This document shows positions 1 through 64,000 of a stretch of DNA of 64,000 nt, in pieces. Origin of the DNA: a virus. The stretch spans positions 1 through 64,000 of IMG/VR virus record IMGVR_UViG_3300045971_000385, one strand, 5' to 3'. How positions within the stretch are numbered: the stretch's first letter is position 1; each line of letters starts with the position of its first letter. The translations under genes and the position numbers were made by a program. The notes beneath the pieces are model-generated. The model was given only the letters and a program-made list of their open reading frames with translations. It did not search any database and was not told where the DNA came from.

Positions 1-261
1 GAAGGCTGGAAAGATAACTTAGCAGCTGCTGCAGTTGTTGGTGGATTAGCTGTTGCTGGAGGGAGTTTAATCGGTGCGCAAAAAGCTATTAATTCCAATA
101 CTATTCATATTGATGGTAAAGAATTTTACAAAAAGTCTGAGCCGGAAGATAAGTCAGAAGCTAAAATAAAAACTGATGACAAAGGAAATAAGTTTTATAC
201 GTGGTCAACTACAGCTGGGAATAAAACACACTATTGGTATTCTCCAGTTAATAAAAAGTAA
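1..261 (+). CDS. partial (5'-truncated) hypothetical protein with hydrophobic segment, EGWKDNLAAAAVVGGLAVAGG...
   Basis: Open frame 1 from the window edge to TAA at 259-261; not in the ORF track because the start lies outside the window. Confidence 0.75.
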   Translation, partial: EGWKDNLAAAAVVGGLAVAGGSLIGAQKAINSNTIHIDGKEFYKKSEPEDKSEAKIKTDDKGNKFYTWSTTAGNKTHYWYSPVNKK

Positions 262-282
262 ATAAGTTACTCTAAAGTAATA

Positions 283-312
283 AACAAAGCCCTCTAAATA
301 GAGGGCTTTGTT
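283..312 (+). terminator. intrinsic terminator-like hairpin
   Basis: AACAAAGCCCTCTA-AA-TAGAGGGCTTTGTT inverted repeat after the stop of the first ORF. Confidence 0.75.
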
Positions 313-324
313 ACAATTAAACGT

Positions 325-371
325 TGTACATTCGTCAGGTTACATGTTATAATAACTTATAAATTGATTAA
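325..371 (+). promoter_or_regulatory. early (sigma70-type) promoter, repeated family
   Basis: TGTACA(325-330)-17 bp-TATAAT(348-353) with TG extension; downstream ACTTATAAATTGATTAA shared with other copies. Confidence 0.85.
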
Positions 372-383
372 TCTGGAGCTATA

Positions 384-680
384 ATGTCAACAATGCAACT
401 ATTCGGTATTCAAGAAACTTATACTGGCTATTGGGTAACCTCAGCAAAATATGGAAGTCTTGGAGATTTCAATAAAGAAGTTTCAATCTTTGCTCAAGAA
501 AAAAATGCTGAACAAGCAATTAAAGAAATTAATAAAAGTATAAAAATTCAAGCACTTGTAGAATCTGAAGAATCCGATGCATTAATATGGGGAACTCATA
601 TCAATCATGCATATCAACAGTTGTTTATAAGAAACATTTCTTTCAACGTAGTTCCCTTAAATGTTACTCCAGTGCAATAA
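384..680 (+). CDS. hypothetical early protein
   Basis: ORF with GGAG RBS directly after promoter. Confidence 0.75.
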   Translation: MSTMQLFGIQETYTGYWVTSAKYGSLGDFNKEVSIFAQEKNAEQAIKEINKSIKIQALVESEESDALIWGTHINHAYQQLFIRNISFNVVPLNVTPVQ

Positions 681-699
681 AATTGTTACACTCTTTTAA

Positions 700-747
700 T
701 GTACATTTCGTCAGGATCATGATATAATTACTTATAAATTGATTAAA
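700..747 (+). promoter_or_regulatory. early promoter, repeated family
   Basis: TGTACA(700-705)-17 bp-TATAAT(723-728); TGTTACA at 684-690. Confidence 0.85.
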
Positions 748-757
748 CGGAGTTAAA

Positions 758-1069
758 GTGGCTAAAGCTATTTATAAGAAGATGCATATTATTTATTTGT
801 TAACAAATGTTATCACTTGTGAAACTTATATCGGAATGGCAGTTTGTGTAGATCGTTCTGGAAAAGAAACTTTAGCAGCTCGTTGGAGTCGTCACGTAGG
901 TCGGGCAAAAAACCAAGGCAAAAATTGGGCACTTTGCAAATCAATCCGCAAATATGGAGCAGAAGTTTTCCACAAAGAGATAGTTACTTTTGTTCGTGGA
1001 AAAGCGGCAGCTCATACTCTTGAAACCGAAATGAAAAAGGCAGGGAAACCAACCCTGAATACAGCATGA
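758..1069 (+). CDS. small GIY-YIG-like endonuclease domain protein
   Basis: IIYLLTNVITCETYIG, then R (ARWSRH) and late E (TLETE) and N, matching GIY-YIG motif order. Confidence 0.7.
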   Translation: MAKAIYKKMHIIYLLTNVITCETYIGMAVCVDRSGKETLAARWSRHVGRAKNQGKNWALCKSIRKYGAEVFHKEIVTFVRGKAAAHTLETEMKKAGKPTLNTA

Positions 1070-1431
1070 ACAATGTTTTACTTAAACAAGCCCTCGAAAT
1101 AATTGCATCAATGACTCCACAACAAATTGTAGATTCTATGATTGAGTATGGGATTAAAGTCTCAACTGACACAGATGGAATTTTGCCAGAACCAGTTAAA
1201 CAGCTTCCATTAACTCCTGAATTACTTCAAAAGTTAAAAGTTTTATCTCAAGGTGAATCTTTTTTCGATCGTACTGATAGTGAAGGAGATCCACTAACTC
1301 CTGACGATCTTGAATTAAATGCTGATGATATTTTTTCAACGGGATATGAATCTGGAGAAATTCAATTGGCACGCGAAATATTATTTCAATTAATGGGTGA
1401 GGAAGAATATGTTAAATTTGCCAGTAACTAA
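1066..1431 (+). CDS. hypothetical protein
   Basis: ATGA-coupled ORF in operon. Confidence 0.7.
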   Translation: MNNVLLKQALEIIASMTPQQIVDSMIEYGIKVSTDTDGILPEPVKQLPLTPELLQKLKVLSQGESFFDRTDSEGDPLTPDDLELNADDIFSTGYESGEIQLAREILFQLMGEEEYVKFASN

Positions 1432-1609
1432 AGATGAACTTCGGCAGCTTCATTCCGGTATCGAATTTGCGAAGAAGTCTCTTTATGATACCGGAAGAAA
1501 TGCAGTAGATGAAGCATTCGGCGCGGGATATTTCGAAAAGACTTTAAAGAATATGCTTGCACTTGAAGATAAATTAGTAAATGCATTTTATTCAAAAGAC
1601 GACGAATAA
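1409..1609 (+). CDS. small protein, paralog of the N-terminal domain of the downstream HNH protein
   Basis: ATG at 1409 after GAGGAAG; MLNLPVTKDELR...YFEKTL...LEDKLVNAFY vs MLNLTKDELR...YFGQTL...LEEKIATAYY. Confidence 0.7.
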   Translation: MLNLPVTKDELRQLHSGIEFAKKSLYDTGRNAVDEAFGAGYFEKTLKNMLALEDKLVNAFYSKDDE

Positions 1610-1618
1610 GGATTTAAA

Positions 1619-2485
1619 ATGTTAAACTTGACAAAAGATGAATTGCGAATGGTTCGTGAGGGAGTTAAACTCTCTATGGAAAATTTCCGTAATAATCAAG
1701 ATAAGACAAGTGAGTCATTTGATCTGCTATATTTCGGACAGACATTAAACAAATTAAATTTGTTAGAAGAAAAAATAGCCACCGCATATTATGCACCTGG
1801 AAATAAAGAAGCTAAAGCTAAATCAGCAAATGTAGATTTACCAGCTTCTCCAGCAGCAAAAGCGTTAATTAAATATCACAAGACCCGCGAAGGATTTAAT
1901 GTTAAGCAGGTTTTAACTGTTAAACAGGGAATGTTAATAGTCAAAACAAAACAGAAATTCCACAAAATCAGTAAGCGATTAAAATTCTTCGGAGTTCATA
2001 CAACTCAACCACACCGCATGAAACAATATTTAGTTAACTCCGGGCAAAATACCTGTGTTAAATGTGGAGTAGTTGGAGATCATTTTAATCTCGAGCGACA
2101 TAAAAATGCGGAATCCAATGCATACAATATTACTCTTTATGGCTGGAAGGGAGAGAAAGAAGTTGCAATGACATGGGATCATATTATTCCTGTTGCTCTT
2201 GGTGGTGCTGATTCAGTAGAAAATGCTCAATGTATGTGCAGCGATTGCAATGTGGAGAAGGGACACAATCTTTCCATATTTGATATTGCTAAAATAGTCA
2301 CTGATCCAAATGTTCTTAAAATGTACAAATCGGAAAATGTTGCTAAGAAGCCAGGCATTGAAAAATTACTAGCCCAAATGAAACAGAATTTGAGTATGGA
2401 ATGTAATCGCATCAAACATATGCCACCAATAAAGCAAGACAAAGTTCACCCATCAGTCGCAAGAATGGTAAAAGCATATTCATAA
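1619..2485 (+). CDS. HNH endonuclease
   Basis: CVKC ... DHIIPVALGGADSVENAQCMCSDCNVEKG: HNH motif with Zn ligands. Confidence 0.85.
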   Translation: MLNLTKDELRMVREGVKLSMENFRNNQDKTSESFDLLYFGQTLNKLNLLEEKIATAYYAPGNKEAKAKSANVDLPASPAAKALIKYHKTREGFNVKQVLTVKQGMLIVKTKQKFHKISKRLKFFGVHTTQPHRMKQYLVNSGQNTCVKCGVVGDHFNLERHKNAESNAYNITLYGWKGEKEVAMTWDHIIPVALGGADSVENAQCMCSDCNVEKGHNLSIFDIAKIVTDPNVLKMYKSENVAKKPGIEKLLAQMKQNLSMECNRIKHMPPIKQDKVHPSVARMVKAYS

Positions 2486-2500
2486 TTAAGGTAGAATACT

Positions 2501-2902
2501 ATGAGCAACAATCTTACTGCTTGGCTTTCAGCCATTAATGCTCCAGAACGAGCTCAACATTTAGTTGTATTTGCAAAGGAACACATTAGAAATTCTAGCG
2601 GGGTTAAAACTCTCGGTTCCTTTCTAAATTGCTTAAATGATAATGAATTAACAACTTTGAATTTCTTGCTTGAATTGGATTGTGCGCGCAAGGATATTGA
2701 AGAACTTATCACTTACACGCACGATAATGTTTTCTTTTGTCAAGAAGCCACAATGGAAGATACAATAAGTTACTTTAAATTAATTGCATCTTTGATAACA
2801 AGAAGTCGTCAATTAGGTGGAGATTATGTTATTAAAGATGAAACTGTTATAACATTTAAACCAGAAGGAGCTACCCAAGATACAGAACATTACTTTCTGT
2901 AA
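2501..2902 (+). CDS. hypothetical protein
   Basis: ORF with AAGG RBS. Confidence 0.7.
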   Translation: MSNNLTAWLSAINAPERAQHLVVFAKEHIRNSSGVKTLGSFLNCLNDNELTTLNFLLELDCARKDIEELITYTHDNVFFCQEATMEDTISYFKLIASLITRSRQLGGDYVIKDETVITFKPEGATQDTEHYFL

Positions 2903-2949
2903 ACATTCCTGTTACAATTCTTTTGAAAATAACTAAAATAACTGTGTAC
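2890..2949 (+). repeat. copy 1 of 60-bp duplicated promoter-upstream block
   Basis: 2909-2949 identical (41 bp) to 6139-6179; 2890-2949 vs 6120-6179 has 3 mismatches. Confidence 0.9.
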
Positions 2950-2992
2950 TTTATCAGGTTAACGTGTTATAATAACATATAAATTGATTAAA
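2945..2992 (+). promoter_or_regulatory. early promoter, repeated family
   Basis: TGTACT(2945-2950)-17 bp-TATAAT(2968-2973). Confidence 0.85.
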
Positions 2993-3010
2993 CAGCTAAA
3001 GGAATAAACT

Positions 3011-3976
3011 ATGAATGAAGCAATAATCTCCTTGGATTCTCGTTCAAACAAATGGACAGCAACATTTAATGGCAAGATTCTTGCTTCTTCTCCTAATAAA
3101 GAATATGTTATCAGCAACATAACTAATGGTCGATGCACAAAAGCCAATGCTGTAAAAGTTACTAAAGTTCGTGAGGTTGGTCAAACAACTTTGAATGCAG
3201 AAACTGGTAAAGTTGAAAATGTTGAACGCTTTAATATTAATGAGCGTTTCGAATTTCTTACAGATTTCGTAAACATGGTTGCTGATCGCACTTCTGCTTC
3301 ATTAATAATTACAGGTGAAGGCGGTCTTGGAAAAACTTTTACAGTTAATCGTGCTTTGACCGATGCAGGTATGCAAAATACTGCAAAGCTGGTTGGATTT
3401 AGTTCAGATGATGGTTTAACTGCTGCACAATCTCGGACTTTGTATTCTGTTGTTAAAGGTTATTCCACGGCAAAAGGTTTGTATCGCACGTTATACGAAA
3501 ATCGTAATCGCGTAATTATTTTTGATGATTGCGATTCAATTCTTAAAGATGATACTGCACTGAATATTCTCAAGGGTGCATTGGATTCTTATGACGAGCG
3601 GATTATTTCTTGGAATGCAGAAAGTTTCGGCAAAGATGATGATCTCCCACGTAGCTTTGCTTTTAAAGGTGGAGTTATTTTTATCTCTAATATGCCTTTA
3701 TTCAAGATCGATAATGCAGTTCGCTCCCGTGCAATCTGTGTTGATGTGTCAATGACTCTGGATCAGAAAATTGAACGCATGACCCGCATTATCGATGACG
3801 AAGGATTCTTGCCAGAATATGAACGTTCTGCAAAAGTAATGGCTTTGGCTTTCATTAACAAAATGAAAAATGAAACAAAAGAAATGTCCCTTCGCACTTT
3901 GATTTCAGTTACAAAAGTTGCTGGACGCGGAGACAATTGGGAACGACGTGCAGAATATCTCTTGACTGCAGTTTAA
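3011..3976 (+). CDS. AAA-type P-loop ATPase
   Basis: Walker A GEGGLGKT, Walker B IIFDDCD, sensor-like FISN, arginine-finger-like VRSR. Confidence 0.8.
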   Translation: MNEAIISLDSRSNKWTATFNGKILASSPNKEYVISNITNGRCTKANAVKVTKVREVGQTTLNAETGKVENVERFNINERFEFLTDFVNMVADRTSASLIITGEGGLGKTFTVNRALTDAGMQNTAKLVGFSSDDGLTAAQSRTLYSVVKGYSTAKGLYRTLYENRNRVIIFDDCDSILKDDTALNILKGALDSYDERIISWNAESFGKDDDLPRSFAFKGGVIFISNMPLFKIDNAVRSRAICVDVSMTLDQKIERMTRIIDDEGFLPEYERSAKVMALAFINKMKNETKEMSLRTLISVTKVAGRGDNWERRAEYLLTAV

Positions 3977-3986
3977 GGAAACGAAA

Positions 3987-4187
3987 ATGACTGAAGAATT
4001 TATATCCTTAGGTGCAAAATGCAAAGTCTGCGGGAAGACCCGTGGATTGCATCAAAGCAAAACAGCAATGTGTCCGACTGGATTAAAAACTCGTATAGGA
4101 TATACTTCCTTCGGTCCAACAGTATTTGAATTGAAGCCAAGTTCGAAAAAAGAAATTGAAGCTGAAAAGAAACGGTTTAAAATATGA
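3987..4187 (+). CDS. small Cys/His-containing hypothetical protein
   Basis: CKVC...H...C; AAGGA RBS. Confidence 0.65.
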   Translation: MTEEFISLGAKCKVCGKTRGLHQSKTAMCPTGLKTRIGYTSFGPTVFELKPSSKKEIEAEKKRFKI

Positions 4188-4543
4188 CTTACCCTACTGA
4201 ATTAATTGCCCAAGCCGAATATGAAATGAAAATTTTTGAGCGCTGCGGTAGTATTACGTGTCAAAATTTAATCAATGAAGTTAAGAAACTTCGTGCTACA
4301 ATTGAGACAATAAAGCAAGCAAAAGTAGATGAGTATTTTCCAGGAGATACGAAACCGTTATTATCCAAATATGAAATTGAAAGTCGTTTACAGGCATTCT
4401 GGGATTCAAATGAGCAAGATTGGTCGGTGTTCAATGATGTTCCTGAATCACAGCAAGTAAGTGTGATGTACCCACATCGAATAAGTGCTCTCAATATTGA
4501 TCCCGCGCACCTTGGTCCAAAAACAGAAGGAGGATTAACATGA
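4184..4543 (+). CDS. hypothetical protein
   Basis: ATGA-coupled ORF. Confidence 0.7.
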   Translation: MTYPTELIAQAEYEMKIFERCGSITCQNLINEVKKLRATIETIKQAKVDEYFPGDTKPLLSKYEIESRLQAFWDSNEQDWSVFNDVPESQQVSVMYPHRISALNIDPAHLGPKTEGGLT

Positions 4544-4893
4544 CTGAAGTTAAACTAATAACAGCTCAAGAGGCAAGAGAGCTAGTTCAATCTAGCGATG
4601 AACTTGTTTCTAAAATGCTTAATTGCATCAGTACTGAAATTTCTATTGCTTGTAAACTTGGAGCACGCTTTATCTATTTGGATAAAGCAATTGGTTCTCC
4701 AATTTTCCATGTCAATAATGAATCATTTAGGGCAAATGAACCTACTCCTATTCAGCAGCTTTATTTTGAAAAGTTGCAAGCTGCAGGATATCAAGTTAAA
4801 ATGGATCAGCAAACTTATAAAGGTGGTGGTCTGGGTTGTATGGAAGAAAATCCTCCTGATGTTACTCGTTGGCATATTAAAGTTTCCTGGTAG
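4540..4893 (+). CDS. hypothetical protein
   Basis: ATGA-coupled, GGAGG RBS. Confidence 0.75.
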   Translation: MTEVKLITAQEARELVQSSDELVSKMLNCISTEISIACKLGARFIYLDKAIGSPIFHVNNESFRANEPTPIQQLYFEKLQAAGYQVKMDQQTYKGGGLGCMEENPPDVTRWHIKVSW

Positions 4894-4899
4894 AAAATT

Positions 4900-5139
4900 A
4901 TGATAGACACTCACAAACTTATAGAATTTTGTTATGAAGCAAAATTGAATATCCAACCTAACCCAATGTTAATGAGCGATGAGCTTTTAGATTTCGCACA
5001 AATGATTGTTAAAGAATGTACCGGAATCATGCGTCAAAAATCAGTTGATGCACAACGCAACAACACTTATATGGGTGATGATGTTCCAACATCAGTACTT
5101 ATTTCTGCTGTTGAAAAACACTTTAGGATTTCAAAATGA
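4900..5139 (+). CDS. hypothetical protein
   Basis: ORF in tightly packed operon. Confidence 0.65.
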   Translation: MIDTHKLIEFCYEAKLNIQPNPMLMSDELLDFAQMIVKECTGIMRQKSVDAQRNNTYMGDDVPTSVLISAVEKHFRISK

Positions 5140-5822
5140 GTACTCATGCTGCAATTTGGATGCGAAATTCCGAAGGTACAGTTACAGGGATTTACTGTCA
5201 CTATGATGGTTATCTTTCTCATGTTGGCAGAATACTTCAAGCTCATTATAATGATCCCGAGAAAGTAAAAGCTCTAATATCACTTGGCGACATTTCTTAT
5301 TTGGGAAATACTTTAGAATCAAAAGCCGGGCAGCATGTGGATAATAACATCAACACGATAGTAGATAAAGATAGATACACATTAGCTTACGGAGAACGAC
5401 CATCAGAAGCAGATGATGTAGAATCATTTATGAACGGTTGGAAAGAAGAATTTAATTATTTCTGGAATGGTAATGACTGGTTATTTTTTGACGATGTCAA
5501 ATGGGTTTATTTAAGAAATGTATTGGCTGAGGAGAATATTATGGTATGGCAAGATGACATGGTAGTTGAGCAACAATCAACTGCAGGTTGGAGTGACAAG
5601 AAAATTGAAGTTCGGCTTTCAAATGAAGAAGTTTCAGATCTTCATAAGCATGAAATCCTGGATCGTATTTCTGTTATTAATCATTTGTTTAATGACGTTG
5701 TTATGGATCACCCAGCAGCAAAATTGCTCACTCAAGATAAGCTTGAATTAGTTGGGAAAGCTTTGGCTGATCTTTATCAAGATGCTGGTAACATGCGCTT
5801 TGAAGAGAAGCCGTTATGTTAA
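5136..5822 (+). CDS. hypothetical phage protein (IYCHYDGY motif)
   Basis: ATGA-coupled ORF; N-terminal MST...IYCHYDGY...VG..L motif recalled from other phage proteins. Confidence 0.75.
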   Translation: MSTHAAIWMRNSEGTVTGIYCHYDGYLSHVGRILQAHYNDPEKVKALISLGDISYLGNTLESKAGQHVDNNINTIVDKDRYTLAYGERPSEADDVESFMNGWKEEFNYFWNGNDWLFFDDVKWVYLRNVLAEENIMVWQDDMVVEQQSTAGWSDKKIEVRLSNEEVSDLHKHEILDRISVINHLFNDVVMDHPAAKLLTQDKLELVGKALADLYQDAGNMRFEEKPLC

Positions 5823-6040
5823 TGCTAACAGTAATTTACAATGGTTCTCAAAACCAAGAACCAGTTCTTTTAACTGGAAAGGATATGAGAGTTATTGGCG
5901 CAAAAGAAGTTGATGAAGTTTTGTTATTAGCTCTAGGAGATAAGTTACTAGAAGAAAACATTATTTCTGCATATCAATTAGTTCAACATGTAGGAATGCC
6001 AGTAACTAAAATTCTTGCGGGTCTTGAAGAATCTGAGTGA
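5816..6040 (+). CDS. hypothetical protein
   Basis: overlapping ORF at end of operon. Confidence 0.6.
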   Translation: MLMLTVIYNGSQNQEPVLLTGKDMRVIGAKEVDEVLLLALGDKLLEENIISAYQLVQHVGMPVTKILAGLEESE

Positions 6041-6054
6041 CACCCAGATGAACC

Positions 6055-6097
6055 CAGAGATGATTTCACTCTCTATTAAGATAGTTAATCATCTCTG
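6055..6097. other. intergenic inverted repeat / hairpin
   Basis: CAGAGATGATT(6055-6065) ... AATCATCTCTG(6087-6097). Confidence 0.6.
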
Positions 6098-6119
6098 ATG
6101 AAGAAACACCTCTGAATAG

Positions 6120-6179
6120 TTACTTTCTATTAACATTTCTGTTACAATTCTTTTGAAAATAACTAAAATAACTGTGTAC
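6120..6179 (+). repeat. copy 2 of 60-bp duplicated promoter-upstream block
   Basis: see 2890-2949. Confidence 0.9.
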
Positions 6180-6220
6180 ATACGTCAGGTTGCATGATAT
6201 AATTACTTATAAATTGATAA
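6175..6220 (+). promoter_or_regulatory. early promoter, repeated family
   Basis: TGTACA(6175-6180)-17 bp-TATAAT(6198-6203). Confidence 0.85.
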
Positions 6221-6241
6221 AACGACTAAGGAAAATATCAA

Positions 6242-6343
6242 ATGGATGCAACATTATGGGATAGATACCAAATGTACGTCGCAAGAATGCAGGGTTCAGA
6301 TGAATATATTCTAACATATGATGAGTGGCTTGAATGCCCGTAG
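6242..6343 (+). CDS. 33-aa small early protein MDATLWDRYQMYVARMQGSDEYILTYDEWLECP
   Basis: AAGGA RBS, first ORF after promoter; below ORF-track cutoff. Confidence 0.65.
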   Translation: MDATLWDRYQMYVARMQGSDEYILTYDEWLECP

Positions 6344-6391
6344 TTATTTCAGTTACAAATTATTTTATTAAAAATTAAAGGAATTAAAATT

Positions 6392-6862
6392 ATGTTACAA
6401 AATATCGCTCACATTGCTTCTCTCCCATATCGCCCAAATGATTCCATCATCATGGAAATGCTGCGTCGCATCGAACGCAAATTACCAAAAGGCATGAAAG
6501 TTGATAGCAAGAATTTTCAGCAATCTGTTTTGGATGCTGGAAAAGCTGTTGATGCAGAAGGTGACATGGCAATTCTTTCTTTAGTTCGCCAAATTTCTGC
6601 TCCTGAACCAGAAAAAGTGTTGAAGATTAAATCTTCTCCTAAAGGTGCTCGTATTGAAATCGCGGCTGCTGATGGAGTTCGTTATTCTTTCGGCCCAATT
6701 TGGAATGTTTCTGTCAACAAAGGCAAAGGTATTGCATATGCTGAATGCAATCGCAACAAATTGAATCATCAAGGGTTGATGATGGGTATCAAAGATCCAG
6801 CAGATATGGATGTCCAAGTATTGGGTAAAGCAATTGCTGAAGCTTTAGTTATTCAGGGCTGA
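6392..6862 (+). CDS. hypothetical protein
   Basis: AAGGA RBS. Confidence 0.8.
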   Translation: MLQNIAHIASLPYRPNDSIIMEMLRRIERKLPKGMKVDSKNFQQSVLDAGKAVDAEGDMAILSLVRQISAPEPEKVLKIKSSPKGARIEIAAADGVRYSFGPIWNVSVNKGKGIAYAECNRNKLNHQGLMMGIKDPADMDVQVLGKAIAEALVIQG

Positions 6863-6863
6863 T

Positions 6864-7064
6864 ATGCAGGATAAAATTTTTATCCCTAAAGGTGCTCTAA
6901 AGAAGCAACAACCCGATAATGTTGTTGCTTCTAATTTAATAGAGCTCCGCGATAGTCTTCAGCATAGGGCTTTCTATGAAAATGGAACATGCAAAAATAC
7001 AGATATTGCTGAAATAGTTTTCAAAATTAATTCTTGTCTCTATCTTCAGAATCCAAGATTTTAA
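6864..7064 (+). CDS. hypothetical protein
   Basis: ORF immediately after previous stop. Confidence 0.55.
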   Translation: MQDKIFIPKGALKKQQPDNVVASNLIELRDSLQHRAFYENGTCKNTDIAEIVFKINSCLYLQNPRF

Positions 7065-7890
7065 ATTCAATGGTCGGATTTTTAAATTTTCTAAGTAATG
7101 GAATTTTAAAAATCCGATCTAGTGGTTTTACGTCACCCAAATATTCCTCTTCTACTCTGTCCTTAAACATCTCTCCATAATGTGCTTCGATGTTATCAAG
7201 TGCTTCTTGATCATTGTCACGTATTTCTAAATCAAATCCGCCAATTGTAAATTGAACAATTTTCCGCTCGAAGAGTGGCATTGTGTTGTTCAATTTTTCT
7301 AATGTAGGCCAAAATGAAAATGCTAATTCTTCATTCTCTAAAAAGAAAAATGGTATTATGCTTTTCTTAGATTTAAATGCATATCTGTATAACCCAAGAT
7401 TATCATAATTTATTGCCGGTACTTCTAAATCTAGAATTGAACCACTCATTATAATAGTTCCATCTTCAATAGAAGACATCATTTTTATTTTTGCGCATAA
7501 TTGAGGACTTGTAACTCTAAAGCTATTGGCCCAATGAACGCATTCAAATTCGAAGAATTTTTTAAGATCGAAAAAATGTGGCACTATATTAATACGCAAT
7601 TTTTTAGCAAGCGCTTTTATTGATTTACCATATCCACTTGGTGTCTCATCTGTAAAATATGGTTGCATTACAGTAAAGCGAACATTCGCTTGTGACCATG
7701 CATAAATCATAGCTTGATCACAAATAGAAGATCCTATTAATAAAGTATATGGCGCAGGGTAATTTTTAACTATATTCTTAACGGTTTTAATTGCGGTATC
7801 AATAGGCAATATGCTGCTATCATACTTCGGATTAAGCTGAATAGTAATTTTATTATTATGTACATCTAATTTTTGATTCATCCACTTCAT
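7027..7890 (-). CDS. hypothetical protein, possible degenerate PP-loop (adenine nucleotide alpha-hydrolase-like) fold
   Basis: PYTLLIGSSICDQAMIYAW sits where hhhSGGxDS would be; late promoter on minus strand at 7985-7992. Confidence 0.6.
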   Translation of the reverse strand: MKWMNQKLDVHNNKITIQLNPKYDSSILPIDTAIKTVKNIVKNYPAPYTLLIGSSICDQAMIYAWSQANVRFTVMQPYFTDETPSGYGKSIKALAKKLRINIVPHFFDLKKFFEFECVHWANSFRVTSPQLCAKIKMMSSIEDGTIIMSGSILDLEVPAINYDNLGLYRYAFKSKKSIIPFFFLENEELAFSFWPTLEKLNNTMPLFERKIVQFTIGGFDLEIRDNDQEALDNIEAHYGEMFKDRVEEEYLGDVKPLDRIFKIPLLRKFKNPTIEFKILDSEDRDKN

Positions 7891-7984
7891 TATTCACCAC
7901 GTTATTGATTATTGATCAGAAGAAATATATCTTATGATTCTAATATAAAATAAATGTGAGTATGATTATTAAGATCTGATTATT

Positions 7985-7992
7985 TATTTATA
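7985..7992 (-). promoter_or_regulatory. T4-type late promoter TATAAATA
   Basis: TATTTATA on + strand, upstream of the 7027-7890 minus-strand gene. Confidence 0.6.
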
Positions 7993-8022
7993 TGCATTTT
8001 GAAAAATCGAGATCGATAAATT

Positions 8023-8030
8023 AATAAATA
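8023..8030 (+). promoter_or_regulatory. late-type promoter variant AATAAATA for the cyclitol operon
   Basis: 1 mismatch to TATAAATA; same variant precedes structural gene 31794 and genes 26709 and 56072. Confidence 0.55.
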
Positions 8031-8058
8031 TTAGTAATATTATTTCAAAGTAACTATT

Positions 8059-8787
8059 ATGATTCTTATAATTTGTATGGCTGGCTTAAACACTAGATTC
8101 CATGATGTTGGAGTTGACTGCCCAAAATATTTGTTACCATGGGGTAACGAATCTATTATAACTGAAATTCTTGAACAATTAACAAAGGATTATAATTTTA
8201 AAGAAATTATGCTCCTAGCTAATAAACGAGACAGTTACTTCAAACATAAACTTCGATTAGCAACAGATAAATTTGGTGTGAATATCTACTATATTGGTGA
8301 TACACACGGTCAAGCTGAGACTGCAGCAATTGCAGCAAAAATGACAGAATTGGATTGCCCGATATTATTTCATAATGCAGACACTATCATCTCTGATAGA
8401 AGTATGAAGGGTATACAAGAATTTCTAATTAGAAATGACGCTTACATTGATACATTCTATGCTGATAATCCTGCATATTGCTATGTAAATGTTGATCATG
8501 AAAAGATAATATCAATAGATGAAAAGAAAACTATTACTGGAATAGCAAGTTCGGGTTTATATGGTTTTAAGTCGGCTAAAGAATATCTTAAAGCATATGA
8601 TCAGACTGTTAAATTTGCTTCTTCTGAAACATATATTTCAGATGTGTTACAAACAATACTTAAAAATGGCGGGTCAATTGCTATTAATGAAAGAATTCAC
8701 AGTCAATCATTTTTTAAAAATAGGGCAGCCACTAAAGTAATAGGTAGTCCTAAAGAATACTGGGAAGCAATAAATGAAATCAACTAA
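8059..8787 (+). CDS. sugar/cyclitol-phosphate nucleotidyltransferase (NTP_transferase, GT-A fold)
   Basis: IICMAGLNTRF...PKYLL, THGQAET, HNADT, EKK, ASSGLYGF, ETYISD. Confidence 0.8.
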   Translation: MILIICMAGLNTRFHDVGVDCPKYLLPWGNESIITEILEQLTKDYNFKEIMLLANKRDSYFKHKLRLATDKFGVNIYYIGDTHGQAETAAIAAKMTELDCPILFHNADTIISDRSMKGIQEFLIRNDAYIDTFYADNPAYCYVNVDHEKIISIDEKKTITGIASSGLYGFKSAKEYLKAYDQTVKFASSETYISDVLQTILKNGGSIAINERIHSQSFFKNRAATKVIGSPKEYWEAINEIN

Positions 8788-9760
8788 ACTAAAAGGTGGA
8801 TCACTCAGTGCAACATGGCTGTGTGAGTCTCGTAATTTAAAATTTGTTAGGAAATCCGTAAAATTAAATGAGAATAGAGAATATGGATTTATGAGATGGT
8901 ATTCGCAATTAAAAAAGATGCAACGATTATACACTGCACACCCAAAATTGCTTCCTAAAATATTAAAAGTTGCATATCAAGATGATACTGCGTATTTCGA
9001 TATGGAATACTTAGAAGGATTTACAGATGTTAAGAGTCTCTTGAGAGACGATTCACTTTCACCAACTCAGCTTCATCAAATGCATGATGCATTATGGAGA
9101 GCATTTGACACAATACATGCACGCGAAATGGTTCCACTACCATCAAGTATGAGACTGTATTATAAGGAAGAAGTAAAACAGAAACTTGATGACGCAATGC
9201 TCAATAAGGAATTTGCTGAGTTTGCAAACATGCAGTCATTTTATTATATGGGTCAAGAAGTTTTTAATATCAGCAATTATTTAGAACTACTAAATGGATT
9301 TTTAAATTTATCATTAATAGCAACTGAAGAAACGATTCACGGTAATCCCACATTAGAAAATGTTATGTATTCGCCATACGAAAATAGAGTGGTGTTTATC
9401 GATCTTTATGAAGAAAGTATTATTGATTCTAAGTTATTAGATTATGCACAAGTACTCCAATGTTCAAGCAGCAGATATGGAATTATTAATGACGGTGATG
9501 TTTTTATAGATGGAGATAATCAAGATCATTTATATTTAGACCACAATTCTAAAATTTCCGATTCATTGTTAATATTTAATACTTATTTTGTTGGTGAATT
9601 ACACAGACGAAATGTTGATATGAAACTTGTTCGCGCTTTAGAAGCTACGCAATTTATACGAATGTTGCCTTTTAAAATTCTAGCTGGTGATATTGATAAA
9701 GCAAAATTCTTTTATGTTCATGCATGCAAATTATTAGGAGACATTTTTGATGTTGAATGA
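8774..9760 (+). CDS. APH/choline-kinase-fold phosphotransferase (atypical HGN catalytic loop)
   Basis: GGSLS loop, VRK, PKIL, DMEYLEG, IHGNPTLENVMY, VVFID, DYAQVLQ. Confidence 0.7.
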   Translation: MKSTKLKGGSLSATWLCESRNLKFVRKSVKLNENREYGFMRWYSQLKKMQRLYTAHPKLLPKILKVAYQDDTAYFDMEYLEGFTDVKSLLRDDSLSPTQLHQMHDALWRAFDTIHAREMVPLPSSMRLYYKEEVKQKLDDAMLNKEFAEFANMQSFYYMGQEVFNISNYLELLNGFLNLSLIATEETIHGNPTLENVMYSPYENRVVFIDLYEESIIDSKLLDYAQVLQCSSSRYGIINDGDVFIDGDNQDHLYLDHNSKISDSLLIFNTYFVGELHRRNVDMKLVRALEATQFIRMLPFKILAGDIDKAKFFYVHACKLLGDIFDVE

Positions 9761-10889
9761 AATAAACAATTTTAAGAAGACATGGAATGTCAAAGCAGAA
9801 TTGCCTATTGAATTTAATGTTCAATATTCCAGCAATATTTTTAATACCAATAACCATGACTTGATAAGCTATGGGGATTCCGCACGCCGCATTGTTGTCA
9901 TAGATAAAAATGTGTATGACTTATATGGCAATCAAATGGAGACATACTTCTCAACATTGAAAGTTGAACTACTTCTTTATGTTGTAGATGTATCTGAGGA
10001 AACAAAGAACTGGGAAAATACAGATAACATACTTAAATTTTTCGAGAAGAGCGGAATTTTAAGAAGGGCTGAACCAGTAATAGCAATTGGTGGTGGCGTA
10101 TTATTGGATCTTGTTGGTTTTTGCGCTAGCATTTATCGACGAGGAATTCCATACATAAAAATTCCAACAACATTATTATCTATTGTTGATGCATCAGTCG
10201 GCGTAAAGGTCGGTGCTAATCATTTGGGCAGGCGTAATAGAATTGGTGCATACTATCCGCCAATAGTTTCTTTATTAGATAAAAAGTTTATCAATACTCA
10301 AAACACTAGAGAGATTGTTAATGGTATTGCTGAAATTTTTAAACTTGCTCTTATTAAAGATGCTGAATTGTTTTCATTGTTGGAAGAAAATTATGAACAG
10401 CTAATTCAAGAGAAGTTTCAATATGGTGCTGTGCCAGTTAGAGTTATTAATCTTGCTATTAATGGAATGATTGAAGAGCTTGCTCCTAATTTATGGGAGA
10501 AGAAGTTAGATAGATGTGTCGACTTCGGACATTCATTCAGTCCAGTAATTGAAATGAAAAATGTAACAGAATTATGTCATGGAGAAGCTGTAGTATTAGA
10601 TTGTTTACTGAGCTCGTGTATAGCATATTCAAAGCAATTCATAACCATTAATACACTACAGCGAATTTTTGATACTGCTAAGAATCTACAGCTTCAAACA
10701 TATCATGAAGATTTTACTAACTTTGATCTGCTAAAGTCAGCTTTATCTGATACCATGAAACATAGAAATAATAATCAATATCTTCCATTGCCTATTGGTA
10801 TAGGCAATTATGTAATCGCTAATGATGTTACAGATAAACAAATTTTAGAAGGCATACATTACTACAAAGGAATGAATAATGTCCAGTAA
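9750..10889 (+). CDS. sedoheptulose 7-phosphate cyclase, 2-epi-5-epi-valiolone synthase (EEVS) type
   Basis: DHQS-superfamily GGGVLLD, YRRGIP, PTTLL..VDASVG; EEVS-type MIEELAPNLWE and RCVDFGH; HGEAV; KHR. ATG at 9750 after AGGAG. Confidence 0.85.
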   Translation: MLNEINNFKKTWNVKAELPIEFNVQYSSNIFNTNNHDLISYGDSARRIVVIDKNVYDLYGNQMETYFSTLKVELLLYVVDVSEETKNWENTDNILKFFEKSGILRRAEPVIAIGGGVLLDLVGFCASIYRRGIPYIKIPTTLLSIVDASVGVKVGANHLGRRNRIGAYYPPIVSLLDKKFINTQNTREIVNGIAEIFKLALIKDAELFSLLEENYEQLIQEKFQYGAVPVRVINLAINGMIEELAPNLWEKKLDRCVDFGHSFSPVIEMKNVTELCHGEAVVLDCLLSSCIAYSKQFITINTLQRIFDTAKNLQLQTYHEDFTNFDLLKSALSDTMKHRNNNQYLPLPIGIGNYVIANDVTDKQILEGIHYYKGMNNVQ

Positions 10890-11556
10890 ATTAGCAGTAG
10901 TAACTGGTGCAAGCCGCGGGGTTGGATATGCTGTAGCAGAAAGTCTATTAAAGCAAGGCTGGATTGTTATAGGCTTATCTAGAAGCCCATGCCATCTTGA
11001 TATAGAATATCCTAAGTTTGTTCCAATTCAATGCAACATAACAGAAAAGACAGATGTGAAGCGTGCATTTATGAAACTAGAAAATGCTAAAATAGATCTT
11101 CTAGTAAATTGTGCATCAATTTTTAATATGCAACCATTTGGGGTATCTGCAGATACGCACAGTATCATTAATACAAACGTAATTGGAACTATTGATGTGA
11201 CTGGTGAAGCTCTATCATTAATGAATACTAATAGCAGAATAATCTTCATCAATTCTGTTGCGGGTTTAGAAGAGCTAGAAAATCAAGCTTTGTATTGCGC
11301 ATCTAAGTGGGCAATAACAGGTTTTGCAGGTGTTCTGGGTAAAGAACTCAGATCTAAAAAAATTAAAGTAACAAGCATTCATCCAGGTGGAATTAATACT
11401 TCTTTATGGAATGAAGGAAATCCATATCCAGTGGGAGATGTTACTAAAGCACTTCAAACTTCGGATATAGTGGATGCAATAAATTATATCCTGTCATGTC
11501 CTGACTATGTTGAAGTTAAAACTCTTAAATTATTTCCCGATATTGAGTGGCATTAA
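10879..11556 (+). CDS. short-chain dehydrogenase/reductase (classical SDR)
   Basis: TGASRGVG, NS, YCASK, HPGGINT. Confidence 0.9.
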   Translation: MSSKLAVVTGASRGVGYAVAESLLKQGWIVIGLSRSPCHLDIEYPKFVPIQCNITEKTDVKRAFMKLENAKIDLLVNCASIFNMQPFGVSADTHSIINTNVIGTIDVTGEALSLMNTNSRIIFINSVAGLEELENQALYCASKWAITGFAGVLGKELRSKKIKVTSIHPGGINTSLWNEGNPYPVGDVTKALQTSDIVDAINYILSCPDYVEVKTLKLFPDIEWH

Positions 11557-11559
11557 TAG

Positions 11560-11588
11560 TTTACTTCTAATGCCATACATTATATAAT
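11560..11588 (+). promoter_or_regulatory. early-type promoter, probably giving a leaderless mRNA
   Basis: TTTACT(11560-65)-17 bp-TATAAT(11583-88); ATG at 11594. Confidence 0.65.
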
Positions 11589-11593
11589 TAAAT

Positions 11594-12151
11594 ATGACAA
11601 TATTTTTCACATCAGATCTCCATTACCACCACAAGAATGTAATTCGTTTTTGCAATCGCCCATATTCTTCTGTTGAGGAAATGAATAAGGCTTTAATCGA
11701 CAATCATAATAAAGTTGTCGGTCATGATGACACAACTTATTTCTTAGGTGACTTATTTTTCTGTCAAATGGGAGAAGCAATTTCAATCATGAGCAGACTG
11801 AACGGTAAGAAGAGATTAATCCTTGGCAATCATGACAAGGTTATTCGAAATAATAAATTATTACAAAATCAATTTGAAATAATCTATCAAGATTTATATC
11901 AAGAAACTATTGATGGGATACATGTCGTGATGTGTCACTATCCATTACTATCTTGGAATAAAGCATCTCATGGGGCATTCATGCTATATGGACATGCGCA
12001 TAATAATATTCCATTTGATCCTCTATATCGAAGATTGGATATCGGAGTAGATGCACAAAATTATGCACCTATATCGTGGGAAGAAATAAAGCGTAAGCTT
12101 GAAAAAGTCACTCCTAAAGATTCTCGTGGAAGAGAATCAGGAGAGTATTGA
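11594..12151 (+). CDS. calcineurin-like metallophosphoesterase
   Basis: SDLH, LGD, GNHD, HYP, GHAH motifs. Confidence 0.9.
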   Translation: MTIFFTSDLHYHHKNVIRFCNRPYSSVEEMNKALIDNHNKVVGHDDTTYFLGDLFFCQMGEAISIMSRLNGKKRLILGNHDKVIRNNKLLQNQFEIIYQDLYQETIDGIHVVMCHYPLLSWNKASHGAFMLYGHAHNNIPFDPLYRRLDIGVDAQNYAPISWEEIKRKLEKVTPKDSRGRESGEY

Positions 12152-12550
12152 ATCCAAATTACTAAAGAATGTTTGCGTTTTAGAATGCAAGTTATCTGGG
12201 AGATCAGTTAGCTTGTAATTTTTAACTGCACTAATTTCAGATGACGGTAATACTTTATCAGATCCAGATATTTTAGCACTAAAATAAGTTGCTGTTCCAA
12301 TCTCAGCTATCTGCTTTAAAGAAGAAGGATCAATTTTATATCCCGTTTCTTCTTCTAATTCTCTAACTGCTGCATCTTTAGCAGACTCACCAATATCAAC
12401 ATGCCCACCGAAAAAATTCCATTGATTTGGATTATTTGATGATGGTGATCTCTTACCTAGAATAATCTTATTTCCATTATGGAGAATAACCCATGCAGTA
12501 TTCTTAGTTCTATTTGGTGTAGCTTTCTCAAAGAGTTCTTGTAATTTCAT
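12137..12550 (-). CDS. Nudix hydrolase with MKLQELFE N-terminus
   Basis: Nudix box GHVDIGESAKDAAVRELEEETG. Confidence 0.9.
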   Translation of the reverse strand: MKLQELFEKATPNRTKNTAWVILHNGNKIILGKRSPSSNNPNQWNFFGGHVDIGESAKDAAVRELEEETGYKIDPSSLKQIAEIGTATYFSAKISGSDKVLPSSEISAVKNYKLTDLPDNLHSKTQTFFSNLDSILS

Positions 12551-12984
12551 TTTGTGTTAAATATCCTATATTTTGATGGCAGATGTCCAGAAGGAACATT
12601 TCCCCAGAGCCAAAGTGATTTTAATTTTGCTGTTGGAACTGGATTTCCTTTACCATCCATTTTGTAAAGTTCACCATCATTCTTTAATACTTTAGAGACG
12701 TGGGCTATCTGTCTGTACATCCAATTTACTTCTTCAGTTGACCATTCGCCCAGAGGTTTGGCTCTCATTCTTAAAATATTTCTAAGAGCTCCTTTATGTG
12801 GTTTTGAACCGATCTTCTTCTTAACATCCTTCTTTGATAATCCAGTGCTCTTGCCTTCACCTTGATCTAAAAATGAATGCACTGTTGTGCTCGACATATT
12901 AATGAGCTTCTTCCATCTATTATAATCAGTGCGCAACTGTAATGGATCTTTTTTAGCTTCAGTTAAAAGTTCGTATACTTTCAT
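12547..12984 (-). CDS. DUF3140-like protein with MKVYELLTE N-terminus
   Basis: INMS...FL...G...ILR...W...M...H...SLWLWGNVP resembles the recalled DUF3140 pattern (VNM...SLxNWGHDP). Confidence 0.55.
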   Translation of the reverse strand: MKVYELLTEAKKDPLQLRTDYNRWKKLINMSSTTVHSFLDQGEGKSTGLSKKDVKKKIGSKPHKGALRNILRMRAKPLGEWSTEEVNWMYRQIAHVSKVLKNDGELYKMDGKGNPVPTAKLKSLWLWGNVPSGHLPSKYRIFNTK

Positions 12985-13721
12985 TTTATTTCTATCCCAA
13001 GTAATTCTAAAACTTCTATCATAAATTCATGATCTTTATCTTCCGAGTGAGCCCAAGGACGGACATATTTTAATCCAATATAACCAGAACCCGTTATAAG
13101 AATATCTTCATATCTCAAGTCAATAACTTGTGCAAGATTATCAGCATCATTAAATCTTTTTGGTTCAAGGCGTTTTAAAGCTCCAGCGGTAATAGATATT
13201 TTTTCATCCATATCATCAGTTTTATCTATTACTTTTTTAATTTTATCAAGATAATTATAAACATAATCATCTTTTACATTTTCAAATATAGTAGCATCCC
13301 AACCATCTTTTACGAATATAATATATGAGTTACCCCAGTCACGAGCAGTAGATTCACTAGTTGTGCAGAAAATAGAATTGCCTCTTTTGGCTTTTAATTC
13401 TAACGTATCCATAGCAGCATCAATTATTTTCTGAAAATCTTGATTAAGAAAGACTGGTTTTCTATCCGGTCTAATATCTGCTGTTATTAAAAGTTGTCCA
13501 TATCCTTTTATTTTTTCAGACTCCTTTACCCCGCGATAAATAAATTCTCCAGTTTCTTGGTATGCTTCTACAAATTTAGAACAATGACTTTCAATTAAAT
13601 CAGCTGCATGCTGAGCAGATTGAACTGCCTCGGCATTAAGCGATTTTTTCGGTTCAGTCAATGACCTAGCTTTAAATTTATCAACAGTTTTAAATTTATC
13701 TAGAATTTCGAATACTTTCAT
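12981..13721 (-). CDS. hypothetical protein with MKVFEILD N-terminus; possible ADP-ribosyltransferase-like fold
   Basis: FIYRG ... NSIFCTTS...A..WG..YIIF. Confidence 0.6.
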   Translation of the reverse strand: MKVFEILDKFKTVDKFKARSLTEPKKSLNAEAVQSAQHAADLIESHCSKFVEAYQETGEFIYRGVKESEKIKGYGQLLITADIRPDRKPVFLNQDFQKIIDAAMDTLELKAKRGNSIFCTTSESTARDWGNSYIIFVKDGWDATIFENVKDDYVYNYLDKIKKVIDKTDDMDEKISITAGALKRLEPKRFNDADNLAQVIDLRYEDILITGSGYIGLKYVRPWAHSEDKDHEFMIEVLELLGIEIK

Positions 13722-13738
13722 TATATCTCGCTCGATAA

Positions 13739-14122
13739 TTATTTAACAAATTTCTTAAATGAATCTGGTAGTCTATTATTTTCATTCTTAAATGGCAATT
13801 CTATTTCCAGCATATCATCTCTAGTAAATTTTATTTTACTTGGGTCTACAATATCCGATAGAATAGGGAGCTTTTTGACTTCCTGTCTTATTACTGTTTT
13901 TACTTTCTCTTTTAGATTAGATGACATTGGATCTGTAGTACCATAAAACCATAATAGCGGATGCAATGAAAGTTTTGAATAATCAAAATCGGTTCTAAAC
14001 CAATCTGGTTCAAGTTTGACTAGTCTATCAAGAACATTCTGTCCTAATTCGATTATTGCTTGCGAAATTTGCTTTTCGTTTGCTGCTTCATTAGCACTTT
14101 CGATTAATTCGTAGATTTTCAT
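13739..14122 (-). CDS. hypothetical protein with MKIYELIE N-terminus
   Basis: AGGA RBS on minus strand; late promoter upstream. Confidence 0.75.
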   Translation of the reverse strand: MKIYELIESANEAANEKQISQAIIELGQNVLDRLVKLEPDWFRTDFDYSKLSLHPLLWFYGTTDPMSSNLKEKVKTVIRQEVKKLPILSDIVDPSKIKFTRDDMLEIELPFKNENNRLPDSFKKFVK

Positions 14123-14168
14123 TATCTTCCTAATAATAGTTATATAAGTATTAACTTAATTGATTAAA

Positions 14169-14176
14169 TATTTATA
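14169..14176 (-). promoter_or_regulatory. T4-type late promoter TATAAATA
   Basis: TATTTATA on +, upstream of the four-gene minus-strand operon. Confidence 0.7.
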
Positions 14177-14196
14177 GGATTGTTACACTTTAACTG

Positions 14197-14244
14197 TGTA
14201 CTTGTCCTGACAAGTATGATATAATAACTTATAAATTGATTAAA
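14197..14244 (+). promoter_or_regulatory. early promoter, repeated family, with palindromic spacer
   Basis: TGTACT(14197-202)-17 bp-TATAAT(14220-25); TACTTGTC-CT-GACAAGTA at 14199-14216; TGTTACA at 14181. Confidence 0.85.
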
Positions 14245-14257
14245 CGAGGTAATTAAA

Positions 14258-14335
14258 ATGCATTCTGCTTTATTTTTAATTTTCTGGTCTGCTTGGATGT
14301 TACTTGCAATATTTGCTTTTGTAAAATTATCATGA
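14258..14335 (+). CDS. 25-aa hydrophobic peptide MHSALFLIFWSAWMLLAIFAFVKLS
   Basis: GAGG RBS; ATGA-coupled to next ORF. Confidence 0.6.
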   Translation: MHSALFLIFWSAWMLLAIFAFVKLS

Positions 14336-14583
14336 AAACACTTGATGTCATGTCAGATAAAATGCAGGAATATCCTTATGTTGTGTATTGGATATCGGTT
14401 TTTGATGGTTCAGTTACAGATAGAGGTCACACAACTTCAGCATTGAAATCCGATTTTTCTGCATTTGCTACTTATCAAGAAGCAGATAAGTTTAAAATAA
14501 AAATGGAAGAATTGAAGGAAATTAAAGCAACGTACAGAAGTAGAGTTGTTTTTCAAGTCTCTCAAATAGAAAGTATAAAATGA
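14332..14583 (+). CDS. hypothetical protein
   Basis: ATG at 14332 overlapping the upstream TGA, preferred over TTG 14293. Confidence 0.65.
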   Translation: MKTLDVMSDKMQEYPYVVYWISVFDGSVTDRGHTTSALKSDFSAFATYQEADKFKIKMEELKEIKATYRSRVVFQVSQIESIK

Positions 14584-15077
14584 TTAAAACTCCGTATCTC
14601 ATCCAGCGCGGCACCATTCGTACTCCAATGGATTTAAATTCTCGGTTATCTCAAGCTGTTAATTTTGATTACATGGGTTCAGCTGAATTTGAATGGGGCG
14701 CTTTGCCTAAATCATTCCGTGAAATTGAAAAGAATGCAGATAATTTTATCTGCAGATATGTTACGGATATCAACGATCAAGGTGGAAATGTTCTTAAGGT
14801 TTGGTCTTATTTTAGTGACATCGAATTTGCTAAATATGAAGTCTATTTAAAAACGTTGCGAAATCCATCAAGCGTTAAATCTGAAGAAAGAATTCATACT
14901 AAAGAATATACTGGTTTTGAATCTGGTGCAGCACAATTTAGAAATGAAAGAACTAATTTTTGGTGGGATATTGAAAATCAAATTATGTTTGGCTTTGATC
15001 AAGATTTTATGCCAAAAGTTGCACACTTTGTAGCTAACAGCTTAGACTATATGAATGAGCAGAAAGCAAATCAATAA
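14580..15077 (+). CDS. hypothetical phage protein (DYMGSAEFEWG motif)
   Basis: ATGA-coupled ORF. Confidence 0.75.
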   Translation: MIKTPYLIQRGTIRTPMDLNSRLSQAVNFDYMGSAEFEWGALPKSFREIEKNADNFICRYVTDINDQGGNVLKVWSYFSDIEFAKYEVYLKTLRNPSSVKSEERIHTKEYTGFESGAAQFRNERTNFWWDIENQIMFGFDQDFMPKVAHFVANSLDYMNEQKANQ

Positions 15078-15295
15078 TGGAACTTCTCCAAGAGACTAGT
15101 GAATGGAGTACTTATACTCCTAATCACATTTATATTTTTGATGGCAGTACTACAAAAATTGCCGGCTATATTAAACTTGGAACTTTAACAGCAGTTCGGT
15201 TTTCTAAGCCAATGGTTTTTAATAAGCGCTACAGAACATTTTGCAAAATCAAGCCAAAAGGTTTTGATTTATCAGCATTCAAAACGAAAGAATAA
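15077..15295 (+). CDS. hypothetical protein
   Basis: TAATG-coupled ORF. Confidence 0.7.
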   Translation: MELLQETSEWSTYTPNHIYIFDGSTTKIAGYIKLGTLTAVRFSKPMVFNKRYRTFCKIKPKGFDLSAFKTKE

Positions 15296-15296
15296 T

Positions 15297-15512
15297 ATGT
15301 CTGAATTCAAAGATATTGTTGGCAATACTATCAAACTTGGTGATGTCGTTGCCACCAATCATGTTCATTATCGTGATCGTTTATTTCTGTGCACTGTTAT
15401 AGGTTTCACTGCTCAGAAAATTAAACTTTTACCTGCTCAAGGTCAACATTCTTGGGGTAATGATGCCACATTAAGAACACCAGAGCAATGTATTGTAACT
15501 AAGAAAGATTAA
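15297..15512 (+). CDS. hypothetical protein (SH3-like small beta domain possible)
   Basis: ATG at 15297; KDIVGNTIKLGDVV. Confidence 0.65.
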   Translation: MSEFKDIVGNTIKLGDVVATNHVHYRDRLFLCTVIGFTAQKIKLLPAQGQHSWGNDATLRTPEQCIVTKKD

Positions 15513-15513
15513 T

Positions 15514-15972
15514 ATGACGACTCCTACATTCAAACGCGGAACTTTATTGGCTTCAATGCTCGTACTTGCTACTAACAGTCATGCTGGTCAATTCGATAAA
15601 GGCGGTGCGCCATACATTCTCCACCCGCTGAAAGTTATGTATTTGTTAAAATCTACAGATGAAGAACTTATGTGCATTGCTTTGGGCCATGATATTGTAG
15701 AAGATTGCGGAGTTACATGGGAAGATCTGCGGGCTGTTGGTATGACTGAGCGTGTTGTTGAAGGCATTCGATGCATGACTAAAATCCCCGGAGAAACATA
15801 TGACGAATATAAAGCCAAAGTTAAGTCTAACCCAGATTCTATCAAAGTTAAAAAATGCGATCTTCGTCATAACACTGATCTTCGTCGGCTAAAAGGTGTA
15901 ACAGCAAAAGATATGGCCCGCATAGAAAAGTATTCAAATTTCTATGTTGAATTAAACTCTTTAGAAGGTTAA
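15514..15972 (+). CDS. HD-domain small alarmone hydrolase-like protein (SpoT/Mesh1-like)
   Basis: HAGQFDKGGAPYILHP, GHDIVED, KKCDLRHN. Confidence 0.8.
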   Translation: MTTPTFKRGTLLASMLVLATNSHAGQFDKGGAPYILHPLKVMYLLKSTDEELMCIALGHDIVEDCGVTWEDLRAVGMTERVVEGIRCMTKIPGETYDEYKAKVKSNPDSIKVKKCDLRHNTDLRRLKGVTAKDMARIEKYSNFYVELNSLEG

Positions 15973-15976
15973 GATT

Positions 15977-16234
15977 ATGTTCGCATTTAGAGAAGTTATG
16001 ATTATGGATATTTGCAGCATGATTGGAAACCCAGAACAAAAGCTAGCTAATAGTATGCGCTGGAAAAAGGTTGCCCATTGGTTAGCAGATAGAATGATTT
16101 CTGCACAGCCAAAAAATAAACTAGCAACAATGCTTACACTTCAGCATTTTATAAACGAACAAGAATTATTTTCAGATGAATCAATCTATGCGTTGTTCGG
16201 ATTAGTTCACACACAATATTGCAAACAAATGTAA
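15977..16234 (+). CDS. hypothetical protein
   Basis: ORF in operon. Confidence 0.6.
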   Translation: MFAFREVMIMDICSMIGNPEQKLANSMRWKKVAHWLADRMISAQPKNKLATMLTLQHFINEQELFSDESIYALFGLVHTQYCKQM

Positions 16235-16243
16235 GGAAGAAAA

Positions 16244-16771
16244 ATGGAAACAATTAAAGTTATTGAATATGTAAAATCTCCAAAAGTATCTACTTACGGT
16301 TATGTATTGCCTGGGATTGAAAGTGTCACACGGACTTATGATGTCTATTATTATGATGACATAAATGCTCTTGAGTGTGCGCTGAAAGCTATACCTGAGA
16401 TTCAAAAATCATTTGACACTCTATCCCGCGAATACAAAATGCTCCTTGAATATGTTACGATCAGTTATGCTGATTGGACAGAGAAATACAACAGTATTCC
16501 TGCTTGGCGCCGGTGGATTGCAGTAAAAGCCCCATTAGTTGAGGATTATGAACCTCTAAAAGAAGCTAAATTCAAAATGACATTGATTGGTACTTTGTTA
16601 ACTGAAGCTAGTGATTTAAAATATCGTGTTGATAATATTCAGATTTATACTAAACCCGATTCAAAGCCAGCCCCGACTGAAAAATTTAAATTTGAAGATC
16701 ATGCAGATTTAGTAGATCGTCTTAATAAATTCAGACATCTTGGTGTAGATTTCTTCTTTACTGGTATGTGA
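16244..16771 (+). CDS. hypothetical protein
   Basis: AAGGA RBS. Confidence 0.75.
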   Translation: METIKVIEYVKSPKVSTYGYVLPGIESVTRTYDVYYYDDINALECALKAIPEIQKSFDTLSREYKMLLEYVTISYADWTEKYNSIPAWRRWIAVKAPLVEDYEPLKEAKFKMTLIGTLLTEASDLKYRVDNIQIYTKPDSKPAPTEKFKFEDHADLVDRLNKFRHLGVDFFFTGM

Positions 16772-16772
16772 G

Positions 16773-16801
16773 TTTACATCAGGTCGTAAGTATGTTATAA
16801 T
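16773..16801 (+). promoter_or_regulatory. early-type promoter for topoisomerase
   Basis: GTTTACA; TTTACA(16773-78)-17 bp-TATAAT(16796-801), TCAGG in spacer. Confidence 0.8.
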
Positions 16802-16833
16802 TATCATACAACATCAATACAATAGGCAAACTA

Positions 16834-18741
16834 ATGGTAAAGCAAAAAACAATTGAAGAAAAATTCAAAAAATTAAACGAGGTGGAGCATGTATTGCTCC
16901 GCCCAGGTCGTTATATTGGTTCTATTACTCCACATACCGAAGTAGCTCATGTCTATGATCAAGTAGCTAAGAAGATGGTAAAGGAAGAAGTAACTTATAA
17001 CCCAGGTTTCTTGAAACTCTTCGACGAAGTTATTTCTAATTCAATCGATCATTCAAAACGACCAGAAGGAAAAGCTTTAGATATTATTCGCATTGATTTT
17101 GATCAAGCGAAGGGCGAAATTTCTATCTACGATAATGGTGGTATTCCTGTTTTAAAACACAAGGAATATAATCAGTGGATTCCTGAAATGATTTTTGAAC
17201 TTCGCGCCGGTTCAAACTTTGATGACGATGACCAAGCAATGCTTACAGGTCAAAATGGTGAGGGTGCAGCTCTTACCAACATTTTCTCTAACAAGTTTGT
17301 AGTTGAAACTTGTGATGGCAAAAATAAATTCAAAATGGTATTTGAGAATAATTCTCAGAACCGTCATGAAGCAAAAGTTACTCCTGCTGAAGGTGCAAAA
17401 GGTTTTACTCGTATTACTTATTCTCCAGATTTCGAAAAGCTTGGATGCGAATTTACAGATGATAATCTGAAAATGCTGCTAAAGCGAGTAGTTGATGTGG
17501 CTGGTTTAAATACAAACCTAAAAGTATATTGGGATGGTGAACGTATTCCTACTCGTTCTTTTAAGGACTATGTTGAGCTGTACACTGGTGCTGATGGTGA
17601 TTATGCGTATGATGAAACAGAAAATTGGAAAGTTGCTGTTTGCGCGTCAGAAGATGGATTCCAACATGTCTCATTTGTGAATGGTACTAACACTAAAGAA
17701 GGTGGTACACATATTCTTTATGCTGGTATGCAGATATGGGAACGCATTCGCGAATACATTAAAAAGAAAAACAAGATTGATATTAAGCCATCTGAATTGC
17801 GCCAGCATATGATGCTGTTTATTGATTGTTCGATGGTCAATCCACGTTACTCTTCTCAAACAAAAGAAAATCTTATTACTGAAGTTAAGGATTATAAAAC
17901 ATCCTATGAAGTTACTGATAAGATGATTAACAAGATTGTAAAATCTTCAATCATTCAATCTATTCTCGATTGGGCACAAGCAAAAGCTCTTCAAGAAGAA
18001 ATGAAAGAATTGCGCAAGATGAATAAGGATGCAGCTAAAACTGATCCTAAGCGTGTTGATAAATTCTCTGATGCTATTGAAAAGAAAGAACGGTCTAAGT
18101 GCGAATTGTATTTGGCTGAGGGTGATTCAGCTAGAAAATCTATTCAAGAAGTTCGCGGTAAGAATCCATATATTGGATCTTATGCACTTCGTGGCAAGCT
18201 ATTAAATGTTACTGATTGCAAAACAGAAGATATTCTGGGCAACAATGAAATCGCAAACTTGTTAACAATTATCGGTTTAAAAATCGGTGAGAAAGTTAAG
18301 AGTGTAGATGAACTGCGATTTGGTAAAATTGTTATGATGACAGATCAGGATTTGGATGGACATCACATCTCATCTTTGCTGTTTAATTTCTTTGCTAAAT
18401 TCTGGCCAGAGCTGTTTGATCTTGGCGTCATCTATAAGTTAACAACTCCTCTGGTTATTGCTAAAACAAAAACTGAAGAGTTTGAATTTACCGATGATAT
18501 TGAATTTGAAACTTGGGCTAAGAAAGCTCCCAAGTTTACTTTTGAGCGTTTTAAAGGTCTTGGAACATTTACTTCTAGTGAGTTCGGAAAAATTATCAGT
18601 AAGCGCGAATTGTATCTCACAAAGATTGATAAACTTGAATCAAAAGATTTTGCTGCAATCAATTTAGCTTTCTCAGGTTCAGAAGCAGATGCTCGAAAAG
18701 AATGGTTGAATGGTGCTTCGTATTTCCACGAGTACGATTAA
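16834..18741 (+). CDS. gp39: DNA topoisomerase II large subunit (GHKL ATPase + TOPRIM; T4 gp39+gp60-like)
   Basis: EHVLLRPGRYIGS, EVISNSID, DNGG, GQNGEGA, EGDSA, LRGK, DQDLDG, RFKGLG. Confidence 0.95.
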   Translation: MVKQKTIEEKFKKLNEVEHVLLRPGRYIGSITPHTEVAHVYDQVAKKMVKEEVTYNPGFLKLFDEVISNSIDHSKRPEGKALDIIRIDFDQAKGEISIYDNGGIPVLKHKEYNQWIPEMIFELRAGSNFDDDDQAMLTGQNGEGAALTNIFSNKFVVETCDGKNKFKMVFENNSQNRHEAKVTPAEGAKGFTRITYSPDFEKLGCEFTDDNLKMLLKRVVDVAGLNTNLKVYWDGERIPTRSFKDYVELYTGADGDYAYDETENWKVAVCASEDGFQHVSFVNGTNTKEGGTHILYAGMQIWERIREYIKKKNKIDIKPSELRQHMMLFIDCSMVNPRYSSQTKENLITEVKDYKTSYEVTDKMINKIVKSSIIQSILDWAQAKALQEEMKELRKMNKDAAKTDPKRVDKFSDAIEKKERSKCELYLAEGDSARKSIQEVRGKNPYIGSYALRGKLLNVTDCKTEDILGNNEIANLLTIIGLKIGEKVKSVDELRFGKIVMMTDQDLDGHHISSLLFNFFAKFWPELFDLGVIYKLTTPLVIAKTKTEEFEFTDDIEFETWAKKAPKFTFERFKGLGTFTSSEFGKIISKRELYLTKIDKLESKDFAAINLAFSGSEADARKEWLNGASYFHEYD

Positions 18742-18742
18742 G

Positions 18743-18771
18743 ATTACTTTTATCTGATTACGTGATATAAT
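18743..18771 (+). promoter_or_regulatory. probable early-type promoter
   Basis: ATTACT-17 bp-TATAAT(18766-71) with TG extension. Confidence 0.55.
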
Positions 18772-18781
18772 ATTAAAATTA

Positions 18782-20182
18782 ATGGATGAAACTATGAAAC
18801 CAGCTAAAGCGTCAAAAGCAGTCGCACAAGAAACAAACTTCACTCTCGGTAAAACAGCATCAACGGATGTATTTTCATTCTTTGATTCTCATTTAAAACT
18901 TTACTCAGCTCATTCAAATGTCCGAGGAATTCCTTTCCTCGGAGATGGATTTAAACAAGCCCAACGAAAAGCTGTTTGGGGTATGGTTGCTCGTGGAGAA
19001 AATTCAGGTAAAAATACAGTTGAACGTATTGCTGCAGCTTGCGCATCTGATACCGATTACCACCACGGTGTTGGTTCTTTGGAAGGTACTATTGTTGGTC
19101 TTGCACAAGATTTTGCTGGCTCGAACAACATGAATCTTTTATGTCCTGAGGGTCAGTTTGGTTCTCGACTTGATAAGAAACCATCTGCTTCTCGATACAT
19201 TAAAACACAACTGCACGAAAATTTTAGAAAGCTGTATCGTAAAGATGACGATGCTATTATGGAATTTAATTATTCTAATGGCGATAAAATTGAACCTAAG
19301 TTCTTTATTCCTATTCTACCAACAGTGCTGATTAATGGTGCACAAGGTATGGGTACTGGACATGCAACGATGATCTTCAGTTATAATCCTTCTGAGATCA
19401 AAGATGCAGTATTGAAATTACTTAGCGGAAAGAAATTAACTAATTACGATTTAACTCCTTGGTTCACAGGATTTAAAGGCGAAGTTGAACGTGATAAAAC
19501 AACAGGTCAAGTGTCAACAAAAGGTAAATTAACGGTTGTGAATTCTACAACTATTAAAATTACTGAATTGCCAGTTGGTATGGAGTCAGATCCATTTGAA
19601 TCAAAACTATTCAAGCTGCAAGATAAAGGTTTGATTACTGATTTTGATAATCAATGGGATGATGGTTTTGATATCACTGTTAAAGTTCCGCGTTCTACCA
19701 CAACTAAATCTGAAGAAGAACTTTATAAGATGTTCAGTTTAGTTTCAAAAGATTCTGAAAACTTTACCGTGTGGAGTACAAATGGTCATATTAAAAAGTT
19801 TGAAGCTCCAGAAGAAATGATTTCCGAGTTCGTGAATTGGCGCCTTACTATGTATGAAGCCCGTTTACAGAAACAAATTGAAAGTGCAAATGAATCTATT
19901 GTTTGGTCCTCAATGAAAATTCGGTTCATTAAATTTTATCTTAAAAATATTATGTTGTTTAAAAATTCTGGTAAAAAGGAATTGATTGCAATGTTGATTG
20001 AGAATGATTTTTCTGAATATGATCGTCTGCTTAGCATGAGCATTTGGAATCTAACTAAAGATAAAATTGCTGAGTTAGAAAAGGAATTAGATGAATATAA
20101 AGCGGTGCTGAAATCTTTGGAAGAAGATTCAGCTAATGAAATGTACAAAAGAGAACTGAAAGATTTTAGATACGCATCATGA
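18782..20182 (+). CDS. gp52: DNA topoisomerase II medium subunit (T4 gp52-like)
   Basis: DGFKQAQRK, YHHG, GQFGSR, SASRYI (catalytic Tyr), LINGAQGMGTG, ITELP. Confidence 0.95.
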   Translation: MDETMKPAKASKAVAQETNFTLGKTASTDVFSFFDSHLKLYSAHSNVRGIPFLGDGFKQAQRKAVWGMVARGENSGKNTVERIAAACASDTDYHHGVGSLEGTIVGLAQDFAGSNNMNLLCPEGQFGSRLDKKPSASRYIKTQLHENFRKLYRKDDDAIMEFNYSNGDKIEPKFFIPILPTVLINGAQGMGTGHATMIFSYNPSEIKDAVLKLLSGKKLTNYDLTPWFTGFKGEVERDKTTGQVSTKGKLTVVNSTTIKITELPVGMESDPFESKLFKLQDKGLITDFDNQWDDGFDITVKVPRSTTTKSEEELYKMFSLVSKDSENFTVWSTNGHIKKFEAPEEMISEFVNWRLTMYEARLQKQIESANESIVWSSMKIRFIKFYLKNIMLFKNSGKKELIAMLIENDFSEYDRLLSMSIWNLTKDKIAELEKELDEYKAVLKSLEEDSANEMYKRELKDFRYAS

Positions 20183-20361
20183 TTATTTTACTTTACATTA
20201 TATTGTTTCTTGTTGTTTGGTTAGTTGCTAGTTTTGCATATGTGTTTTCTCACATAGGCGAACCAGATAGAAGAGTGACTAAGACTCGAAGATTTTTCGA
20301 GCGCACCTTTTGCTTTCCATTATTGGCTGCATCGTATATTTTTGATAAATTGAGAAAATAA
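20179..20361 (+). CDS. small membrane protein
   Basis: N-terminal hydrophobic helix; ATGA-coupled. Confidence 0.65.
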   Translation: MIILLYIILFLVVWLVASFAYVFSHIGEPDRRVTKTRRFFERTFCFPLLAASYIFDKLRK

Positions 20362-20684
20362 TGGATTCCCCAGCAAAGCCCAAAATTAAACCTACTGTTT
20401 ACTTAAGCAAGTTAGCTGATTTAAGTGCTCATCCGGAAATTAACTTTGTTGTTATAACTGATTCGTCATTGCGCTATGATGATGGATATGGTTCTTCAAA
20501 CAATCCAAGTACATCAACACTTAATTATTTAAGTTTAATGGGTTTAGAAGATGAGGAATCCGTTAAAGCATGGATTAGATCCAATATGGATACGAAATAC
20601 TCGAGTGTTAAGGAATATAAAATCTTTAAAGTTTCTCCTGTTCAAATAATGACTGAGGTATCAATTTCAGTTTCAATGTCTTAA
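20361..20684 (+). CDS. hypothetical protein, paralog of next ORF
   Basis: INFVVITDSSLRYDD vs VNFIVLEDESMRYEN. Confidence 0.7.
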   Translation: MDSPAKPKIKPTVYLSKLADLSAHPEINFVVITDSSLRYDDGYGSSNNPSTSTLNYLSLMGLEDEESVKAWIRSNMDTKYSSVKEYKIFKVSPVQIMTEVSISVSMS

Positions 20685-20695
20685 TTGGAAATAAA

Positions 20696-21022
20696 ATGAA
20701 TGATAAATCTGCAGTAGAGAAGCATATTACTGCTCTAGGTGTTCACCTGGCATCAATTAGCGATCTGAGAAATAACAAAAATGTTAATTTCATTGTGTTA
20801 GAAGATGAATCAATGCGATATGAAAATGATATTTCATATCAGGACACTATGAATCAACCTCAATTCGAACATAGAAAATTTATGTCAATGCGCGGATTTG
20901 AAACTCATGATCAAGCACTAACATGGGTAAAAGAAAATATTAATCGTCATCGTGGCACCTCTTCAGTAGATTTTCAGGTTATAAGAGTAAGTCAAATGAT
21001 GGTAAATATTTCATTAACGTAA
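20696..21022 (+). CDS. hypothetical protein, paralog of previous ORF
   Basis: see above. Confidence 0.7.
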   Translation: MNDKSAVEKHITALGVHLASISDLRNNKNVNFIVLEDESMRYENDISYQDTMNQPQFEHRKFMSMRGFETHDQALTWVKENINRHRGTSSVDFQVIRVSQMMVNISLT

Positions 21023-21033
21023 GGCAAAATAAA

Positions 21034-21345
21034 ATGCTGTTATCAAGAATACAAATTGCTAATGATATTGGAAACATGAAAGACAAGATTACAGCTTGCA
21101 TCTTTCCACCATTTACAGCAAATTTAGAATTTACTTATCATTTTTACGATAATGTACCCATAGAAGAAGACAATTTTAGCAAAATTTTATTCACTTATAT
21201 TGAATTTGCTATTGGTGATGGGACCCTTGCCGATTTTATTGCTCAACTAAGTCGTATTCAATCTGTTATACCTGGCGATGCACAAATAACCACAGTTAAT
21301 GGTTATGAAATGGTTAAAATTATCTTCTCGAAAGAATATAAATGA
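21034..21345 (+). CDS. hypothetical protein
   Basis: ORF in operon. Confidence 0.65.
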   Translation: MLLSRIQIANDIGNMKDKITACIFPPFTANLEFTYHFYDNVPIEEDNFSKILFTYIEFAIGDGTLADFIAQLSRIQSVIPGDAQITTVNGYEMVKIIFSKEYK

Positions 21346-22046
21346 ATGCAAAAGATGCTAGAGATGTTTTAGGTTTAGGTCCTACTGGGAGTCCAGTTGA
21401 AATTAAGAAGGCATATCAGCGTCTTGCAATGATTCATCATCCAGATCGTCCAAATGGAAGTGATATAAAATTTAAAAAGATCAATGAAGCATATAATGTT
21501 TTAAACAATATTTTTAATAACACGTACTATGATAATACGCCTATTATCATGTTGCCTATTTCCATCTTAGAAGCTTTTACTGGTTGTATAAAGACTGTAA
21601 CTATTGATGGCCGTGATGTTGATGTCTGTATCCCAGAGGGATCCTTAAGTAATGATCGCATTGAGTCTTCTGATGCTGTTACAATTATAGTCATGATTCA
21701 TTCTGATTTCACTATTGATTTAGGAACAAATGGTGATAATACTCGTGGTGATGTAACTAAGACTGTTATAGTATCTCCATTCTTAATGATGACTGGCGGA
21801 TTTATAGATGTAGAAATGCTAGATGGTTTTAAAGTTAAAGTTCGTGTACCTGAAGGATTAGCATCTAATTCATTATTAAAAGTGTCTAGACGCGGTTATT
21901 TTAGAGGATATGCTTGTGAAGATCGCGGAGATTGCTATCTTAGAATAGTTCCAGAGATTAAAAAGCTAAATGAATTTACTGACAAAGAGCTTTTCAATTT
22001 TGAACAAGCTTTAATGATCGCCAGAACCGGCGGACTAGATGAATAG
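21342..22046 (+). CDS. J-domain co-chaperone with DnaJ C-terminal-like domain (copy 1)
   Basis: [16 protein letters not shown]...FKKINEAY; ISILEAFTG; GDCYLRI. Confidence 0.85.
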
Positions 22047-22932
22047 TTTTGAAGCGAGAAAAATATTAAATGTAGATAAAAATGCTACTGATGAAGAGCT
22101 AAAGAAAGCATATCGTCGATGCGCAATGGACTTCCATCCCGATAGACCAAATGGGGATGCAGTAAAATTTAGAAATGCAAAAGGTGCATATGATTTTCTT
22201 TTAGATAATAAAGATGTAAAAGAAGAAGCACAATATTCTTGGACTCAAGAAAGTAAACCATCTCCATCACCAGGATTTAAACGTGGCAAACGCCCAAAGC
22301 TAGATGATTTAGATGATAGTGGATGGATGGGCAGTGGCGATTTCGCAAAGAGCTACAAGTCCAATAGTCAAGGATTTAATGCACCAAGTACCTGTAAAGA
22401 ATATGTAGACATTTCATTAGATGAAGCATTTCGTGGTACAAATTTTAAGAAAACCGAAATATTAGATTCAAATGGATCTAACATTATAATCAATATTCCA
22501 CGTGGGGTAAAGGAAGGTGATTATTTATCTGAAGTTGTAGTTGGCCGTAATGGTCATATGTCTCAGACTAAATTTATGTTCTATGCGAGAATAGTAAGTA
22601 GTTTTAATATCACATTCGAGCATGCTAATAAATTGTTAAATGGTGATATTGAAAAAGACTTAGAGATTTCTCCTTTCTTAATGATTGTCGGTGGAACAGT
22701 AACTATTCGTGCAATTGATGACACTATGATTGAGGTTACGATTCCTGCAGGCCTTGGTGCGAATAAATTGCTTAGATTAGAAGGTAAGGGTTATTGGACA
22801 GATGAGACATGTAGGTCGAGGGGTAATTGCTATTTTAGGGTAGTACCAAGAATTAAAAAACTTAATGATATAAGTGCCGATGAAATGAGGGAGTTTCTAG
22901 ATGCAGTTAAAACAAAATATTCTAACATATAA
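22039..22932 (+). CDS. J-domain co-chaperone with DnaJ C-terminal-like domain (copy 2)
   Basis: [16 protein letters not shown]; ISLDEAFRG; IPAG...LRLEGKG; GNCYFRV. Confidence 0.85.
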
Positions 22933-23470
22933 TTATTATGGACTAGCTAAAATAATAAGTGGCGGGCAATGGGGTGCAGATAGGGGCGGCTTAGAAGCTG
23001 CTAAAGCATTTGGTGTTGATACTGGTGGTTGTGCTCCTAAGGGCTGGAGAACAAGTGCAGCCCCCGCACCCGAGCTTGCAGACTTTGGGCTAGTTGAAAA
23101 TAATTCTGAAGACTTTGCCAATAGGACTAGAATAAACATAAACCTTTCGGATGCAACTATTATTATTGCGACCAATATTAATTCTCCTGGTACTAGATTA
23201 ACAATTAGACTGTGTAAATTATATGGAAAGCCGTTTCATGTTGTTGACATAGATAATTTTAAGACCAACAAAGAAGATGAAATTAGTTTACTAACAGATT
23301 TTATAATTGGTACTGCACCAGTGGTTGTAAATGTTGCTGGCAATAGAGATTATCCTGATCGCTCTGGAAACATTATTCTGATTCACGGACTATTAGCATT
23401 TGATATTATGACTAAATTATTCAAACAGCTACGAGAACTAAAAAAGCTGATATTAATTAGCGATAAATAA
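22901..23470 (+). CDS. SLOG-superfamily 'putative molybdenum carrier' protein
   Basis: [31 protein letters not shown]...SDAT, GTRLT, VNVAGNR; exact start uncertain. Confidence 0.75.
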
Positions 23471-23506
23471 ATTCATCAATATATAACAAATAACAACAGG
23501 ATATAA

Positions 23507-24454
23507 ATGGAACAGACTTACCTAGAATATCAAGAGCAAGCATACCTTGACTTGCTTAAGAAAGTATTAGAAACTGGCGAAGAAAAAATTGATCGTACTG
23601 GAGTAGGTACGAAATCATTATTTGGAACTTCACTTAAATTTGATCTAAGTGAAAAGTTTCCAATGTTAACAACAAAAAGAATTTTTGTTAAACCTGTATT
23701 TGGTGAATTGCTTTGGTTCCTGGAAGGATCCGGAGATGAAAGACGCCTAGCAGAAATTACTTATGGCACTCGAGACAAAGAACGAACTACTATTTGGACA
23801 GCCAATGCTGAGGCTTCATATTGGAAACCAAAAGCTGCATATGAAGGTGATCTGGGGCGAGTATACGGTGTGCAGTGGCGTAAATGGAGAACAACAAAGC
23901 TCTCTAGTATTGGTGATATTGTTCATCATATTGATGGTGGATATACTGTATTTGATACTAAGGCGACTGTTACTGAACTGGATCAGATTGCCCAAGTAAT
24001 TAATTCACTTAAAAATAATCCAGCAGATCGTCGTATGATGATTACAGCTTTTAATCCTGGTGAGATTGATCAAATGGCATTACCTCCATGCCACATGTTC
24101 GCACAATTCCATGTTAATCAGCAAACTAAAAAACTTAATTGTCAAATGTATATGAGGTCAGTTGATTTATTTTTAGGATTACCTTTTAATATTGCTTCTT
24201 ATGCTCTCTTAACAAAAATGCTGGCACATGTAACTGGATTAACTGCAGGTGAATTGACTATCGCTATGGGTGATACGCACATTTATCTAAATCATTTAGA
24301 GCAAGTTAAAGAACAGTTGTCTAGAACACCATATGAAATGCCTACAGTTACATTAGATGAATCAATTACCAATATTGATGATTTTAAAATGGAACATATC
24401 AAGCTTAATGATTATCAATATCATCCAGCAATTAAAGCCCCGATGGCTGTATAA
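23507..24454 (+). CDS. thyA: thymidylate synthase ThyA
   Basis: DRTGVGT, ELLWFL, YGVQWR, ALPPCH, RSVDLFLGLPFNIASY, GDTHIY, IKAPMAV C-terminus. Confidence 0.97.
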   Translation: MEQTYLEYQEQAYLDLLKKVLETGEEKIDRTGVGTKSLFGTSLKFDLSEKFPMLTTKRIFVKPVFGELLWFLEGSGDERRLAEITYGTRDKERTTIWTANAEASYWKPKAAYEGDLGRVYGVQWRKWRTTKLSSIGDIVHHIDGGYTVFDTKATVTELDQIAQVINSLKNNPADRRMMITAFNPGEIDQMALPPCHMFAQFHVNQQTKKLNCQMYMRSVDLFLGLPFNIASYALLTKMLAHVTGLTAGELTIAMGDTHIYLNHLEQVKEQLSRTPYEMPTVTLDESITNIDDFKMEHIKLNDYQYHPAIKAPMAV

Positions 24455-24464
24455 GGAATATAAA

Positions 24465-24866
24465 ATGTTTAAACCTAAAGATGATTTGTCAAAACAATTA
24501 ATGCGCAGCATCCCTAAGAAGATGGCCGCTCTATTTGATAGAATGAATCTAAAACAAAATGTTGATTATTCTAGCGAGTTTATTTCTTGGTTTGTTTCAC
24601 CTAAAAATGGATGGGTTACATTTAATCTTCCAGATTCAGGTGATGAATTATTTAAAATAGAATGGACTGGTAATTATCTTAAGCCTAGAAATATTCAAGG
24701 TAGTGATAAACGCTTTGAACACCTTGCTGATAATCTTGAATTCTTAGTGGCTGTTGAAAGATCAATTTATAATAATCTCGAAAAGCTCATACCGAAGATT
24801 GAAAATAGTGCTCTTAAAATTGCTAATAAATTAATTAGTCAACGAGAAACACGCAATGAAGGATGA
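24465..24866 (+). CDS. hypothetical protein
   Basis: ATG at 24465 after AAGGA. Confidence 0.7.
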   Translation: MFKPKDDLSKQLMRSIPKKMAALFDRMNLKQNVDYSSEFISWFVSPKNGWVTFNLPDSGDELFKIEWTGNYLKPRNIQGSDKRFEHLADNLEFLVAVERSIYNNLEKLIPKIENSALKIANKLISQRETRNEG

Positions 24867-25305
24867 TCTTTTAGTTCACCATTTTAGAAATATATCAAAG
24901 ACTCCTCAAGGGGAGTTTTATGATTTACCTTATGGTGGTGCTTGTATTTTATCAAGAGAATTTGCACCAAATAAATTTTCTTTTTGGATGTACATTGTTT
25001 CGCATAAAGCAATTTACTATGGTGAAGAATTCGCTGAAACATTAAAAAGAAATTTAGCAGATATACCGGAACCGTATGGCACTATCGATTTTGATGGTGA
25101 TCGTGGCGATGATCTTATGCATACTATTGTTTCTTTTATGCTTCGTAAAACTAGTCGCGAAGATTCTTTTGAATCAAAACAGGTATATAGTACACTATCC
25201 TTATTATCTATATCACATGGCTATCCATGTGATCAAAGAGATTTTTCATGGCTTCTAGATAAGCTGAAAATAGAATATCCAGGAGAAGCAAAAAATGAAA
25301 GCTAA
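24856..25305 (+). CDS. hypothetical protein
   Basis: overlapping ORF in operon. Confidence 0.65.
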   Translation: MKDDLLVHHFRNISKTPQGEFYDLPYGGACILSREFAPNKFSFWMYIVSHKAIYYGEEFAETLKRNLADIPEPYGTIDFDGDRGDDLMHTIVSFMLRKTSREDSFESKQVYSTLSLLSISHGYPCDQRDFSWLLDKLKIEYPGEAKNES

Positions 25306-25795
25306 TATTTTATTTGGTAATATTCTAAGTGCTCGAGGGATTATTGTTCAGGGCTGCAATTCTCAGGGAGTAATGGGATCTGGATTAGCTAAAGATATTC
25401 GAGAAAAATGGCCATTAGTTTTTGATGTTTATGCTGACCACTTGAAAAGTAAAGATTTTAATTCAGGTACTGTTTTGGGGGATATCATTCCATTTCTCCC
25501 AAGTAATCAAGATGCAATTATTATGAATTGCATTACTCAGGAATTTTACGGGCGCGATACTAATATTAAGTATGTTAGCTATAAAGCTATTGACATAGCC
25601 TTTAGGAAAATCTATAGATGGATTAATGAAGCTAAGGCAGCGGGCGTTCTTTCTTGTTTAGATATTAATTATCCACTTATAGGCGCTGGTCTAGCTAATG
25701 GCGATTGGTCAGTCATATCAGCAATCATTGATAATGTTGCATCTGAGGAAGATCCAGGCAATTATATCAAACGAACTTTATGGATTAAAGAATGA
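25295..25795 (+). CDS. macrodomain (ADP-ribose binding/hydrolase)
   Basis: GNIL, IVQGCNSQGVMGSGLA, PLIGAGLANGDW. Confidence 0.9.
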   Translation: MKANILFGNILSARGIIVQGCNSQGVMGSGLAKDIREKWPLVFDVYADHLKSKDFNSGTVLGDIIPFLPSNQDAIIMNCITQEFYGRDTNIKYVSYKAIDIAFRKIYRWINEAKAAGVLSCLDINYPLIGAGLANGDWSVISAIIDNVASEEDPGNYIKRTLWIKE

Positions 25796-26052
25796 GCAAA
25801 TATGTCTGTAAGCACTGTGGCAGTACGAGCATATTAAAAGTTCATGGTAAATGTTCCGATATGTGTAATGTCCAACATGGATCATTTGTTGAAGTAGATG
25901 GATATGTTCCAAGAGGATTAGGAATTGGCGGTGGAGATTATTTAGAATTTGCTTTCTGTACAGAATGCGGTATGAAGCATGATTATAAGTATATTTCTCC
26001 TAAAGAAATTTTAGAAATACTTGCACCAACTAAGGATAATGAAGATGAGTAA
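25792..26052 (+). CDS. small Zn-finger hypothetical protein
   Basis: CKHC ... CTEC. Confidence 0.7.
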   Translation: MSKYVCKHCGSTSILKVHGKCSDMCNVQHGSFVEVDGYVPRGLGIGGGDYLEFAFCTECGMKHDYKYISPKEILEILAPTKDNEDE

Positions 26053-26659
26053 TTACACAACAAAGATTGGTTTATTTGGTACTTGCGGTAACAGTACATG
26101 GCGTGATGCATTTATTGAACAATACAATAAATTTGAAGTGGGTTTTTTCAATCCTCTTGTTAAAGATTGGGATCCATCATTAGCTGAAATAGAAGCATGG
26201 CATTTATCAAATGATGAAATCATTTTGTTTCCTGTGACAGATGAAACTTACGGGGTAGGTAGTTTAGCTGAGATTGGATTTTCAGTTTTATCTTCATTAA
26301 AACGTGAATTAAACAAACATGTTATAATTTACATTGCTCCTAAGGTTGATGAATCTAAATTAGCTGCAGTTGATAAGCAGGCTGTAAAAGATTCTAATAA
26401 TGCACGAGCTTTGGTTCTAGCCCACTTAAAAGCAAATCGGATGTCAAACATACACATCGTTAATAGCCTTTATGAAATGCTTGAGCTAAGTATTGTATTG
26501 TATGCTTCTGCAGAATTGCTATCCCTTGTTAAAATTCCAAACTGGCAGACTGGTATTCATTCGAGTCAGCTCAGAGAGATCATTAATATGATCGATCATA
26601 CTAAAGAATCAGTTGTAACTCGTAATGAAGATATTAAAGCCGGTGTGCCGCGATACTAA
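26045..26659 (+). CDS. nucleoside 2-deoxyribosyltransferase-like domain protein
   Basis: IGLFGTCGNSTWR, FFNPLVKDW, E, SLAEIG. Confidence 0.7.
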   Translation: MSNYTTKIGLFGTCGNSTWRDAFIEQYNKFEVGFFNPLVKDWDPSLAEIEAWHLSNDEIILFPVTDETYGVGSLAEIGFSVLSSLKRELNKHVIIYIAPKVDESKLAAVDKQAVKDSNNARALVLAHLKANRMSNIHIVNSLYEMLELSIVLYASAELLSLVKIPNWQTGIHSSQLREIINMIDHTKESVVTRNEDIKAGVPRY

Positions 26660-26675
26660 GTCAGAGTAACAAATC

Positions 26676-26708
26676 AATAAATAAGCTTATATTCACTATG
26701 AGCTTATT
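26676..26708 (+). promoter_or_regulatory. late-type promoter overlapping a hairpin that abuts the start codon
   Basis: AATAAATA 26676-83; arms AATAAGCTTATA(26680-91) / TATGAGCTTATT(26697-708); ATG 26709. Confidence 0.65.
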
Positions 26709-28385
26709 ATGTTAAAATTATTACAAGAAGCAAGTACACTTAGCATGCCAGATATCAAAAAGGCTATGTCTAAGGATAAGCAAGCATCCCTCATATTCAA
26801 GAAAGATTTAACACTCGATAAAATCGATAATGTTGAATCTTTTCTTTCATCTATAAAATATTATCTTTTAAATAACGATAATATCCACTCATTTATTAAA
26901 TCACGCAACAATATAAAAGACGTAGATACTTCTTATTTGGCTAGCGTTCGCAAAATGAGAGCTGAAAAATTCAATCAGGAAGAATTAGATCATTTAAAAC
27001 AATTTGTTTCAGATCTGTTTAAAGAATATAAGACTGTTTCTAATGGAACAATGTCATCTGATCTCAAAAAAGAAATAACAAAATGGGTGAATAGTAATAG
27101 TTCCTATTTTAATTTTACTCACTGGGCGCAAAAAGAATTACAATCGCTACCAGCAATAAGGCCAACAAAGAAAGTTGTGCTTTATAGAGGTGTATTGTTT
27201 TCAGAATATTCTTTAAAATCTAAAATTGATACATACGATGGTTCTTTAGAAGAAGGTAATGGCGCGAAGTTTTTAAAATCAATAAGAGATGATAATAGAA
27301 CTGTCGATTTAACATGGGATAGAGCATCAAGCTGGACATCCGATAAATCTGTTGCTGAACAGTTTGCAAAATATGGTGCTGCATCTTCGCAATTTGGTGC
27401 AATGTTACAATGGTTTGATAGAAATAAATCTAAGAAATTCATAGATGGTTCTCTAGGTTATGTCATATCAACTTTAGCAGATCCAGCAGATATTCTTATA
27501 GATATGAATATGATGTCTGCCTCTATCCATTCGGCTCATGGCAATGAATCGGAAGTTATTATGAATCCTGGAACATATCTTTGCCGAGTAGTTAGAAAGT
27601 TTACAGTAGAAGGCGAAGTTGATCCGGATACTGTTCCTTCTGTTGAAAATATTGACAATATAAAGGGAGCGTTAGAGCTTCTTGATACCTTTGTTAAAGA
27701 GATCAAACTCCCAGATGAAGTTGAACTATCGTATATGGGCTATCATGGCAGTGCTTCTATCTTATCGAATGATAATCTTAAAAAATTAATACTTAATAGC
27801 TCAACAACAATTGCTACACATTATCTTGATAAATTTTTAGGCTTCTATAGAAAACATCTTAATGATATCCCAGATTCAGATTTAAGAGCAGATAGATTCA
27901 GTGATCCAATTATAGCTAGAAGAGCCAGTGCTCTAAAAGATCTTATTAGAGAATTTAAATCACCGATTGTTCATGCTAAATTTAAAGATAATCCTAAAAG
28001 CAAAGGTAAGACACATGAATTGTCTGCAGAAGAAATTCGCAAAAATTTTAATAATGCTGATATAGAGTATCTTGAACAGAATTTGTTAGTAAAGGGTATT
28101 ATTACTAGTGATGCCGCCGCTAGATTGCTTGTTGAGTTAGGCAGGGTACTAGATGTTCCATTACCAGCAGCACATGTTATAGTTAGAATGGGTAATGCAA
28201 AACAGAGTGAATTAATAAAGAAAGTATTGGATAAATTTTACAATAAGGTTGGAGTTTATGAACCCGCTGATAAGCATGAATCAATAAAAACAATGATCAA
28301 TTTATTAAAGAAAGCTAATAGAAACAATGCTACTCTTAATTTTATAAATAAGATTTACAAATCAATGGAACAAGTAAATGCTTAA
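26709..28385 (+). CDS. putative ADP-ribosyltransferase (R-S-E class), Alt-like head protein
   Basis: VVLYRG ... ASSWTSD...A..FA ... NESEVIM; MLKLLQE N-terminus. Confidence 0.65.
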   Translation: MLKLLQEASTLSMPDIKKAMSKDKQASLIFKKDLTLDKIDNVESFLSSIKYYLLNNDNIHSFIKSRNNIKDVDTSYLASVRKMRAEKFNQEELDHLKQFVSDLFKEYKTVSNGTMSSDLKKEITKWVNSNSSYFNFTHWAQKELQSLPAIRPTKKVVLYRGVLFSEYSLKSKIDTYDGSLEEGNGAKFLKSIRDDNRTVDLTWDRASSWTSDKSVAEQFAKYGAASSQFGAMLQWFDRNKSKKFIDGSLGYVISTLADPADILIDMNMMSASIHSAHGNESEVIMNPGTYLCRVVRKFTVEGEVDPDTVPSVENIDNIKGALELLDTFVKEIKLPDEVELSYMGYHGSASILSNDNLKKLILNSSTTIATHYLDKFLGFYRKHLNDIPDSDLRADRFSDPIIARRASALKDLIREFKSPIVHAKFKDNPKSKGKTHELSAEEIRKNFNNADIEYLEQNLLVKGIITSDAAARLLVELGRVLDVPLPAAHVIVRMGNAKQSELIKKVLDKFYNKVGVYEPADKHESIKTMINLLKKANRNNATLNFINKIYKSMEQVNA

Positions 28386-29721
28386 ATTATTATGCGAGAT
28401 TAATGAAATTGCTAGTATACCAGAACTACTGCTATTAGAAGATCAACTGTCAACTGATGCGCTAGCTAAACAGATAGTCGTTCAATTAAAAGATGCTGGT
28501 ATTGAAGCTGCTTCCATTTTTAAAAAATCATCTGGCACAGTAAGACATGTAAGATTAAAATCAGAAGATCCAGTATCAGCATTTAAATCAATTAATGTAA
28601 AATTGGATTTGATGCCAGGTTCAAAAATAGCAACTGGAAAAGCTTCCAATCAAACATTCTTAGCAACACTATCCAAATCAAGTGGTGATTTTAAGAAGGG
28701 TGATACTTTCTATGTTGTTAATACATATTCAGCTGGGTCCAAGATTGGAAGTAAATTACTTACACCATCTAAATTAGGCTTAGAGGCAGAAGATTTTATT
28801 GCTACATCTAAAATTATGTCAATGACTAAAGCCGCATTGAAAGATTTAGAATGCTTTTCTCCAGAAGAGCTACAATATTTTACGAAACTATTATCTTTAG
28901 GTAAAGCAGATACGCATGAAATCGTCGCCCCAAGTACATTAAGTACTGATGACTTAAATAGAATTGGTATAGACTTTGGTGAAATATTTGGGGCTGTTTG
29001 GTATTCAAAAAAGACTGGGATGGGAAACATATTATTTCCTAAAGGAAATAATCCTTTAATTGATTTTGAATTAAGTGACGGAACAAATGAGAAGATGGTG
29101 TCTTCAAAATCTGGTACTGGTGCCCCTCCATCTTTAGATGCTGTTATGACCCAAATTGAATTAGATAAAAAATACTTCAATAAAAAATACGGTAAAAATA
29201 TTGTTGATGCTTTATTGTTAATACAAAATTCATCTACTGTAGATGGTCCATTACTAGCAGCTCAGGCATTAGATACTCCTGGATATAAAAAGCTTTCTAG
29301 CATGATGAAATCAACTGACATGTCTTCTGCATCTGTTGAAAGATATCTAGCTAAATTTGAAACTAAAGAAGATCTAGTTAAAGCTATGGCTCCATTCTTT
29401 AAATTAATAAAGAGAAATACATCAGATGAATCACTAAATATTATCTTCAACCAAGGTCAACGTCGCATCGGCATAGTAACTGCTCAATTAGCAAACTATC
29501 TATGTGATCTGTTTAATTATGATGAAGATTATACAATTTTTAATGACTTATTAAATGAAGCTGTTAGAAGAATAAAAGTAGATCAGCTTTATACGAACGT
29601 CAAATCTGATGGTATTGAGTTTATTATGAAGGCTTTTGAGACAGGTACCTTCAGCTGGATAAATAATAGTAGCACCCGAAAGCCTTCTTTAAAGAAAATT
29701 GCTTTCAAAATGTCAAAGTAA
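28378..29721 (+). CDS. hypothetical protein, possible PD-(D/E)xK-like nuclease
   Basis: DFGEIFG ... FPKGNNPLIDF ... VSSKSG; MLKLLCEINE N-terminus. Confidence 0.55.
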   Translation: MLKLLCEINEIASIPELLLLEDQLSTDALAKQIVVQLKDAGIEAASIFKKSSGTVRHVRLKSEDPVSAFKSINVKLDLMPGSKIATGKASNQTFLATLSKSSGDFKKGDTFYVVNTYSAGSKIGSKLLTPSKLGLEAEDFIATSKIMSMTKAALKDLECFSPEELQYFTKLLSLGKADTHEIVAPSTLSTDDLNRIGIDFGEIFGAVWYSKKTGMGNILFPKGNNPLIDFELSDGTNEKMVSSKSGTGAPPSLDAVMTQIELDKKYFNKKYGKNIVDALLLIQNSSTVDGPLLAAQALDTPGYKKLSSMMKSTDMSSASVERYLAKFETKEDLVKAMAPFFKLIKRNTSDESLNIIFNQGQRRIGIVTAQLANYLCDLFNYDEDYTIFNDLLNEAVRRIKVDQLYTNVKSDGIEFIMKAFETGTFSWINNSSTRKPSLKKIAFKMSK

Positions 29722-29744
29722 GTTTTAAATTATAAGGATGTAAG

Positions 29745-29927
29745 ATGGACAAAAATGATTATCTAGAATTTCAGCCTAAACGTCAATTAGATAAAAAGAA
29801 GCGTCATAAATCTGGCTTCAATGAAAATGTTCAGGATGACAGAAAAGCGAGAATAGGCTTTAAGAATTACATTCGTCAAATAGAAGAAGAAGATCTTCTA
29901 GAAGATGACGATGAACAGGATGAATAA
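29745..29927 (+). CDS. small charged hypothetical protein
   Basis: AAGGA RBS; basic N-half, acidic C-tail. Confidence 0.65.
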   Translation: MDKNDYLEFQPKRQLDKKKRHKSGFNENVQDDRKARIGFKNYIRQIEEEDLLEDDDEQDE

Positions 29928-30418
29928 TGATTATTGTTCCCATCGCAAAAGACCTCATCGAGACAGATGATGGAAAATATCGTGTTATTGAATATACAAA
30001 TTTCAAATCGGGCGGTCCAGCTGTCTACGTTAAAGTAAACGGCACAAAAGATATCATCATAATTTACTTTTTTGATATTAAATCTATCAATGGAACTAAA
30101 GTTGAGTATCAATCATCATCTAAATGCTTCAATGCTTTAGGTAAGATTGCCAGAGAACAGCATCTACCACAACCTGATGATAAAATAGTTGTATTAACTG
30201 ATGGCATAGATGATGAAGATTTGAAAGAAACATCCGAGGTTGTTGGTGTTAAATTAAAATCTAAATCATTAGGCGCAAATAAGGGTATGTTTGTTAAGGA
30301 TGCTAATGGAAAGTATTTCAGACTAAAACAAATTCTAGATATAAAACCATCTTTAGGTGGTAATTCATTTGATAGAGATTTATTCCTGTCAATTTATAAA
30401 GATTACATTGGGGTTTAA
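29927..30418 (+). CDS. hypothetical protein
   Basis: TAATG-coupled. Confidence 0.75.
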   Translation: MIIVPIAKDLIETDDGKYRVIEYTNFKSGGPAVYVKVNGTKDIIIIYFFDIKSINGTKVEYQSSSKCFNALGKIAREQHLPQPDDKIVVLTDGIDDEDLKETSEVVGVKLKSKSLGANKGMFVKDANGKYFRLKQILDIKPSLGGNSFDRDLFLSIYKDYIGV

Positions 30419-30421
30419 AGC

Positions 30422-30607
30422 ATGGCAAAAATATTAGGCAATGATGTTGTCACCACAGAAGAATTTAATAATTTTAAAGCTTCATTCTTGGTACCTCATA
30501 TTAATAAAACAAACGGTCTTATTGCTAAATTGAAAATTTTTGCAATAGGTTTTGGAGTCATGGCTTCTGCGCTAGCTGTTATAGTGGTTTTATTGATAAA
30601 TAAATAA
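30422..30607 (+). CDS. small protein with C-terminal TM helix
   Basis: IFAIGFGVMASALAVIVVLLI. Confidence 0.65.
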   Translation: MAKILGNDVVTTEEFNNFKASFLVPHINKTNGLIAKLKIFAIGFGVMASALAVIVVLLINK

Positions 30608-30628
30608 ACGACTACTTACGGGTTTCCC

Positions 30629-30850
30629 ATGTCTAAAAAATTCGGTTTCATTTCTCACATAGTAGAAGATTCTATATCTCCTAAGATAAAATATCAAGTA
30701 TTTGAGGCAGAGTTGGGCTTTGAACATGCTGAAGTTTTAATACCATTTGATAAGGCCGATGACTTCGTTAAAGAATCAGAATCATTAGCTCCTAAAAGTT
30801 TAACAGCATTATCTAAAATTGCTGCTAAATTTGGAGGAAGCATTAAATGA
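30629..30850 (+). CDS. hypothetical late protein
   Basis: AATAAATA at 30599-30606 upstream. Confidence 0.65.
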
Positions 30851-31716
30851 GTGTGTTACAATTATTTTCAAACAACGGTGTTTCATTACTTAACGCCGAT
30901 ATAACAGCATTTGACTTAACGATAGTATTACAACCTGGGGCTGGACAGCATTTTCCAAGACCATTGCTTCCCGGTGAATTCTTTTTAGTTACGTTAGAAG
31001 ATTTAGCTTCACCATCCATAAGAGAAATAATTAAAATAATTGGAAGAACGGGTGATATACTCTTCATTGATCCTGCAGGTAGAGCATTTGAACAAACAAT
31101 AGCAAGAGCTTGGCTTGCAAATGATACATTAGTTGATCACAGGGTAACCGCTGAAACAATGCGACAAGCATTCCTTCAGCCAGTTTCTTCTGGTTCTGGT
31201 ACACCGGGTCCTAAGGGGGATACTGGAGATACTGGTCCTAAAGGCGATGTCGGCGAACAAGGTATTCAGGGTGAACCCGGACCTAAGGGAGACACTGGTA
31301 GTCAAGGCCCTAAGGGTGACACTGGAGATGTAGGACCTCAGGGTCCTAAAGGAGATCCAGGTACCGGTACTGGAGGTGGTGGCTTGACGCCAACAGATCC
31401 AATAGTCGTTGAGCATGGTTGGACAGTACCAATTATCGACATTACATATTCAGACTTTAAGCGTGGTAATAAATTTTGGGTAACAGTCTATGATGCAGCA
31501 AGCGGTTTTGCTGAAACATTCGAAGTACTAACGGTCATTCAGGGACATCTATCTGCTAACACAGAAATAGTTACTTGGGCAAAGACTAACAGAATAGGAC
31601 ATAAATTTAATGGAGATATATTATTAACGTTAGATCAACCATTAAATAAATTAACATTTTCCTGGATTAACAATGAACCTGTAACAGATGTTATAGTCAC
31701 TCTAATCCACATATAA
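30847..31716 (+). CDS. virion/tail-fibre protein with collagen-like segment
   Basis: 18 consecutive G-X-Y triplets; in structural cluster. Confidence 0.8.
31198..31359 (+). repeat. collagen-like (Gly-X-Y)18 coding repeat
   Basis: [54 protein letters not shown]. Confidence 0.9.
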
Positions 31717-31736
31717 TACATAACATATAGCAATTC

Positions 31737-31744
31737 AATAAATA
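31737..31744 (+). promoter_or_regulatory. late-type promoter AATAAATA
   Basis: upstream of tail-fibre operon. Confidence 0.6.
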
Positions 31745-31793
31745 ATTTATTATTCAAACAGCTCTAATTTAGAGCACTAAAAAGGGAGTCCTT

Positions 31794-33194
31794 ATGTCAC
31801 AAGATTTTTTCCGCGTCGAACGTGGTGTTGAGTTAGATGAATCAGTTCAAATGTTGCAAGGCGCGGGAGCTCCTGGTGCAGCTGGTGATTCTTCTTTAGC
31901 GCCAGTAGGTTCAACATATCAAGATAATTCAACTGGTGATCTTTATACAAAGATTACTGCTGGTGTTGGTACCAATAAATGGCAAAAAATGGCTTCAGAG
32001 TCATATGTTAATAATGCTGTTGGTGCTACAGTTTCATGGCGGGAACCTGCATTAGTACGTGATAACGTAGCTACTGTTGTTCCAGCTGGTGTTGCAACAT
32101 CTCCAATCGTTGTTGATGGTGTTTCAGTTACTGACGGTCAACGAGTATTATTCTCAGCTATTACTGGTGGTAATGGTAAAAATGTCTACATTTATAATCA
32201 AGCAACTGGATTATTCGTTGAAGATGTAAACCAAGAATCAACTGGTGATGCTGCTTACGTTCAATCTGGTACATCTGCCGGTAAAACTTACATCTATAAT
32301 GGTTCAGCATGGGTACAATCTGATCAAGCTTCTTTAGATGAACTTGGATTTATCCGAGCTTTCATTGGTAAAGGTGCTGCTGGTGCAGAATCAACTGGAT
32401 TCTCATCTACTAATTTCGTTTCAGATGGCACTTCACTTGAAACTGCAGTTGGTGCATTAGATGCAGAAGTTGGTCCAAATGTATCTCTTGGCAACTACAT
32501 CGTTCCAGCTAATAAAGTAAATGGAAACATTCAAGCTTTAGATACTGCGATTGGTGCAAACGTTTCAGCTGGTAATCACATCACCCCAGCTAATAAAGTT
32601 CAACAGAACATTCAAGCTTTAGATACACAAGTTGGTGCTGAGTTAGCTGTTGGTAATTTCATCACTGCTAATCAATCAACTAATTCTGCTATCACAGCTT
32701 TAGATGCTGAGTTTGGTGCAAACGTTGTTAATGGTAATTTCGTAACAGCTGCATCAAAAGTCAATGCAAATATTCAAGCTTTAGATACACAGATTGGTGC
32801 TAATGTTGTTACTGGAACATATGTAAGCCCAGCCAATTCAACAAATGCAAACATTCAAGCTCTTGACACAGCACTTTCAGTAACTACTCTTGAAACTGCC
32901 GTAACAAATGTAACGTCAATTCAAACAATCGATTCAGTTGCTGGTGGTTTAGGTGCTAAATGGTTGGTTAGAGTTGTAGATGCAGCGGACTCTACACGTG
33001 TCTATGCAACTGAAGTTTATGCAGTTGATAATGGTGTTTCAGCAGACTATACTCGTTATGCAACATTGAAAATCGGTAGCAATATTGCTGGTTTATCAGT
33101 CACTGTTGATCTTAGCGGTGGTGCATTGAGATTAAGAGTTGCGTCAACAGCAGCTGTTAATGTTTTGGCTCGTCGTGTAGGTGTTTTTGCTTAA
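31794..33194 (+). CDS. virion structural / fibre protein with 27-aa repeats
   Basis: six ALD-centred repeats (e.g. NIQALDTxIGANV) at 81-nt period; GGGAG RBS. Confidence 0.8.
   Translation: MSQDFFRVERGVELDESVQMLQGAGAPGAAGDSSLAPVGSTYQDNSTGDLYTKITAGVGTNKWQKMASESYVNNAVGATVSWREPALVRDNVATVVPAGVATSPIVVDGVSVTDGQRVLFSAITGGNGKNVYIYNQATGLFVEDVNQESTGDAAYVQSGTSAGKTYIYNGSAWVQSDQASLDELGFIRAFIGKGAAGAESTGFSSTNFVSDGTSLETAVGALDAEVGPNVSLGNYIVPANKVNGNIQALDTAIGANVSAGNHITPANKVQQNIQALDTQVGAELAVGNFITANQSTNSAITALDAEFGANVVNGNFVTAASKVNANIQALDTQIGANVVTGTYVSPANSTNANIQALDTALSVTTLETAVTNVTSIQTIDSVAGGLGAKWLVRVVDAADSTRVYATEVYAVDNGVSADYTRYATLKIGSNIAGLSVTVDLSGGALRLRVASTAAVNVLARRVGVFA
32410..32875 (+). repeat. about six degenerate 81-nt tandem coding repeats
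   Basis: GALDAEVG/QALDTAIG/QALDTQVG/TALDAEFG/QALDTQIG/QALDTALS; boundaries approximate. Confidence 0.75.
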
Positions 33195-33218
33195 TTAACC
33201 AAATAAAGGTCGTGCTTC

Positions 33219-36200
33219 ATGGCAGATATCAGTCTCTCTTTTTCAGCTGAAGGCGGTATCAGCCTTGATGATTTGGTTGGAATTTTTACAGGAACAATCG
33301 ATCCTAGTGTAACGGGGGAAGTAGCCCCAATAGGATCGATATTTGTAAGACAGAATGGCCAGCTCTATCAAAAGACTGGCAGTCTTAATACTGATTGGAT
33401 AAGATTTTCACAGGGCTTGGGCGAAGCAGTTAAAATATCAGCAACTGATACAACATCAGGATATTTAAATGCTAAACTAACTGTGAGCAGTTCTATAGTT
33501 AAATCAGTAGGTTCTCCAAGTGGGAACGAAACACTCAATTTAGATTTAGCAAATGTCGGTACAGCAGGCACCTATACTTCTGTCACCACCAATGCTAAGG
33601 GTCAAATAATAGCAGGTACAAATCCAGGATTCTTAACGGCAAATCAGAATATTACTATTTCTGGCGATGCTACAGGTTCTGGTACAAATTCAATTCCTAT
33701 TACGTTAGTTGATACTGGCGTAGTAGCAGGTGCATATTCAAACAGTAATATCTCTGTTGACAGTAAAGGTCGTATAACTTCAGCAACAGATGGTATGAGC
33801 GGCACTGACACCGCACCATTTAAATCTAAAACTAATGCTCAGTCGGGTGCCCCAGGTAACGGACTTATTATCTGGAATAATGCTGTACTTGATTCTGCAA
33901 CTTCAGTTAATATCAGCACGCTCACGTCAAATGGTGTGAATGTTTCTGCATACTTTGCTTTACTTAAAACTAATACCACTTTATATTTCCAAGAGAAAGC
34001 TAGTGGTCAGAATTATCAAAGATGGTTAATCAACTCAATCACCAATAATTCTACATACTATACTTTTGGTGTAACACTGCTTGATAGTTCACCATTTAGT
34101 ATTAGCAATAATAAAGATATGGTGATCGCAATAGGAACAGTTGGTAGTGCTACATATGTTTCTTCTGTTAGTGCGTCTGCTCCAGCAGCTGGGTTTACAA
34201 TTAGTGGTTCTCCTATTACTACAACGGGCACATTTACTTTTGCCTTGGCAGATGATTTAGCTGCGGTTGAGGGAATCGCTACAACAGGTCTTGCTACAAG
34301 AACGGCTGCTAATACTTGGACTGCTAGAACTATTGCTGGAACTGCTGCTAGAATTTCAGTAGCTAATGGCGATGGAGTTGCTAGCAATCCAACGATAGAT
34401 ATATCATCTAATTATGCTGGTCAGGCATCTATTACTACACTTGGAACTATTACTACTGGCACATGGCAAGGTACCACCATCGCAACCGCTAATGGTGGTA
34501 CTGGTAGAACTTCTATAGGAACAGCAAATCAATTATTGGGTGTAAACACTGCGGGTTCAGCATTAGAATATAAAACACTTCAAGTAGGAACCGGTTTAAA
34601 TATTGCTCTTGCATCTAATTTAATTACGCTTACAAATACTGGTGTGACATCTATAGCAGGAACAGCAAATCAAATAACTGCAAGTGCTGCTACTGGTGCT
34701 GTAACTTTATCATTGCCGCAAAGCATTGCTACTATATCATCACCAACTTTTGCGCAATTAACTGTTGGATCTGATCCAACATTACCGCTCCAAGTTGCAA
34801 CTAAGCAATATGTTGATAATGCAATTCAAGGTTTCAAACCAAAACAGAGTGTTAGAGCTGCTACCACCGTACAAATTTCATTAGTAGGTGCACAAACTAT
34901 TGATGGTGTTTCAGTCATTACTGGTGATAGAGTTATGGTTAAAAACCAAACATTACCAGCAGAGAATGGTATCTATATTGTAGCAGCAGCATGGGTAAGA
35001 GCTACAGATATGGATGTATGGTCAGAAGTTCCAGGAACATTCGTACTTGTTGAAGAAGGGACTACTCAAGCAGATACAGCATGGGTGTCAACAGCTAACC
35101 AAGGTGGAACAATAGGAACAACAGCTATAACTTGGGTACAATTTAGTTCAATGGCGGACGTTATAGCCGGAACCGGTCTTTCAAAGACTGGTAATACTCT
35201 GTCAATTACTAATTTAGGAACCGCTGGATCTTACAATAATGTTACAACGAATGCACAAGGTCAGGTAGTTAGTGGTTCAAATGTAGCATACATTACGGGT
35301 AATCAAACAATCGTTTTATCTGGTGACATTACTGGTTCTGGCACAAATGCTATTGGTACAACTTTGTCTGCTACTGGAGTAACAGCTGGAACATATAAGT
35401 CAGTTACAGTTGATGCTAAAGGCAGAATTTCTGCCGGCACAAATCCAACTACATTAGCTGGATTTGGTATTGTTGATGCACAACCACTAAATGCATATCT
35501 TACATCTGAGTCTGCTCTTGCTACTAGCGGAATCGTTGTTAAAAATGGTTCAACAGCTTTAACACGCTCTATAGCAGTAGGCTCAACAAAATTATCAATT
35601 GCAAATGCGGATGGTATTGCTGGTAACCCAACATTGGATGTAGTTGAATCAAACTTAACTCTTAATAATTTAGGTGGAACATTAGGAACAAATAAAGGCG
35701 GTACTGGTTTAGCAGCTATAGGTACCTCTAATCAAATTTTGGGCGTAAATGCTGGAGCCACGGGATTAGAATATAAATCAATTATTGCAGGAACAGGAAT
35801 AACTCTAGCTCAAGCTGCTGGATCAGTTACAATTTCTGCTTCTACTGGTTCAGTAACTTCTGTTGCAGCTACTGGTTCAACTGGTTTAGTTGTGGGTGGT
35901 TCGCCAATCACAACAGCTGGTACATTAACATTTACTCTCGGTTCAGAATTACAGGGATTATCTGGATTATCAGCATTAGGAATAGTAACTAGAACTGCTA
36001 CTGGTACATACACAGCTAGATCGATTACCTCTGGTGTAGGAACAATAACAATAACGAATCCTTTAGGAACAGCTGGTAATTTTGGTTTAGATTTAACAAC
36101 TATAGGAACAGCTGGAACATATAAATCTGTTACAACAGATGCATTTGGTCGAGTGACATCAGGTACTAATCCAACTACTTTAGGTGGATACGGAATTACA

Positions 36201-37886
36201 GATGCAGTTAATATATCTCAGCTAGGTGTTGCTAATGGTGTTGCAACTCTTGATGCAACTGGTAAACTTACGATTGGACAATTACCGGCTTTAGCTATTA
36301 ATGATACATTTGTAGTGGGTTCTCAGGCTGCAATGCTAGCACTTACTACACAAATTGGTGACTTGGCAGTTCGTACCGATTTAGGACATACATATGTTCA
36401 ATCTGCATCTGACCCAACTCTATTAACTAGCTGGACTCAGTTACTTGATGGTACTACGGGTACTGTTACTTCAGTATCTGCATCGCAGCCAGCACAAGGC
36501 TTGACTATAGCTGGTGGTCCAATTACTTCTGCTGGTACGTTAACATTTACTCTTGCAAATGATCTTGCTGCAGTGGAAGCTTTATCTTCTACTGGTATTG
36601 CAGTTAGAACGGCAACAGATACTTGGACGACGCGATCGATAGTTGCTGGAACAGGTATCTCAGTTGCAAGCCCAGATGGTGTCGCTGGTAATATTACTAT
36701 CAATGCTTTAAATTCTGGTACGGTTACTTCTGTTGGATTAGCATTACCAAATATTTTTACGGTTTCTAATTCACCAGTCACAGCTTCAGGAACATTAACA
36801 GGCACGCTAGTTGTTCAACCAATTAATACTGTATTAGCTGGACCTACATTTGGTTCGCCAGCTGTTCCTTCTTTTAGAACACTCGGATTTGCTACTAACG
36901 ATATAAATGATGTAACAATTACTTCTGCTACTACCAACCAAGTACTTACATACAATGGTTCTCGCTGGGTTAATAGTGGTGCAGTTGGTGCAAATGCTGC
37001 TGGATTGGTAGGTGTGGGTCAATCTGGAGCAGCAGCTTGGACATTATTATCTGGCACAAAATATTATGCCGATTTTGCTCATGCACTTGGAACATATAAT
37101 GTAGTAGTTACGGTCTTTGACACAAGCACGAATTCAGTTGTTATTCCAGATAGCACCGTACTTACTAGCACTGGAAATGTTAGAATAACAGTTGTTGGTA
37201 ATACGAGAACATTAAGAGTTGTTGTTGTTGCAAATGGACAATCGATCGTTGCTGGCGGTTCAACACCTTCAAGCGTCGTTACAGCTAAAGACGGTGTTAC
37301 AATATCTGCTACTGCAACTAAGTTAAACTTTACCGGTCAAGCAATAAATGTTGTTGATGCTGGTTCTGGTACAACTAATATTACTATAGGAGCAAGATAT
37401 TCCTATTTTGCTAACTCACTAGATACACCAAACAATGCAGATTTTGTTATTAATGCTTTAGCACCTGTTACAACTGATCCAACTTATAATTCTTTAAATG
37501 TTAGATCATTTAGCAATACCGTAGAGCAAGGTGTTGGATTTACTTGTTCTATTCCTGCTGGAGCAACTCAAGCTACATTTAAATTTAGAGGTAGAGCAAC
37601 AACTGCTCCTGGTGCTGTTTCAGTAGTTCAACCTAGACTGTATGCAAGACAATTGCCAAATAATTCTGCAGTTGGTGCTTGGTCCGCAGCTAATGAATTG
37701 GCTAATATTTCTATTCCTACTAATGCATTCTTCCAGTATGCAACTCAGACTGTTTTATTATCAACTCTCGGTGTCGCGGCCGATAGATTGTATCAATTTG
37801 AATTAACAAGAAGAATTGCTGGTGTTACTGGAACAAACTTAGCATCTAATTTCTTATTAGCTGAAGTAACTGTGGAATTTGCATAA
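33219..37886 (+). CDS. long tail fibre protein (1555 aa)
   Basis: G/T/A/S-rich; repeated GTAGTYxSVTxDAxGRxxxGTNPT and VTSV...GxPITTxGTLTFTL modules; ATKQYVD; GVATLDATGK. Confidence 0.85.
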   Translation: MADISLSFSAEGGISLDDLVGIFTGTIDPSVTGEVAPIGSIFVRQNGQLYQKTGSLNTDWIRFSQGLGEAVKISATDTTSGYLNAKLTVSSSIVKSVGSPSGNETLNLDLANVGTAGTYTSVTTNAKGQIIAGTNPGFLTANQNITISGDATGSGTNSIPITLVDTGVVAGAYSNSNISVDSKGRITSATDGMSGTDTAPFKSKTNAQSGAPGNGLIIWNNAVLDSATSVNISTLTSNGVNVSAYFALLKTNTTLYFQEKASGQNYQRWLINSITNNSTYYTFGVTLLDSSPFSISNNKDMVIAIGTVGSATYVSSVSASAPAAGFTISGSPITTTGTFTFALADDLAAVEGIATTGLATRTAANTWTARTIAGTAARISVANGDGVASNPTIDISSNYAGQASITTLGTITTGTWQGTTIATANGGTGRTSIGTANQLLGVNTAGSALEYKTLQVGTGLNIALASNLITLTNTGVTSIAGTANQITASAATGAVTLSLPQSIATISSPTFAQLTVGSDPTLPLQVATKQYVDNAIQGFKPKQSVRAATTVQISLVGAQTIDGVSVITGDRVMVKNQTLPAENGIYIVAAAWVRATDMDVWSEVPGTFVLVEEGTTQADTAWVSTANQGGTIGTTAITWVQFSSMADVIAGTGLSKTGNTLSITNLGTAGSYNNVTTNAQGQVVSGSNVAYITGNQTIVLSGDITGSGTNAIGTTLSATGVTAGTYKSVTVDAKGRISAGTNPTTLAGFGIVDAQPLNAYLTSESALATSGIVVKNGSTALTRSIAVGSTKLSIANADGIAGNPTLDVVESNLTLNNLGGTLGTNKGGTGLAAIGTSNQILGVNAGATGLEYKSIIAGTGITLAQAAGSVTISASTGSVTSVAATGSTGLVVGGSPITTAGTLTFTLGSELQGLSGLSALGIVTRTATGTYTARSITSGVGTITITNPLGTAGNFGLDLTTIGTAGTYKSVTTDAFGRVTSGTNPTTLGGYGITDAVNISQLGVANGVATLDATGKLTIGQLPALAINDTFVVGSQAAMLALTTQIGDLAVRTDLGHTYVQSASDPTLLTSWTQLLDGTTGTVTSVSASQPAQGLTIAGGPITSAGTLTFTLANDLAAVEALSSTGIAVRTATDTWTTRSIVAGTGISVASPDGVAGNITINALNSGTVTSVGLALPNIFTVSNSPVTASGTLTGTLVVQPINTVLAGPTFGSPAVPSFRTLGFATNDINDVTITSATTNQVLTYNGSRWVNSGAVGANAAGLVGVGQSGAAAWTLLSGTKYYADFAHALGTYNVVVTVFDTSTNSVVIPDSTVLTSTGNVRITVVGNTRTLRVVVVANGQSIVAGGSTPSSVVTAKDGVTISATATKLNFTGQAINVVDAGSGTTNITIGARYSYFANSLDTPNNADFVINALAPVTTDPTYNSLNVRSFSNTVEQGVGFTCSIPAGATQATFKFRGRATTAPGAVSVVQPRLYARQLPNNSAVGAWSAANELANISIPTNAFFQYATQTVLLSTLGVAADRLYQFELTRRIAGVTGTNLASNFLLAEVTVEFA

Positions 37887-38605
37887 TGGCTATTCAATCG
37901 AATGCAGCAGATATTCACCTGCGATCTTCGCAGGCTATGAATCTATCAGCCCTAACCCCATTTAGTGTAACTACTTGGATAAATGCTACATGGAATGCAG
38001 GGATTACTGCATCATTTGTGGGGATTTATGGTCCAACAGTAGATACACCACTCGACCCACCAGTTACAGCTATGCAGATCGGATGTCAAGCTGGAACTAA
38101 TGATCTAGTTTGTTGGACATGGGGTGGTGGTGTCTTAGTTGCTGGACCAGCTGCTACTATGACTGGATTTAATGGCATTTGGGTATTCATTACTTACACA
38201 TTTGATGGGACAACTCATCGGGTATATAGGAATGGACTATTACTTGCCTCATCTACTAATGCTCAGATTCCAGGTTTCTTAAATCAGGTTTACATTAATG
38301 GATATCCAGGATCAGTAACTGGAGAAGTTGCTTCATTTCAAACGGATCAATATGCTCTGTATAGAAGAACATTAACAGCAGATGAAGTACTAACAATTTA
38401 TAATGCCCACGGAGCTCGACATGGAATAAATAATGGATTAATATGTCGATACGAATATGATGAACTATCACAGGGTGTAAATATATCAGCTGTTCCAGAT
38501 TTATCAGGTAATAACAATACATTAACTTTAACCGGCGCTGGAACAAATATGACATATACGTATACGAATACTTTTGCAAATTCAAATATTAGGCCAGTAC
38601 AATGA
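37886..38605 (+). CDS. LamG/concanavalin-A-like lectin-domain tail protein
   Basis: FSVTTWIN, WVFITYTFDG..RVYRNG, YRRTLTADEV..IY, DLSGNNN. Confidence 0.8.
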   Translation: MAIQSNAADIHLRSSQAMNLSALTPFSVTTWINATWNAGITASFVGIYGPTVDTPLDPPVTAMQIGCQAGTNDLVCWTWGGGVLVAGPAATMTGFNGIWVFITYTFDGTTHRVYRNGLLLASSTNAQIPGFLNQVYINGYPGSVTGEVASFQTDQYALYRRTLTADEVLTIYNAHGARHGINNGLICRYEYDELSQGVNISAVPDLSGNNNTLTLTGAGTNMTYTYTNTFANSNIRPVQ

Positions 38606-39483
38606 CAACAGAAATTTTAGGAAAGCTTTCATTTCTTCAGACACCAGATGTCAATGGAAGTGATGTGCTTTTAAATGCTGGTGGAGTTCCTCAGATTTTA
38701 GCTGGAACTACAGTCGCTAGACCTGCTGCTATTTTAGCGGGACAACTATATCTAGATATCACTCTTAATAAATGGTATAGAGATAATGGAACATCGTGGG
38801 ATGATTTGACAACTGTGCCTCTTATAGATGGCACAGCCAACCAAATAACAATTGTTGATGGGACAAATGTAACTCCAACAAATGTCTCTATTGCTAATGA
38901 CACAATTTTACCTGGGAATGCAGGTTTCCGCCCACCAGTCGGAACAACAGCGCAGAGAAATGTAACTCCAGGAGCAGGTGATACTAGATTTAATTCAACA
39001 ACTGCTAAAATGGAAGAATACAATGGGGTTTTTTGGAAACCGCAAGGTCAGATTCTTCAAGTAGTATCAGGGTCAATACCTGCTGCATCAGGTACCACAT
39101 TAGTTCCTCTGGATAACACATTACCATTAAATACAGAGGGATGGCAAATATGGACAAATACGTTTACACCAATTTCAGCAACATCGCGCATTATAATTAA
39201 GTTTTCAATAACTACTTCTAATAGTATTGCGACAGGAACAAATATTTGTTCTGTATTTGCAGGATCTACTAATATTGGCGTTGCTGCAACGAGATTAAGT
39301 ATTGCTTCAGGCAGCGGAAATTTATCTTTCAGTATTGTTTATTCGCCCGGTTCAGCAGCTGCTATTACATTTTCATCTAGACTTGGTGGAACAGTTGCTG
39401 GAACATCTTATTGCAATCAAATAGGCACAACAACCTTAGGTGGTGGCTTAGTATCAGAATATATTATAATGGAGATTCAATAA
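38602..39483 (+). CDS. tail fibre protein
   Basis: GTTAQR...GDTRFNST..MEEYNG..W, GQILQVV, C-terminal IIMEI. Confidence 0.75.
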   Translation: MTTEILGKLSFLQTPDVNGSDVLLNAGGVPQILAGTTVARPAAILAGQLYLDITLNKWYRDNGTSWDDLTTVPLIDGTANQITIVDGTNVTPTNVSIANDTILPGNAGFRPPVGTTAQRNVTPGAGDTRFNSTTAKMEEYNGVFWKPQGQILQVVSGSIPAASGTTLVPLDNTLPLNTEGWQIWTNTFTPISATSRIIIKFSITTSNSIATGTNICSVFAGSTNIGVAATRLSIASGSGNLSFSIVYSPGSAAAITFSSRLGGTVAGTSYCNQIGTTTLGGGLVSEYIIMEIQ

Positions 39484-39992
39484 TGGCAGTACAGAAACCT
39501 ACTTATATTGAAGCTATAAGTGCATTAACTCCTAACATTGATGTTTCATCATTAGGAGATGGATCTGATTATGATTCATTAGTTTGGCAGGGTGGAAATC
39601 CTTTACCATCAAAAGCTGATTTAGATTTACTTGTTATTGAGAAAATAAAAGTAAGACAGTGGAAAGTTATCCAAGAAATTAGAGATGCTAAGAAGGATGG
39701 AGGAGTAAAAGTTGGCAATAATTGGTTTCATTCTGACCCAACTTCAAGAATTCAACAGCTTGGATTAGTGATGTTTGGTGCAAATCTTCCACCTGGTATT
39801 ATGTGGAAAACTTTAAGTGGAAATTTTGTCGTCATGACACCTACTTTAGCTCAACAGATTTTTATGGCTGTTGCTATGAGCGATCAGCAAATTTTTGCTG
39901 TTGCTGAACAAAAGAAAGCGGCAATGCTTGCAAGTGCCGATCCCCTAAACTATAATCAAGATGCTGGATGGCCAGCAGTATACGGAGAATAA
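39483..39992 (+). CDS. DUF4376-like tail-fibre-associated protein
   Basis: IRDAKKDGGV..G..FHSDPTSRIQ...WKT....FV.MT...GWP; ATG at 39483. Confidence 0.7.
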   Translation: MAVQKPTYIEAISALTPNIDVSSLGDGSDYDSLVWQGGNPLPSKADLDLLVIEKIKVRQWKVIQEIRDAKKDGGVKVGNNWFHSDPTSRIQQLGLVMFGANLPPGIMWKTLSGNFVVMTPTLAQQIFMAVAMSDQQIFAVAEQKKAAMLASADPLNYNQDAGWPAVYGE

Positions 39993-39997
39993 GAAAA

Positions 39998-40693
39998 ATG
40001 ATGATAATGTTTAAATTAATAATGGGCGCAATTTTCAATGGCATATTGAAAGCTATTGAAAGTGGTGTAGCTAAAATTAAAGCTAAAGCTGCATTAGAAT
40101 GGGTTGTCCAGCGGATAGGAAAAATAGAGTGGAAACAAACCCACGCTATTTCAGAAGAAGATAAACTAGCAATCCATAAATTATTAGCCGATGGTTATTA
40201 TATTATTTTAACTCGTAGAAGTAATCATTTTTCTACTTATGCTATTTCTTTTGCTAATTTTATTCTTACTAGAAAATTTAGTTTTTATTCTCATTCTCTT
40301 ATGAATTTAGAAGATGAAGTTAAGAGCCCGGATGATTTTAGATTGATAGAAGCAGTTGGAAAGGGTACTCAATATTCATCATTTGATACTGTGTTTGGCA
40401 CCGTGGATGCAGTTGCATTACTTAAACCTAAAGCATTATCGTTAGATGAATGGAATGATGTTATGGATAAACTAAAAAGCGAAATTGGTAAACCATATGA
40501 TACTCTTTTCGATTTAAAATCTGATGCAGCAGTTAGCTGTGTCGAGTTAGTTAGAGATGCGCTTAGAGCAGATCCTGAATATGCGACCAAATATGCTGCA
40601 TTTGAAGCTATGATAAATAAGAATAGAAATCTTACTCCGCAAATGTATTTTGATTGCTCTGACTTTGAAGTAGTACATACAGTAAAAAGATAA
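39998..40693 (+). CDS. permuted papain-like NlpC/P60 amidase (YiiX/YebB-like)
   Basis: His before Cys: YSHSLM ... IEAVG ... GKPYD ... SCVELV ... TP; start at 39998-40007. Confidence 0.75.
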   Translation: MMIMFKLIMGAIFNGILKAIESGVAKIKAKAALEWVVQRIGKIEWKQTHAISEEDKLAIHKLLADGYYIILTRRSNHFSTYAISFANFILTRKFSFYSHSLMNLEDEVKSPDDFRLIEAVGKGTQYSSFDTVFGTVDAVALLKPKALSLDEWNDVMDKLKSEIGKPYDTLFDLKSDAAVSCVELVRDALRADPEYATKYAAFEAMINKNRNLTPQMYFDCSDFEVVHTVKR

Positions 40694-41071
40694 ATGTCTA
40701 TAAACGCCTGCTCTATAAATGAGTTCACAATTAATACCTTATGCGGTAGGCGTAGAAGTGCAATAATAGAAGAGCTTCTACGGCCGCCAGTCATACAGAC
40801 AAATGGCGGTTCTCAACAGCATGTCAATCCTAATACTAAAGTTCCATTAAATATCTTTAGAAGAGACAGAAGAGAAGAAGATATTGTTGAAGATGTAAGA
40901 ACACTTGAACAAGAATATGTCGAAGTAAGTATAGAAATGATGGGTGAAAGATTTACACAGACTATTAAACAGGATGATATTTTACCGTTAATCACCATTT
41001 CACGAGTTACTCTGAAAGATAGATTAGAAGAACAAGTAAATATATCTGATTTTACAATTAGGATCATTTAA
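40694..41071 (+). CDS. hypothetical protein
   Basis: ORF directly after previous stop. Confidence 0.65.
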   Translation: MSINACSINEFTINTLCGRRRSAIIEELLRPPVIQTNGGSQQHVNPNTKVPLNIFRRDRREEDIVEDVRTLEQEYVEVSIEMMGERFTQTIKQDDILPLITISRVTLKDRLEEQVNISDFTIRII

Positions 41072-41670
41072 TGCAACTCACCTTCCCTTCAGATAAGTCA
41101 ATTGAATTATCATTTAAAGTCGGCATAGCCGGTACTAACAGTGCGCCTTCATCTGTTGCTATTGTTTTAGAGCGAAATTCAACAGCATTAAGTTTTAAAG
41201 CTGTCAATGGTGGTAGCGATGAATGGACAGCTATTATTGATAATCCAGGTTCTGTGTTTGAAGCCGGTGAAGTTAATCTTAGTGTCAATATAGTGTTGAA
41301 TAATAGACTGTTTACTCCTATGAAATCAACTGCAACTATTGAAGCTGTCGCTAAAACTGCACCAGAAGCGCCCGTTAATGAACCAGTTCAACTCAATACT
41401 GATACTCAGTCAAATGAAATTCCAGCAATGGAAGAAGTAAATCAGGTTGAACAGATAAAAGATATTTTTAAATCTTCGTCTTCAAAGCCGGTTAAAACTG
41501 AATCTATTATTGAGAGAGTTACAGTTGCTCCTATCAAATTACAACTTCTTAAATCAATAGAGAAGGGAACAACAACAGTTAAACCGAAACCTATTGTCGC
41601 TGAACAAGTGATTAGCAAGAAAAAATCTAATACCCTAAGTATCAAAAAGACTAAAGTTGTTTATTTATAA
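41071..41670 (+). CDS. hypothetical protein
   Basis: TAATG-coupled. Confidence 0.7.
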   Translation: MQLTFPSDKSIELSFKVGIAGTNSAPSSVAIVLERNSTALSFKAVNGGSDEWTAIIDNPGSVFEAGEVNLSVNIVLNNRLFTPMKSTATIEAVAKTAPEAPVNEPVQLNTDTQSNEIPAMEEVNQVEQIKDIFKSSSSKPVKTESIIERVTVAPIKLQLLKSIEKGTTTVKPKPIVAEQVISKKKSNTLSIKKTKVVYL

Positions 41671-41677
41671 ACTATTA

Positions 41678-41742
41678 TTACTCAGAAGTAATAAAACTGT
41701 TACAATTTAACTGTGTACTTTACTCAGGTTACATGATATAAT
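41678..41742 (+). promoter_or_regulatory. early promoter with upstream palindromic boxes
   Basis: TTACTCAGAAGTAA(41678-91), TGTTACA(41698-704), TGTACT(41714-19)-17 bp-TATAAT(41737-42). Confidence 0.85.
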
Positions 41743-41772
41743 TAATCATAGTTAATATTATGAGAGAAATAT

Positions 41773-42333
41773 ATGTTATTCGGTGCTTTGGTGTATTTTT
41801 TATTATATCTTACAATCCCGTTAATATGTTGGGTAAAATTTGATATTTCTTGGCCCATGAGAATTTATTTTAAAATCTTATTATATTATTTTCTAGTAGC
41901 CATAATTACTTTTGCCGCTGTAGGTTTAACTTATATTGGAGATAATTCTTTCTATCAAGGAATAAATGCTTCAAGATTTAATTATAGTGCCGGTGTTGCT
42001 TGGTTTTTATCGCTATCAGGTTACATGATATTTCTTGCACCAATATTTCTTTTTGGTCAGTTAGCTTGGATGTGGGTTGAATTGAATCTCTATGGTGGTT
42101 TTATTCTATACACTTTTGAAATATTATCATTTTTTTACATATTTAGACCGTTAAACTTTATATTGAATATAGTTTTTGATGGCATTTTTTATTCTAAAGC
42201 AATGCATGAGGCAGCACAAGCTAGATTATTAGCTGATTATGAAGCTGATAATATGGTGCCTAATCCTGATCTTAATAAACCTGAAGAAGAATCTATTAAT
42301 TTTGAAACAAATGTTTTAAAAAGAAAAAAATAA
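41773..42333 (+). CDS. polytopic membrane protein (early)
   Basis: about 4 hydrophobic helices; own promoter and terminator. Confidence 0.7.
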   Translation: MLFGALVYFLLYLTIPLICWVKFDISWPMRIYFKILLYYFLVAIITFAAVGLTYIGDNSFYQGINASRFNYSAGVAWFLSLSGYMIFLAPIFLFGQLAWMWVELNLYGGFILYTFEILSFFYIFRPLNFILNIVFDGIFYSKAMHEAAQARLLADYEADNMVPNPDLNKPEEESINFETNVLKRKK

Positions 42334-42347
42334 TTTTATCTTAACTG

Positions 42348-42373
42348 GAAAAGCCTGCTTAAGCAGGCTTTTC
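42348..42373 (+). terminator. intrinsic terminator
   Basis: perfect 26-bp palindrome GAAAAGCCTGCTT|AAGCAGGCTTTTC. Confidence 0.8.
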
Positions 42374-42449
42374 GTTGTCCTGAAATCCCATTTGACTGCA
42401 TTTTTAGTAAATAGTTTTGCGTACTATATACAAACAAATGGGGTTGATT

Positions 42450-43079
42450 ATGAAAGCTGTTAGTAAGGCTAAGAAGTTAGCAGAAAAGGTATCAGAGTTT
42501 GATGATATATCTTTAGCATCATTAGGAGTACATTTGTTTTTTGGTACAGTTGATGAAACGTCCGTTAAATCGGCAGCAGAATTTTTGCTTAAGTCTCATT
42601 TCCTGTTTAAGGAACCTCGAGAATTATCCTTATTTTTAAACAGTATTGGCGGAAGCTGTTACGATGGATTTGCCTTAACAGACATTATGGAAGTATCTCG
42701 TCATCCTGTTAAAACAATTGCTATGGGAAATGTATTATCGATGGGTGTTCTTGTTTTATGTGCTGGTGCAAAGGGGAGACGATTGATGACTAAAAATACT
42801 CAGGTTATGGTTCATCAATTTCACCATACTATTGAAGGTAAATTCCATGAAATGGAAGCAACTTTTAAAGCGCAAGTTTATTTAAAGAAACAATTTCTTA
42901 CTCACTTTAAACGTCACACAACAATGACAGATAAGCAAATAGAAACTATTATGTTTGGCCCAACTGATTATTGGTTGTCACCGAAAGAATGTTTAGATTA
43001 CGGTATCATTGATCAAATCATAGACGAATTGCCAGATGCAATTCTTAGTCATCGGGAATCTCTGCCTCTTTCCTCTTAA
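42450..43079 (+). CDS. clpP: ClpP-like ATP-dependent protease proteolytic subunit
   Basis: LNSIGG, GNVLSMG (catalytic Ser), MVHQ (His), DYWLSPKECLDYGIID; start at 42438-42450 uncertain. Confidence 0.85.
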   Translation: MKAVSKAKKLAEKVSEFDDISLASLGVHLFFGTVDETSVKSAAEFLLKSHFLFKEPRELSLFLNSIGGSCYDGFALTDIMEVSRHPVKTIAMGNVLSMGVLVLCAGAKGRRLMTKNTQVMVHQFHHTIEGKFHEMEATFKAQVYLKKQFLTHFKRHTTMTDKQIETIMFGPTDYWLSPKECLDYGIIDQIIDELPDAILSHRESLPLSS

Positions 43080-43245
43080 TAGATGCTTCGATAGCTTCTA
43101 TAAACTTGGCATATTGATTGGCGAATGAAGCATTTATTCCGCGCATGGCATAATACTTGTCTGACAAATTAATCTTAACATCATATAACTGCGATAGGGT
43201 TAAAGATGGCCATTCAGATTGCGGTGGTATTACTGGTGCTGTCAT
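43045..43245 (-). CDS. small hypothetical late protein
   Basis: AGGAG RBS and TATAAATA (43269-76) on minus strand. Confidence 0.7.
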   Translation of the reverse strand: MTAPVIPPQSEWPSLTLSQLYDVKINLSDKYYAMRGINASFANQYAKFIEAIEASIKRKEAEIPDD

Positions 43246-43268
43246 ATTTGATCTCCTATATGTAGTAT

Positions 43269-43314
43269 TATTTATATGTGTCTAAATCTCATTCTGGTCG
43301 AGCATTTATAAATA
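43269..43314. promoter_or_regulatory. divergent pair of T4-type late promoters
   Basis: TATTTATA 43269-76 (minus) and TATAAATA 43307-14 (plus). Confidence 0.7.
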
Positions 43315-43344
43315 GAATTAGCAACTTTACACTTTGGAAAATAC

Positions 43345-43737
43345 ATGAAGCTTAATGAAATTAAAACTGTTAATGTCGGTGAATATGATTTATCTGAGGG
43401 TGTAATACCCGTTCACTTATCTATGACATTAGATCAAATAATCGATGCTGGTAAAATTACAAATAGTATTCAGACATTCACTCTAGGCGGACTCCTATCT
43501 ATGTTTAAGGATGGAGGTCCATTAAGATGGCCTCGAGATTTAAACACCTATGCTATGACAACAAGCTCCGACGTTATTGACGCTGTTAAGAATCTTTCTG
43601 ATTCCGAAGCTGTTGAGATGGCTGAGTGGTTGAAACAACAGTTAGTTAAACCAGTGGAATTTGAAACAGATCCTCAAATGTCACCACAAACTGATATAGT
43701 AAAATGGATGAGATACGTTCTCAAGAAACAAGATTAA
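43345..43737 (+). CDS. hypothetical late protein with MKLNEI N-terminus
   Basis: late promoter upstream. Confidence 0.75.
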   Translation: MKLNEIKTVNVGEYDLSEGVIPVHLSMTLDQIIDAGKITNSIQTFTLGGLLSMFKDGGPLRWPRDLNTYAMTTSSDVIDAVKNLSDSEAVEMAEWLKQQLVKPVEFETDPQMSPQTDIVKWMRYVLKKQD

Positions 43738-43847
43738 AAATTTTTAACGTGAAACTTTTAAAAGGAGATTCAGCTCACACTCGATGAAATTAACACGGCC
43801 TGGTGAATGTAAATTAAACATAACGCTAACAGTAAGGGGTCAAACGT

Positions 43848-44636
43848 ATGCCACGTAAACAGAAATATCCTCAGCCATTACCTAACGAAACTAAAGTACC
43901 AGCTTCTAGCGGAAATGCAGTAAGGATGAAGCATCAAATTAAGCAAAAAAATATAACTCAAGGATCTTATATTGAGTCTCTTCGTGAACAACCATTAACT
44001 ATTTGTAGTGGTCCTGCCGGCTCAGGCAAAACTTATATCGTAACTGCTATTGCTTTAGAGAAACTTATCAAGAATGAAGTTGATAAGATTGTGATCACTC
44101 GCCCAGTTGTTGAAGCTGGTGAAAAGATGGGATTCTTGCCGGGTACACTTGAAGAAAAACTTGATCCTTATTTACGACCAATTATGGATGCAATGGAAGA
44201 ACATATTGGCGTCATTATGGTTAAAAAATTGTTAGAGATTGGCAAAATCGAAATAGCCCCGCTTGCTTTTATGCGTGGAAGAACATTTAATAATTGCTTT
44301 GTTATTTTAGATGAAGCACAGAATACTACCCCATTACAGATGAAATTATTTTTAACTAGAATGGGATATGAAAGTACATTTGCCGTTAATGGCGATGTGA
44401 GTCAGTCAGATCTTACTAAACCTCGGGATCATGTAGGTTTGTGGGAAACTGGAATCGAGTACGCGGTTAGAAAACTTAAAGGGAGGGATGAAAATATCAA
44501 TTATATTCAATTCGAAAACAAGGACAGTGTCAGATCTGTAATGTGTTTAAGAGTATTAAACCTTTTGGATACGCCAGAACCGAAACTAGTCCCAAATCAA
44601 CAGAGAGCAGTACTAATGGAAGAAAGGGTGTATTAA
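43848..44636 (+). CDS. phoH: PhoH-like ATPase
   Basis: GPAGSGKT, TRPVVEAGE..GFLPG, APLAFMRGRTF, DEAQN, LTRMG, GDVSQSD. Confidence 0.95.
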   Translation: MPRKQKYPQPLPNETKVPASSGNAVRMKHQIKQKNITQGSYIESLREQPLTICSGPAGSGKTYIVTAIALEKLIKNEVDKIVITRPVVEAGEKMGFLPGTLEEKLDPYLRPIMDAMEEHIGVIMVKKLLEIGKIEIAPLAFMRGRTFNNCFVILDEAQNTTPLQMKLFLTRMGYESTFAVNGDVSQSDLTKPRDHVGLWETGIEYAVRKLKGRDENINYIQFENKDSVRSVMCLRVLNLLDTPEPKLVPNQQRAVLMEERVY

Positions 44637-44703
44637 ATTTATTCATAGACAGACCCATTCGGTACTGCACTACATTAAATTGTTACATTTTATTAATAGG
44701 ACG

Positions 44704-44737
44704 GGGAGAACGCAAGGAGGCGTTCTCCCTTGTTTTT
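44704..44737 (+). terminator. intrinsic terminator
   Basis: GGGAGAACGC-AAGGAG-GCGTTCTCCC followed by T-rich tract. Confidence 0.8.
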
Positions 44738-44744
44738 ATAAATA
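44737..44744 (+). promoter_or_regulatory. T4-type late promoter TATAAATA
   Basis: exact consensus upstream of large structural gene. Confidence 0.75.
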
Positions 44745-44822
44745 TGTTTATCTATCTTTCTAGGTAAATACCGGACTCCTAGAAAAATCATATATTTGTG
44801 AGCCGGCACATATGGAGAAGTA

Positions 44823-47633
44823 ATGAGCTATAAAATCGACTGGCAGAGTAATGATGCAGAAGGGATGCCCGGCAAAGCGGCAATAACCTTACCTAATAAG
44901 ACCCTTAATACAACATCTACATCTCTTACTTTAACAGGTAAAGGTATCAATAATTACGGTGAAATTCAGCAAGAAAATTTCTTGCATTTAATGGAACATT
45001 TTTCATCTGGAGTTCCACCTCAAAATCCTACTATAGGTCAAATTTGGTTTAACACAGCCGAAACAATTTTATACATGCGAGTGGATCCAGCAGTAGTTGG
45101 TCCTATGCATCCTCTTTATCATCCTCAGAGTCCAGCAGCATGGGTTCAAATTTGGCCAGACAGTGGTGCAAATACTTATGCTGGTCTTGCAGAATATAAT
45201 GCACTAGGAATAGAAATAAATCGTATTATTGGTTTACCATCTGTATTTGGATCTCAGCCTGATTCTGCATATGAGCAGTGGGGTTGGGGACAAAATGATT
45301 TAGTTCCAATTTATGACAATGTAAACACATTGGCTGCTGGTTTTAGTCCAGCTATTTTCCCACCTGTGTTTGATAATAATGCGTGGGTTATTCTTCTTTC
45401 TCGTTTACGAAAAGCATTGAGACATGTTGGTATAAGTGAAATGCAAGCGTCACCAATAGGTTTTATAAATGATAACCGTCCTTTTGGTCCATTAGGAAAT
45501 GCCTTAGCTAATGATTATAATGATTATCCTGCTGTTGGAACATTAGCTGATTATAAGGCTGGTTGGCAAAATTTCGGAACTGCTACAGTTCAATTACATT
45601 ATGCTAATACACTAAATTCAATATCATCGCTTATTGGTGGTAGGTTTACAGCTTCACCTCTGTCAACCGAAATGTTAACACTTGGAACAGTTTCTAGATC
45701 AGCTCCTTGGACCTCATCTGTATCTCAAAGTGTGTCAATGACATTCGCAACACATGATAATGCTAGATCATATTTTAATTCTGGTGGCACATTTGCTTTC
45801 AATTTTAATCTAGCATCACCTGGTGCAGATATGTTAAGCGCATCATGGGCAAATTTCTTATCAAATCAGAGTAATTTAATATTTGATTTTAAAGGCGTTA
45901 GACATGGAACCACATATCATAATGGTCCAGCTGGAGTTCCAAGTCTAGGATTCTATGATTTGACAACTACGCCTCAATTGATATATGAAGTAAAGAGAAA
46001 TTATGGTGGCGCTTATTATTCAATATACGATGGTGGCCTACAAATATTCTCACATAAAATTTACAATGGTGATGGCACATGCACAATTAATTTCAATATT
46101 GTTTTTGCTGAGGCTCCATATCCGGGCGAATCAGTAACAGGCACATTGACATCTTCTCAAATAGCATTTAAAGCGAATTCTTTAAATGTTAATTCTCCAT
46201 TAATTTCTTATCCAAGTTGGACAGGTTCTTCAATAGATAATGTAGTACCGGCCCCAGCGCCTGGTCCAGCAGAAGGAACAGGTAGTGGTTCTGGTGGCTC
46301 AGGAGGTGGTGGTTCTGGTGGCTTTAGTATTACATCCTCAACAACTAATGTGAATGAGGGCGGTTCTGTAACATTCAATTTCATTACTAGTGGAATTGCT
46401 AATGGACAACCGGTATATTGGACTATAACTGGTTCTAATAATTCAAGCGATTTTGTAGGTGGAGTTTCATCTGGTAATGTAATTGTTAATTCTAATGCTG
46501 CATCACTAGTACTAACTTTAGCCAACGATTTAACAACAGAAGGAACGGAATCCTTTGCATTACAACTTAGAACCGGTGGACTTGCTGGAACAATAATGGC
46601 TATTAGTAATACCATTTATGTTGTAGATACTTCCATAACTCCAGCGCCAGTACCAACAGTTACGGGTGTAGAAATTCGTAAATTGAGTAATTCTGGTTCA
46701 CCTGCTAATTTCTCAATAAATGAAAATTCATCAGTTAATTTATATGCGATGGTTCTATATTCAGATTCTAGTTCAGCTCCATACAGTAATGTTATAGGAT
46801 CAAATATTACTTGGTCAGAAACTAATCCTTATGTCACATTAACAGGAGCATCTGGAAACCAAATAACATTGAACACCTTGTCAGTACCTGCTGATCAAGC
46901 TGCGCAATCTGTTACTGTATCTATAACAACGTCGGCAGGTGTATTCACTGATACAGTAAATGTTGCAGTTTTAGATGTTCCAGTGACATATGCTGGTTTA
47001 CAGATAAGACGTAATTCAAATGCTGGGCCTGATATGAATGGATCAACATTGATAGAAGGGACAAATGTTATAGTTTATGTTGTTAAATTATGGTCAGACG
47101 GTACTTCGACTGCATATCCAAATAGCAATCTAACATGGGCGGCGATACCAGTCGACAGCAATGGAACGATGTTAACATTGTCTAGTCAATCTGGAAATAC
47201 TATCTTTGTTACAGCACCACAAGTATCAAGCAATGGTAATTATGGTGGACTATCGGTAACTGGTGGAAATCCTGGTGAATCTACTGCTGCAAATATCTAT
47301 GTTTTAGACTCAGCAACTCCTGACAGAGCGCCTACTGTATCTAATGCTAGAATAAAGCTTCAAGGTCAACCAGCTGGAAATTCTAATATATTTGTAACGC
47401 ATCCATCTACATTAGCTGCTGATTATACATTTGATCAAGGTCAGCCTGCAAATTATGCTACGTACGTATGGTATAGAAGTGGAGTACCTATTAGCGGATT
47501 AGATCAATATAGTGGTGCATATGCGACTCAGTCTGCAGATATAGGAAATTCTATAACTTACACTGTAACATTATCTAATTATCTAGGTACAGTATCTTCA
47601 ACGTCTTCAAATAGTGCTGTTGTATCCGCATAA
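44823..47633 (+). CDS. virion structural (tail/baseplate-associated) protein with Calx-beta/Ig-like C-terminal domains
   Basis: TSLTLTGK..NYGE..QENFLHLMEHF...NPTIGQIWF N-terminus; Gly/Ser linker; VNEG...DLTTEGTESF. Confidence 0.75.
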   Translation: MSYKIDWQSNDAEGMPGKAAITLPNKTLNTTSTSLTLTGKGINNYGEIQQENFLHLMEHFSSGVPPQNPTIGQIWFNTAETILYMRVDPAVVGPMHPLYHPQSPAAWVQIWPDSGANTYAGLAEYNALGIEINRIIGLPSVFGSQPDSAYEQWGWGQNDLVPIYDNVNTLAAGFSPAIFPPVFDNNAWVILLSRLRKALRHVGISEMQASPIGFINDNRPFGPLGNALANDYNDYPAVGTLADYKAGWQNFGTATVQLHYANTLNSISSLIGGRFTASPLSTEMLTLGTVSRSAPWTSSVSQSVSMTFATHDNARSYFNSGGTFAFNFNLASPGADMLSASWANFLSNQSNLIFDFKGVRHGTTYHNGPAGVPSLGFYDLTTTPQLIYEVKRNYGGAYYSIYDGGLQIFSHKIYNGDGTCTINFNIVFAEAPYPGESVTGTLTSSQIAFKANSLNVNSPLISYPSWTGSSIDNVVPAPAPGPAEGTGSGSGGSGGGGSGGFSITSSTTNVNEGGSVTFNFITSGIANGQPVYWTITGSNNSSDFVGGVSSGNVIVNSNAASLVLTLANDLTTEGTESFALQLRTGGLAGTIMAISNTIYVVDTSITPAPVPTVTGVEIRKLSNSGSPANFSINENSSVNLYAMVLYSDSSSAPYSNVIGSNITWSETNPYVTLTGASGNQITLNTLSVPADQAAQSVTVSITTSAGVFTDTVNVAVLDVPVTYAGLQIRRNSNAGPDMNGSTLIEGTNVIVYVVKLWSDGTSTAYPNSNLTWAAIPVDSNGTMLTLSSQSGNTIFVTAPQVSSNGNYGGLSVTGGNPGESTAANIYVLDSATPDRAPTVSNARIKLQGQPAGNSNIFVTHPSTLAADYTFDQGQPANYATYVWYRSGVPISGLDQYSGAYATQSADIGNSITYTVTLSNYLGTVSSTSSNSAVVSA

Positions 47634-47659
47634 TTATCTGATCGTGCAATTGAGGTAAA

Positions 47660-47689
47660 TAAAAGAAACGCTTAAACGCGTTTCTTTTA
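47660..47689 (+). terminator. terminator-like hairpin
   Basis: TAAAAGAAACGC-TTAAAC-GCGTTTCTTTTA. Confidence 0.7.
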
Positions 47690-47713
47690 CCATCTTCATA
47701 AGGAATAACATAA

Positions 47714-48097
47714 ATGTCAAAAACTAATCCTGACCTTCAGGCAGCAATTGATACGCGTCTAGAAGAAGCTATGAAAACCCAGACATACAGGTTAACTTTA
47801 GCTACACAAAAAGAAAATGCTAGATTGAAATTATCAAATGATTTAACATTTGCTGTAAATGGTGGATCTTTTATTGTATCAATGGAACTTATTTCTTTTA
47901 TCTCAATCTTAATAATGGCTGGGAAAAATGAAACTATTCTACTTGACATGCATCAAAACCCAATTCAAATTGACGATCTAAATGAGTTTGTTGAATCAAT
48001 TATGAATGTGTATTTTGAGAGCACCAATACATTCTTTCTAGAATTTAATAAGCTACAAAAATTAAGAACTCCCAAGGCAATATTAGGAGTAAAATAA
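47714..48097 (+). CDS. hypothetical protein
   Basis: AAGGA RBS; first gene of GT-like operon. Confidence 0.75.
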   Translation: MSKTNPDLQAAIDTRLEEAMKTQTYRLTLATQKENARLKLSNDLTFAVNGGSFIVSMELISFISILIMAGKNETILLDMHQNPIQIDDLNEFVESIMNVYFESTNTFFLEFNKLQKLRTPKAILGVK

Positions 48098-48984
48098 TGT
48101 CAAGAGGCATTGTAATTTTTGGCGTTAATAATGAGCGAGTTGATTATGTTCAACTTGCTATTATGGCCGCATCATTTGTTAAAAAGAATATGCCCGGAAC
48201 TGATGTGTGTTTAATATCAGATGAAAATTCGGTTGTTGTATCAGGTGGAAGAGATGAACTATTAAAAACATTTAGTCACATTCAAATAATTCCAGAGAAT
48301 ACAGTAGAGCAATTTGAAAACAAACGAGCATACAAAGACACTCAATACTACCACGTACTAGATCGATTCAGAAATGAAACTAGATCATTAGTATACAACC
48401 TATCTCCCTTTGAAGAAACATTATTAATTGATAGTGATTTTCTTATTATGAATAACAATCTTAGTAAGGTGTGGGGTAGTGTAGAAGAGGTTATGATCAA
48501 TCATCAAGCTATAGGATTAGCACATAATCAATTACATGGACAAGAGTTTAGATTGAATCCATTTGGTATAAAAATGTACTGGGCTACCTTAATTTATTTT
48601 CGTAAGGGTGAAAAAGCTCAGACTCTTTTTAACTTGGTAGATCATATTAAAGATAATTGGGATTTTTATAAGCTAACATATGATTTTCCGAATTTACTAT
48701 TTAGGAATGATTATGCATTTTCAATTGCCATTCATATCTTAAATGGATTTTTAGAGAATAGCAATTATGTTGTATCTCTTCCAGAACCAACTATTCTAAG
48801 CGCGTTAGATATAGATCAATTTTTTGACATTCAATCGCCAACTGAAATATGTTTATTTGCTAATGATATGAAAGAATCTTGGAAGTTCTCAGCAATTAAA
48901 ACTAAAGGTTTAAATGTTCATTGTATGAATAAGCTTTCTTTGATTAATCATATGGACAAAATAATGGGAATACTAAATGAGTAA
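48097..48984 (+). CDS. GT-A-fold glycosyltransferase-like protein
   Basis: RGIVIF...YVQLA, LSPFEETLLIDSD (DxD), RNDYAF. Confidence 0.65.
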   Translation: MSRGIVIFGVNNERVDYVQLAIMAASFVKKNMPGTDVCLISDENSVVVSGGRDELLKTFSHIQIIPENTVEQFENKRAYKDTQYYHVLDRFRNETRSLVYNLSPFEETLLIDSDFLIMNNNLSKVWGSVEEVMINHQAIGLAHNQLHGQEFRLNPFGIKMYWATLIYFRKGEKAQTLFNLVDHIKDNWDFYKLTYDFPNLLFRNDYAFSIAIHILNGFLENSNYVVSLPEPTILSALDIDQFFDIQSPTEICLFANDMKESWKFSAIKTKGLNVHCMNKLSLINHMDKIMGILNE

Positions 48985-49837
48985 AGGTTATTTTACTATA
49001 GCTCAGGGACAGACATATCAGCGCCTTGCATATGCTTTAGCTTTATCACTAAAAATATCTCAGCCTACTGGATATAATTCACTTGCTATTGGTGTAACGC
49101 CTAAAGAATTGCCATTTGTTAATCCTAAGTATCTAGAAGTCTTTGATGCAGTAGTTCCAATTCCATGGAAAGATAGTGCTATTAATAGCTCATGGAAATT
49201 AGAGAATGAATGGAAAGCCATTCACATGACTCCTTATGACGAGACAATTAAATTAGATGCTGACATGTTATTCCCAGCAGATGTTAGTCATTGGTGGAAA
49301 TACTTGGAACTTAGTGATGGCGTATTTGCTACACAAGCTCATACATATAGAGGTCATATAGCTGAGTCTGATTATTACAGAAAAACATTCACTGAAAACA
49401 ATTTGCCAAATGTATATTCGGCTATGTTTTATTTTAAAAAGAATGATGTCAATTTTGAATTTTTCGAAATAGCAGAACATATTTTTAATAACTGGGAAAG
49501 ATATTTTTATGATTTCTTGGCTACAGAAAATAGACCTAAGATAGTATCTACCGATGTAGTGTTCGCTATCGCAGCAAAAATTATGGACTATCAACAATAT
49601 AATAAAACGCCACAGCTTCACTGTCCATCTTTTGTTCATATGAAGACTAGATTGCAGGATTGGCCTGACGATCAATTTATGTCTGAGGATTGGACTAAAA
49701 TGATTCCTCATTATTTCGATAAGAGAGGTAATTTAAAAGTTGGAAATTATGCTCAGATATTACCATTTCATTATCACGTAAAAGATTTTATAACGGATAA
49801 AATTATAGAAAATATGGAAAAGAGGTTAGGCATATGA
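48977..49837 (+). CDS. GT-A-fold glycosyltransferase-like protein (paralog of previous)
   Basis: KGYFTIA...YQRLAYALALS, TPYDETIKLDAD (DxD), STDVVF, FVHMK, FHYH. Confidence 0.65.
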   Translation: MSKGYFTIAQGQTYQRLAYALALSLKISQPTGYNSLAIGVTPKELPFVNPKYLEVFDAVVPIPWKDSAINSSWKLENEWKAIHMTPYDETIKLDADMLFPADVSHWWKYLELSDGVFATQAHTYRGHIAESDYYRKTFTENNLPNVYSAMFYFKKNDVNFEFFEIAEHIFNNWERYFYDFLATENRPKIVSTDVVFAIAAKIMDYQQYNKTPQLHCPSFVHMKTRLQDWPDDQFMSEDWTKMIPHYFDKRGNLKVGNYAQILPFHYHVKDFITDKIIENMEKRLGI

Positions 49838-50487
49838 ACATAATGGATTTTATTAATCAGCTAGTAACTGGGTCGGCTCAGTCTGAGCCGCCTGTAGTAG
49901 TTAAGTCTACTAATAAATTTTATGCGCATATTGATACTCAACAGATTTCTATATGCGCAATCTCTCCATCAGAATCCGATGATAGACATATTAGAAATGT
50001 AGAAATTGATAGTGAAACTGCAATTAAATTTTTATCTGGTGAGGAAGCTTTATCTGGCTGGGAAGTTTTAATTGCTGGTGAGGAATATAAAATTAGTAAA
50101 AATGTTAAAACTGGTAGAGCGGTTTATAATAGAGTTGAAATTCAACCTATTACTGAAGTTACTTGGCTAGAAGAATCTAAAAAGAAATTAACATCCGAGG
50201 ACATCCTTATCAGCATAAGTCATAAGAATAAAACTGCTAGCATTCATTATGATGGTAGTAAAATCTCTAATTGGGCAAGACCTGCTAAATTATATTTTAC
50301 TGGAGAAGGGGATCCATCATACCTGAAATGTGCATTTACCTTAGATATAAATATCATCAATGACATTATGGTAGCTAATAAATTATCTAGATGGCCGAAT
50401 CCAATTATATTGCCGCTATCGGATACTACTGATATATCTGTCTACACAATTAAATCCAATCTTATTATAAATTTAAATCACATATGA
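49834..50487 (+). CDS. hypothetical protein
   Basis: ATGA-coupled. Confidence 0.7.
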   Translation: MNIMDFINQLVTGSAQSEPPVVVKSTNKFYAHIDTQQISICAISPSESDDRHIRNVEIDSETAIKFLSGEEALSGWEVLIAGEEYKISKNVKTGRAVYNRVEIQPITEVTWLEESKKKLTSEDILISISHKNKTASIHYDGSKISNWARPAKLYFTGEGDPSYLKCAFTLDINIINDIMVANKLSRWPNPIILPLSDTTDISVYTIKSNLIINLNHI

Positions 50488-51452
50488 AACATTCTATAAA
50501 TGAATTTGACATTTTCTATCTGTCATACGATGAACCGCAAAAAGAAGAATTTTGGGCTAAACTTGTTGATATTTTTCCATGGGCACAGCGTATTGACGGA
50601 GTAAAAGGTTTTGATGCTGCCCATAAAGCCTGCGCCGATGCATCAACAACAGATAGATTTATCACTGTTGACGGAGATAATTTGGTATATCCGAACTTCT
50701 TAGATATTGAAATTGATATCCCAGATAAATTAGCTGATGCTTCTTTAAGTTGGGGTGCTAAGAATATTGTTAATGGATTATGTTATGGTAATGGTGGATT
50801 AAAACTCTGGACTAAAGAGTTTGTTCTTAAAATGAGAACGCATGAAGCTGCAACTAAGGATGAAGAGAAGGTTGATTTCTGTTGGGATGATAAATATGTT
50901 CAACTCAATAATACATATTCAGATACTTATATCAATGGTTCTCCATTCCAAGCCTTTAGAGCTGGATTTAGAGAAGGTGTTAAGATGACTTTAGATCGCG
51001 GTGTTAAAGCAGGAGAAGGAACAATATCTAAACACATGCATTCTAAAAATTATAATCGTCTGCTAATTTGGGCATCAATAGGCCAAGATGTAGAGAATGG
51101 AATTTGGGCAATCTATGGAACACGATTAGGAATATATCAAGCTAACATCAATAAAGATTTTGACATCGCACAAATATCAGACTATGATTGGTTTAAAAAA
51201 TACTATCACGAAGAGATTGCTACTAAGTTCGTAAAAGATGGTGAGAAAAGATGTTGGAGAACTGGACAAGTTTGGAATGAGCACACATTAAAAGCTGCTT
51301 CTACTGCTCTACTTGAACCACTTAAGAAACAATTAGGAATGAATCTTGCGGATTTGGATGCAACTCAATCGCTATTCTTTAAAACCGTATATGAATCTCC
51401 GCGAAGAAATAACAATCCAGTAATGACGGAATCTGAAGCTGACAGACTTTAA
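50484..51452 (+). CDS. GT2-like glycosyltransferase
   Basis: FYLSYDEP, GVKG..AAH, ITVDGD, YGNGGLKL, AFRAGFREGVK; paralog of the N-domain of 62924-64000. Confidence 0.65.
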   Translation: MKHSINEFDIFYLSYDEPQKEEFWAKLVDIFPWAQRIDGVKGFDAAHKACADASTTDRFITVDGDNLVYPNFLDIEIDIPDKLADASLSWGAKNIVNGLCYGNGGLKLWTKEFVLKMRTHEAATKDEEKVDFCWDDKYVQLNNTYSDTYINGSPFQAFRAGFREGVKMTLDRGVKAGEGTISKHMHSKNYNRLLIWASIGQDVENGIWAIYGTRLGIYQANINKDFDIAQISDYDWFKKYYHEEIATKFVKDGEKRCWRTGQVWNEHTLKAASTALLEPLKKQLGMNLADLDATQSLFFKTVYESPRRNNNPVMTESEADRL

Positions 51453-51472
51453 TAACATTTAAATAACTAAAT

Positions 51473-51550
51473 TGTAACAGTTTTATATCAAAATGATAAC
51501 AAAACTGTTACACTCTTTTTGTTTACATCCTGACGGTTTCATGATATAAT
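51473..51550 (+). promoter_or_regulatory. early promoter preceded by 12-bp inverted repeat
   Basis: TGTAACAGTTTT(51473-84)...AAAACTGTTACA(51501-12); TTTACA(51522-27)-17 bp-TATAAT(51545-50). Confidence 0.85.
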
Positions 51551-51612
51551 GTATCTACAAACTGATTAACTTAGTTGGTTTGACTAAACTATTTAATTAT
51601 TAAAGGATTGAA

Positions 51613-53022
51613 ATGAAAAGCTATAAACTTAGTCTTGTTGCATTAAGCGTCGCTTCTGCAATCTTAGTAACTGGTTGTGGAGGTGGAGGTGGAGGTGGAA
51701 CTTCTGGCCCAGTAACTCCCCCAGTAGTCGTTACTCCCGCGCCGATAGTCACACTTTCTTTTGCATCACCAAAAGCTAACGTGGGAACCCCAGATGTTCT
51801 GACTTGGACATCATCAAATGCTACATCTTGTACGGGATCAGATGGTTTGTCTGGATCATTGCTCACAGGAAATTCTACAACAATCACGCCAACAGTTGGT
51901 GGTGTTGCAAAATACACAGTATCTTGCACTGGTGCTGGAGGTAGCACTTCGAAAACCGTGGAACTTGTTACGCCAATCCCAGTTCAGAAAACTTCGTATT
52001 TGAATTTTAAGACAGTTAATCTCCCTGCGCAGACTGCCCCAATTAGTTCTACTTTTGTTGCTAATGAAGCTGTTACTTCTGGAATCGCTTATGGCGACTT
52101 CTTCCAAGATGGAACAATTTCAATGGTCGCTGCAACAAATGTGTTTAATGGGTCTGGAACATTCGGTTCAACTGATGCAGGTAGAATTTATTTCTTTCAT
52201 ACAGATGGCAAAGGTGGTTGGATAGACCAAACTGACAAAATTTTAAGTGCCAGTGATCGCACTGGATGTTTAAGTCCTCGTAAAGTTGTAGTGGCTGATT
52301 TTAATGGTGATGGAAAACCCGATTCATTTATTGTATGTCACGGTATTGATGGTGATATTAAACCTGGATTTTCTCAAGGTGAGCATCCACGATATATCTT
52401 AAGTCAATCAGATGGTACATACAAGAATATTGATGCTGGATTTAATTGTTATTGTCACGGTGCTGCGGCAGCAGATTTTAATGGTGATGGATTCGCTGAT
52501 ATTGTAGTTGCTAGTCCACCGGTTTTAGGTCGTGTTGTTTATCTAAAAAATAATAAAGATGGAACTTTCACGGATTCTCCTTCACTAATACCAGCAAGCA
52601 CATTTAATAAAAGTATTTGGTCAATGGAATTTGTTGATGTGAACAGCGATGGCAAATTTGATTTGGCTATGTATGGATCTGAACACGGTAATGGTACGCC
52701 AGGTGGAATTACCTGGGATTGGCAGCCAACATTCTTTATTAATAGTGGAACAAATATCTTTTCAGATACTATGCAGCAAGTAAAAGCTCCATTTAGTTTA
52801 AATGGTGATGCTTTAGATATTATTGTAGGTAATGGAAAAATTGCTTTCACTAGAGCTGATAATAATCCTACTAAGAAATACCAAGTTCAAATTTTATCTT
52901 ATCCTTCAATGACGCAGCTGAGTGTTACAGATATCGGAGCACTTGATTCCCCTTGGTTCAATCTTTATAACGGGAATATTGTTGGAATGTGGACATACAA
53001 TAATTATTCGATATCTTTCTAA
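51613..53022 (+). CDS. lipoprotein with FG-GAP/VCBS repeats
   Basis: signal peptide with lipobox LVTG-C, Gly run; repeated DFNGDGxxD and DVNSDGKFD. Confidence 0.85.
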   Translation: MKSYKLSLVALSVASAILVTGCGGGGGGGTSGPVTPPVVVTPAPIVTLSFASPKANVGTPDVLTWTSSNATSCTGSDGLSGSLLTGNSTTITPTVGGVAKYTVSCTGAGGSTSKTVELVTPIPVQKTSYLNFKTVNLPAQTAPISSTFVANEAVTSGIAYGDFFQDGTISMVAATNVFNGSGTFGSTDAGRIYFFHTDGKGGWIDQTDKILSASDRTGCLSPRKVVVADFNGDGKPDSFIVCHGIDGDIKPGFSQGEHPRYILSQSDGTYKNIDAGFNCYCHGAAAADFNGDGFADIVVASPPVLGRVVYLKNNKDGTFTDSPSLIPASTFNKSIWSMEFVDVNSDGKFDLAMYGSEHGNGTPGGITWDWQPTFFINSGTNIFSDTMQQVKAPFSLNGDALDIIVGNGKIAFTRADNNPTKKYQVQILSYPSMTQLSVTDIGALDSPWFNLYNGNIVGMWTYNNYSISF

Positions 53023-53033
53023 GATATTATTTT

Positions 53034-53063
53034 AAAATAAAGGACCTTCGGGTCCTTTATTTT
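53034..53063. terminator. bidirectional terminator with C(UUCG)G loop
   Basis: AAAATAAAGGACC-TTCG-GGTCCTTTATTTT between convergent genes. Confidence 0.9.
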
Positions 53064-55462
53064 TGGTCCGGTAATTGAGGTCTTAAATATCCTTCATATG
53101 AATGACAGTGTTTGTTTCTCCACCAAGAAGCAGTATCACAATAAATTGCTTTATACAACTTCCAATCATATTTGTCACTGGGTAATAAATTAAAAGTATC
53201 TCTAACGAATACGGTATCTATCACACGATCTAATTCTGAAGAACACATATCATCATCTGTTCCAAATAATTCTTCATTTATATTTTGCCTAAATGCGTTA
53301 TATAAAACCACGTGACCATCAGCATTATGATTATTAAGTGCGTGCATTTTCAACAACTCTAATGTTACGTCATTAAAAATAGTTTTAAATTTTGAAATAT
53401 GCGATTTATTAATGAAAAACATATGGTCTCCCATTCCATATATTTCAGAATGTCTGAACTGATTAGTTTTAAATGGCATTTCGGATATTAAACATTTTTT
53501 AATATCTTCCTTACTTGTGCACCAATAAAATCCATCAGGTCTAACTATCACATACTTATTATAATCATTTGGCACATTATAGAAAATTTGCTGCCATAAA
53601 TAAACCATCCTACAGAAATTATTGATAGCTGATCCATCAGCATACACATTTCCAAATTCTGAATCCTTAATTACAAATGATTGCTTTATTCCAGCTTTCT
53701 TAATATAGTCATCCATTTTTTCTTGTCCCGCAGACTCCCAAGTTACTAAATAACGATCTGCTTCCCCCCAAATGGGTAATGACAATAAAGCAGCATCGTA
53801 ATTTCTTAACATTCCAGAAATAACAACAGCAACTTTTTCGCTGTTAATACTCGTGTTCTTGACACCAACTTGTATATTCCATTTATCATTCATCGGCTCG
53901 CCATTATGATGAACAATAGCATTTATTCTTTTTGCTTCTTCCCAATACCAAGAATGCTTAGCACACAATTCAATAGAATTTTCTTCGCCACTTTCGAATC
54001 TATGAATATCAAAACTATTTAAACAATTTGGTGTAGGTAAAATATCTTTCACTATTGAATTAGTATATTCAAATAACCATTTATGAATATCGCCCTCAAC
54101 AATTTTGCTTTTCCAATTGTTAAACATATCTTCAGTTATTAATTTTTCAATATTTTCTTGAGAAGATAAAAATAAAAAATCGCCCAATGATTGATTATTA
54201 ATATCAGACCAAGCTGTCAATAATGAAGAATTTGAAAAATTATTAAGATCGGTTTTAAATCCTGAAAATGTATCGACGTCATTAACGAAAATATCCGGTC
54301 TAACTATCATTATCCAATCATAATGTTTCTTGGATTCCTTTATTAATTTAATACCATTAATCCACCGATTAATCATTTCTAAACCATAAGCTTTTGCCTC
54401 ACCTAATTTTTCATCCTTTAAGTTACCTAAACTGATATTCACTGGTATTACAGGTAAAAGATCTTCCTTTATTTTGTCTAAATTAATATTTTGAAATACA
54501 TCTACATTTAATCGTTTATTTAATACGTGAGATGTATCCCAAGTACTAAAGTAAACGTCAACATCTGGATCATCTAAAAACTTCATAGTTTTTCTGCAAG
54601 TTTTAAATGTCCTATATTCGCCAGAAATTAAAATTGCTACTCTAAATGTGTTTTCATATCTTTTAAAGAATCCTGAATCTCTGAGACTAAGAGCATCATT
54701 TACTATTTTTTCACCCCAAGCCGCAATTGGCCCATTAGTATCATTAAACTTTTCAACCCAATTTACTATTCCACAATCTCGCCATACGTCTTCAAGCTGC
54801 CTAACAGTCGCCCACGAATCACCATCTTTTGCCATCGATCTGCAGAAGGATACTTTCTCCCATTCACAAAGTTGATTTAATTCAAAAAAAATTCCATTAA
54901 TAAATGTCGTCCACCATTTATGCCAATCTAATTCGTCTTCTTGATTTACCCACAGATCCACCGTTAAGGTTTCAGAAAGCTGCTTCATCTTGCCAAATGG
55001 CATTGCAAACATATTATCTTGTAGAAATGGTGTGCTCCCAGAATGCCAAGCCACCCGCATTTCATTTTCTTTTATATCTAATAATGAATTCAAATTGAAA
55101 TTATTCTCTATATTGAAGTACAGGTCTGGCCTCATCACTAGAACATAGTCGTATTCAATGCCAGAATTTTTGATCATCGCAAATCCCGACAGCCATCTAT
55201 GAATCATTTTGTCGTTGTATCGACGAGATACAAAGCATTCTTCCGGCTCAATCAGAATAGTTGCAGGAATCTTTAGATCATTCCGAACTCCGTCTTCTGT
55301 GATTGTGTCATTTATATCTAAATTTAATCGCTCATTCTTTACTATAGACTTGTCCCACGTGCTGACATATACGTCGACTCGTTCGTCATTAAGAAATGGC
55401 ATTGTCTTTCGACAGATTGGGAAAGTACGATACTCTCCGGAGATTAGGATTGCTATTTTCAT
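53057..55462 (-). CDS. protein of three tandem glycosyltransferase-like domains
   Basis: three copies of (K/R)(I/V)A(I/V)(L/V)ISGxxR...TW(D/E)...M..(R/L)W...Y......RPD. Confidence 0.65.
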   Translation of the reverse strand: MKIAILISGEYRTFPICRKTMPFLNDERVDVYVSTWDKSIVKNERLNLDINDTITEDGVRNDLKIPATILIEPEECFVSRRYNDKMIHRWLSGFAMIKNSGIEYDYVLVMRPDLYFNIENNFNLNSLLDIKENEMRVAWHSGSTPFLQDNMFAMPFGKMKQLSETLTVDLWVNQEDELDWHKWWTTFINGIFFELNQLCEWEKVSFCRSMAKDGDSWATVRQLEDVWRDCGIVNWVEKFNDTNGPIAAWGEKIVNDALSLRDSGFFKRYENTFRVAILISGEYRTFKTCRKTMKFLDDPDVDVYFSTWDTSHVLNKRLNVDVFQNINLDKIKEDLLPVIPVNISLGNLKDEKLGEAKAYGLEMINRWINGIKLIKESKKHYDWIMIVRPDIFVNDVDTFSGFKTDLNNFSNSSLLTAWSDINNQSLGDFLFLSSQENIEKLITEDMFNNWKSKIVEGDIHKWLFEYTNSIVKDILPTPNCLNSFDIHRFESGEENSIELCAKHSWYWEEAKRINAIVHHNGEPMNDKWNIQVGVKNTSINSEKVAVVISGMLRNYDAALLSLPIWGEADRYLVTWESAGQEKMDDYIKKAGIKQSFVIKDSEFGNVYADGSAINNFCRMVYLWQQIFYNVPNDYNKYVIVRPDGFYWCTSKEDIKKCLISEMPFKTNQFRHSEIYGMGDHMFFINKSHISKFKTIFNDVTLELLKMHALNNHNADGHVVLYNAFRQNINEELFGTDDDMCSSELDRVIDTVFVRDTFNLLPSDKYDWKLYKAIYCDTASWWRNKHCHSYEGYLRPQLPDQK

Positions 55463-56023
55463 TTAATAAAAACCTTTTCCAAGCCCAGTCGCTTTAAGCG
55501 CCTCAGACAGTGCATGTTTATAATCGGTTTTATTTTTTGTTTCATCTGAAAGTTTTATTTTTGATATTAAATAATTAGTTGACTTTGATTCGTTATTTTC
55601 ATAAAAATAAAAACCTAGCTTCTTATTCATTCTATCAGCCATAAATGAATATATTTCACGTTTTGTATTATATTCTTCATCAGAATTCGAATGATCTCTA
55701 TTAGCTAAAAAAAAGAAAGCATCGTATTCATTAAATTTATCTGATAATCCATTTAGCACAGCACCATATACTTTTGCTGTTGACGATTTAGTTGTTCCAC
55801 TATTAGTAGAAAAGGCTTTTTTGTCATCATCTATATCAGCTCTGTAGAAAGAAACTTCAGCAGTTCGTTTCCCAATTAGTTCCTTGAACCTATGATCTAG
55901 AGATTTTCTATCTATTTGAACATTAAATATGCCATCATTTATTTTAAATTGAGATAATTCAAACCTGCCGTTCCTCTGCCAAACTAATTGTTCAGTATGA
56001 TCAAATATTTCCTGCAATTTCAT
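55463..56023 (-). CDS. hypothetical late protein with MKLQEIFD N-terminus
   Basis: ATG at 56023 after GAGG on minus strand; TATAAATA at 56054-61 (minus). Confidence 0.75.
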   Translation of the reverse strand: MKLQEIFDHTEQLVWQRNGRFELSQFKINDGIFNVQIDRKSLDHRFKELIGKRTAEVSFYRADIDDDKKAFSTNSGTTKSSTAKVYGAVLNGLSDKFNEYDAFFFLANRDHSNSDEEYNTKREIYSFMADRMNKKLGFYFYENNESKSTNYLISKIKLSDETKNKTDYKHALSEALKATGLGKGFY

Positions 56024-56036
56024 AGGTTTAAACCTC

Positions 56037-56061
56037 AATAAATAGTTATACCGTATTTATA
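56037..56061. promoter_or_regulatory. interlocked divergent late-type promoters
   Basis: AATAAATA 56037-44 (plus) and TATTTATA 56054-61 (minus TATAAATA). Confidence 0.6.
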
Positions 56062-56071
56062 AGAGATAATT

Positions 56072-57487
56072 ATGTCATCAAATCAAGATCGAATAGATAA
56101 CCTGAAAAGAAAAGTTATCAAAATTAATTCAGTATCCCCAACATTCTGTACAGCTAAATGGTTAACTTCAACCACTACATTGTATAACGGGTTTACACAT
56201 TCGTGTCATCACCCATCAGCACATAAAATTAATATAGCTGATTTAAAAAAATCTGCTACCGCACTACATAATACTCCTACTAAAATAAAAGCACGTCAGG
56301 ATATGTTGGATGGTGTTCAGACAAAAGAATGTGATTACTGTTGGAACATTGAGAATTTAGAAGGTGAACATTTTTCTGATCGACATTATAAAACGGCATC
56401 TGATGGACAGGGTATTTGGTCCAGGTTCCAAGAAGTAGTTGATGTTAAGCTTGGTGAAGATATGAACCCAAGTTATCTAGAAGTTGCATTTGAGAACACC
56501 TGCAATTTTAAATGCACATACTGTTCCCCGGATGTATCTTCTAAATGGATGGATGAAGTATCTAGACATGGCGGATTTAAATTAGCTAATGGAAATATTC
56601 ACCATGATTTAGATTGGCAAAAACGTTCAGGTAAATTTCCAATTCACTACAAAGAAGATAATCCCTACATTAATAAATTCTGGGAATGGTGGCCAGAACT
56701 ATATAAAACTTTACACACATTCCGTATTACAGGTGGAGAACCTTTACTGTCAGAAAATACTTGGAAGATTTTAGATTACATTATTGATAATCCAAATCCA
56801 AATATGGATCTTAAAATTAGTATCAATACTAATATGGGTATCCCGAGGAAGCTTGTTGAAAAATTAGTAGAGAAAATTAATTTAATCCAAGGTAAGTGCA
56901 GGGATATTTCTATTTTTACTTCTGCAGAATCTGTAAAGGAACATGCAGAGTATTCTAGATTTGGTTTAGACTGGGAATTATATACTAGCAACATAAAGTA
57001 TTTTATGGATCAAACCGCTAAACATAGAATTAGAATTAGCTTTATGACAACTGTAGATATTTTTGCATCTGCTTCATTTGATAAATTTCTAGAATATGTA
57101 TGTGGAATTAGAAAGATTTATGATACAAATAGATCTGATTCTTTAGTTGGATTCCATGTAGCTTATTTGAGATGGCCACATCACCAACAAATTACATTAT
57201 TAGATCCAAAACAGAAAGAAATCTTTGGTCAAAAAATGAAAGATGTTATTGTTAAACTTACAGAGGGTGGATCTGATTTAAATGGAAATTTATACATTGA
57301 GGAAATCGACCAGATAGAAAGGTTAGTTGAATGGATGAATTCTGAAACACCCGCGCAAGAGGAATACATAAATTTTGTGAATGTGTTTGATGAAATGGAT
57401 AGACGCCGAAACACGAATCTTCTTAAAACATTTCCGCATTTGGATACTGTTTACAATATCGGACTAAACAATATTAACAAAAAGTAA
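56072..57487 (+). CDS. radical SAM enzyme with N-terminal Twitch/SPASM-like Cys cluster
   Basis: CNFKCTYC; GGEP; N-terminal FCTAKW...SCHH...ECDYCW. Confidence 0.9.
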   Translation: MSSNQDRIDNLKRKVIKINSVSPTFCTAKWLTSTTTLYNGFTHSCHHPSAHKINIADLKKSATALHNTPTKIKARQDMLDGVQTKECDYCWNIENLEGEHFSDRHYKTASDGQGIWSRFQEVVDVKLGEDMNPSYLEVAFENTCNFKCTYCSPDVSSKWMDEVSRHGGFKLANGNIHHDLDWQKRSGKFPIHYKEDNPYINKFWEWWPELYKTLHTFRITGGEPLLSENTWKILDYIIDNPNPNMDLKISINTNMGIPRKLVEKLVEKINLIQGKCRDISIFTSAESVKEHAEYSRFGLDWELYTSNIKYFMDQTAKHRIRISFMTTVDIFASASFDKFLEYVCGIRKIYDTNRSDSLVGFHVAYLRWPHHQQITLLDPKQKEIFGQKMKDVIVKLTEGGSDLNGNLYIEEIDQIERLVEWMNSETPAQEEYINFVNVFDEMDRRRNTNLLKTFPHLDTVYNIGLNNINKK

Positions 57488-57493
57488 CATTAA

Positions 57494-57610
57494 TTACTCC
57501 AGAGTAACACTTATAATTACTCTGGAGTAATAAAACTGTTACACTCTTTTTGCAAATAACTGTGTACTTTACTCAGGTTGCATGTTATAATATCATATAA
57601 ATTGATTAAA
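57494..57610 (+). promoter_or_regulatory. early promoter with doubled upstream palindromic boxes
   Basis: TTACTCCAGAGTAA(57494-507), TTACTCTGGAGTAA(57517-30), TGTTACA(57537-43), TGTACT(57563-68)-17 bp-TATAAT(57586-91). Confidence 0.85.
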
Positions 57611-57623
57611 GAGAGTTCTCAAA

Positions 57624-57905
57624 ATGACAGACTTCTTCACTACAAATGGCAAATCTGGATATCCTTTACCGATAGTTACATTTGAAGCGACATTTATTGA
57701 TTATACAAACTCTGACAGTTCTAACAGATTTGCAAAAATGGTTAGAGCTGAAGTTTTAACAGTGAATATTAATTCTGGTACTATACGTGTCAGAATTTTT
57801 AAAGAAGATTTGCCTCCCGCTGGTCAAGTAATGAATCAAGGTAGAGATGCTCAGGATATTTCAGCTCAATATTTCTTTGATCAATTCAGCATCAAGAAAG
57901 ACTAA
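57624..57905 (+). CDS. hypothetical protein, paralog of 58067-58318
   Basis: YPLPIV.FE...EVLTVNIN.G..RVRI...FFDQF.IK shared. Confidence 0.75.
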   Translation: MTDFFTTNGKSGYPLPIVTFEATFIDYTNSDSSNRFAKMVRAEVLTVNINSGTIRVRIFKEDLPPAGQVMNQGRDAQDISAQYFFDQFSIKKD

Positions 57906-57906
57906 A

Positions 57907-58080
57907 ATGTCAAACTATATTGAGTATCAAGTGGCGAAGTTGGCACTACCAAAATGTCCAGAAGATATAATGTCTATCCAGATAGTTTCTGGAAGTACAA
58001 AGACCAATTTTATTAATATTTCCGAAGAAGAATTAAATCAAATTGCAGCTATTTTAGTAAAGCGCTATGATGAAAAATAA
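57907..58080 (+). CDS. small hypothetical protein
   Basis: ATG at 57907 right after upstream stop. Confidence 0.6.
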   Translation: MSNYIEYQVAKLALPKCPEDIMSIQIVSGSTKTNFINISEEELNQIAAILVKRYDEK

Positions 58081-58318
58081 ACCAAAATATCCGTTGCCGA
58101 TAGTTCTTTTTGAAAGTTATGAAAATCTTCCGAGATTTCCAGGTGAAGAACAGCGTAGAGGTAATATTCTTCTTAAAGGTGAAGTTTTAACAGTTAATAT
58201 AAATGCCGGTTCAATGCGAGTCAGAATTCTTGATGGTGAAATTGCTGCTGGAACAAGGGATGTTAGTGCTTCATTTTTCTTTGATCAATTCTATATAAAA
58301 GATAAAAATGTCATATAA
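58067..58318 (+). CDS. hypothetical protein, paralog of 57624-57905
   Basis: see above. Confidence 0.75.
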   Translation: MMKNKPKYPLPIVLFESYENLPRFPGEEQRRGNILLKGEVLTVNINAGSMRVRILDGEIAAGTRDVSASFFFDQFYIKDKNVI

Positions 58319-58643
58319 GCTTTTTATAGATGATGAACGATTTCCTCCAGGTTCTCAGCATCAGTGGATGATTGCTCGTTCTTCTGAAGAAGCAATTCGT
58401 ATTGTTAGTTTACTTGGCATGCCAGAATTTATCAGCTTCGATCATGATTTAGGTGGAGATGATACTTCAATTGTTTTTGTTAAGTGGATGATTGAATGGG
58501 TTCTTGATTGTATAGAACAGGGTTGTGAAGATAAAATAAAATTGAGCTATTATGTTCATAGCCAAAATCCGGTTGGTAAGAAAAATATTGAAGGATTAAT
58601 GGATTCCTTTTTAGAATTTATTGATGATCGTAGAGTGAAATGA
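58308..58643 (+). CDS. cyclic-phosphate-processing receiver domain protein
   Basis: LFIDDERFPP, ARSSEEAI, ISFDHDLG, VHSQNPVG. Confidence 0.8.
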   Translation: MSYKLFIDDERFPPGSQHQWMIARSSEEAIRIVSLLGMPEFISFDHDLGGDDTSIVFVKWMIEWVLDCIEQGCEDKIKLSYYVHSQNPVGKKNIEGLMDSFLEFIDDRRVK

Positions 58644-58900
58644 GATCAGAATTTCAAAATGGCTATTGGATTTTATGTGGTGGAATTATTCCTAAGCGAG
58701 ATGTAAAAATTGGACAGAAATGGTTTGCTTCTGAAACCTCTACTCCAGTTACAGTTACACAAATTACAGATGACAATGAGTGGGTAACTTACGAAAGTTC
58801 GATTCAACCATCTCATGAGAAAGATAATTTTTCTTTTCAATGTCGATATTGTTTAGTACTAGAATCTGCTGAAGTTCCGTTGGAGTATCGAAATGTTTAA
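58640..58900 (+). CDS. hypothetical protein
   Basis: ATGA-coupled. Confidence 0.7.
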   Translation: MRSEFQNGYWILCGGIIPKRDVKIGQKWFASETSTPVTVTQITDDNEWVTYESSIQPSHEKDNFSFQCRYCLVLESAEVPLEYRNV

Positions 58901-59030
58901 GTGGTTAAAATGGTATTTTGTTACAACTAAACAATGTGAACATAACAAAACCCAATGGTACATGATAAATTGTGGAATGGGCAAAGCAGAATATTGTGAT
59001 GACTGTGGTAAATGTATAAGAATAATTTAA
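58893..59030 (+). CDS. 45-aa Cys-rich protein MFKWLKWYFVTTKQCEH...YCDDCGKCIRII
   Basis: GGAG RBS; fills the gap between flanking genes; CxH...CxxC. Confidence 0.6.
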   Translation: MFKWLKWYFVTTKQCEHNKTQWYMINCGMGKAEYCDDCGKCIRII

Positions 59031-59042
59031 GAAAGAAATAAA

Positions 59043-60164
59043 ATGATCAAAATTAATAACATCAATGAATTCCGCGAACAAGTAAAGCATCGCGAAGAAA
59101 TCCGTGAAAACACTATAGGCAGAGATTTAAATTCTTTTTGCTATATGATCTCTTCAGAAGGTACTTTTGACAATAATGCTTTGCGTGAATGCCGTGGTAT
59201 TGTTTTCAATACTGTAACAGGTCAAGTAGTATCTCGTCCACTACATAAATTCTTCAATGTAAATGAACGCGCTGAAACTCGAGTTGAAAATCTTGATTGG
59301 TCTAAAGTTACTCGTGTTATGGACAAACGTGATGGTTCCATGATTCATACTGTTATTACTGATGATGGTTTTAAGTTGAAGTCTAAGAAGACTTTTGATT
59401 CTGAAGTTGCTAAGTCTGCTTCTGCATGGCTTGAAACTCCAGAAGGTGCTTCAGCAAAGCGTGTATGTCAGTATGCAACTTCGCATAATCTTACTGCTAT
59501 TTTTGAGTGGACAGCCCCAGATGCACGAATCGTTCTTTTCTACCCAGAAAAGAAATTGACTCTGTTACATATCCGCGACAATGTTACTGGTGATTATTTT
59601 CCATATCATAAATTGGAACTGATAAAGTCAATGACTGATGTTGAAATAGTGTTTGATTTAGTTACTGAATATGGTGTCACTGGAACTGATTTGCTAGAAC
59701 AAGCAAAAACTGAAGAAGGTATTGAAGGTTGGGTAGTTCAGTTCGAAGATGGTAACATGGTAAAAATCAAAACTGATTGGTATATGCTGCGTCACCGCGC
59801 TATGACTTTCATTCGTGAACGTGATATCGCTATGCTTGCTATCGAAGAAGGTTTGGATGACATGAAGGCAATGTTAGTTGGCGATGGTATTGATATCTCT
59901 GATATCCTTAATATCGAAAATGATGTTGTAACTGTTTTGAATGTTCTTGCTCATTCAGTTGATACTATTGTTCAAGAAGATGGGCGAATGATTCGTAAAG
60001 ACTTTGCTATTAAGCATAAAGAACATCCGCATTTTGGTTTGCTTATGGCAAAGTTTGTAGGTCATGATCCAGACTTCAAGGCATATTTTGAAAAGAATGT
60101 ACTTCGTGAACGTTATACTCTGCGCCAATTGGTACTAGTACCTTCTGTTGCAGAAGTTGATTAA
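59043..60164 (+). CDS. rnlA: RNA ligase 1 (T4 RnlA-like)
   Basis: ECRG, KFFN, motif I KRDGSMI, TAIFEW, EGWVV, MVKIKTDWY. Confidence 0.9.
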   Translation: MIKINNINEFREQVKHREEIRENTIGRDLNSFCYMISSEGTFDNNALRECRGIVFNTVTGQVVSRPLHKFFNVNERAETRVENLDWSKVTRVMDKRDGSMIHTVITDDGFKLKSKKTFDSEVAKSASAWLETPEGASAKRVCQYATSHNLTAIFEWTAPDARIVLFYPEKKLTLLHIRDNVTGDYFPYHKLELIKSMTDVEIVFDLVTEYGVTGTDLLEQAKTEEGIEGWVVQFEDGNMVKIKTDWYMLRHRAMTFIRERDIAMLAIEEGLDDMKAMLVGDGIDISDILNIENDVVTVLNVLAHSVDTIVQEDGRMIRKDFAIKHKEHPHFGLLMAKFVGHDPDFKAYFEKNVLRERYTLRQLVLVPSVAEVD

Positions 60165-60165
60165 C

Positions 60166-60912
60166 ATGACTGAAACATTATTCGATGTTTACATGCGCTC
60201 AAAGGAAGAAGCTCTAGAGCTAGCCTTTGAGATGCAGAGTAAAGAGTGTCCATATGAAAAGGATATTCTTCAAATATGGTCAGCGACTTTAGGTACAGAT
60301 CTTCAAACATCTTATGCACGCAGTAGATGGGCAACTCGAGAAGAAATAGCAACTCGAAAATATAAGATGGGTTTTAGTTCAGCAAATCGATTTACATTTG
60401 ATTGGCTAGATGCACTTTATGACCCTAAAACTTTTAAACAGATTCCAAATATTACAGGTAAAAGAATGTTAAACGGCTACGTAAAAATTTCAGATTTAAA
60501 TAGCAACACTGTTTATTACATTATTGAAAATGTTTTCAATAAAACATTTCATGCAGATGCTAAAGTCTTCTTGGAATGTCCGATGATGATGCGGGTTGAA
60601 CATTCTGATTTTGTTATCGTTAAGGGAAATGAATTTCTTAAAACAAGAATTCAGTTAACGGATATGGTTGAAAAATGCCTAGCTGGTAGTGTCAAAAACC
60701 CGAAAGAATTAAAGTCGGATATTGTTAAGGTTGAGGAATATAGAGGTTGGAAGATTTCAATTAAAGACAATTTTAATTATCCAACTTATAAATTTGAGTG
60801 GAATATTACTAAAGGGGTACTCAATTTCAATGATCCTACTTCTGCACAAAATATCGAAACTTCTGTTCTCTGGGCAAAAGAACGAATTGATTATTTTGAG
60901 GATGAGCAATGA
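60166..60912 (+). CDS. hypothetical protein
   Basis: ATG at 60166 just after ligase stop. Confidence 0.7.
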   Translation: MTETLFDVYMRSKEEALELAFEMQSKECPYEKDILQIWSATLGTDLQTSYARSRWATREEIATRKYKMGFSSANRFTFDWLDALYDPKTFKQIPNITGKRMLNGYVKISDLNSNTVYYIIENVFNKTFHADAKVFLECPMMMRVEHSDFVIVKGNEFLKTRIQLTDMVEKCLAGSVKNPKELKSDIVKVEEYRGWKISIKDNFNYPTYKFEWNITKGVLNFNDPTSAQNIETSVLWAKERIDYFEDEQ

Positions 60913-61280
60913 AAGTAAGTGAACGTAAAGAGGGGATGCTTTTAGGACCAAATGAAAAGCATCACCCTAATAAAAATGAATCAAAAGAACTTCGCCGCTT
61001 AATGCAGAAGTCAGGTGAGACAGAAGACCAAGTTCGTGCGAAGAAAGAAAATCGAATCAAATTATCAACCGCGCAGAAACCAAAAGAATCAAATGATGAA
61101 TCAATTAACAAGAGATATAAATTTCTAGTTAAGCGTGCTAAACATCGCATCGCAAAATATTTAAATGTCAATGTTTGGGATGAACAAGTTGAAATCGAAA
61201 TGAAAGAAAGCAATTCATTTAGAGGATCAAAGTACGATAGTTGCTGGTATGAAGCTGGCGGCAATTACAGATACCGTTAA
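60909..61280 (+). CDS. basic hypothetical protein
   Basis: ATGA-coupled, GAGG RBS. Confidence 0.7.
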   Translation: MKVSERKEGMLLGPNEKHHPNKNESKELRRLMQKSGETEDQVRAKKENRIKLSTAQKPKESNDESINKRYKFLVKRAKHRIAKYLNVNVWDEQVEIEMKESNSFRGSKYDSCWYEAGGNYRYR

Positions 61281-61286
61281 TCCCAG

Positions 61287-61315
61287 TTTACAATTTATTA
61301 AACCTGTGATATAAT
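61287..61315 (+). promoter_or_regulatory. early-type promoter
   Basis: TTTACA(61287-92)-17 bp-TATAAT(61310-15) with TG extension. Confidence 0.75.
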
Positions 61316-61342
61316 TATATCTTACAAAGATGAAAGAATAAT

Positions 61343-62431
61343 ATGGACTTCAGAAAACTAGTTACCATCAAAAATATTGATGCTCTTAACCCAATTCCTG
61401 ATGCAGATGCAATCGAGGTTGCAACTATTGGCGGCTGGAAAGTTGTTGTTAAGAAGGGTGAATTTAAAGTTGGAGACAAGTGTATCTACTTTGAAATTGA
61501 TTCTTTTTTGCCGAAGTCTGATTTGCGTTTCGAATTCTTAATGAATCATGGTGTACGAATGTTCGAGGGAGTTGAAGGACATGTTCTTCGTACTGTTAGA
61601 CTTCGTGGTCAGATTAGTCAGGGTCTAGCATTACCAGTTCAAAGTTTTATTGGCGATTTTGCTGGAAGTAAATTTGATGAAGGCCAAGAACTTTGCGAAT
61701 TTTTCTTCCCAGGAAATGATTTAACTGATTTTCTGAATATTAAAAAGTGGGAACCTACTATTCCGCCAAATATGGCTGGACAAGTTAAAGGTGCTTTCCC
61801 GAGCTTCATGATTAAAACAGATCAAGAACGTTGCCAGAATCTTATTGACGAAATCTTTATCGAAAATAAAGATTCACGTTATGAAGTGTCTATGAAAATG
61901 GATGGTGCTTCTGTTACTTTCTACACAAAAGGCGGAGAGTCTGGTGTATGTAGCCGAAATCTAGAATTGAAAGTGCATGAAGAAAATAAAGATAATACTT
62001 TAATTAAATTATTTGTTGATTCTGGTTTACAACGATGCTTTGGCGAAATGAGCGACGTAGTTGCGATGGCCATTCAAGGTGAAATGATGGGTCCTGGTAT
62101 TCAAGGTAACCCAGAAAAATTCACTAAGCCGCAATTTTTTGTTTTTGATATGCAGAACATTCATTCACTTGAACAGTTAACCTCTGTTGAGAGATCGAGT
62201 ATTTTAAGCGATCTAGCAGATCACGGTTGTATTCTGCAACATGTACCTGTTCTTCATCGTGGTGTTACTCTTGCCGATTTAGGTATTACAAACTGCGAAG
62301 AGCTGTTAAAGTTCGCAGAAGGAAAGAGTCTAGTTGGCCCAATCAGAGAAGGATTGGTTTTCAAACGTATGGATGGACAATTTAGCTTCAAAGCTATCAG
62401 CAATGAATTTTTAAGAAAGAAGAAAGACTAA
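61343..62431 (+). CDS. RNA ligase, DRB0094/Rnl5 family
   Basis: N-terminal OB-like IPDADAIE...RLRGQISQG; KTDQER; KMDGAS; CSRN; QGE; FFVFD; REGLV; FKAIS. Confidence 0.9.
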   Translation: MDFRKLVTIKNIDALNPIPDADAIEVATIGGWKVVVKKGEFKVGDKCIYFEIDSFLPKSDLRFEFLMNHGVRMFEGVEGHVLRTVRLRGQISQGLALPVQSFIGDFAGSKFDEGQELCEFFFPGNDLTDFLNIKKWEPTIPPNMAGQVKGAFPSFMIKTDQERCQNLIDEIFIENKDSRYEVSMKMDGASVTFYTKGGESGVCSRNLELKVHEENKDNTLIKLFVDSGLQRCFGEMSDVVAMAIQGEMMGPGIQGNPEKFTKPQFFVFDMQNIHSLEQLTSVERSSILSDLADHGCILQHVPVLHRGVTLADLGITNCEELLKFAEGKSLVGPIREGLVFKRMDGQFSFKAISNEFLRKKKD

Positions 62432-62432
62432 C

Positions 62433-62552
62433 ATGGACAGTATGAGTAGAAAAGAACGAATACAACTTAAGGCAAAAATAGTATTAACTGTAGGTTCGTT
62501 AATTTTGCTCATTTCTGTCTGTACTTTTGCTATTGTTATGTCAAAAATCTGA
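62433..62552 (+). CDS. 39-aa single-TM protein
   Basis: MDSMSRKERIQLKAKIVLTVGSLILLISVCTFAIVMSKI. Confidence 0.5.
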   Translation: MDSMSRKERIQLKAKIVLTVGSLILLISVCTFAIVMSKI

Positions 62553-62575
62553 TTTAAACACTGCTAAAATATAGC

Positions 62576-62583
62576 TATAAATA
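62576..62583 (+). promoter_or_regulatory. T4-type late promoter TATAAATA
   Basis: exact consensus upstream of 62613. Confidence 0.7.
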
Positions 62584-62612
62584 TTTTATGCAAATAGATT
62601 ATGGTGATATGA

Positions 62613-62924
62613 ATGGCAGCAATTGAATTTAAATATCAAACAATGTTCACCTGCAGTGTTCCTGCAGGTGTTATTGTTGTGAAGGATTTTAGTGAAATTA
62701 TTTCGTCAAATGAAAGATTATCATCAGACGAAATAGTTCAAACTATTAAACTTTCATTTGAAAATGCTGATATACGAGTAGATGATTTAATCATGTCAGC
62801 TGACATGGGGCATTGCGACGTGTATATATCAGGAGAAGATTTTTATATTAGAGTAATTATTAGAGTTCGGGCGAGTTTGGTTGTAGGCGATTTAATTTTC
62901 AAATTAGATGAGTTGGACATTTAA
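62613..62924 (+). CDS. hypothetical protein
   Basis: GGTG RBS, after late promoter. Confidence 0.65.
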   Translation: MAAIEFKYQTMFTCSVPAGVIVVKDFSEIISSNERLSSDEIVQTIKLSFENADIRVDDLIMSADMGHCDVYISGEDFYIRVIIRVRASLVVGDLIFKLDELDI

Positions 62925-64000
62925 TGCTCGATATTATTTTCATAAGTTATGATGAGGCGAATGCCGATAAAAATTTTGCTACATTACGAAACCGATTTCC
63001 GTATGCGAAAAGAGTTCATGGAGTAAAGGGCATTGCAAATGCGCATCTAGCCGCATCAAAGAAAGCTAATACTAAATTTTTCTATGTCGTTGATGGAGAC
63101 TCAGAAGTATTAAGTACATTTGATTTTTCATTTAAGCCAGAAGTATGGGATGAAAATTATGTACATATTTGGCACGCATTTAATCCAGCTATTGGTATAG
63201 ATTATGGTTATGGTGGTATAAAACTATTCAATAAATCATTCTTTAAAAATATAGATATCAATAATCTAGACTTCTCTACAACACTCACGAGTGATATAAA
63301 AATCATTGATGAGATAGCAAGCATAACTAACTTCAATTCAGATTCGCTTAGAGCTTTTAGAGGGGCTTTTAGAGAAGCAGTAAAATTAACCCTAACTATT
63401 GAAAATAAAAACAAGTCTAAATCAGAAATAGCTGAGGCAAAAGAGAGATTAAAATGCTGGCAAAAACCCAAACATGATTGTAGATTTGAAAAGCTAATTA
63501 TATCGGGCGTGTATCATGGTATAAAAGCTGCATCCAAATCTAATAAAAGTTTTGCCGACGTAATGTACATTAATAATATGGAATCTTTTAATTCCATTAT
63601 TAGAGAATATCATGCAAATGTTTTCGATGATACACTCGACCCAACACCAAGAGAAGGTAATCCTATGAAGCACGAATTTTTCTTTACTGCCAGAATAGCA
63701 GGAATTCTTTATGATCCGTATGTTAAAGAACATTTACCACTTAGCGAATTAAGAGATGCAATTTCTGATGGACAGTTATTAAGTAAAAATTGGCTAGTAG
63801 AAATATTAGTGGATCTTTTAGATAAGAAAACAATAAAACTATCCGAAGGAAAGGAATTAAAAGTTGCTATTCTTGGAGGTTGGCTGGGCACTCTGGCTCT
63901 AATGATTAATGTTAGAGAGCTGCCATTTAAAGTTACAAGTATAGACTTAGATGGAAGAGCAAATACAATCGCAGAAAAATTAAACTACGATTTTAATTTC
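62924..64000 (+). CDS. partial (3'-truncated) GT2-like glycosyltransferase fused to class I SAM methyltransferase-like domain
   Basis: MLDIIFISYDE...GVKG..NAH...VVDGD...YGYGGIKL...AFRGAFREAVK, then DGQLLSKNWL...VAILGGWLG...SIDLD; open to the window end, so absent from ORF track. Confidence 0.75.
   Translation, partial: MLDIIFISYDEANADKNFATLRNRFPYAKRVHGVKGIANAHLAASKKANTKFFYVVDGDSEVLSTFDFSFKPEVWDENYVHIWHAFNPAIGIDYGYGGIKLFNKSFFKNIDINNLDFSTTLTSDIKIIDEIASITNFNSDSLRAFRGAFREAVKLTLTIENKNKSKSEIAEAKERLKCWQKPKHDCRFEKLIISGVYHGIKAASKSNKSFADVMYINNMESFNSIIREYHANVFDDTLDPTPREGNPMKHEFFFTARIAGILYDPYVKEHLPLSELRDAISDGQLLSKNWLVEILVDLLDKKTIKLSEGKELKVAILGGWLGTLALMINVRELPFKVTSIDLDGRANTIAEKLNYDFNF

Follow-up and report, generated by a model that had tools for sequence, protein, structure and literature searches.

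A four-gene cassette in an uncultured T4-like phage from a pond likely makes an NDP-C7-cyclitol donor for a glycan, starting from sedoheptulose-7-phosphate (S7P) and proceeding by cyclization, reduction, phosphorylation, and nucleotidylation. The phage, which carries topoisomerase II and Rnl1 genes, is represented by a contig estimated to cover 22% of its genome, and the first 64,000 nucleotides of this record (IMGVR_UViG_3300045971_000385) form the window analyzed here. What was observed of the cassette is its gene content, the class and fold of its enzymes, and its co-conservation. It consists of four co-directional plus-strand open reading frames at 8059 to 11556: a nucleotidyltransferase (NT; 8059 to 8787, 242 amino acids [aa]) proposed to act on a cyclitol phosphate; a small-molecule kinase of the APH/choline-kinase fold with an HGNPTLEN loop (KIN; 8774 to 9760, 328 aa), the proposed cyclitol kinase; a probable EEVS-family S7P cyclase (CYC; 9750 to 10889, 379 aa from the ATG, with a TTG one codon upstream at 9747); and a classical SDR (10879 to 11556, 225 aa), proposed to serve as a ketoreductase that uses NADPH on the C-1 ketone of the cyclitol. 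A preliminary description of this DNA had claimed four overlapping genes, and indeed the frames overlap by 14, 11, and 11 nucleotides, and about 80 independent viral loci keep the same genes in the same order. NT, KIN, CYC, and SDR are probably one translationally coupled unit that is expressed late.

Upstream of the unit, a T4-late-promoter-like octamer, AATAAATA, lies on the plus strand at 8023 to 8030, 29 nucleotides before the first ATG (8059). The T4 late promoter octamer, TATAAATA, stands shortly upstream of late genes; the cassette octamer begins with A in place of its T. Within the window, 13 of 19 (A/T)ATAAATA sites fall no more than 100 nucleotides upstream of a same-strand gene start, against a background of 7% of positions, whereas AATAAATA is not over-represented (8 found versus 14.7 expected). 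Judged from motif position and likeness to T4, the late-type promoter proposed earlier is plausible.

The cyclase is a two-domain, DHQS-like protein (DHQ_synthase PF01761, 113 bits; DHQS_C PF24621, 73 bits). Its bit scores were 309 to ValA, an EEVS of solved structure (4p53), 208 to DDGS (5tpr), at most 127 to DHQS, and 80 to DOIS, and it stayed under the aroB equivalog cutoff (213 versus 305). A GGG loop together with a Glu and two His residues at the metal-ligand positions of DHQS is invariant across 44 cyclase homologues, and we presume by homology to DHQS that the Glu and both His are metal ligands. Both motifs on which the EEVS assignment was first based were found in the translation, MIEELAPNLWE at residues 241 to 251 (window positions 10467 to 10499) and RCVDFGH at residues 256 to 262 (10512 to 10532), numbered from the TTG. 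The Asp of RCVDFGH (..VDFGHSFSP) and the His of DTMKHR (DT.KHR) are common to the cyclase and ValA, whereas DDGS has Ala and Thr. We take these aligned positions to be the two published EEVS-versus-DDGS sites of Kean 2014. Two active-site positions that separate EEVS from DDGS are cited after that study in PMC4426668.

A quick maximum-likelihood tree was computed from 109 cyclase rows, with characterized EVS, EboD, and full-length DDGS sequences left out; EVS has been placed near DHQS (PMC5133447). DHQS formed the outgroup, split from the ingroup at 98% support, and a DDGS orthologue (L170, 422 bits to 5tpr) branched at the ingroup base. The cassette cyclases formed a clade of 43 rows with 99% support, nested within the EEVS radiation and neighboring a ValA-like actinomycete clade (L118, 446 bits to 4p53). 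An AroB/DHQS identity was rejected on the DHQS scores, the aroB cutoff, and the outgroup position: in the comparison suggested earlier, by scores and tree, the cyclase groups not with AroB but with ValA-type EEVS. The best score to ValA, the two ValA-like positions, and the tree placement all sustain the initial assignment to the EEVS type rather than to DHQS/AroB or DDGS, and the protein is most likely an EEVS-family S7P cyclase as far as its sequence tells. Because the branch leading to the cassette clade is long (0.63), the stereochemical outcome of the reaction may differ. A ROK kinase domain, absent from the cassette cyclase, is part of many other EEVS homologues, and such fusions imply that cyclitols themselves are phosphorylated.

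Searches of IMG/VR matched 123 contigs. Among 84 viral loci, NT was present in 75, KIN in 80, CYC in 84, and SDR in 82; the order NT-KIN-CYC-SDR was constant wherever flanks exist, and NT adjoined the kinase and cyclase genes in 75 of the 84. The order in cells is KIN-CYC-SDR-NT, as seen in Balneolaceae, Kofleriaceae, Haliangiales, Myxococcales, Fibrobacteria, Polynucleobacter, and Woesearchaeota. The four genes are therefore kept together in phages and in cells, the joint conservation that the preliminary description had proposed to check. Its label of a phage-encoded operon fits the roughly 80 viral loci, but the cassette is not phage specific, being carried by bacterial and archaeal genomes and metagenome-assembled genomes (MAGs) as well. 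A related cyclase was absent from 50,697 GenBank phage records, no PHROG exists for the cyclase or the kinase, and the cassette is undescribed in the phage isolate records, PHROG families, and open-access papers that we searched.

The kinase yielded only a weak Pkinase match in Pfam (E = 0.0025), with no Pfam family above threshold and no PHROG match. Its AF2 model (pLDDT 92) aligned to APH(4)-Ia with a VIA-align Z score of 19.1 (root mean square deviation of 3.2 Å over 262 residues) and to fructosamine-3-kinase, glucosamine kinase, MTR kinase, maltokinase, and LicA with Z scores of 17 to 18 (LicA, 17.4). The modeled structure is thus a bilobal APH/ChoK fold, and its matches are small-molecule hydroxyl kinases, anomeric sugar kinases among them; APH(4)-Ia itself phosphorylates an aminocyclitol ring. 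The ATP/Mg motif residues K27, N196, and D210 are invariant in the family. The catalytic loop, H189-G-N191-P-T-L-E-N196, departs from the HxDxxxxN signature of APH/choline-kinase-like kinases in that Asn191 stands in the place of the catalytic Asp; transfer of the phosphate could accordingly be weak, follow a different catalysis, or not take place. HGN occurs in about 90 of 94 kinase homologues, and HGD occurs in one archaeal MAG.

The best Foldseek matches of the kinase model are MTR kinase and NahK, with anomeric sugar kinases at the top of the list, and NT weakly matches MurU and HddC. These likenesses fit a reading in which the two enzymes activate an ordinary sugar by salvage, as AmgK/MurU and NahK do, while the cyclitol is an acceptor or a free product, such as a glycosylated cyclitol or an inhibitor of glycosidases or trehalase. 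Free C7 cyclitols, including streptol and kirkamide, are bioactive (PMC12904256). We nonetheless consider salvage improbable: the kinase gene lies beside 39 of the 43 cyclases of the 99%-supported clade and beside none of 61 other cyclases, kinase and cyclase form the most conserved gene pair and stand alone in two loci (L091 and L108), and the ROK fusions point to phosphorylated cyclitols.

NT matched NTP_transferase (PF00483) with 50.2 bits against a cutoff of 21.2 (E = 3.4e-13) and has an N-terminal loop of the G-x-x-x-R type (AGLNTRF, residues 8 to 14). Its best PDB match was 4evw, an NDP-sugar pyrophosphorylase (1e-11), followed by RmlA; phrog_3980 was also matched. Matches to the NCBIfam models GlmU-N, RmlA, HddC, and MurU were below threshold, and NT reached no equivalog cutoff, all scores being far below and only generic models being matched. 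On this basis, NT is a predicted sugar-phosphate nucleotidyltransferase of a short, RmlA/GlmU-N-like type. The SDR scored 129 bits to adh_short (E = 1.7e-37), and its PDB neighbors are generic ketoreductases. SDRs are recognized by a TGxxxGxG cofactor motif and an N-S-Y-K tetrad, here TGASRGVG at residues 9 to 16 and N100/S126/Y139/K143; Arg35 suggests, by a known motif rule, NADP(H) as the cofactor. In Prochlorococcus single-amplified genome (SAG) loci, an aldo-keto reductase takes the place of the SDR, which supports a reduction step in the pathway.

In the route that we propose, the cyclase, with NAD+ and Zn2+ or Co2+, would convert S7P from the host pentose phosphate pathway, with loss of its phosphate, into 2-epi-5-epi-valiolone or a close stereoisomer. 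The SDR would use NADPH to reduce the ketone at C-1, perhaps once beta-elimination has produced an enone, yielding a valiolol- or valienol-type alcohol, and the kinase would add a phosphate from ATP to this reduced cyclitol, in the simplest case on the pseudo-anomeric C-1 hydroxyl. NT would then join the cyclitol phosphate to an NTP, and GT-A-fold transferases (DUF7796 and others) may pass the resulting NDP-cyclitol to a glycan on virion proteins or the host envelope. We infer each chemical step, the nucleotide, the order of the SDR and kinase reactions, and the acceptor, and the same holds for the valiolol-type and NDP labels of the product. This pathway is favored because of the cyclase class, the co-conservation, the kinase fold, the glycan context, and the acarbose precedent. 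Counted against it are the lack of an Acb/Val-like epimerase or dehydratase in the cassette, Asn191 of the kinase, the generic matches of NT, the doubtful glycosyl transfer from a saturated donor, the distance between the cassette and the GT-like genes of the window, and the coverage of an estimated 22% of the genome by the contig.

A saturated carbasugar would be a poor glycosyl donor. An oxocarbenium-like transition state is out of reach for its NDP derivative, which makes ordinary glycosyl transfer chemically doubtful. Phosphotransfer would escape this problem, and the product could instead be a donor of the CDP-alcohol type, carrying its nucleotide via a C-7 or C-1 phosphate, from which a phospho-cyclitol would be transferred and linked by a phosphodiester rather than a pseudoglycosidic bond. 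Phosphocholine (LicA/LicC/LicD), ribitol phosphate, and CDP-inositol are parallels. The kinase/NT pairing resembles LicA/LicC, LicA is among the structural neighbors of the kinase (Z = 17.4; Foldseek), NT has weak matches to NTP_transf_3 and IspD-type cytidylyltransferases, and an unannotated 235-aa family, found directly after the SDR in most phage loci, could be the phospho-cyclitol transferase. Yet the best matches of NT are sugar-1-phosphate enzymes (PF00483, 4evw, and RmlA), the closest genomic associates of the cassette are GT-A-fold proteins, and the neighbors scanned showed no domain of the LicD, CDP-alcohol phosphatidyltransferase, or TagF-like type. A CDP-alcohol-type donor is therefore unlikely in our judgment.

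For the NDP-cyclitol route, candidate transferases are encoded elsewhere in the window, where none adjoins the cassette and the nearest GT-like genes are 37 to 45 kb away. An 801-aa minus-strand protein (53057 to 55462) has three tandem DUF7796/GT-A-like domains: the HMM of the DUF7796 family, which flanks the cassette in 70 related loci, matched residues 1 to 167, 274 to 452, and 543 to 595 (E = 2e-31). A model of domain 1 (pLDDT 84) had only GT-A enzymes among its top Foldseek matches (probability 1.0; BoGT6a, GnT-I, and glycogenin), with VIA Z scores of 12.2 to 13.1 to such enzymes. D105, R111, D113, and D149 are invariant in the family, and in a Balneolaceae MAG the gene just upstream of that for the kinase encodes a homologue. 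By these models, the DUF7796 domains are GT-A folds and candidate transferases for the activated cyclitol. Synteny alone singles out a plus-strand operon of four GT-like candidates (48097 to 51452; 295, 286, 217, and 322 aa) that has no Pfam match. Homologues of 48097 to 48984, 48977 to 49837, and 50484 to 51452 adjoin the cassette in one locus (L070), and those of 50484 to 51452 directly follow the SDR in three others (L082-L084); the Atlas cluster nearest to this protein is auto-named "Glycosyltransferase 2-like," a lead only. A paralogue, detected by hmmsearch with the profile of its family (family 34; E = 2e-50), starts at 62924 on the plus strand and runs past the window end at 64000 (62924 to 64285 on the contig, 453 aa). 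A 471-aa plus-strand radical SAM protein (56072 to 57487; PF04055 at 3e-6, below the cutoff), with AATAAATA at 56037, has homologues beside the cassette in L070 and L080/L081.

In related phage loci, the cassette lies among genes for the GT-A-like family, a methyltransferase, an NDP-sugar dehydratase/epimerase, and a DegT aminotransferase, and in a Polynucleobacter isolate it lies among ManC, GT2, Wzz-like, and GT9 genes. The cassette thus occurs at least once inside a bacterial surface-polysaccharide locus. These settings bear on two further readings. S7P is the substrate of GmhA and a precursor of lipopolysaccharide (LPS) heptose, and with the weak match of NT to HddC the cassette could be a metabolic weapon or sink that makes no glycan, draining S7P or producing a mimic of an NDP-sugar by which synthesis of the host envelope would be blocked. 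This is very improbable, as self-poisoning would be senseless in a bacterial polysaccharide locus, the phage copies are embedded among transferase-like genes, and the late-type promoter placement suits assembly-stage functions better than early takeover. T4 glycosylates its DNA with NDP-sugars, a precedent that in a T4-like phage (topoisomerase II and Rnl1) would allow an NDP-cyclitol to modify the DNA of the phage, creating a hypermodified base comparable to glucosyl-hmC. We give this hardly any credence: the copies in cells are part of a surface-glycan locus, and the PF00303 protein at 23507 to 24454 scores as thymidylate synthase, although it may be a dCMP hydroxymethylase.

A broader and more tentative proposal, which we hold to be somewhat less probable than its opposite, is that aquatic T4-like phages and scattered bacteria build glycans with a true carbasugar, activated from S7P to an NDP-C7-cyclitol by a minimal set of four enzymes and installed on virion proteins or the host envelope by GT-A-fold pseudoglycosyltransferases (DUF7796). 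If so, the carbasugar would be a new glycosidase-resistant building block for glycobiology and would involve a new transferase class, and the kinase with its atypical HGN would represent a cyclitol kinase of a new type.

The closest known logic is that of the GDP-valienol branch of acarbose and validamycin biosynthesis, in which an EEVS-family cyclase (AcbC/ValA) likewise acts on S7P and which has the cyclise-reduce-phosphorylate-nucleotidylate sequence in common with the proposed route (PMC9200736). There, the C-1 kinase AcbU acts together with AcbR to form GDP-valienol, the substrate of the pseudoglycosyltransferase AcbS (PMC9200736). The full enzyme set comprises the 7-kinase AcbM/ValC, AcbO, AcbL, AcbN, the 1-kinase AcbU, AcbJ, the nucleotidyltransferase AcbR/ValB, and AcbS/ValL, whereas the cassette has four genes only and no phosphatase, and a domain scan of its genes and neighbors found no ROK/adenosine-kinase-type kinase, 2-epimerase, Zn-ADH, or GT-B pseudoglycosyltransferase. 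It is found in a phage and in a surface-glycan locus rather than in a secondary-metabolite cluster. As stated in the preliminary description, kinase and NT are of subfamilies unlike those of Streptomyces, with an APH/ChoK fold and HGN instead of ROK and a short RmlA/GlmU-N-like NT, and actinomycete EEVS loci contain no homologue of either.

AmgK/MurU, NahK, and LicA/LicC resemble the cassette in using an APH-fold kinase and a short NTP_transferase for two-step formation of an activated donor; in the cassette, the two are tied to a cyclase and a reductase predicted to give a carbocyclic substrate, and the kinase has Asn for the catalytic Asp. The gadusol (EEVS and MT-Ox), MAA (DDGS, O-MT, and ATP-grasp), and ebo (EboD) systems use S7P cyclases of the same superfamily (PMC4426668, PMC5133447), but the cassette lacks their methyltransferase-oxidase, ATP-grasp, UbiA prenyltransferase, and TatD partners, and its cyclase differs from MAA-type DDGS in being ValA-like at both positions compared. 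Phage glycan islands, such as those for mycobacteriophage virion glycosylation and the LPS-modifying genes of cyanophages, are likewise part of large phage genomes and hold sugar-activation and transferase genes that are expressed late. We know of no such island that builds a carbocyclic sugar. Altogether, EEVS-based formation of an NDP-carbasugar is a known logic, from which the cassette differs in its four-gene set, its kinase and NT types, and its setting in phages and a surface-glycan locus.

Four overlapping genes on the plus strand make up the cassette: a nucleotidyltransferase gene (NT; 8059-8787) with a PF00483 family match, a kinase gene (KIN; 8774-9760) with a weak protein-kinase sequence match, a cyclase gene (CYC; 9750-10889) matching both DHQS domains, and a gene for a classical SDR reductase (10879-11556), recognized by its domain match. 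Consecutive ORFs overlap by 14, 11, and 11 nt, and the ORF coordinates and domain matches confirmed the arrangement put forward in the preliminary description. The parent IMG/VR viral contig is 76.7 kb long and rated ~22% complete, with the window being its first 64 kb; the G+C content of the window phage is ~34%, and the window DNA is present in pond metagenomes. The window encodes both T4-type topoisomerase II subunits and a T4 Rnl1-type RNA ligase, and its large proteins match phage structural-protein families; thus, the source is a large T4-like phage. The reading as a host island miscalled as a virus was rejected on the strength of the topoisomerase II and Rnl1 genes and of relatives whose cassette has UvsX, a gp41-like helicase, and a virion protein as neighbors.

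Against solved structures, the cyclase scored 309 bits to ValA (4p53), the synthase of 2-epi-5-epi-valiolone (EEVS) in validamycin biosynthesis, and 208 bits to Anabaena DDGS (5tpr), compared with 127 bits or less to DHQS structures and 80 bits to DOIS; its score also fell under the NCBI aroB cut-off. Both motifs that had been quoted as marking an EEVS were located in the protein. In alignments, the Asp of ..VDFGHSFSP and the His of DT.KHR, which we take to be the two EEVS/DDGS fingerprint sites, are common to the cyclase and ValA, whereas DDGS has Ala and Thr. A pair of fingerprint sites tells EEVS apart from DDGS (PMC4426668). A maximum-likelihood tree was built from 109 rows (the window, 22 dereplicated viral and 80 cellular loci, five DHQS sequences, and one DDGS fragment), with no characterized EVS, EboD, or full-length DDGS sequences among them. 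The ingroup split from DHQS at 98% support, a DDGS orthologue (422 bits to 5tpr) formed its base, and a Streptomyces clade (446 bits to ValA) lay inside it. The window cyclase fell in a clade (29 rows, 96%) made up of viral sequences and a few MAG/SAG contigs, itself nested in a 43-row clade (99%). Since characterized EVS enzymes lie near DHQS (PMC5133447), an EVS identity is unlikely. Thus, structure scores, shared residues, and tree position make membership in the EEVS family well supported at the sequence level, in keeping with the earlier claim of an EEVS-type enzyme rather than AroB. The reading of the gene as an AroB/shikimate auxiliary gene is contradicted by the scores, the aligned residues, and the tree.

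A profile scan of IMG/VR found a related cyclase on 123 contigs, and metagenomic proteins ~70% identical number in the hundreds. To survey the cassette, we ran tblastn on 80 fetched loci and three from the first scan, with denominators given out of 84 loci. NT, KIN, CYC, and SDR were found in 75/84, 80/84, 84/84, and 82/84 viral loci, respectively, with identities to the window proteins of ~45, ~50, ~65 to 70, and ~45%, and wherever flanks exist, the order NT-KIN-CYC-SDR is invariable. At least 584 cellular cyclase relatives occur in one species-representative genome set. Cellular genomes carry the same genes as KIN-CYC-SDR-NT (Balneolaceae, Kofleriaceae, Haliangiales, Myxococcales, Fibrobacteria, a Polynucleobacter isolate, and a Woesearchaeote) or as NT-KIN-CYC(-SDR) (an Actinomarina SAG, a Magnetovibrionaceae MAG, and two Prochlorococcus SAGs). 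Moreover, the kinase gene lies beside 39 of the 43 cyclases of the 99% clade versus 0 of 61 others. Actinomycete EEVS loci held no homologue of the cassette kinase or NT; in many other EEVS homologues, the cyclase is instead joined to a ROK kinase in one protein. The four genes are therefore a unit, and the proposed co-conservation was borne out by the constant viral order and by recurrence of the set in cellular genomes. In the two Prochlorococcus SAG loci (L094, 1338-6575; L095), NT-KIN-CYC is followed by an aldo-keto reductase gene at the SDR position, a nonorthologous replacement that argues for a ketoreduction step.

Several further features of these loci were observed. A sulfotransferase and a TPR protein are encoded near the Prochlorococcus cassettes, whose cyclases sit on a very long branch (2.1). 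Three "cellular" contigs, L085 (262.8 kb, from a "Gammaproteobacteria" MAG), L086, and L088 (192.8 kb, from an Actinomarina SAG), show phage gene order, and their cyclases nest within the viral clade; such contigs could stem from infected cells or from phage genomes that were binned with cellular DNA, and they may hint at hosts. In a divergent viral branch (L080, 7940-9058; L083, 1127-2365), NT and the kinase gene are separated by an insert of two small ORFs and a gene for a RuBisCO large-subunit-like protein (PF00016, 2e-32), which could add a sugar-phosphate isomerization or enolization step. Among metagenomic proteins P0246 to P0393, many EEVS-like cyclases are C-terminal fusions to ROK kinases (~720 to 760 aa), others have an AMP-binding enzyme or a cupin as the fusion partner, and a few proteins of 2,400 to 2,650 aa have two cyclase-like stretches. 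Hundreds of metagenomic copies of the cyclase are labeled "3-dehydroquinate synthase" by their sources.

No Pfam family scored above threshold for the cassette kinase, and PF01636 (APH) was found in a few of its homologues. An AlphaFold model built from 26 homologues reached a pLDDT of 92, and the top Foldseek ranks were methylthioribose (MTR) kinase, N-acetylhexosamine 1-kinase, APHs, and LicA. In VIA alignments, the model matched APH(4)-Ia with a Z score of 19.1 (rmsd, 3.2 Å; 262 residues) and fructosamine-3-kinase, glucosamine kinase, MTR kinase, maltokinase, and choline kinases with Z scores of 17 to 18. By its modeled fold, the protein is a predicted small-molecule hydroxyl kinase. The family profile searched against PDB sequences hit only the JAK2 pseudokinase domain, marginally (E 0.04), via a common IHGN motif. 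In the catalytic loop, HGNPTLEN, an Asn occupies the position of the family's catalytic Asp; HGN is present in about 90 of the 94 homologues from phages and cells, and HGD occurs in one archaeal MAG. Three residues show no variation, namely the beta-3 Lys, the Asn of the loop, and the Asp downstream of it, and binding of ATP and Mg therefore looks intact. Catalysis may proceed by a mechanism different from that of the Asp-bearing relatives, and the absent Asp adds uncertainty to the proposed phosphorylation step. The closest solved relatives of NT are an NDP-sugar pyrophosphorylase (4evw) and RmlA, and none of the NCBIfam equivalog cut-offs was approached. The SDR contains TGASRGVG, Arg35, and the N-S-Y-K tetrad and resembles generic NADPH ketoreductases.

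The surroundings of the cassette were then compared across loci. In the isolate Polynucleobacter sp. 80A-SIGWE (locus L114), its flanking genes encode ManC, a GT2, a Wzz-like protein, and a GT9, and the site is a surface-polysaccharide locus. In phages, the cassette commonly lies inside a longer codirectional gene run, bounded by UvsX, a gp41-like helicase, and a virion structural protein, that encodes a GT-A-like protein (weak PF03407, phrog_1579), sometimes an NDP-sugar dehydratase/epimerase, a methyltransferase, and a DUF7796 protein. Downstream of the cassette, an unannotated 235-aa protein is encoded, joined in some loci by a DegT aminotransferase and a 2OG oxygenase. In most related phages, the sugar island is followed by a gene for a 700- to 900-aa protein with cytidylyltransferase-like and zeta-toxin/P-loop kinase domains (e.g., 12522-15224 in locus L079 and 16253-18391 in locus L005). 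A single-domain DUF7796 gene flanks the cassette in ~70 related phage loci and lies immediately upstream of the kinase gene in a Balneolaceae MAG. In the window, an 801-aa protein with three tandem DUF7796 domains is encoded on the minus strand at 53057-55462, not adjacent to the cassette. Its domain 1 was modeled (pLDDT 84) with a GT-A fold; every top Foldseek match was a nucleotide-sugar transferase, and VIA gave Z scores of 12 to 13 against GnT-I, mannosylglycerate synthase, and BoGT6a. Furthermore, homologues of 48097-49837, 50484-51452, 62924-64285 (a paralogue of 50484-51452), and 56072-57487 (a radical SAM gene) adjoin the cassette in the related loci L070 and L080 to L084, and this synteny ties the cassette to the distant window gene group that the preliminary description had noted. 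Pfam and PHROG scans of 48097-51452, 53057-55462, 62924-64285, and the 235-aa post-SDR family returned nothing usable, and hhalign among the neighbor families found one relationship only, family 73 with family 74; most neighbor genes therefore carry no family name. Among these, the modeled structure backs a putative glycosyltransferase identity for DUF7796 alone.

A AATAAATA octamer lies 29 nt upstream of the first cassette ATG. By count, neither AATAAATA (8 versus 14.7 expected) nor TATAAATA (11 versus 11.2 expected) is overrepresented. By placement, 13 of 19 (A/T)ATAAATA sites (examples start at 8023, 14169, 26676, 28343, 31737, 43307, 44737, 56037, 56054, and 62576) have a gene start on the same strand no more than 100 nt downstream (16 to 95 nt, most of them 16 to 50 nt), versus a 7% background. 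The late-type promoter motif of the preliminary description is thus informative by position only; by analogy with T4, it is probably a late promoter element. A sigma-70-like TTTACT-17-TATAAT element at 11560-11588, directly after the SDR stop and ahead of a phosphoesterase gene (phrog_547) that is common in phages, marks the 3' end of the cassette unit. At this predicted element, transcription may pass from a late unit to an early one.

C7 cyclitols are the cores of antibiotics, enzyme inhibitors (acarbose and validamycin), plant-symbiont metabolites, and sunscreens; to our knowledge, they are not known as surface-glycan building blocks or from viruses. PHROG had no family match for the cyclase or kinase, and blastn of the four-gene block against GenBank phages gave no match. 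tblastn against GenBank phage records returned aroB only, in host-contaminated records and at 31% identity or less; a related cyclase occurred in 0 of 50,697 records, a set outside which close relatives of this genome may lie. Full-text literature searches turned up no paper in which valiolone or EEVS is tied to phages or viruses or to the biosynthesis of polysaccharides, and a 2026 cyclitol review mentions neither. The enzyme families and the NDP-carbasugar concept are already known; the new elements are the combination of genes, the viral and surface-glycan context in which it occurs, and the HGN kinase. The cassette is abundant in viruses (123 contigs) and also occurs in bacterial genomes and MAGs. 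If an NDP-carbasugar is made, phages and bacteria would display nonhydrolyzable sugar mimics on surfaces, with a bearing on receptor masking, depolymerase/glycosidase resistance, and phage-host recognition, and the compact enzymes could serve chemoenzymatic synthesis of activated carbasugars. Virome annotations of "3-dehydroquinate synthase" would then be misleading, and surveys would miscount such cyclases as shikimate-pathway auxiliary genes.

The simplest reading of the four predicted enzymes is a route to an NDP-cyclitol: the cyclase would convert sedoheptulose 7-phosphate (S7P) to a cyclitol ketone, the SDR would reduce the ketone to an alcohol, the kinase would form the cyclitol phosphate, and NT would activate it as the NDP-cyclitol. 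No transaldolase was found in 77 kb of phage sequence, so there is no sign that the phage encodes S7P supply. Known pseudoglycosyl donors are unsaturated (valienol), the unsaturation stabilizing the transition state, and a saturated valiolol-type donor would be sluggish. Either dehydration therefore occurs, beta-elimination from a 1-keto, 5-hydroxy system being facile, or the product serves as a phospho-alcohol donor instead of a pseudoglycosyl donor, the cyclitol being moved as a phospho-alcohol from a CDP-alcohol-type donor without a pseudoglycosidic bond. Sequence, fold, phylogeny, and synteny give the NDP-cyclitol reading what support such data can offer, each of its chemical steps being a prediction. 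At the experimentally established end of the acarbose route, AcbU phosphorylates C-1, AcbR yields GDP-valienol, and AcbS transfers GDP-valienol (PMC9200736). The cassette mirrors the same logic; however, its enzymes are unrelated to those of the acarbose route, and its steps are fewer.
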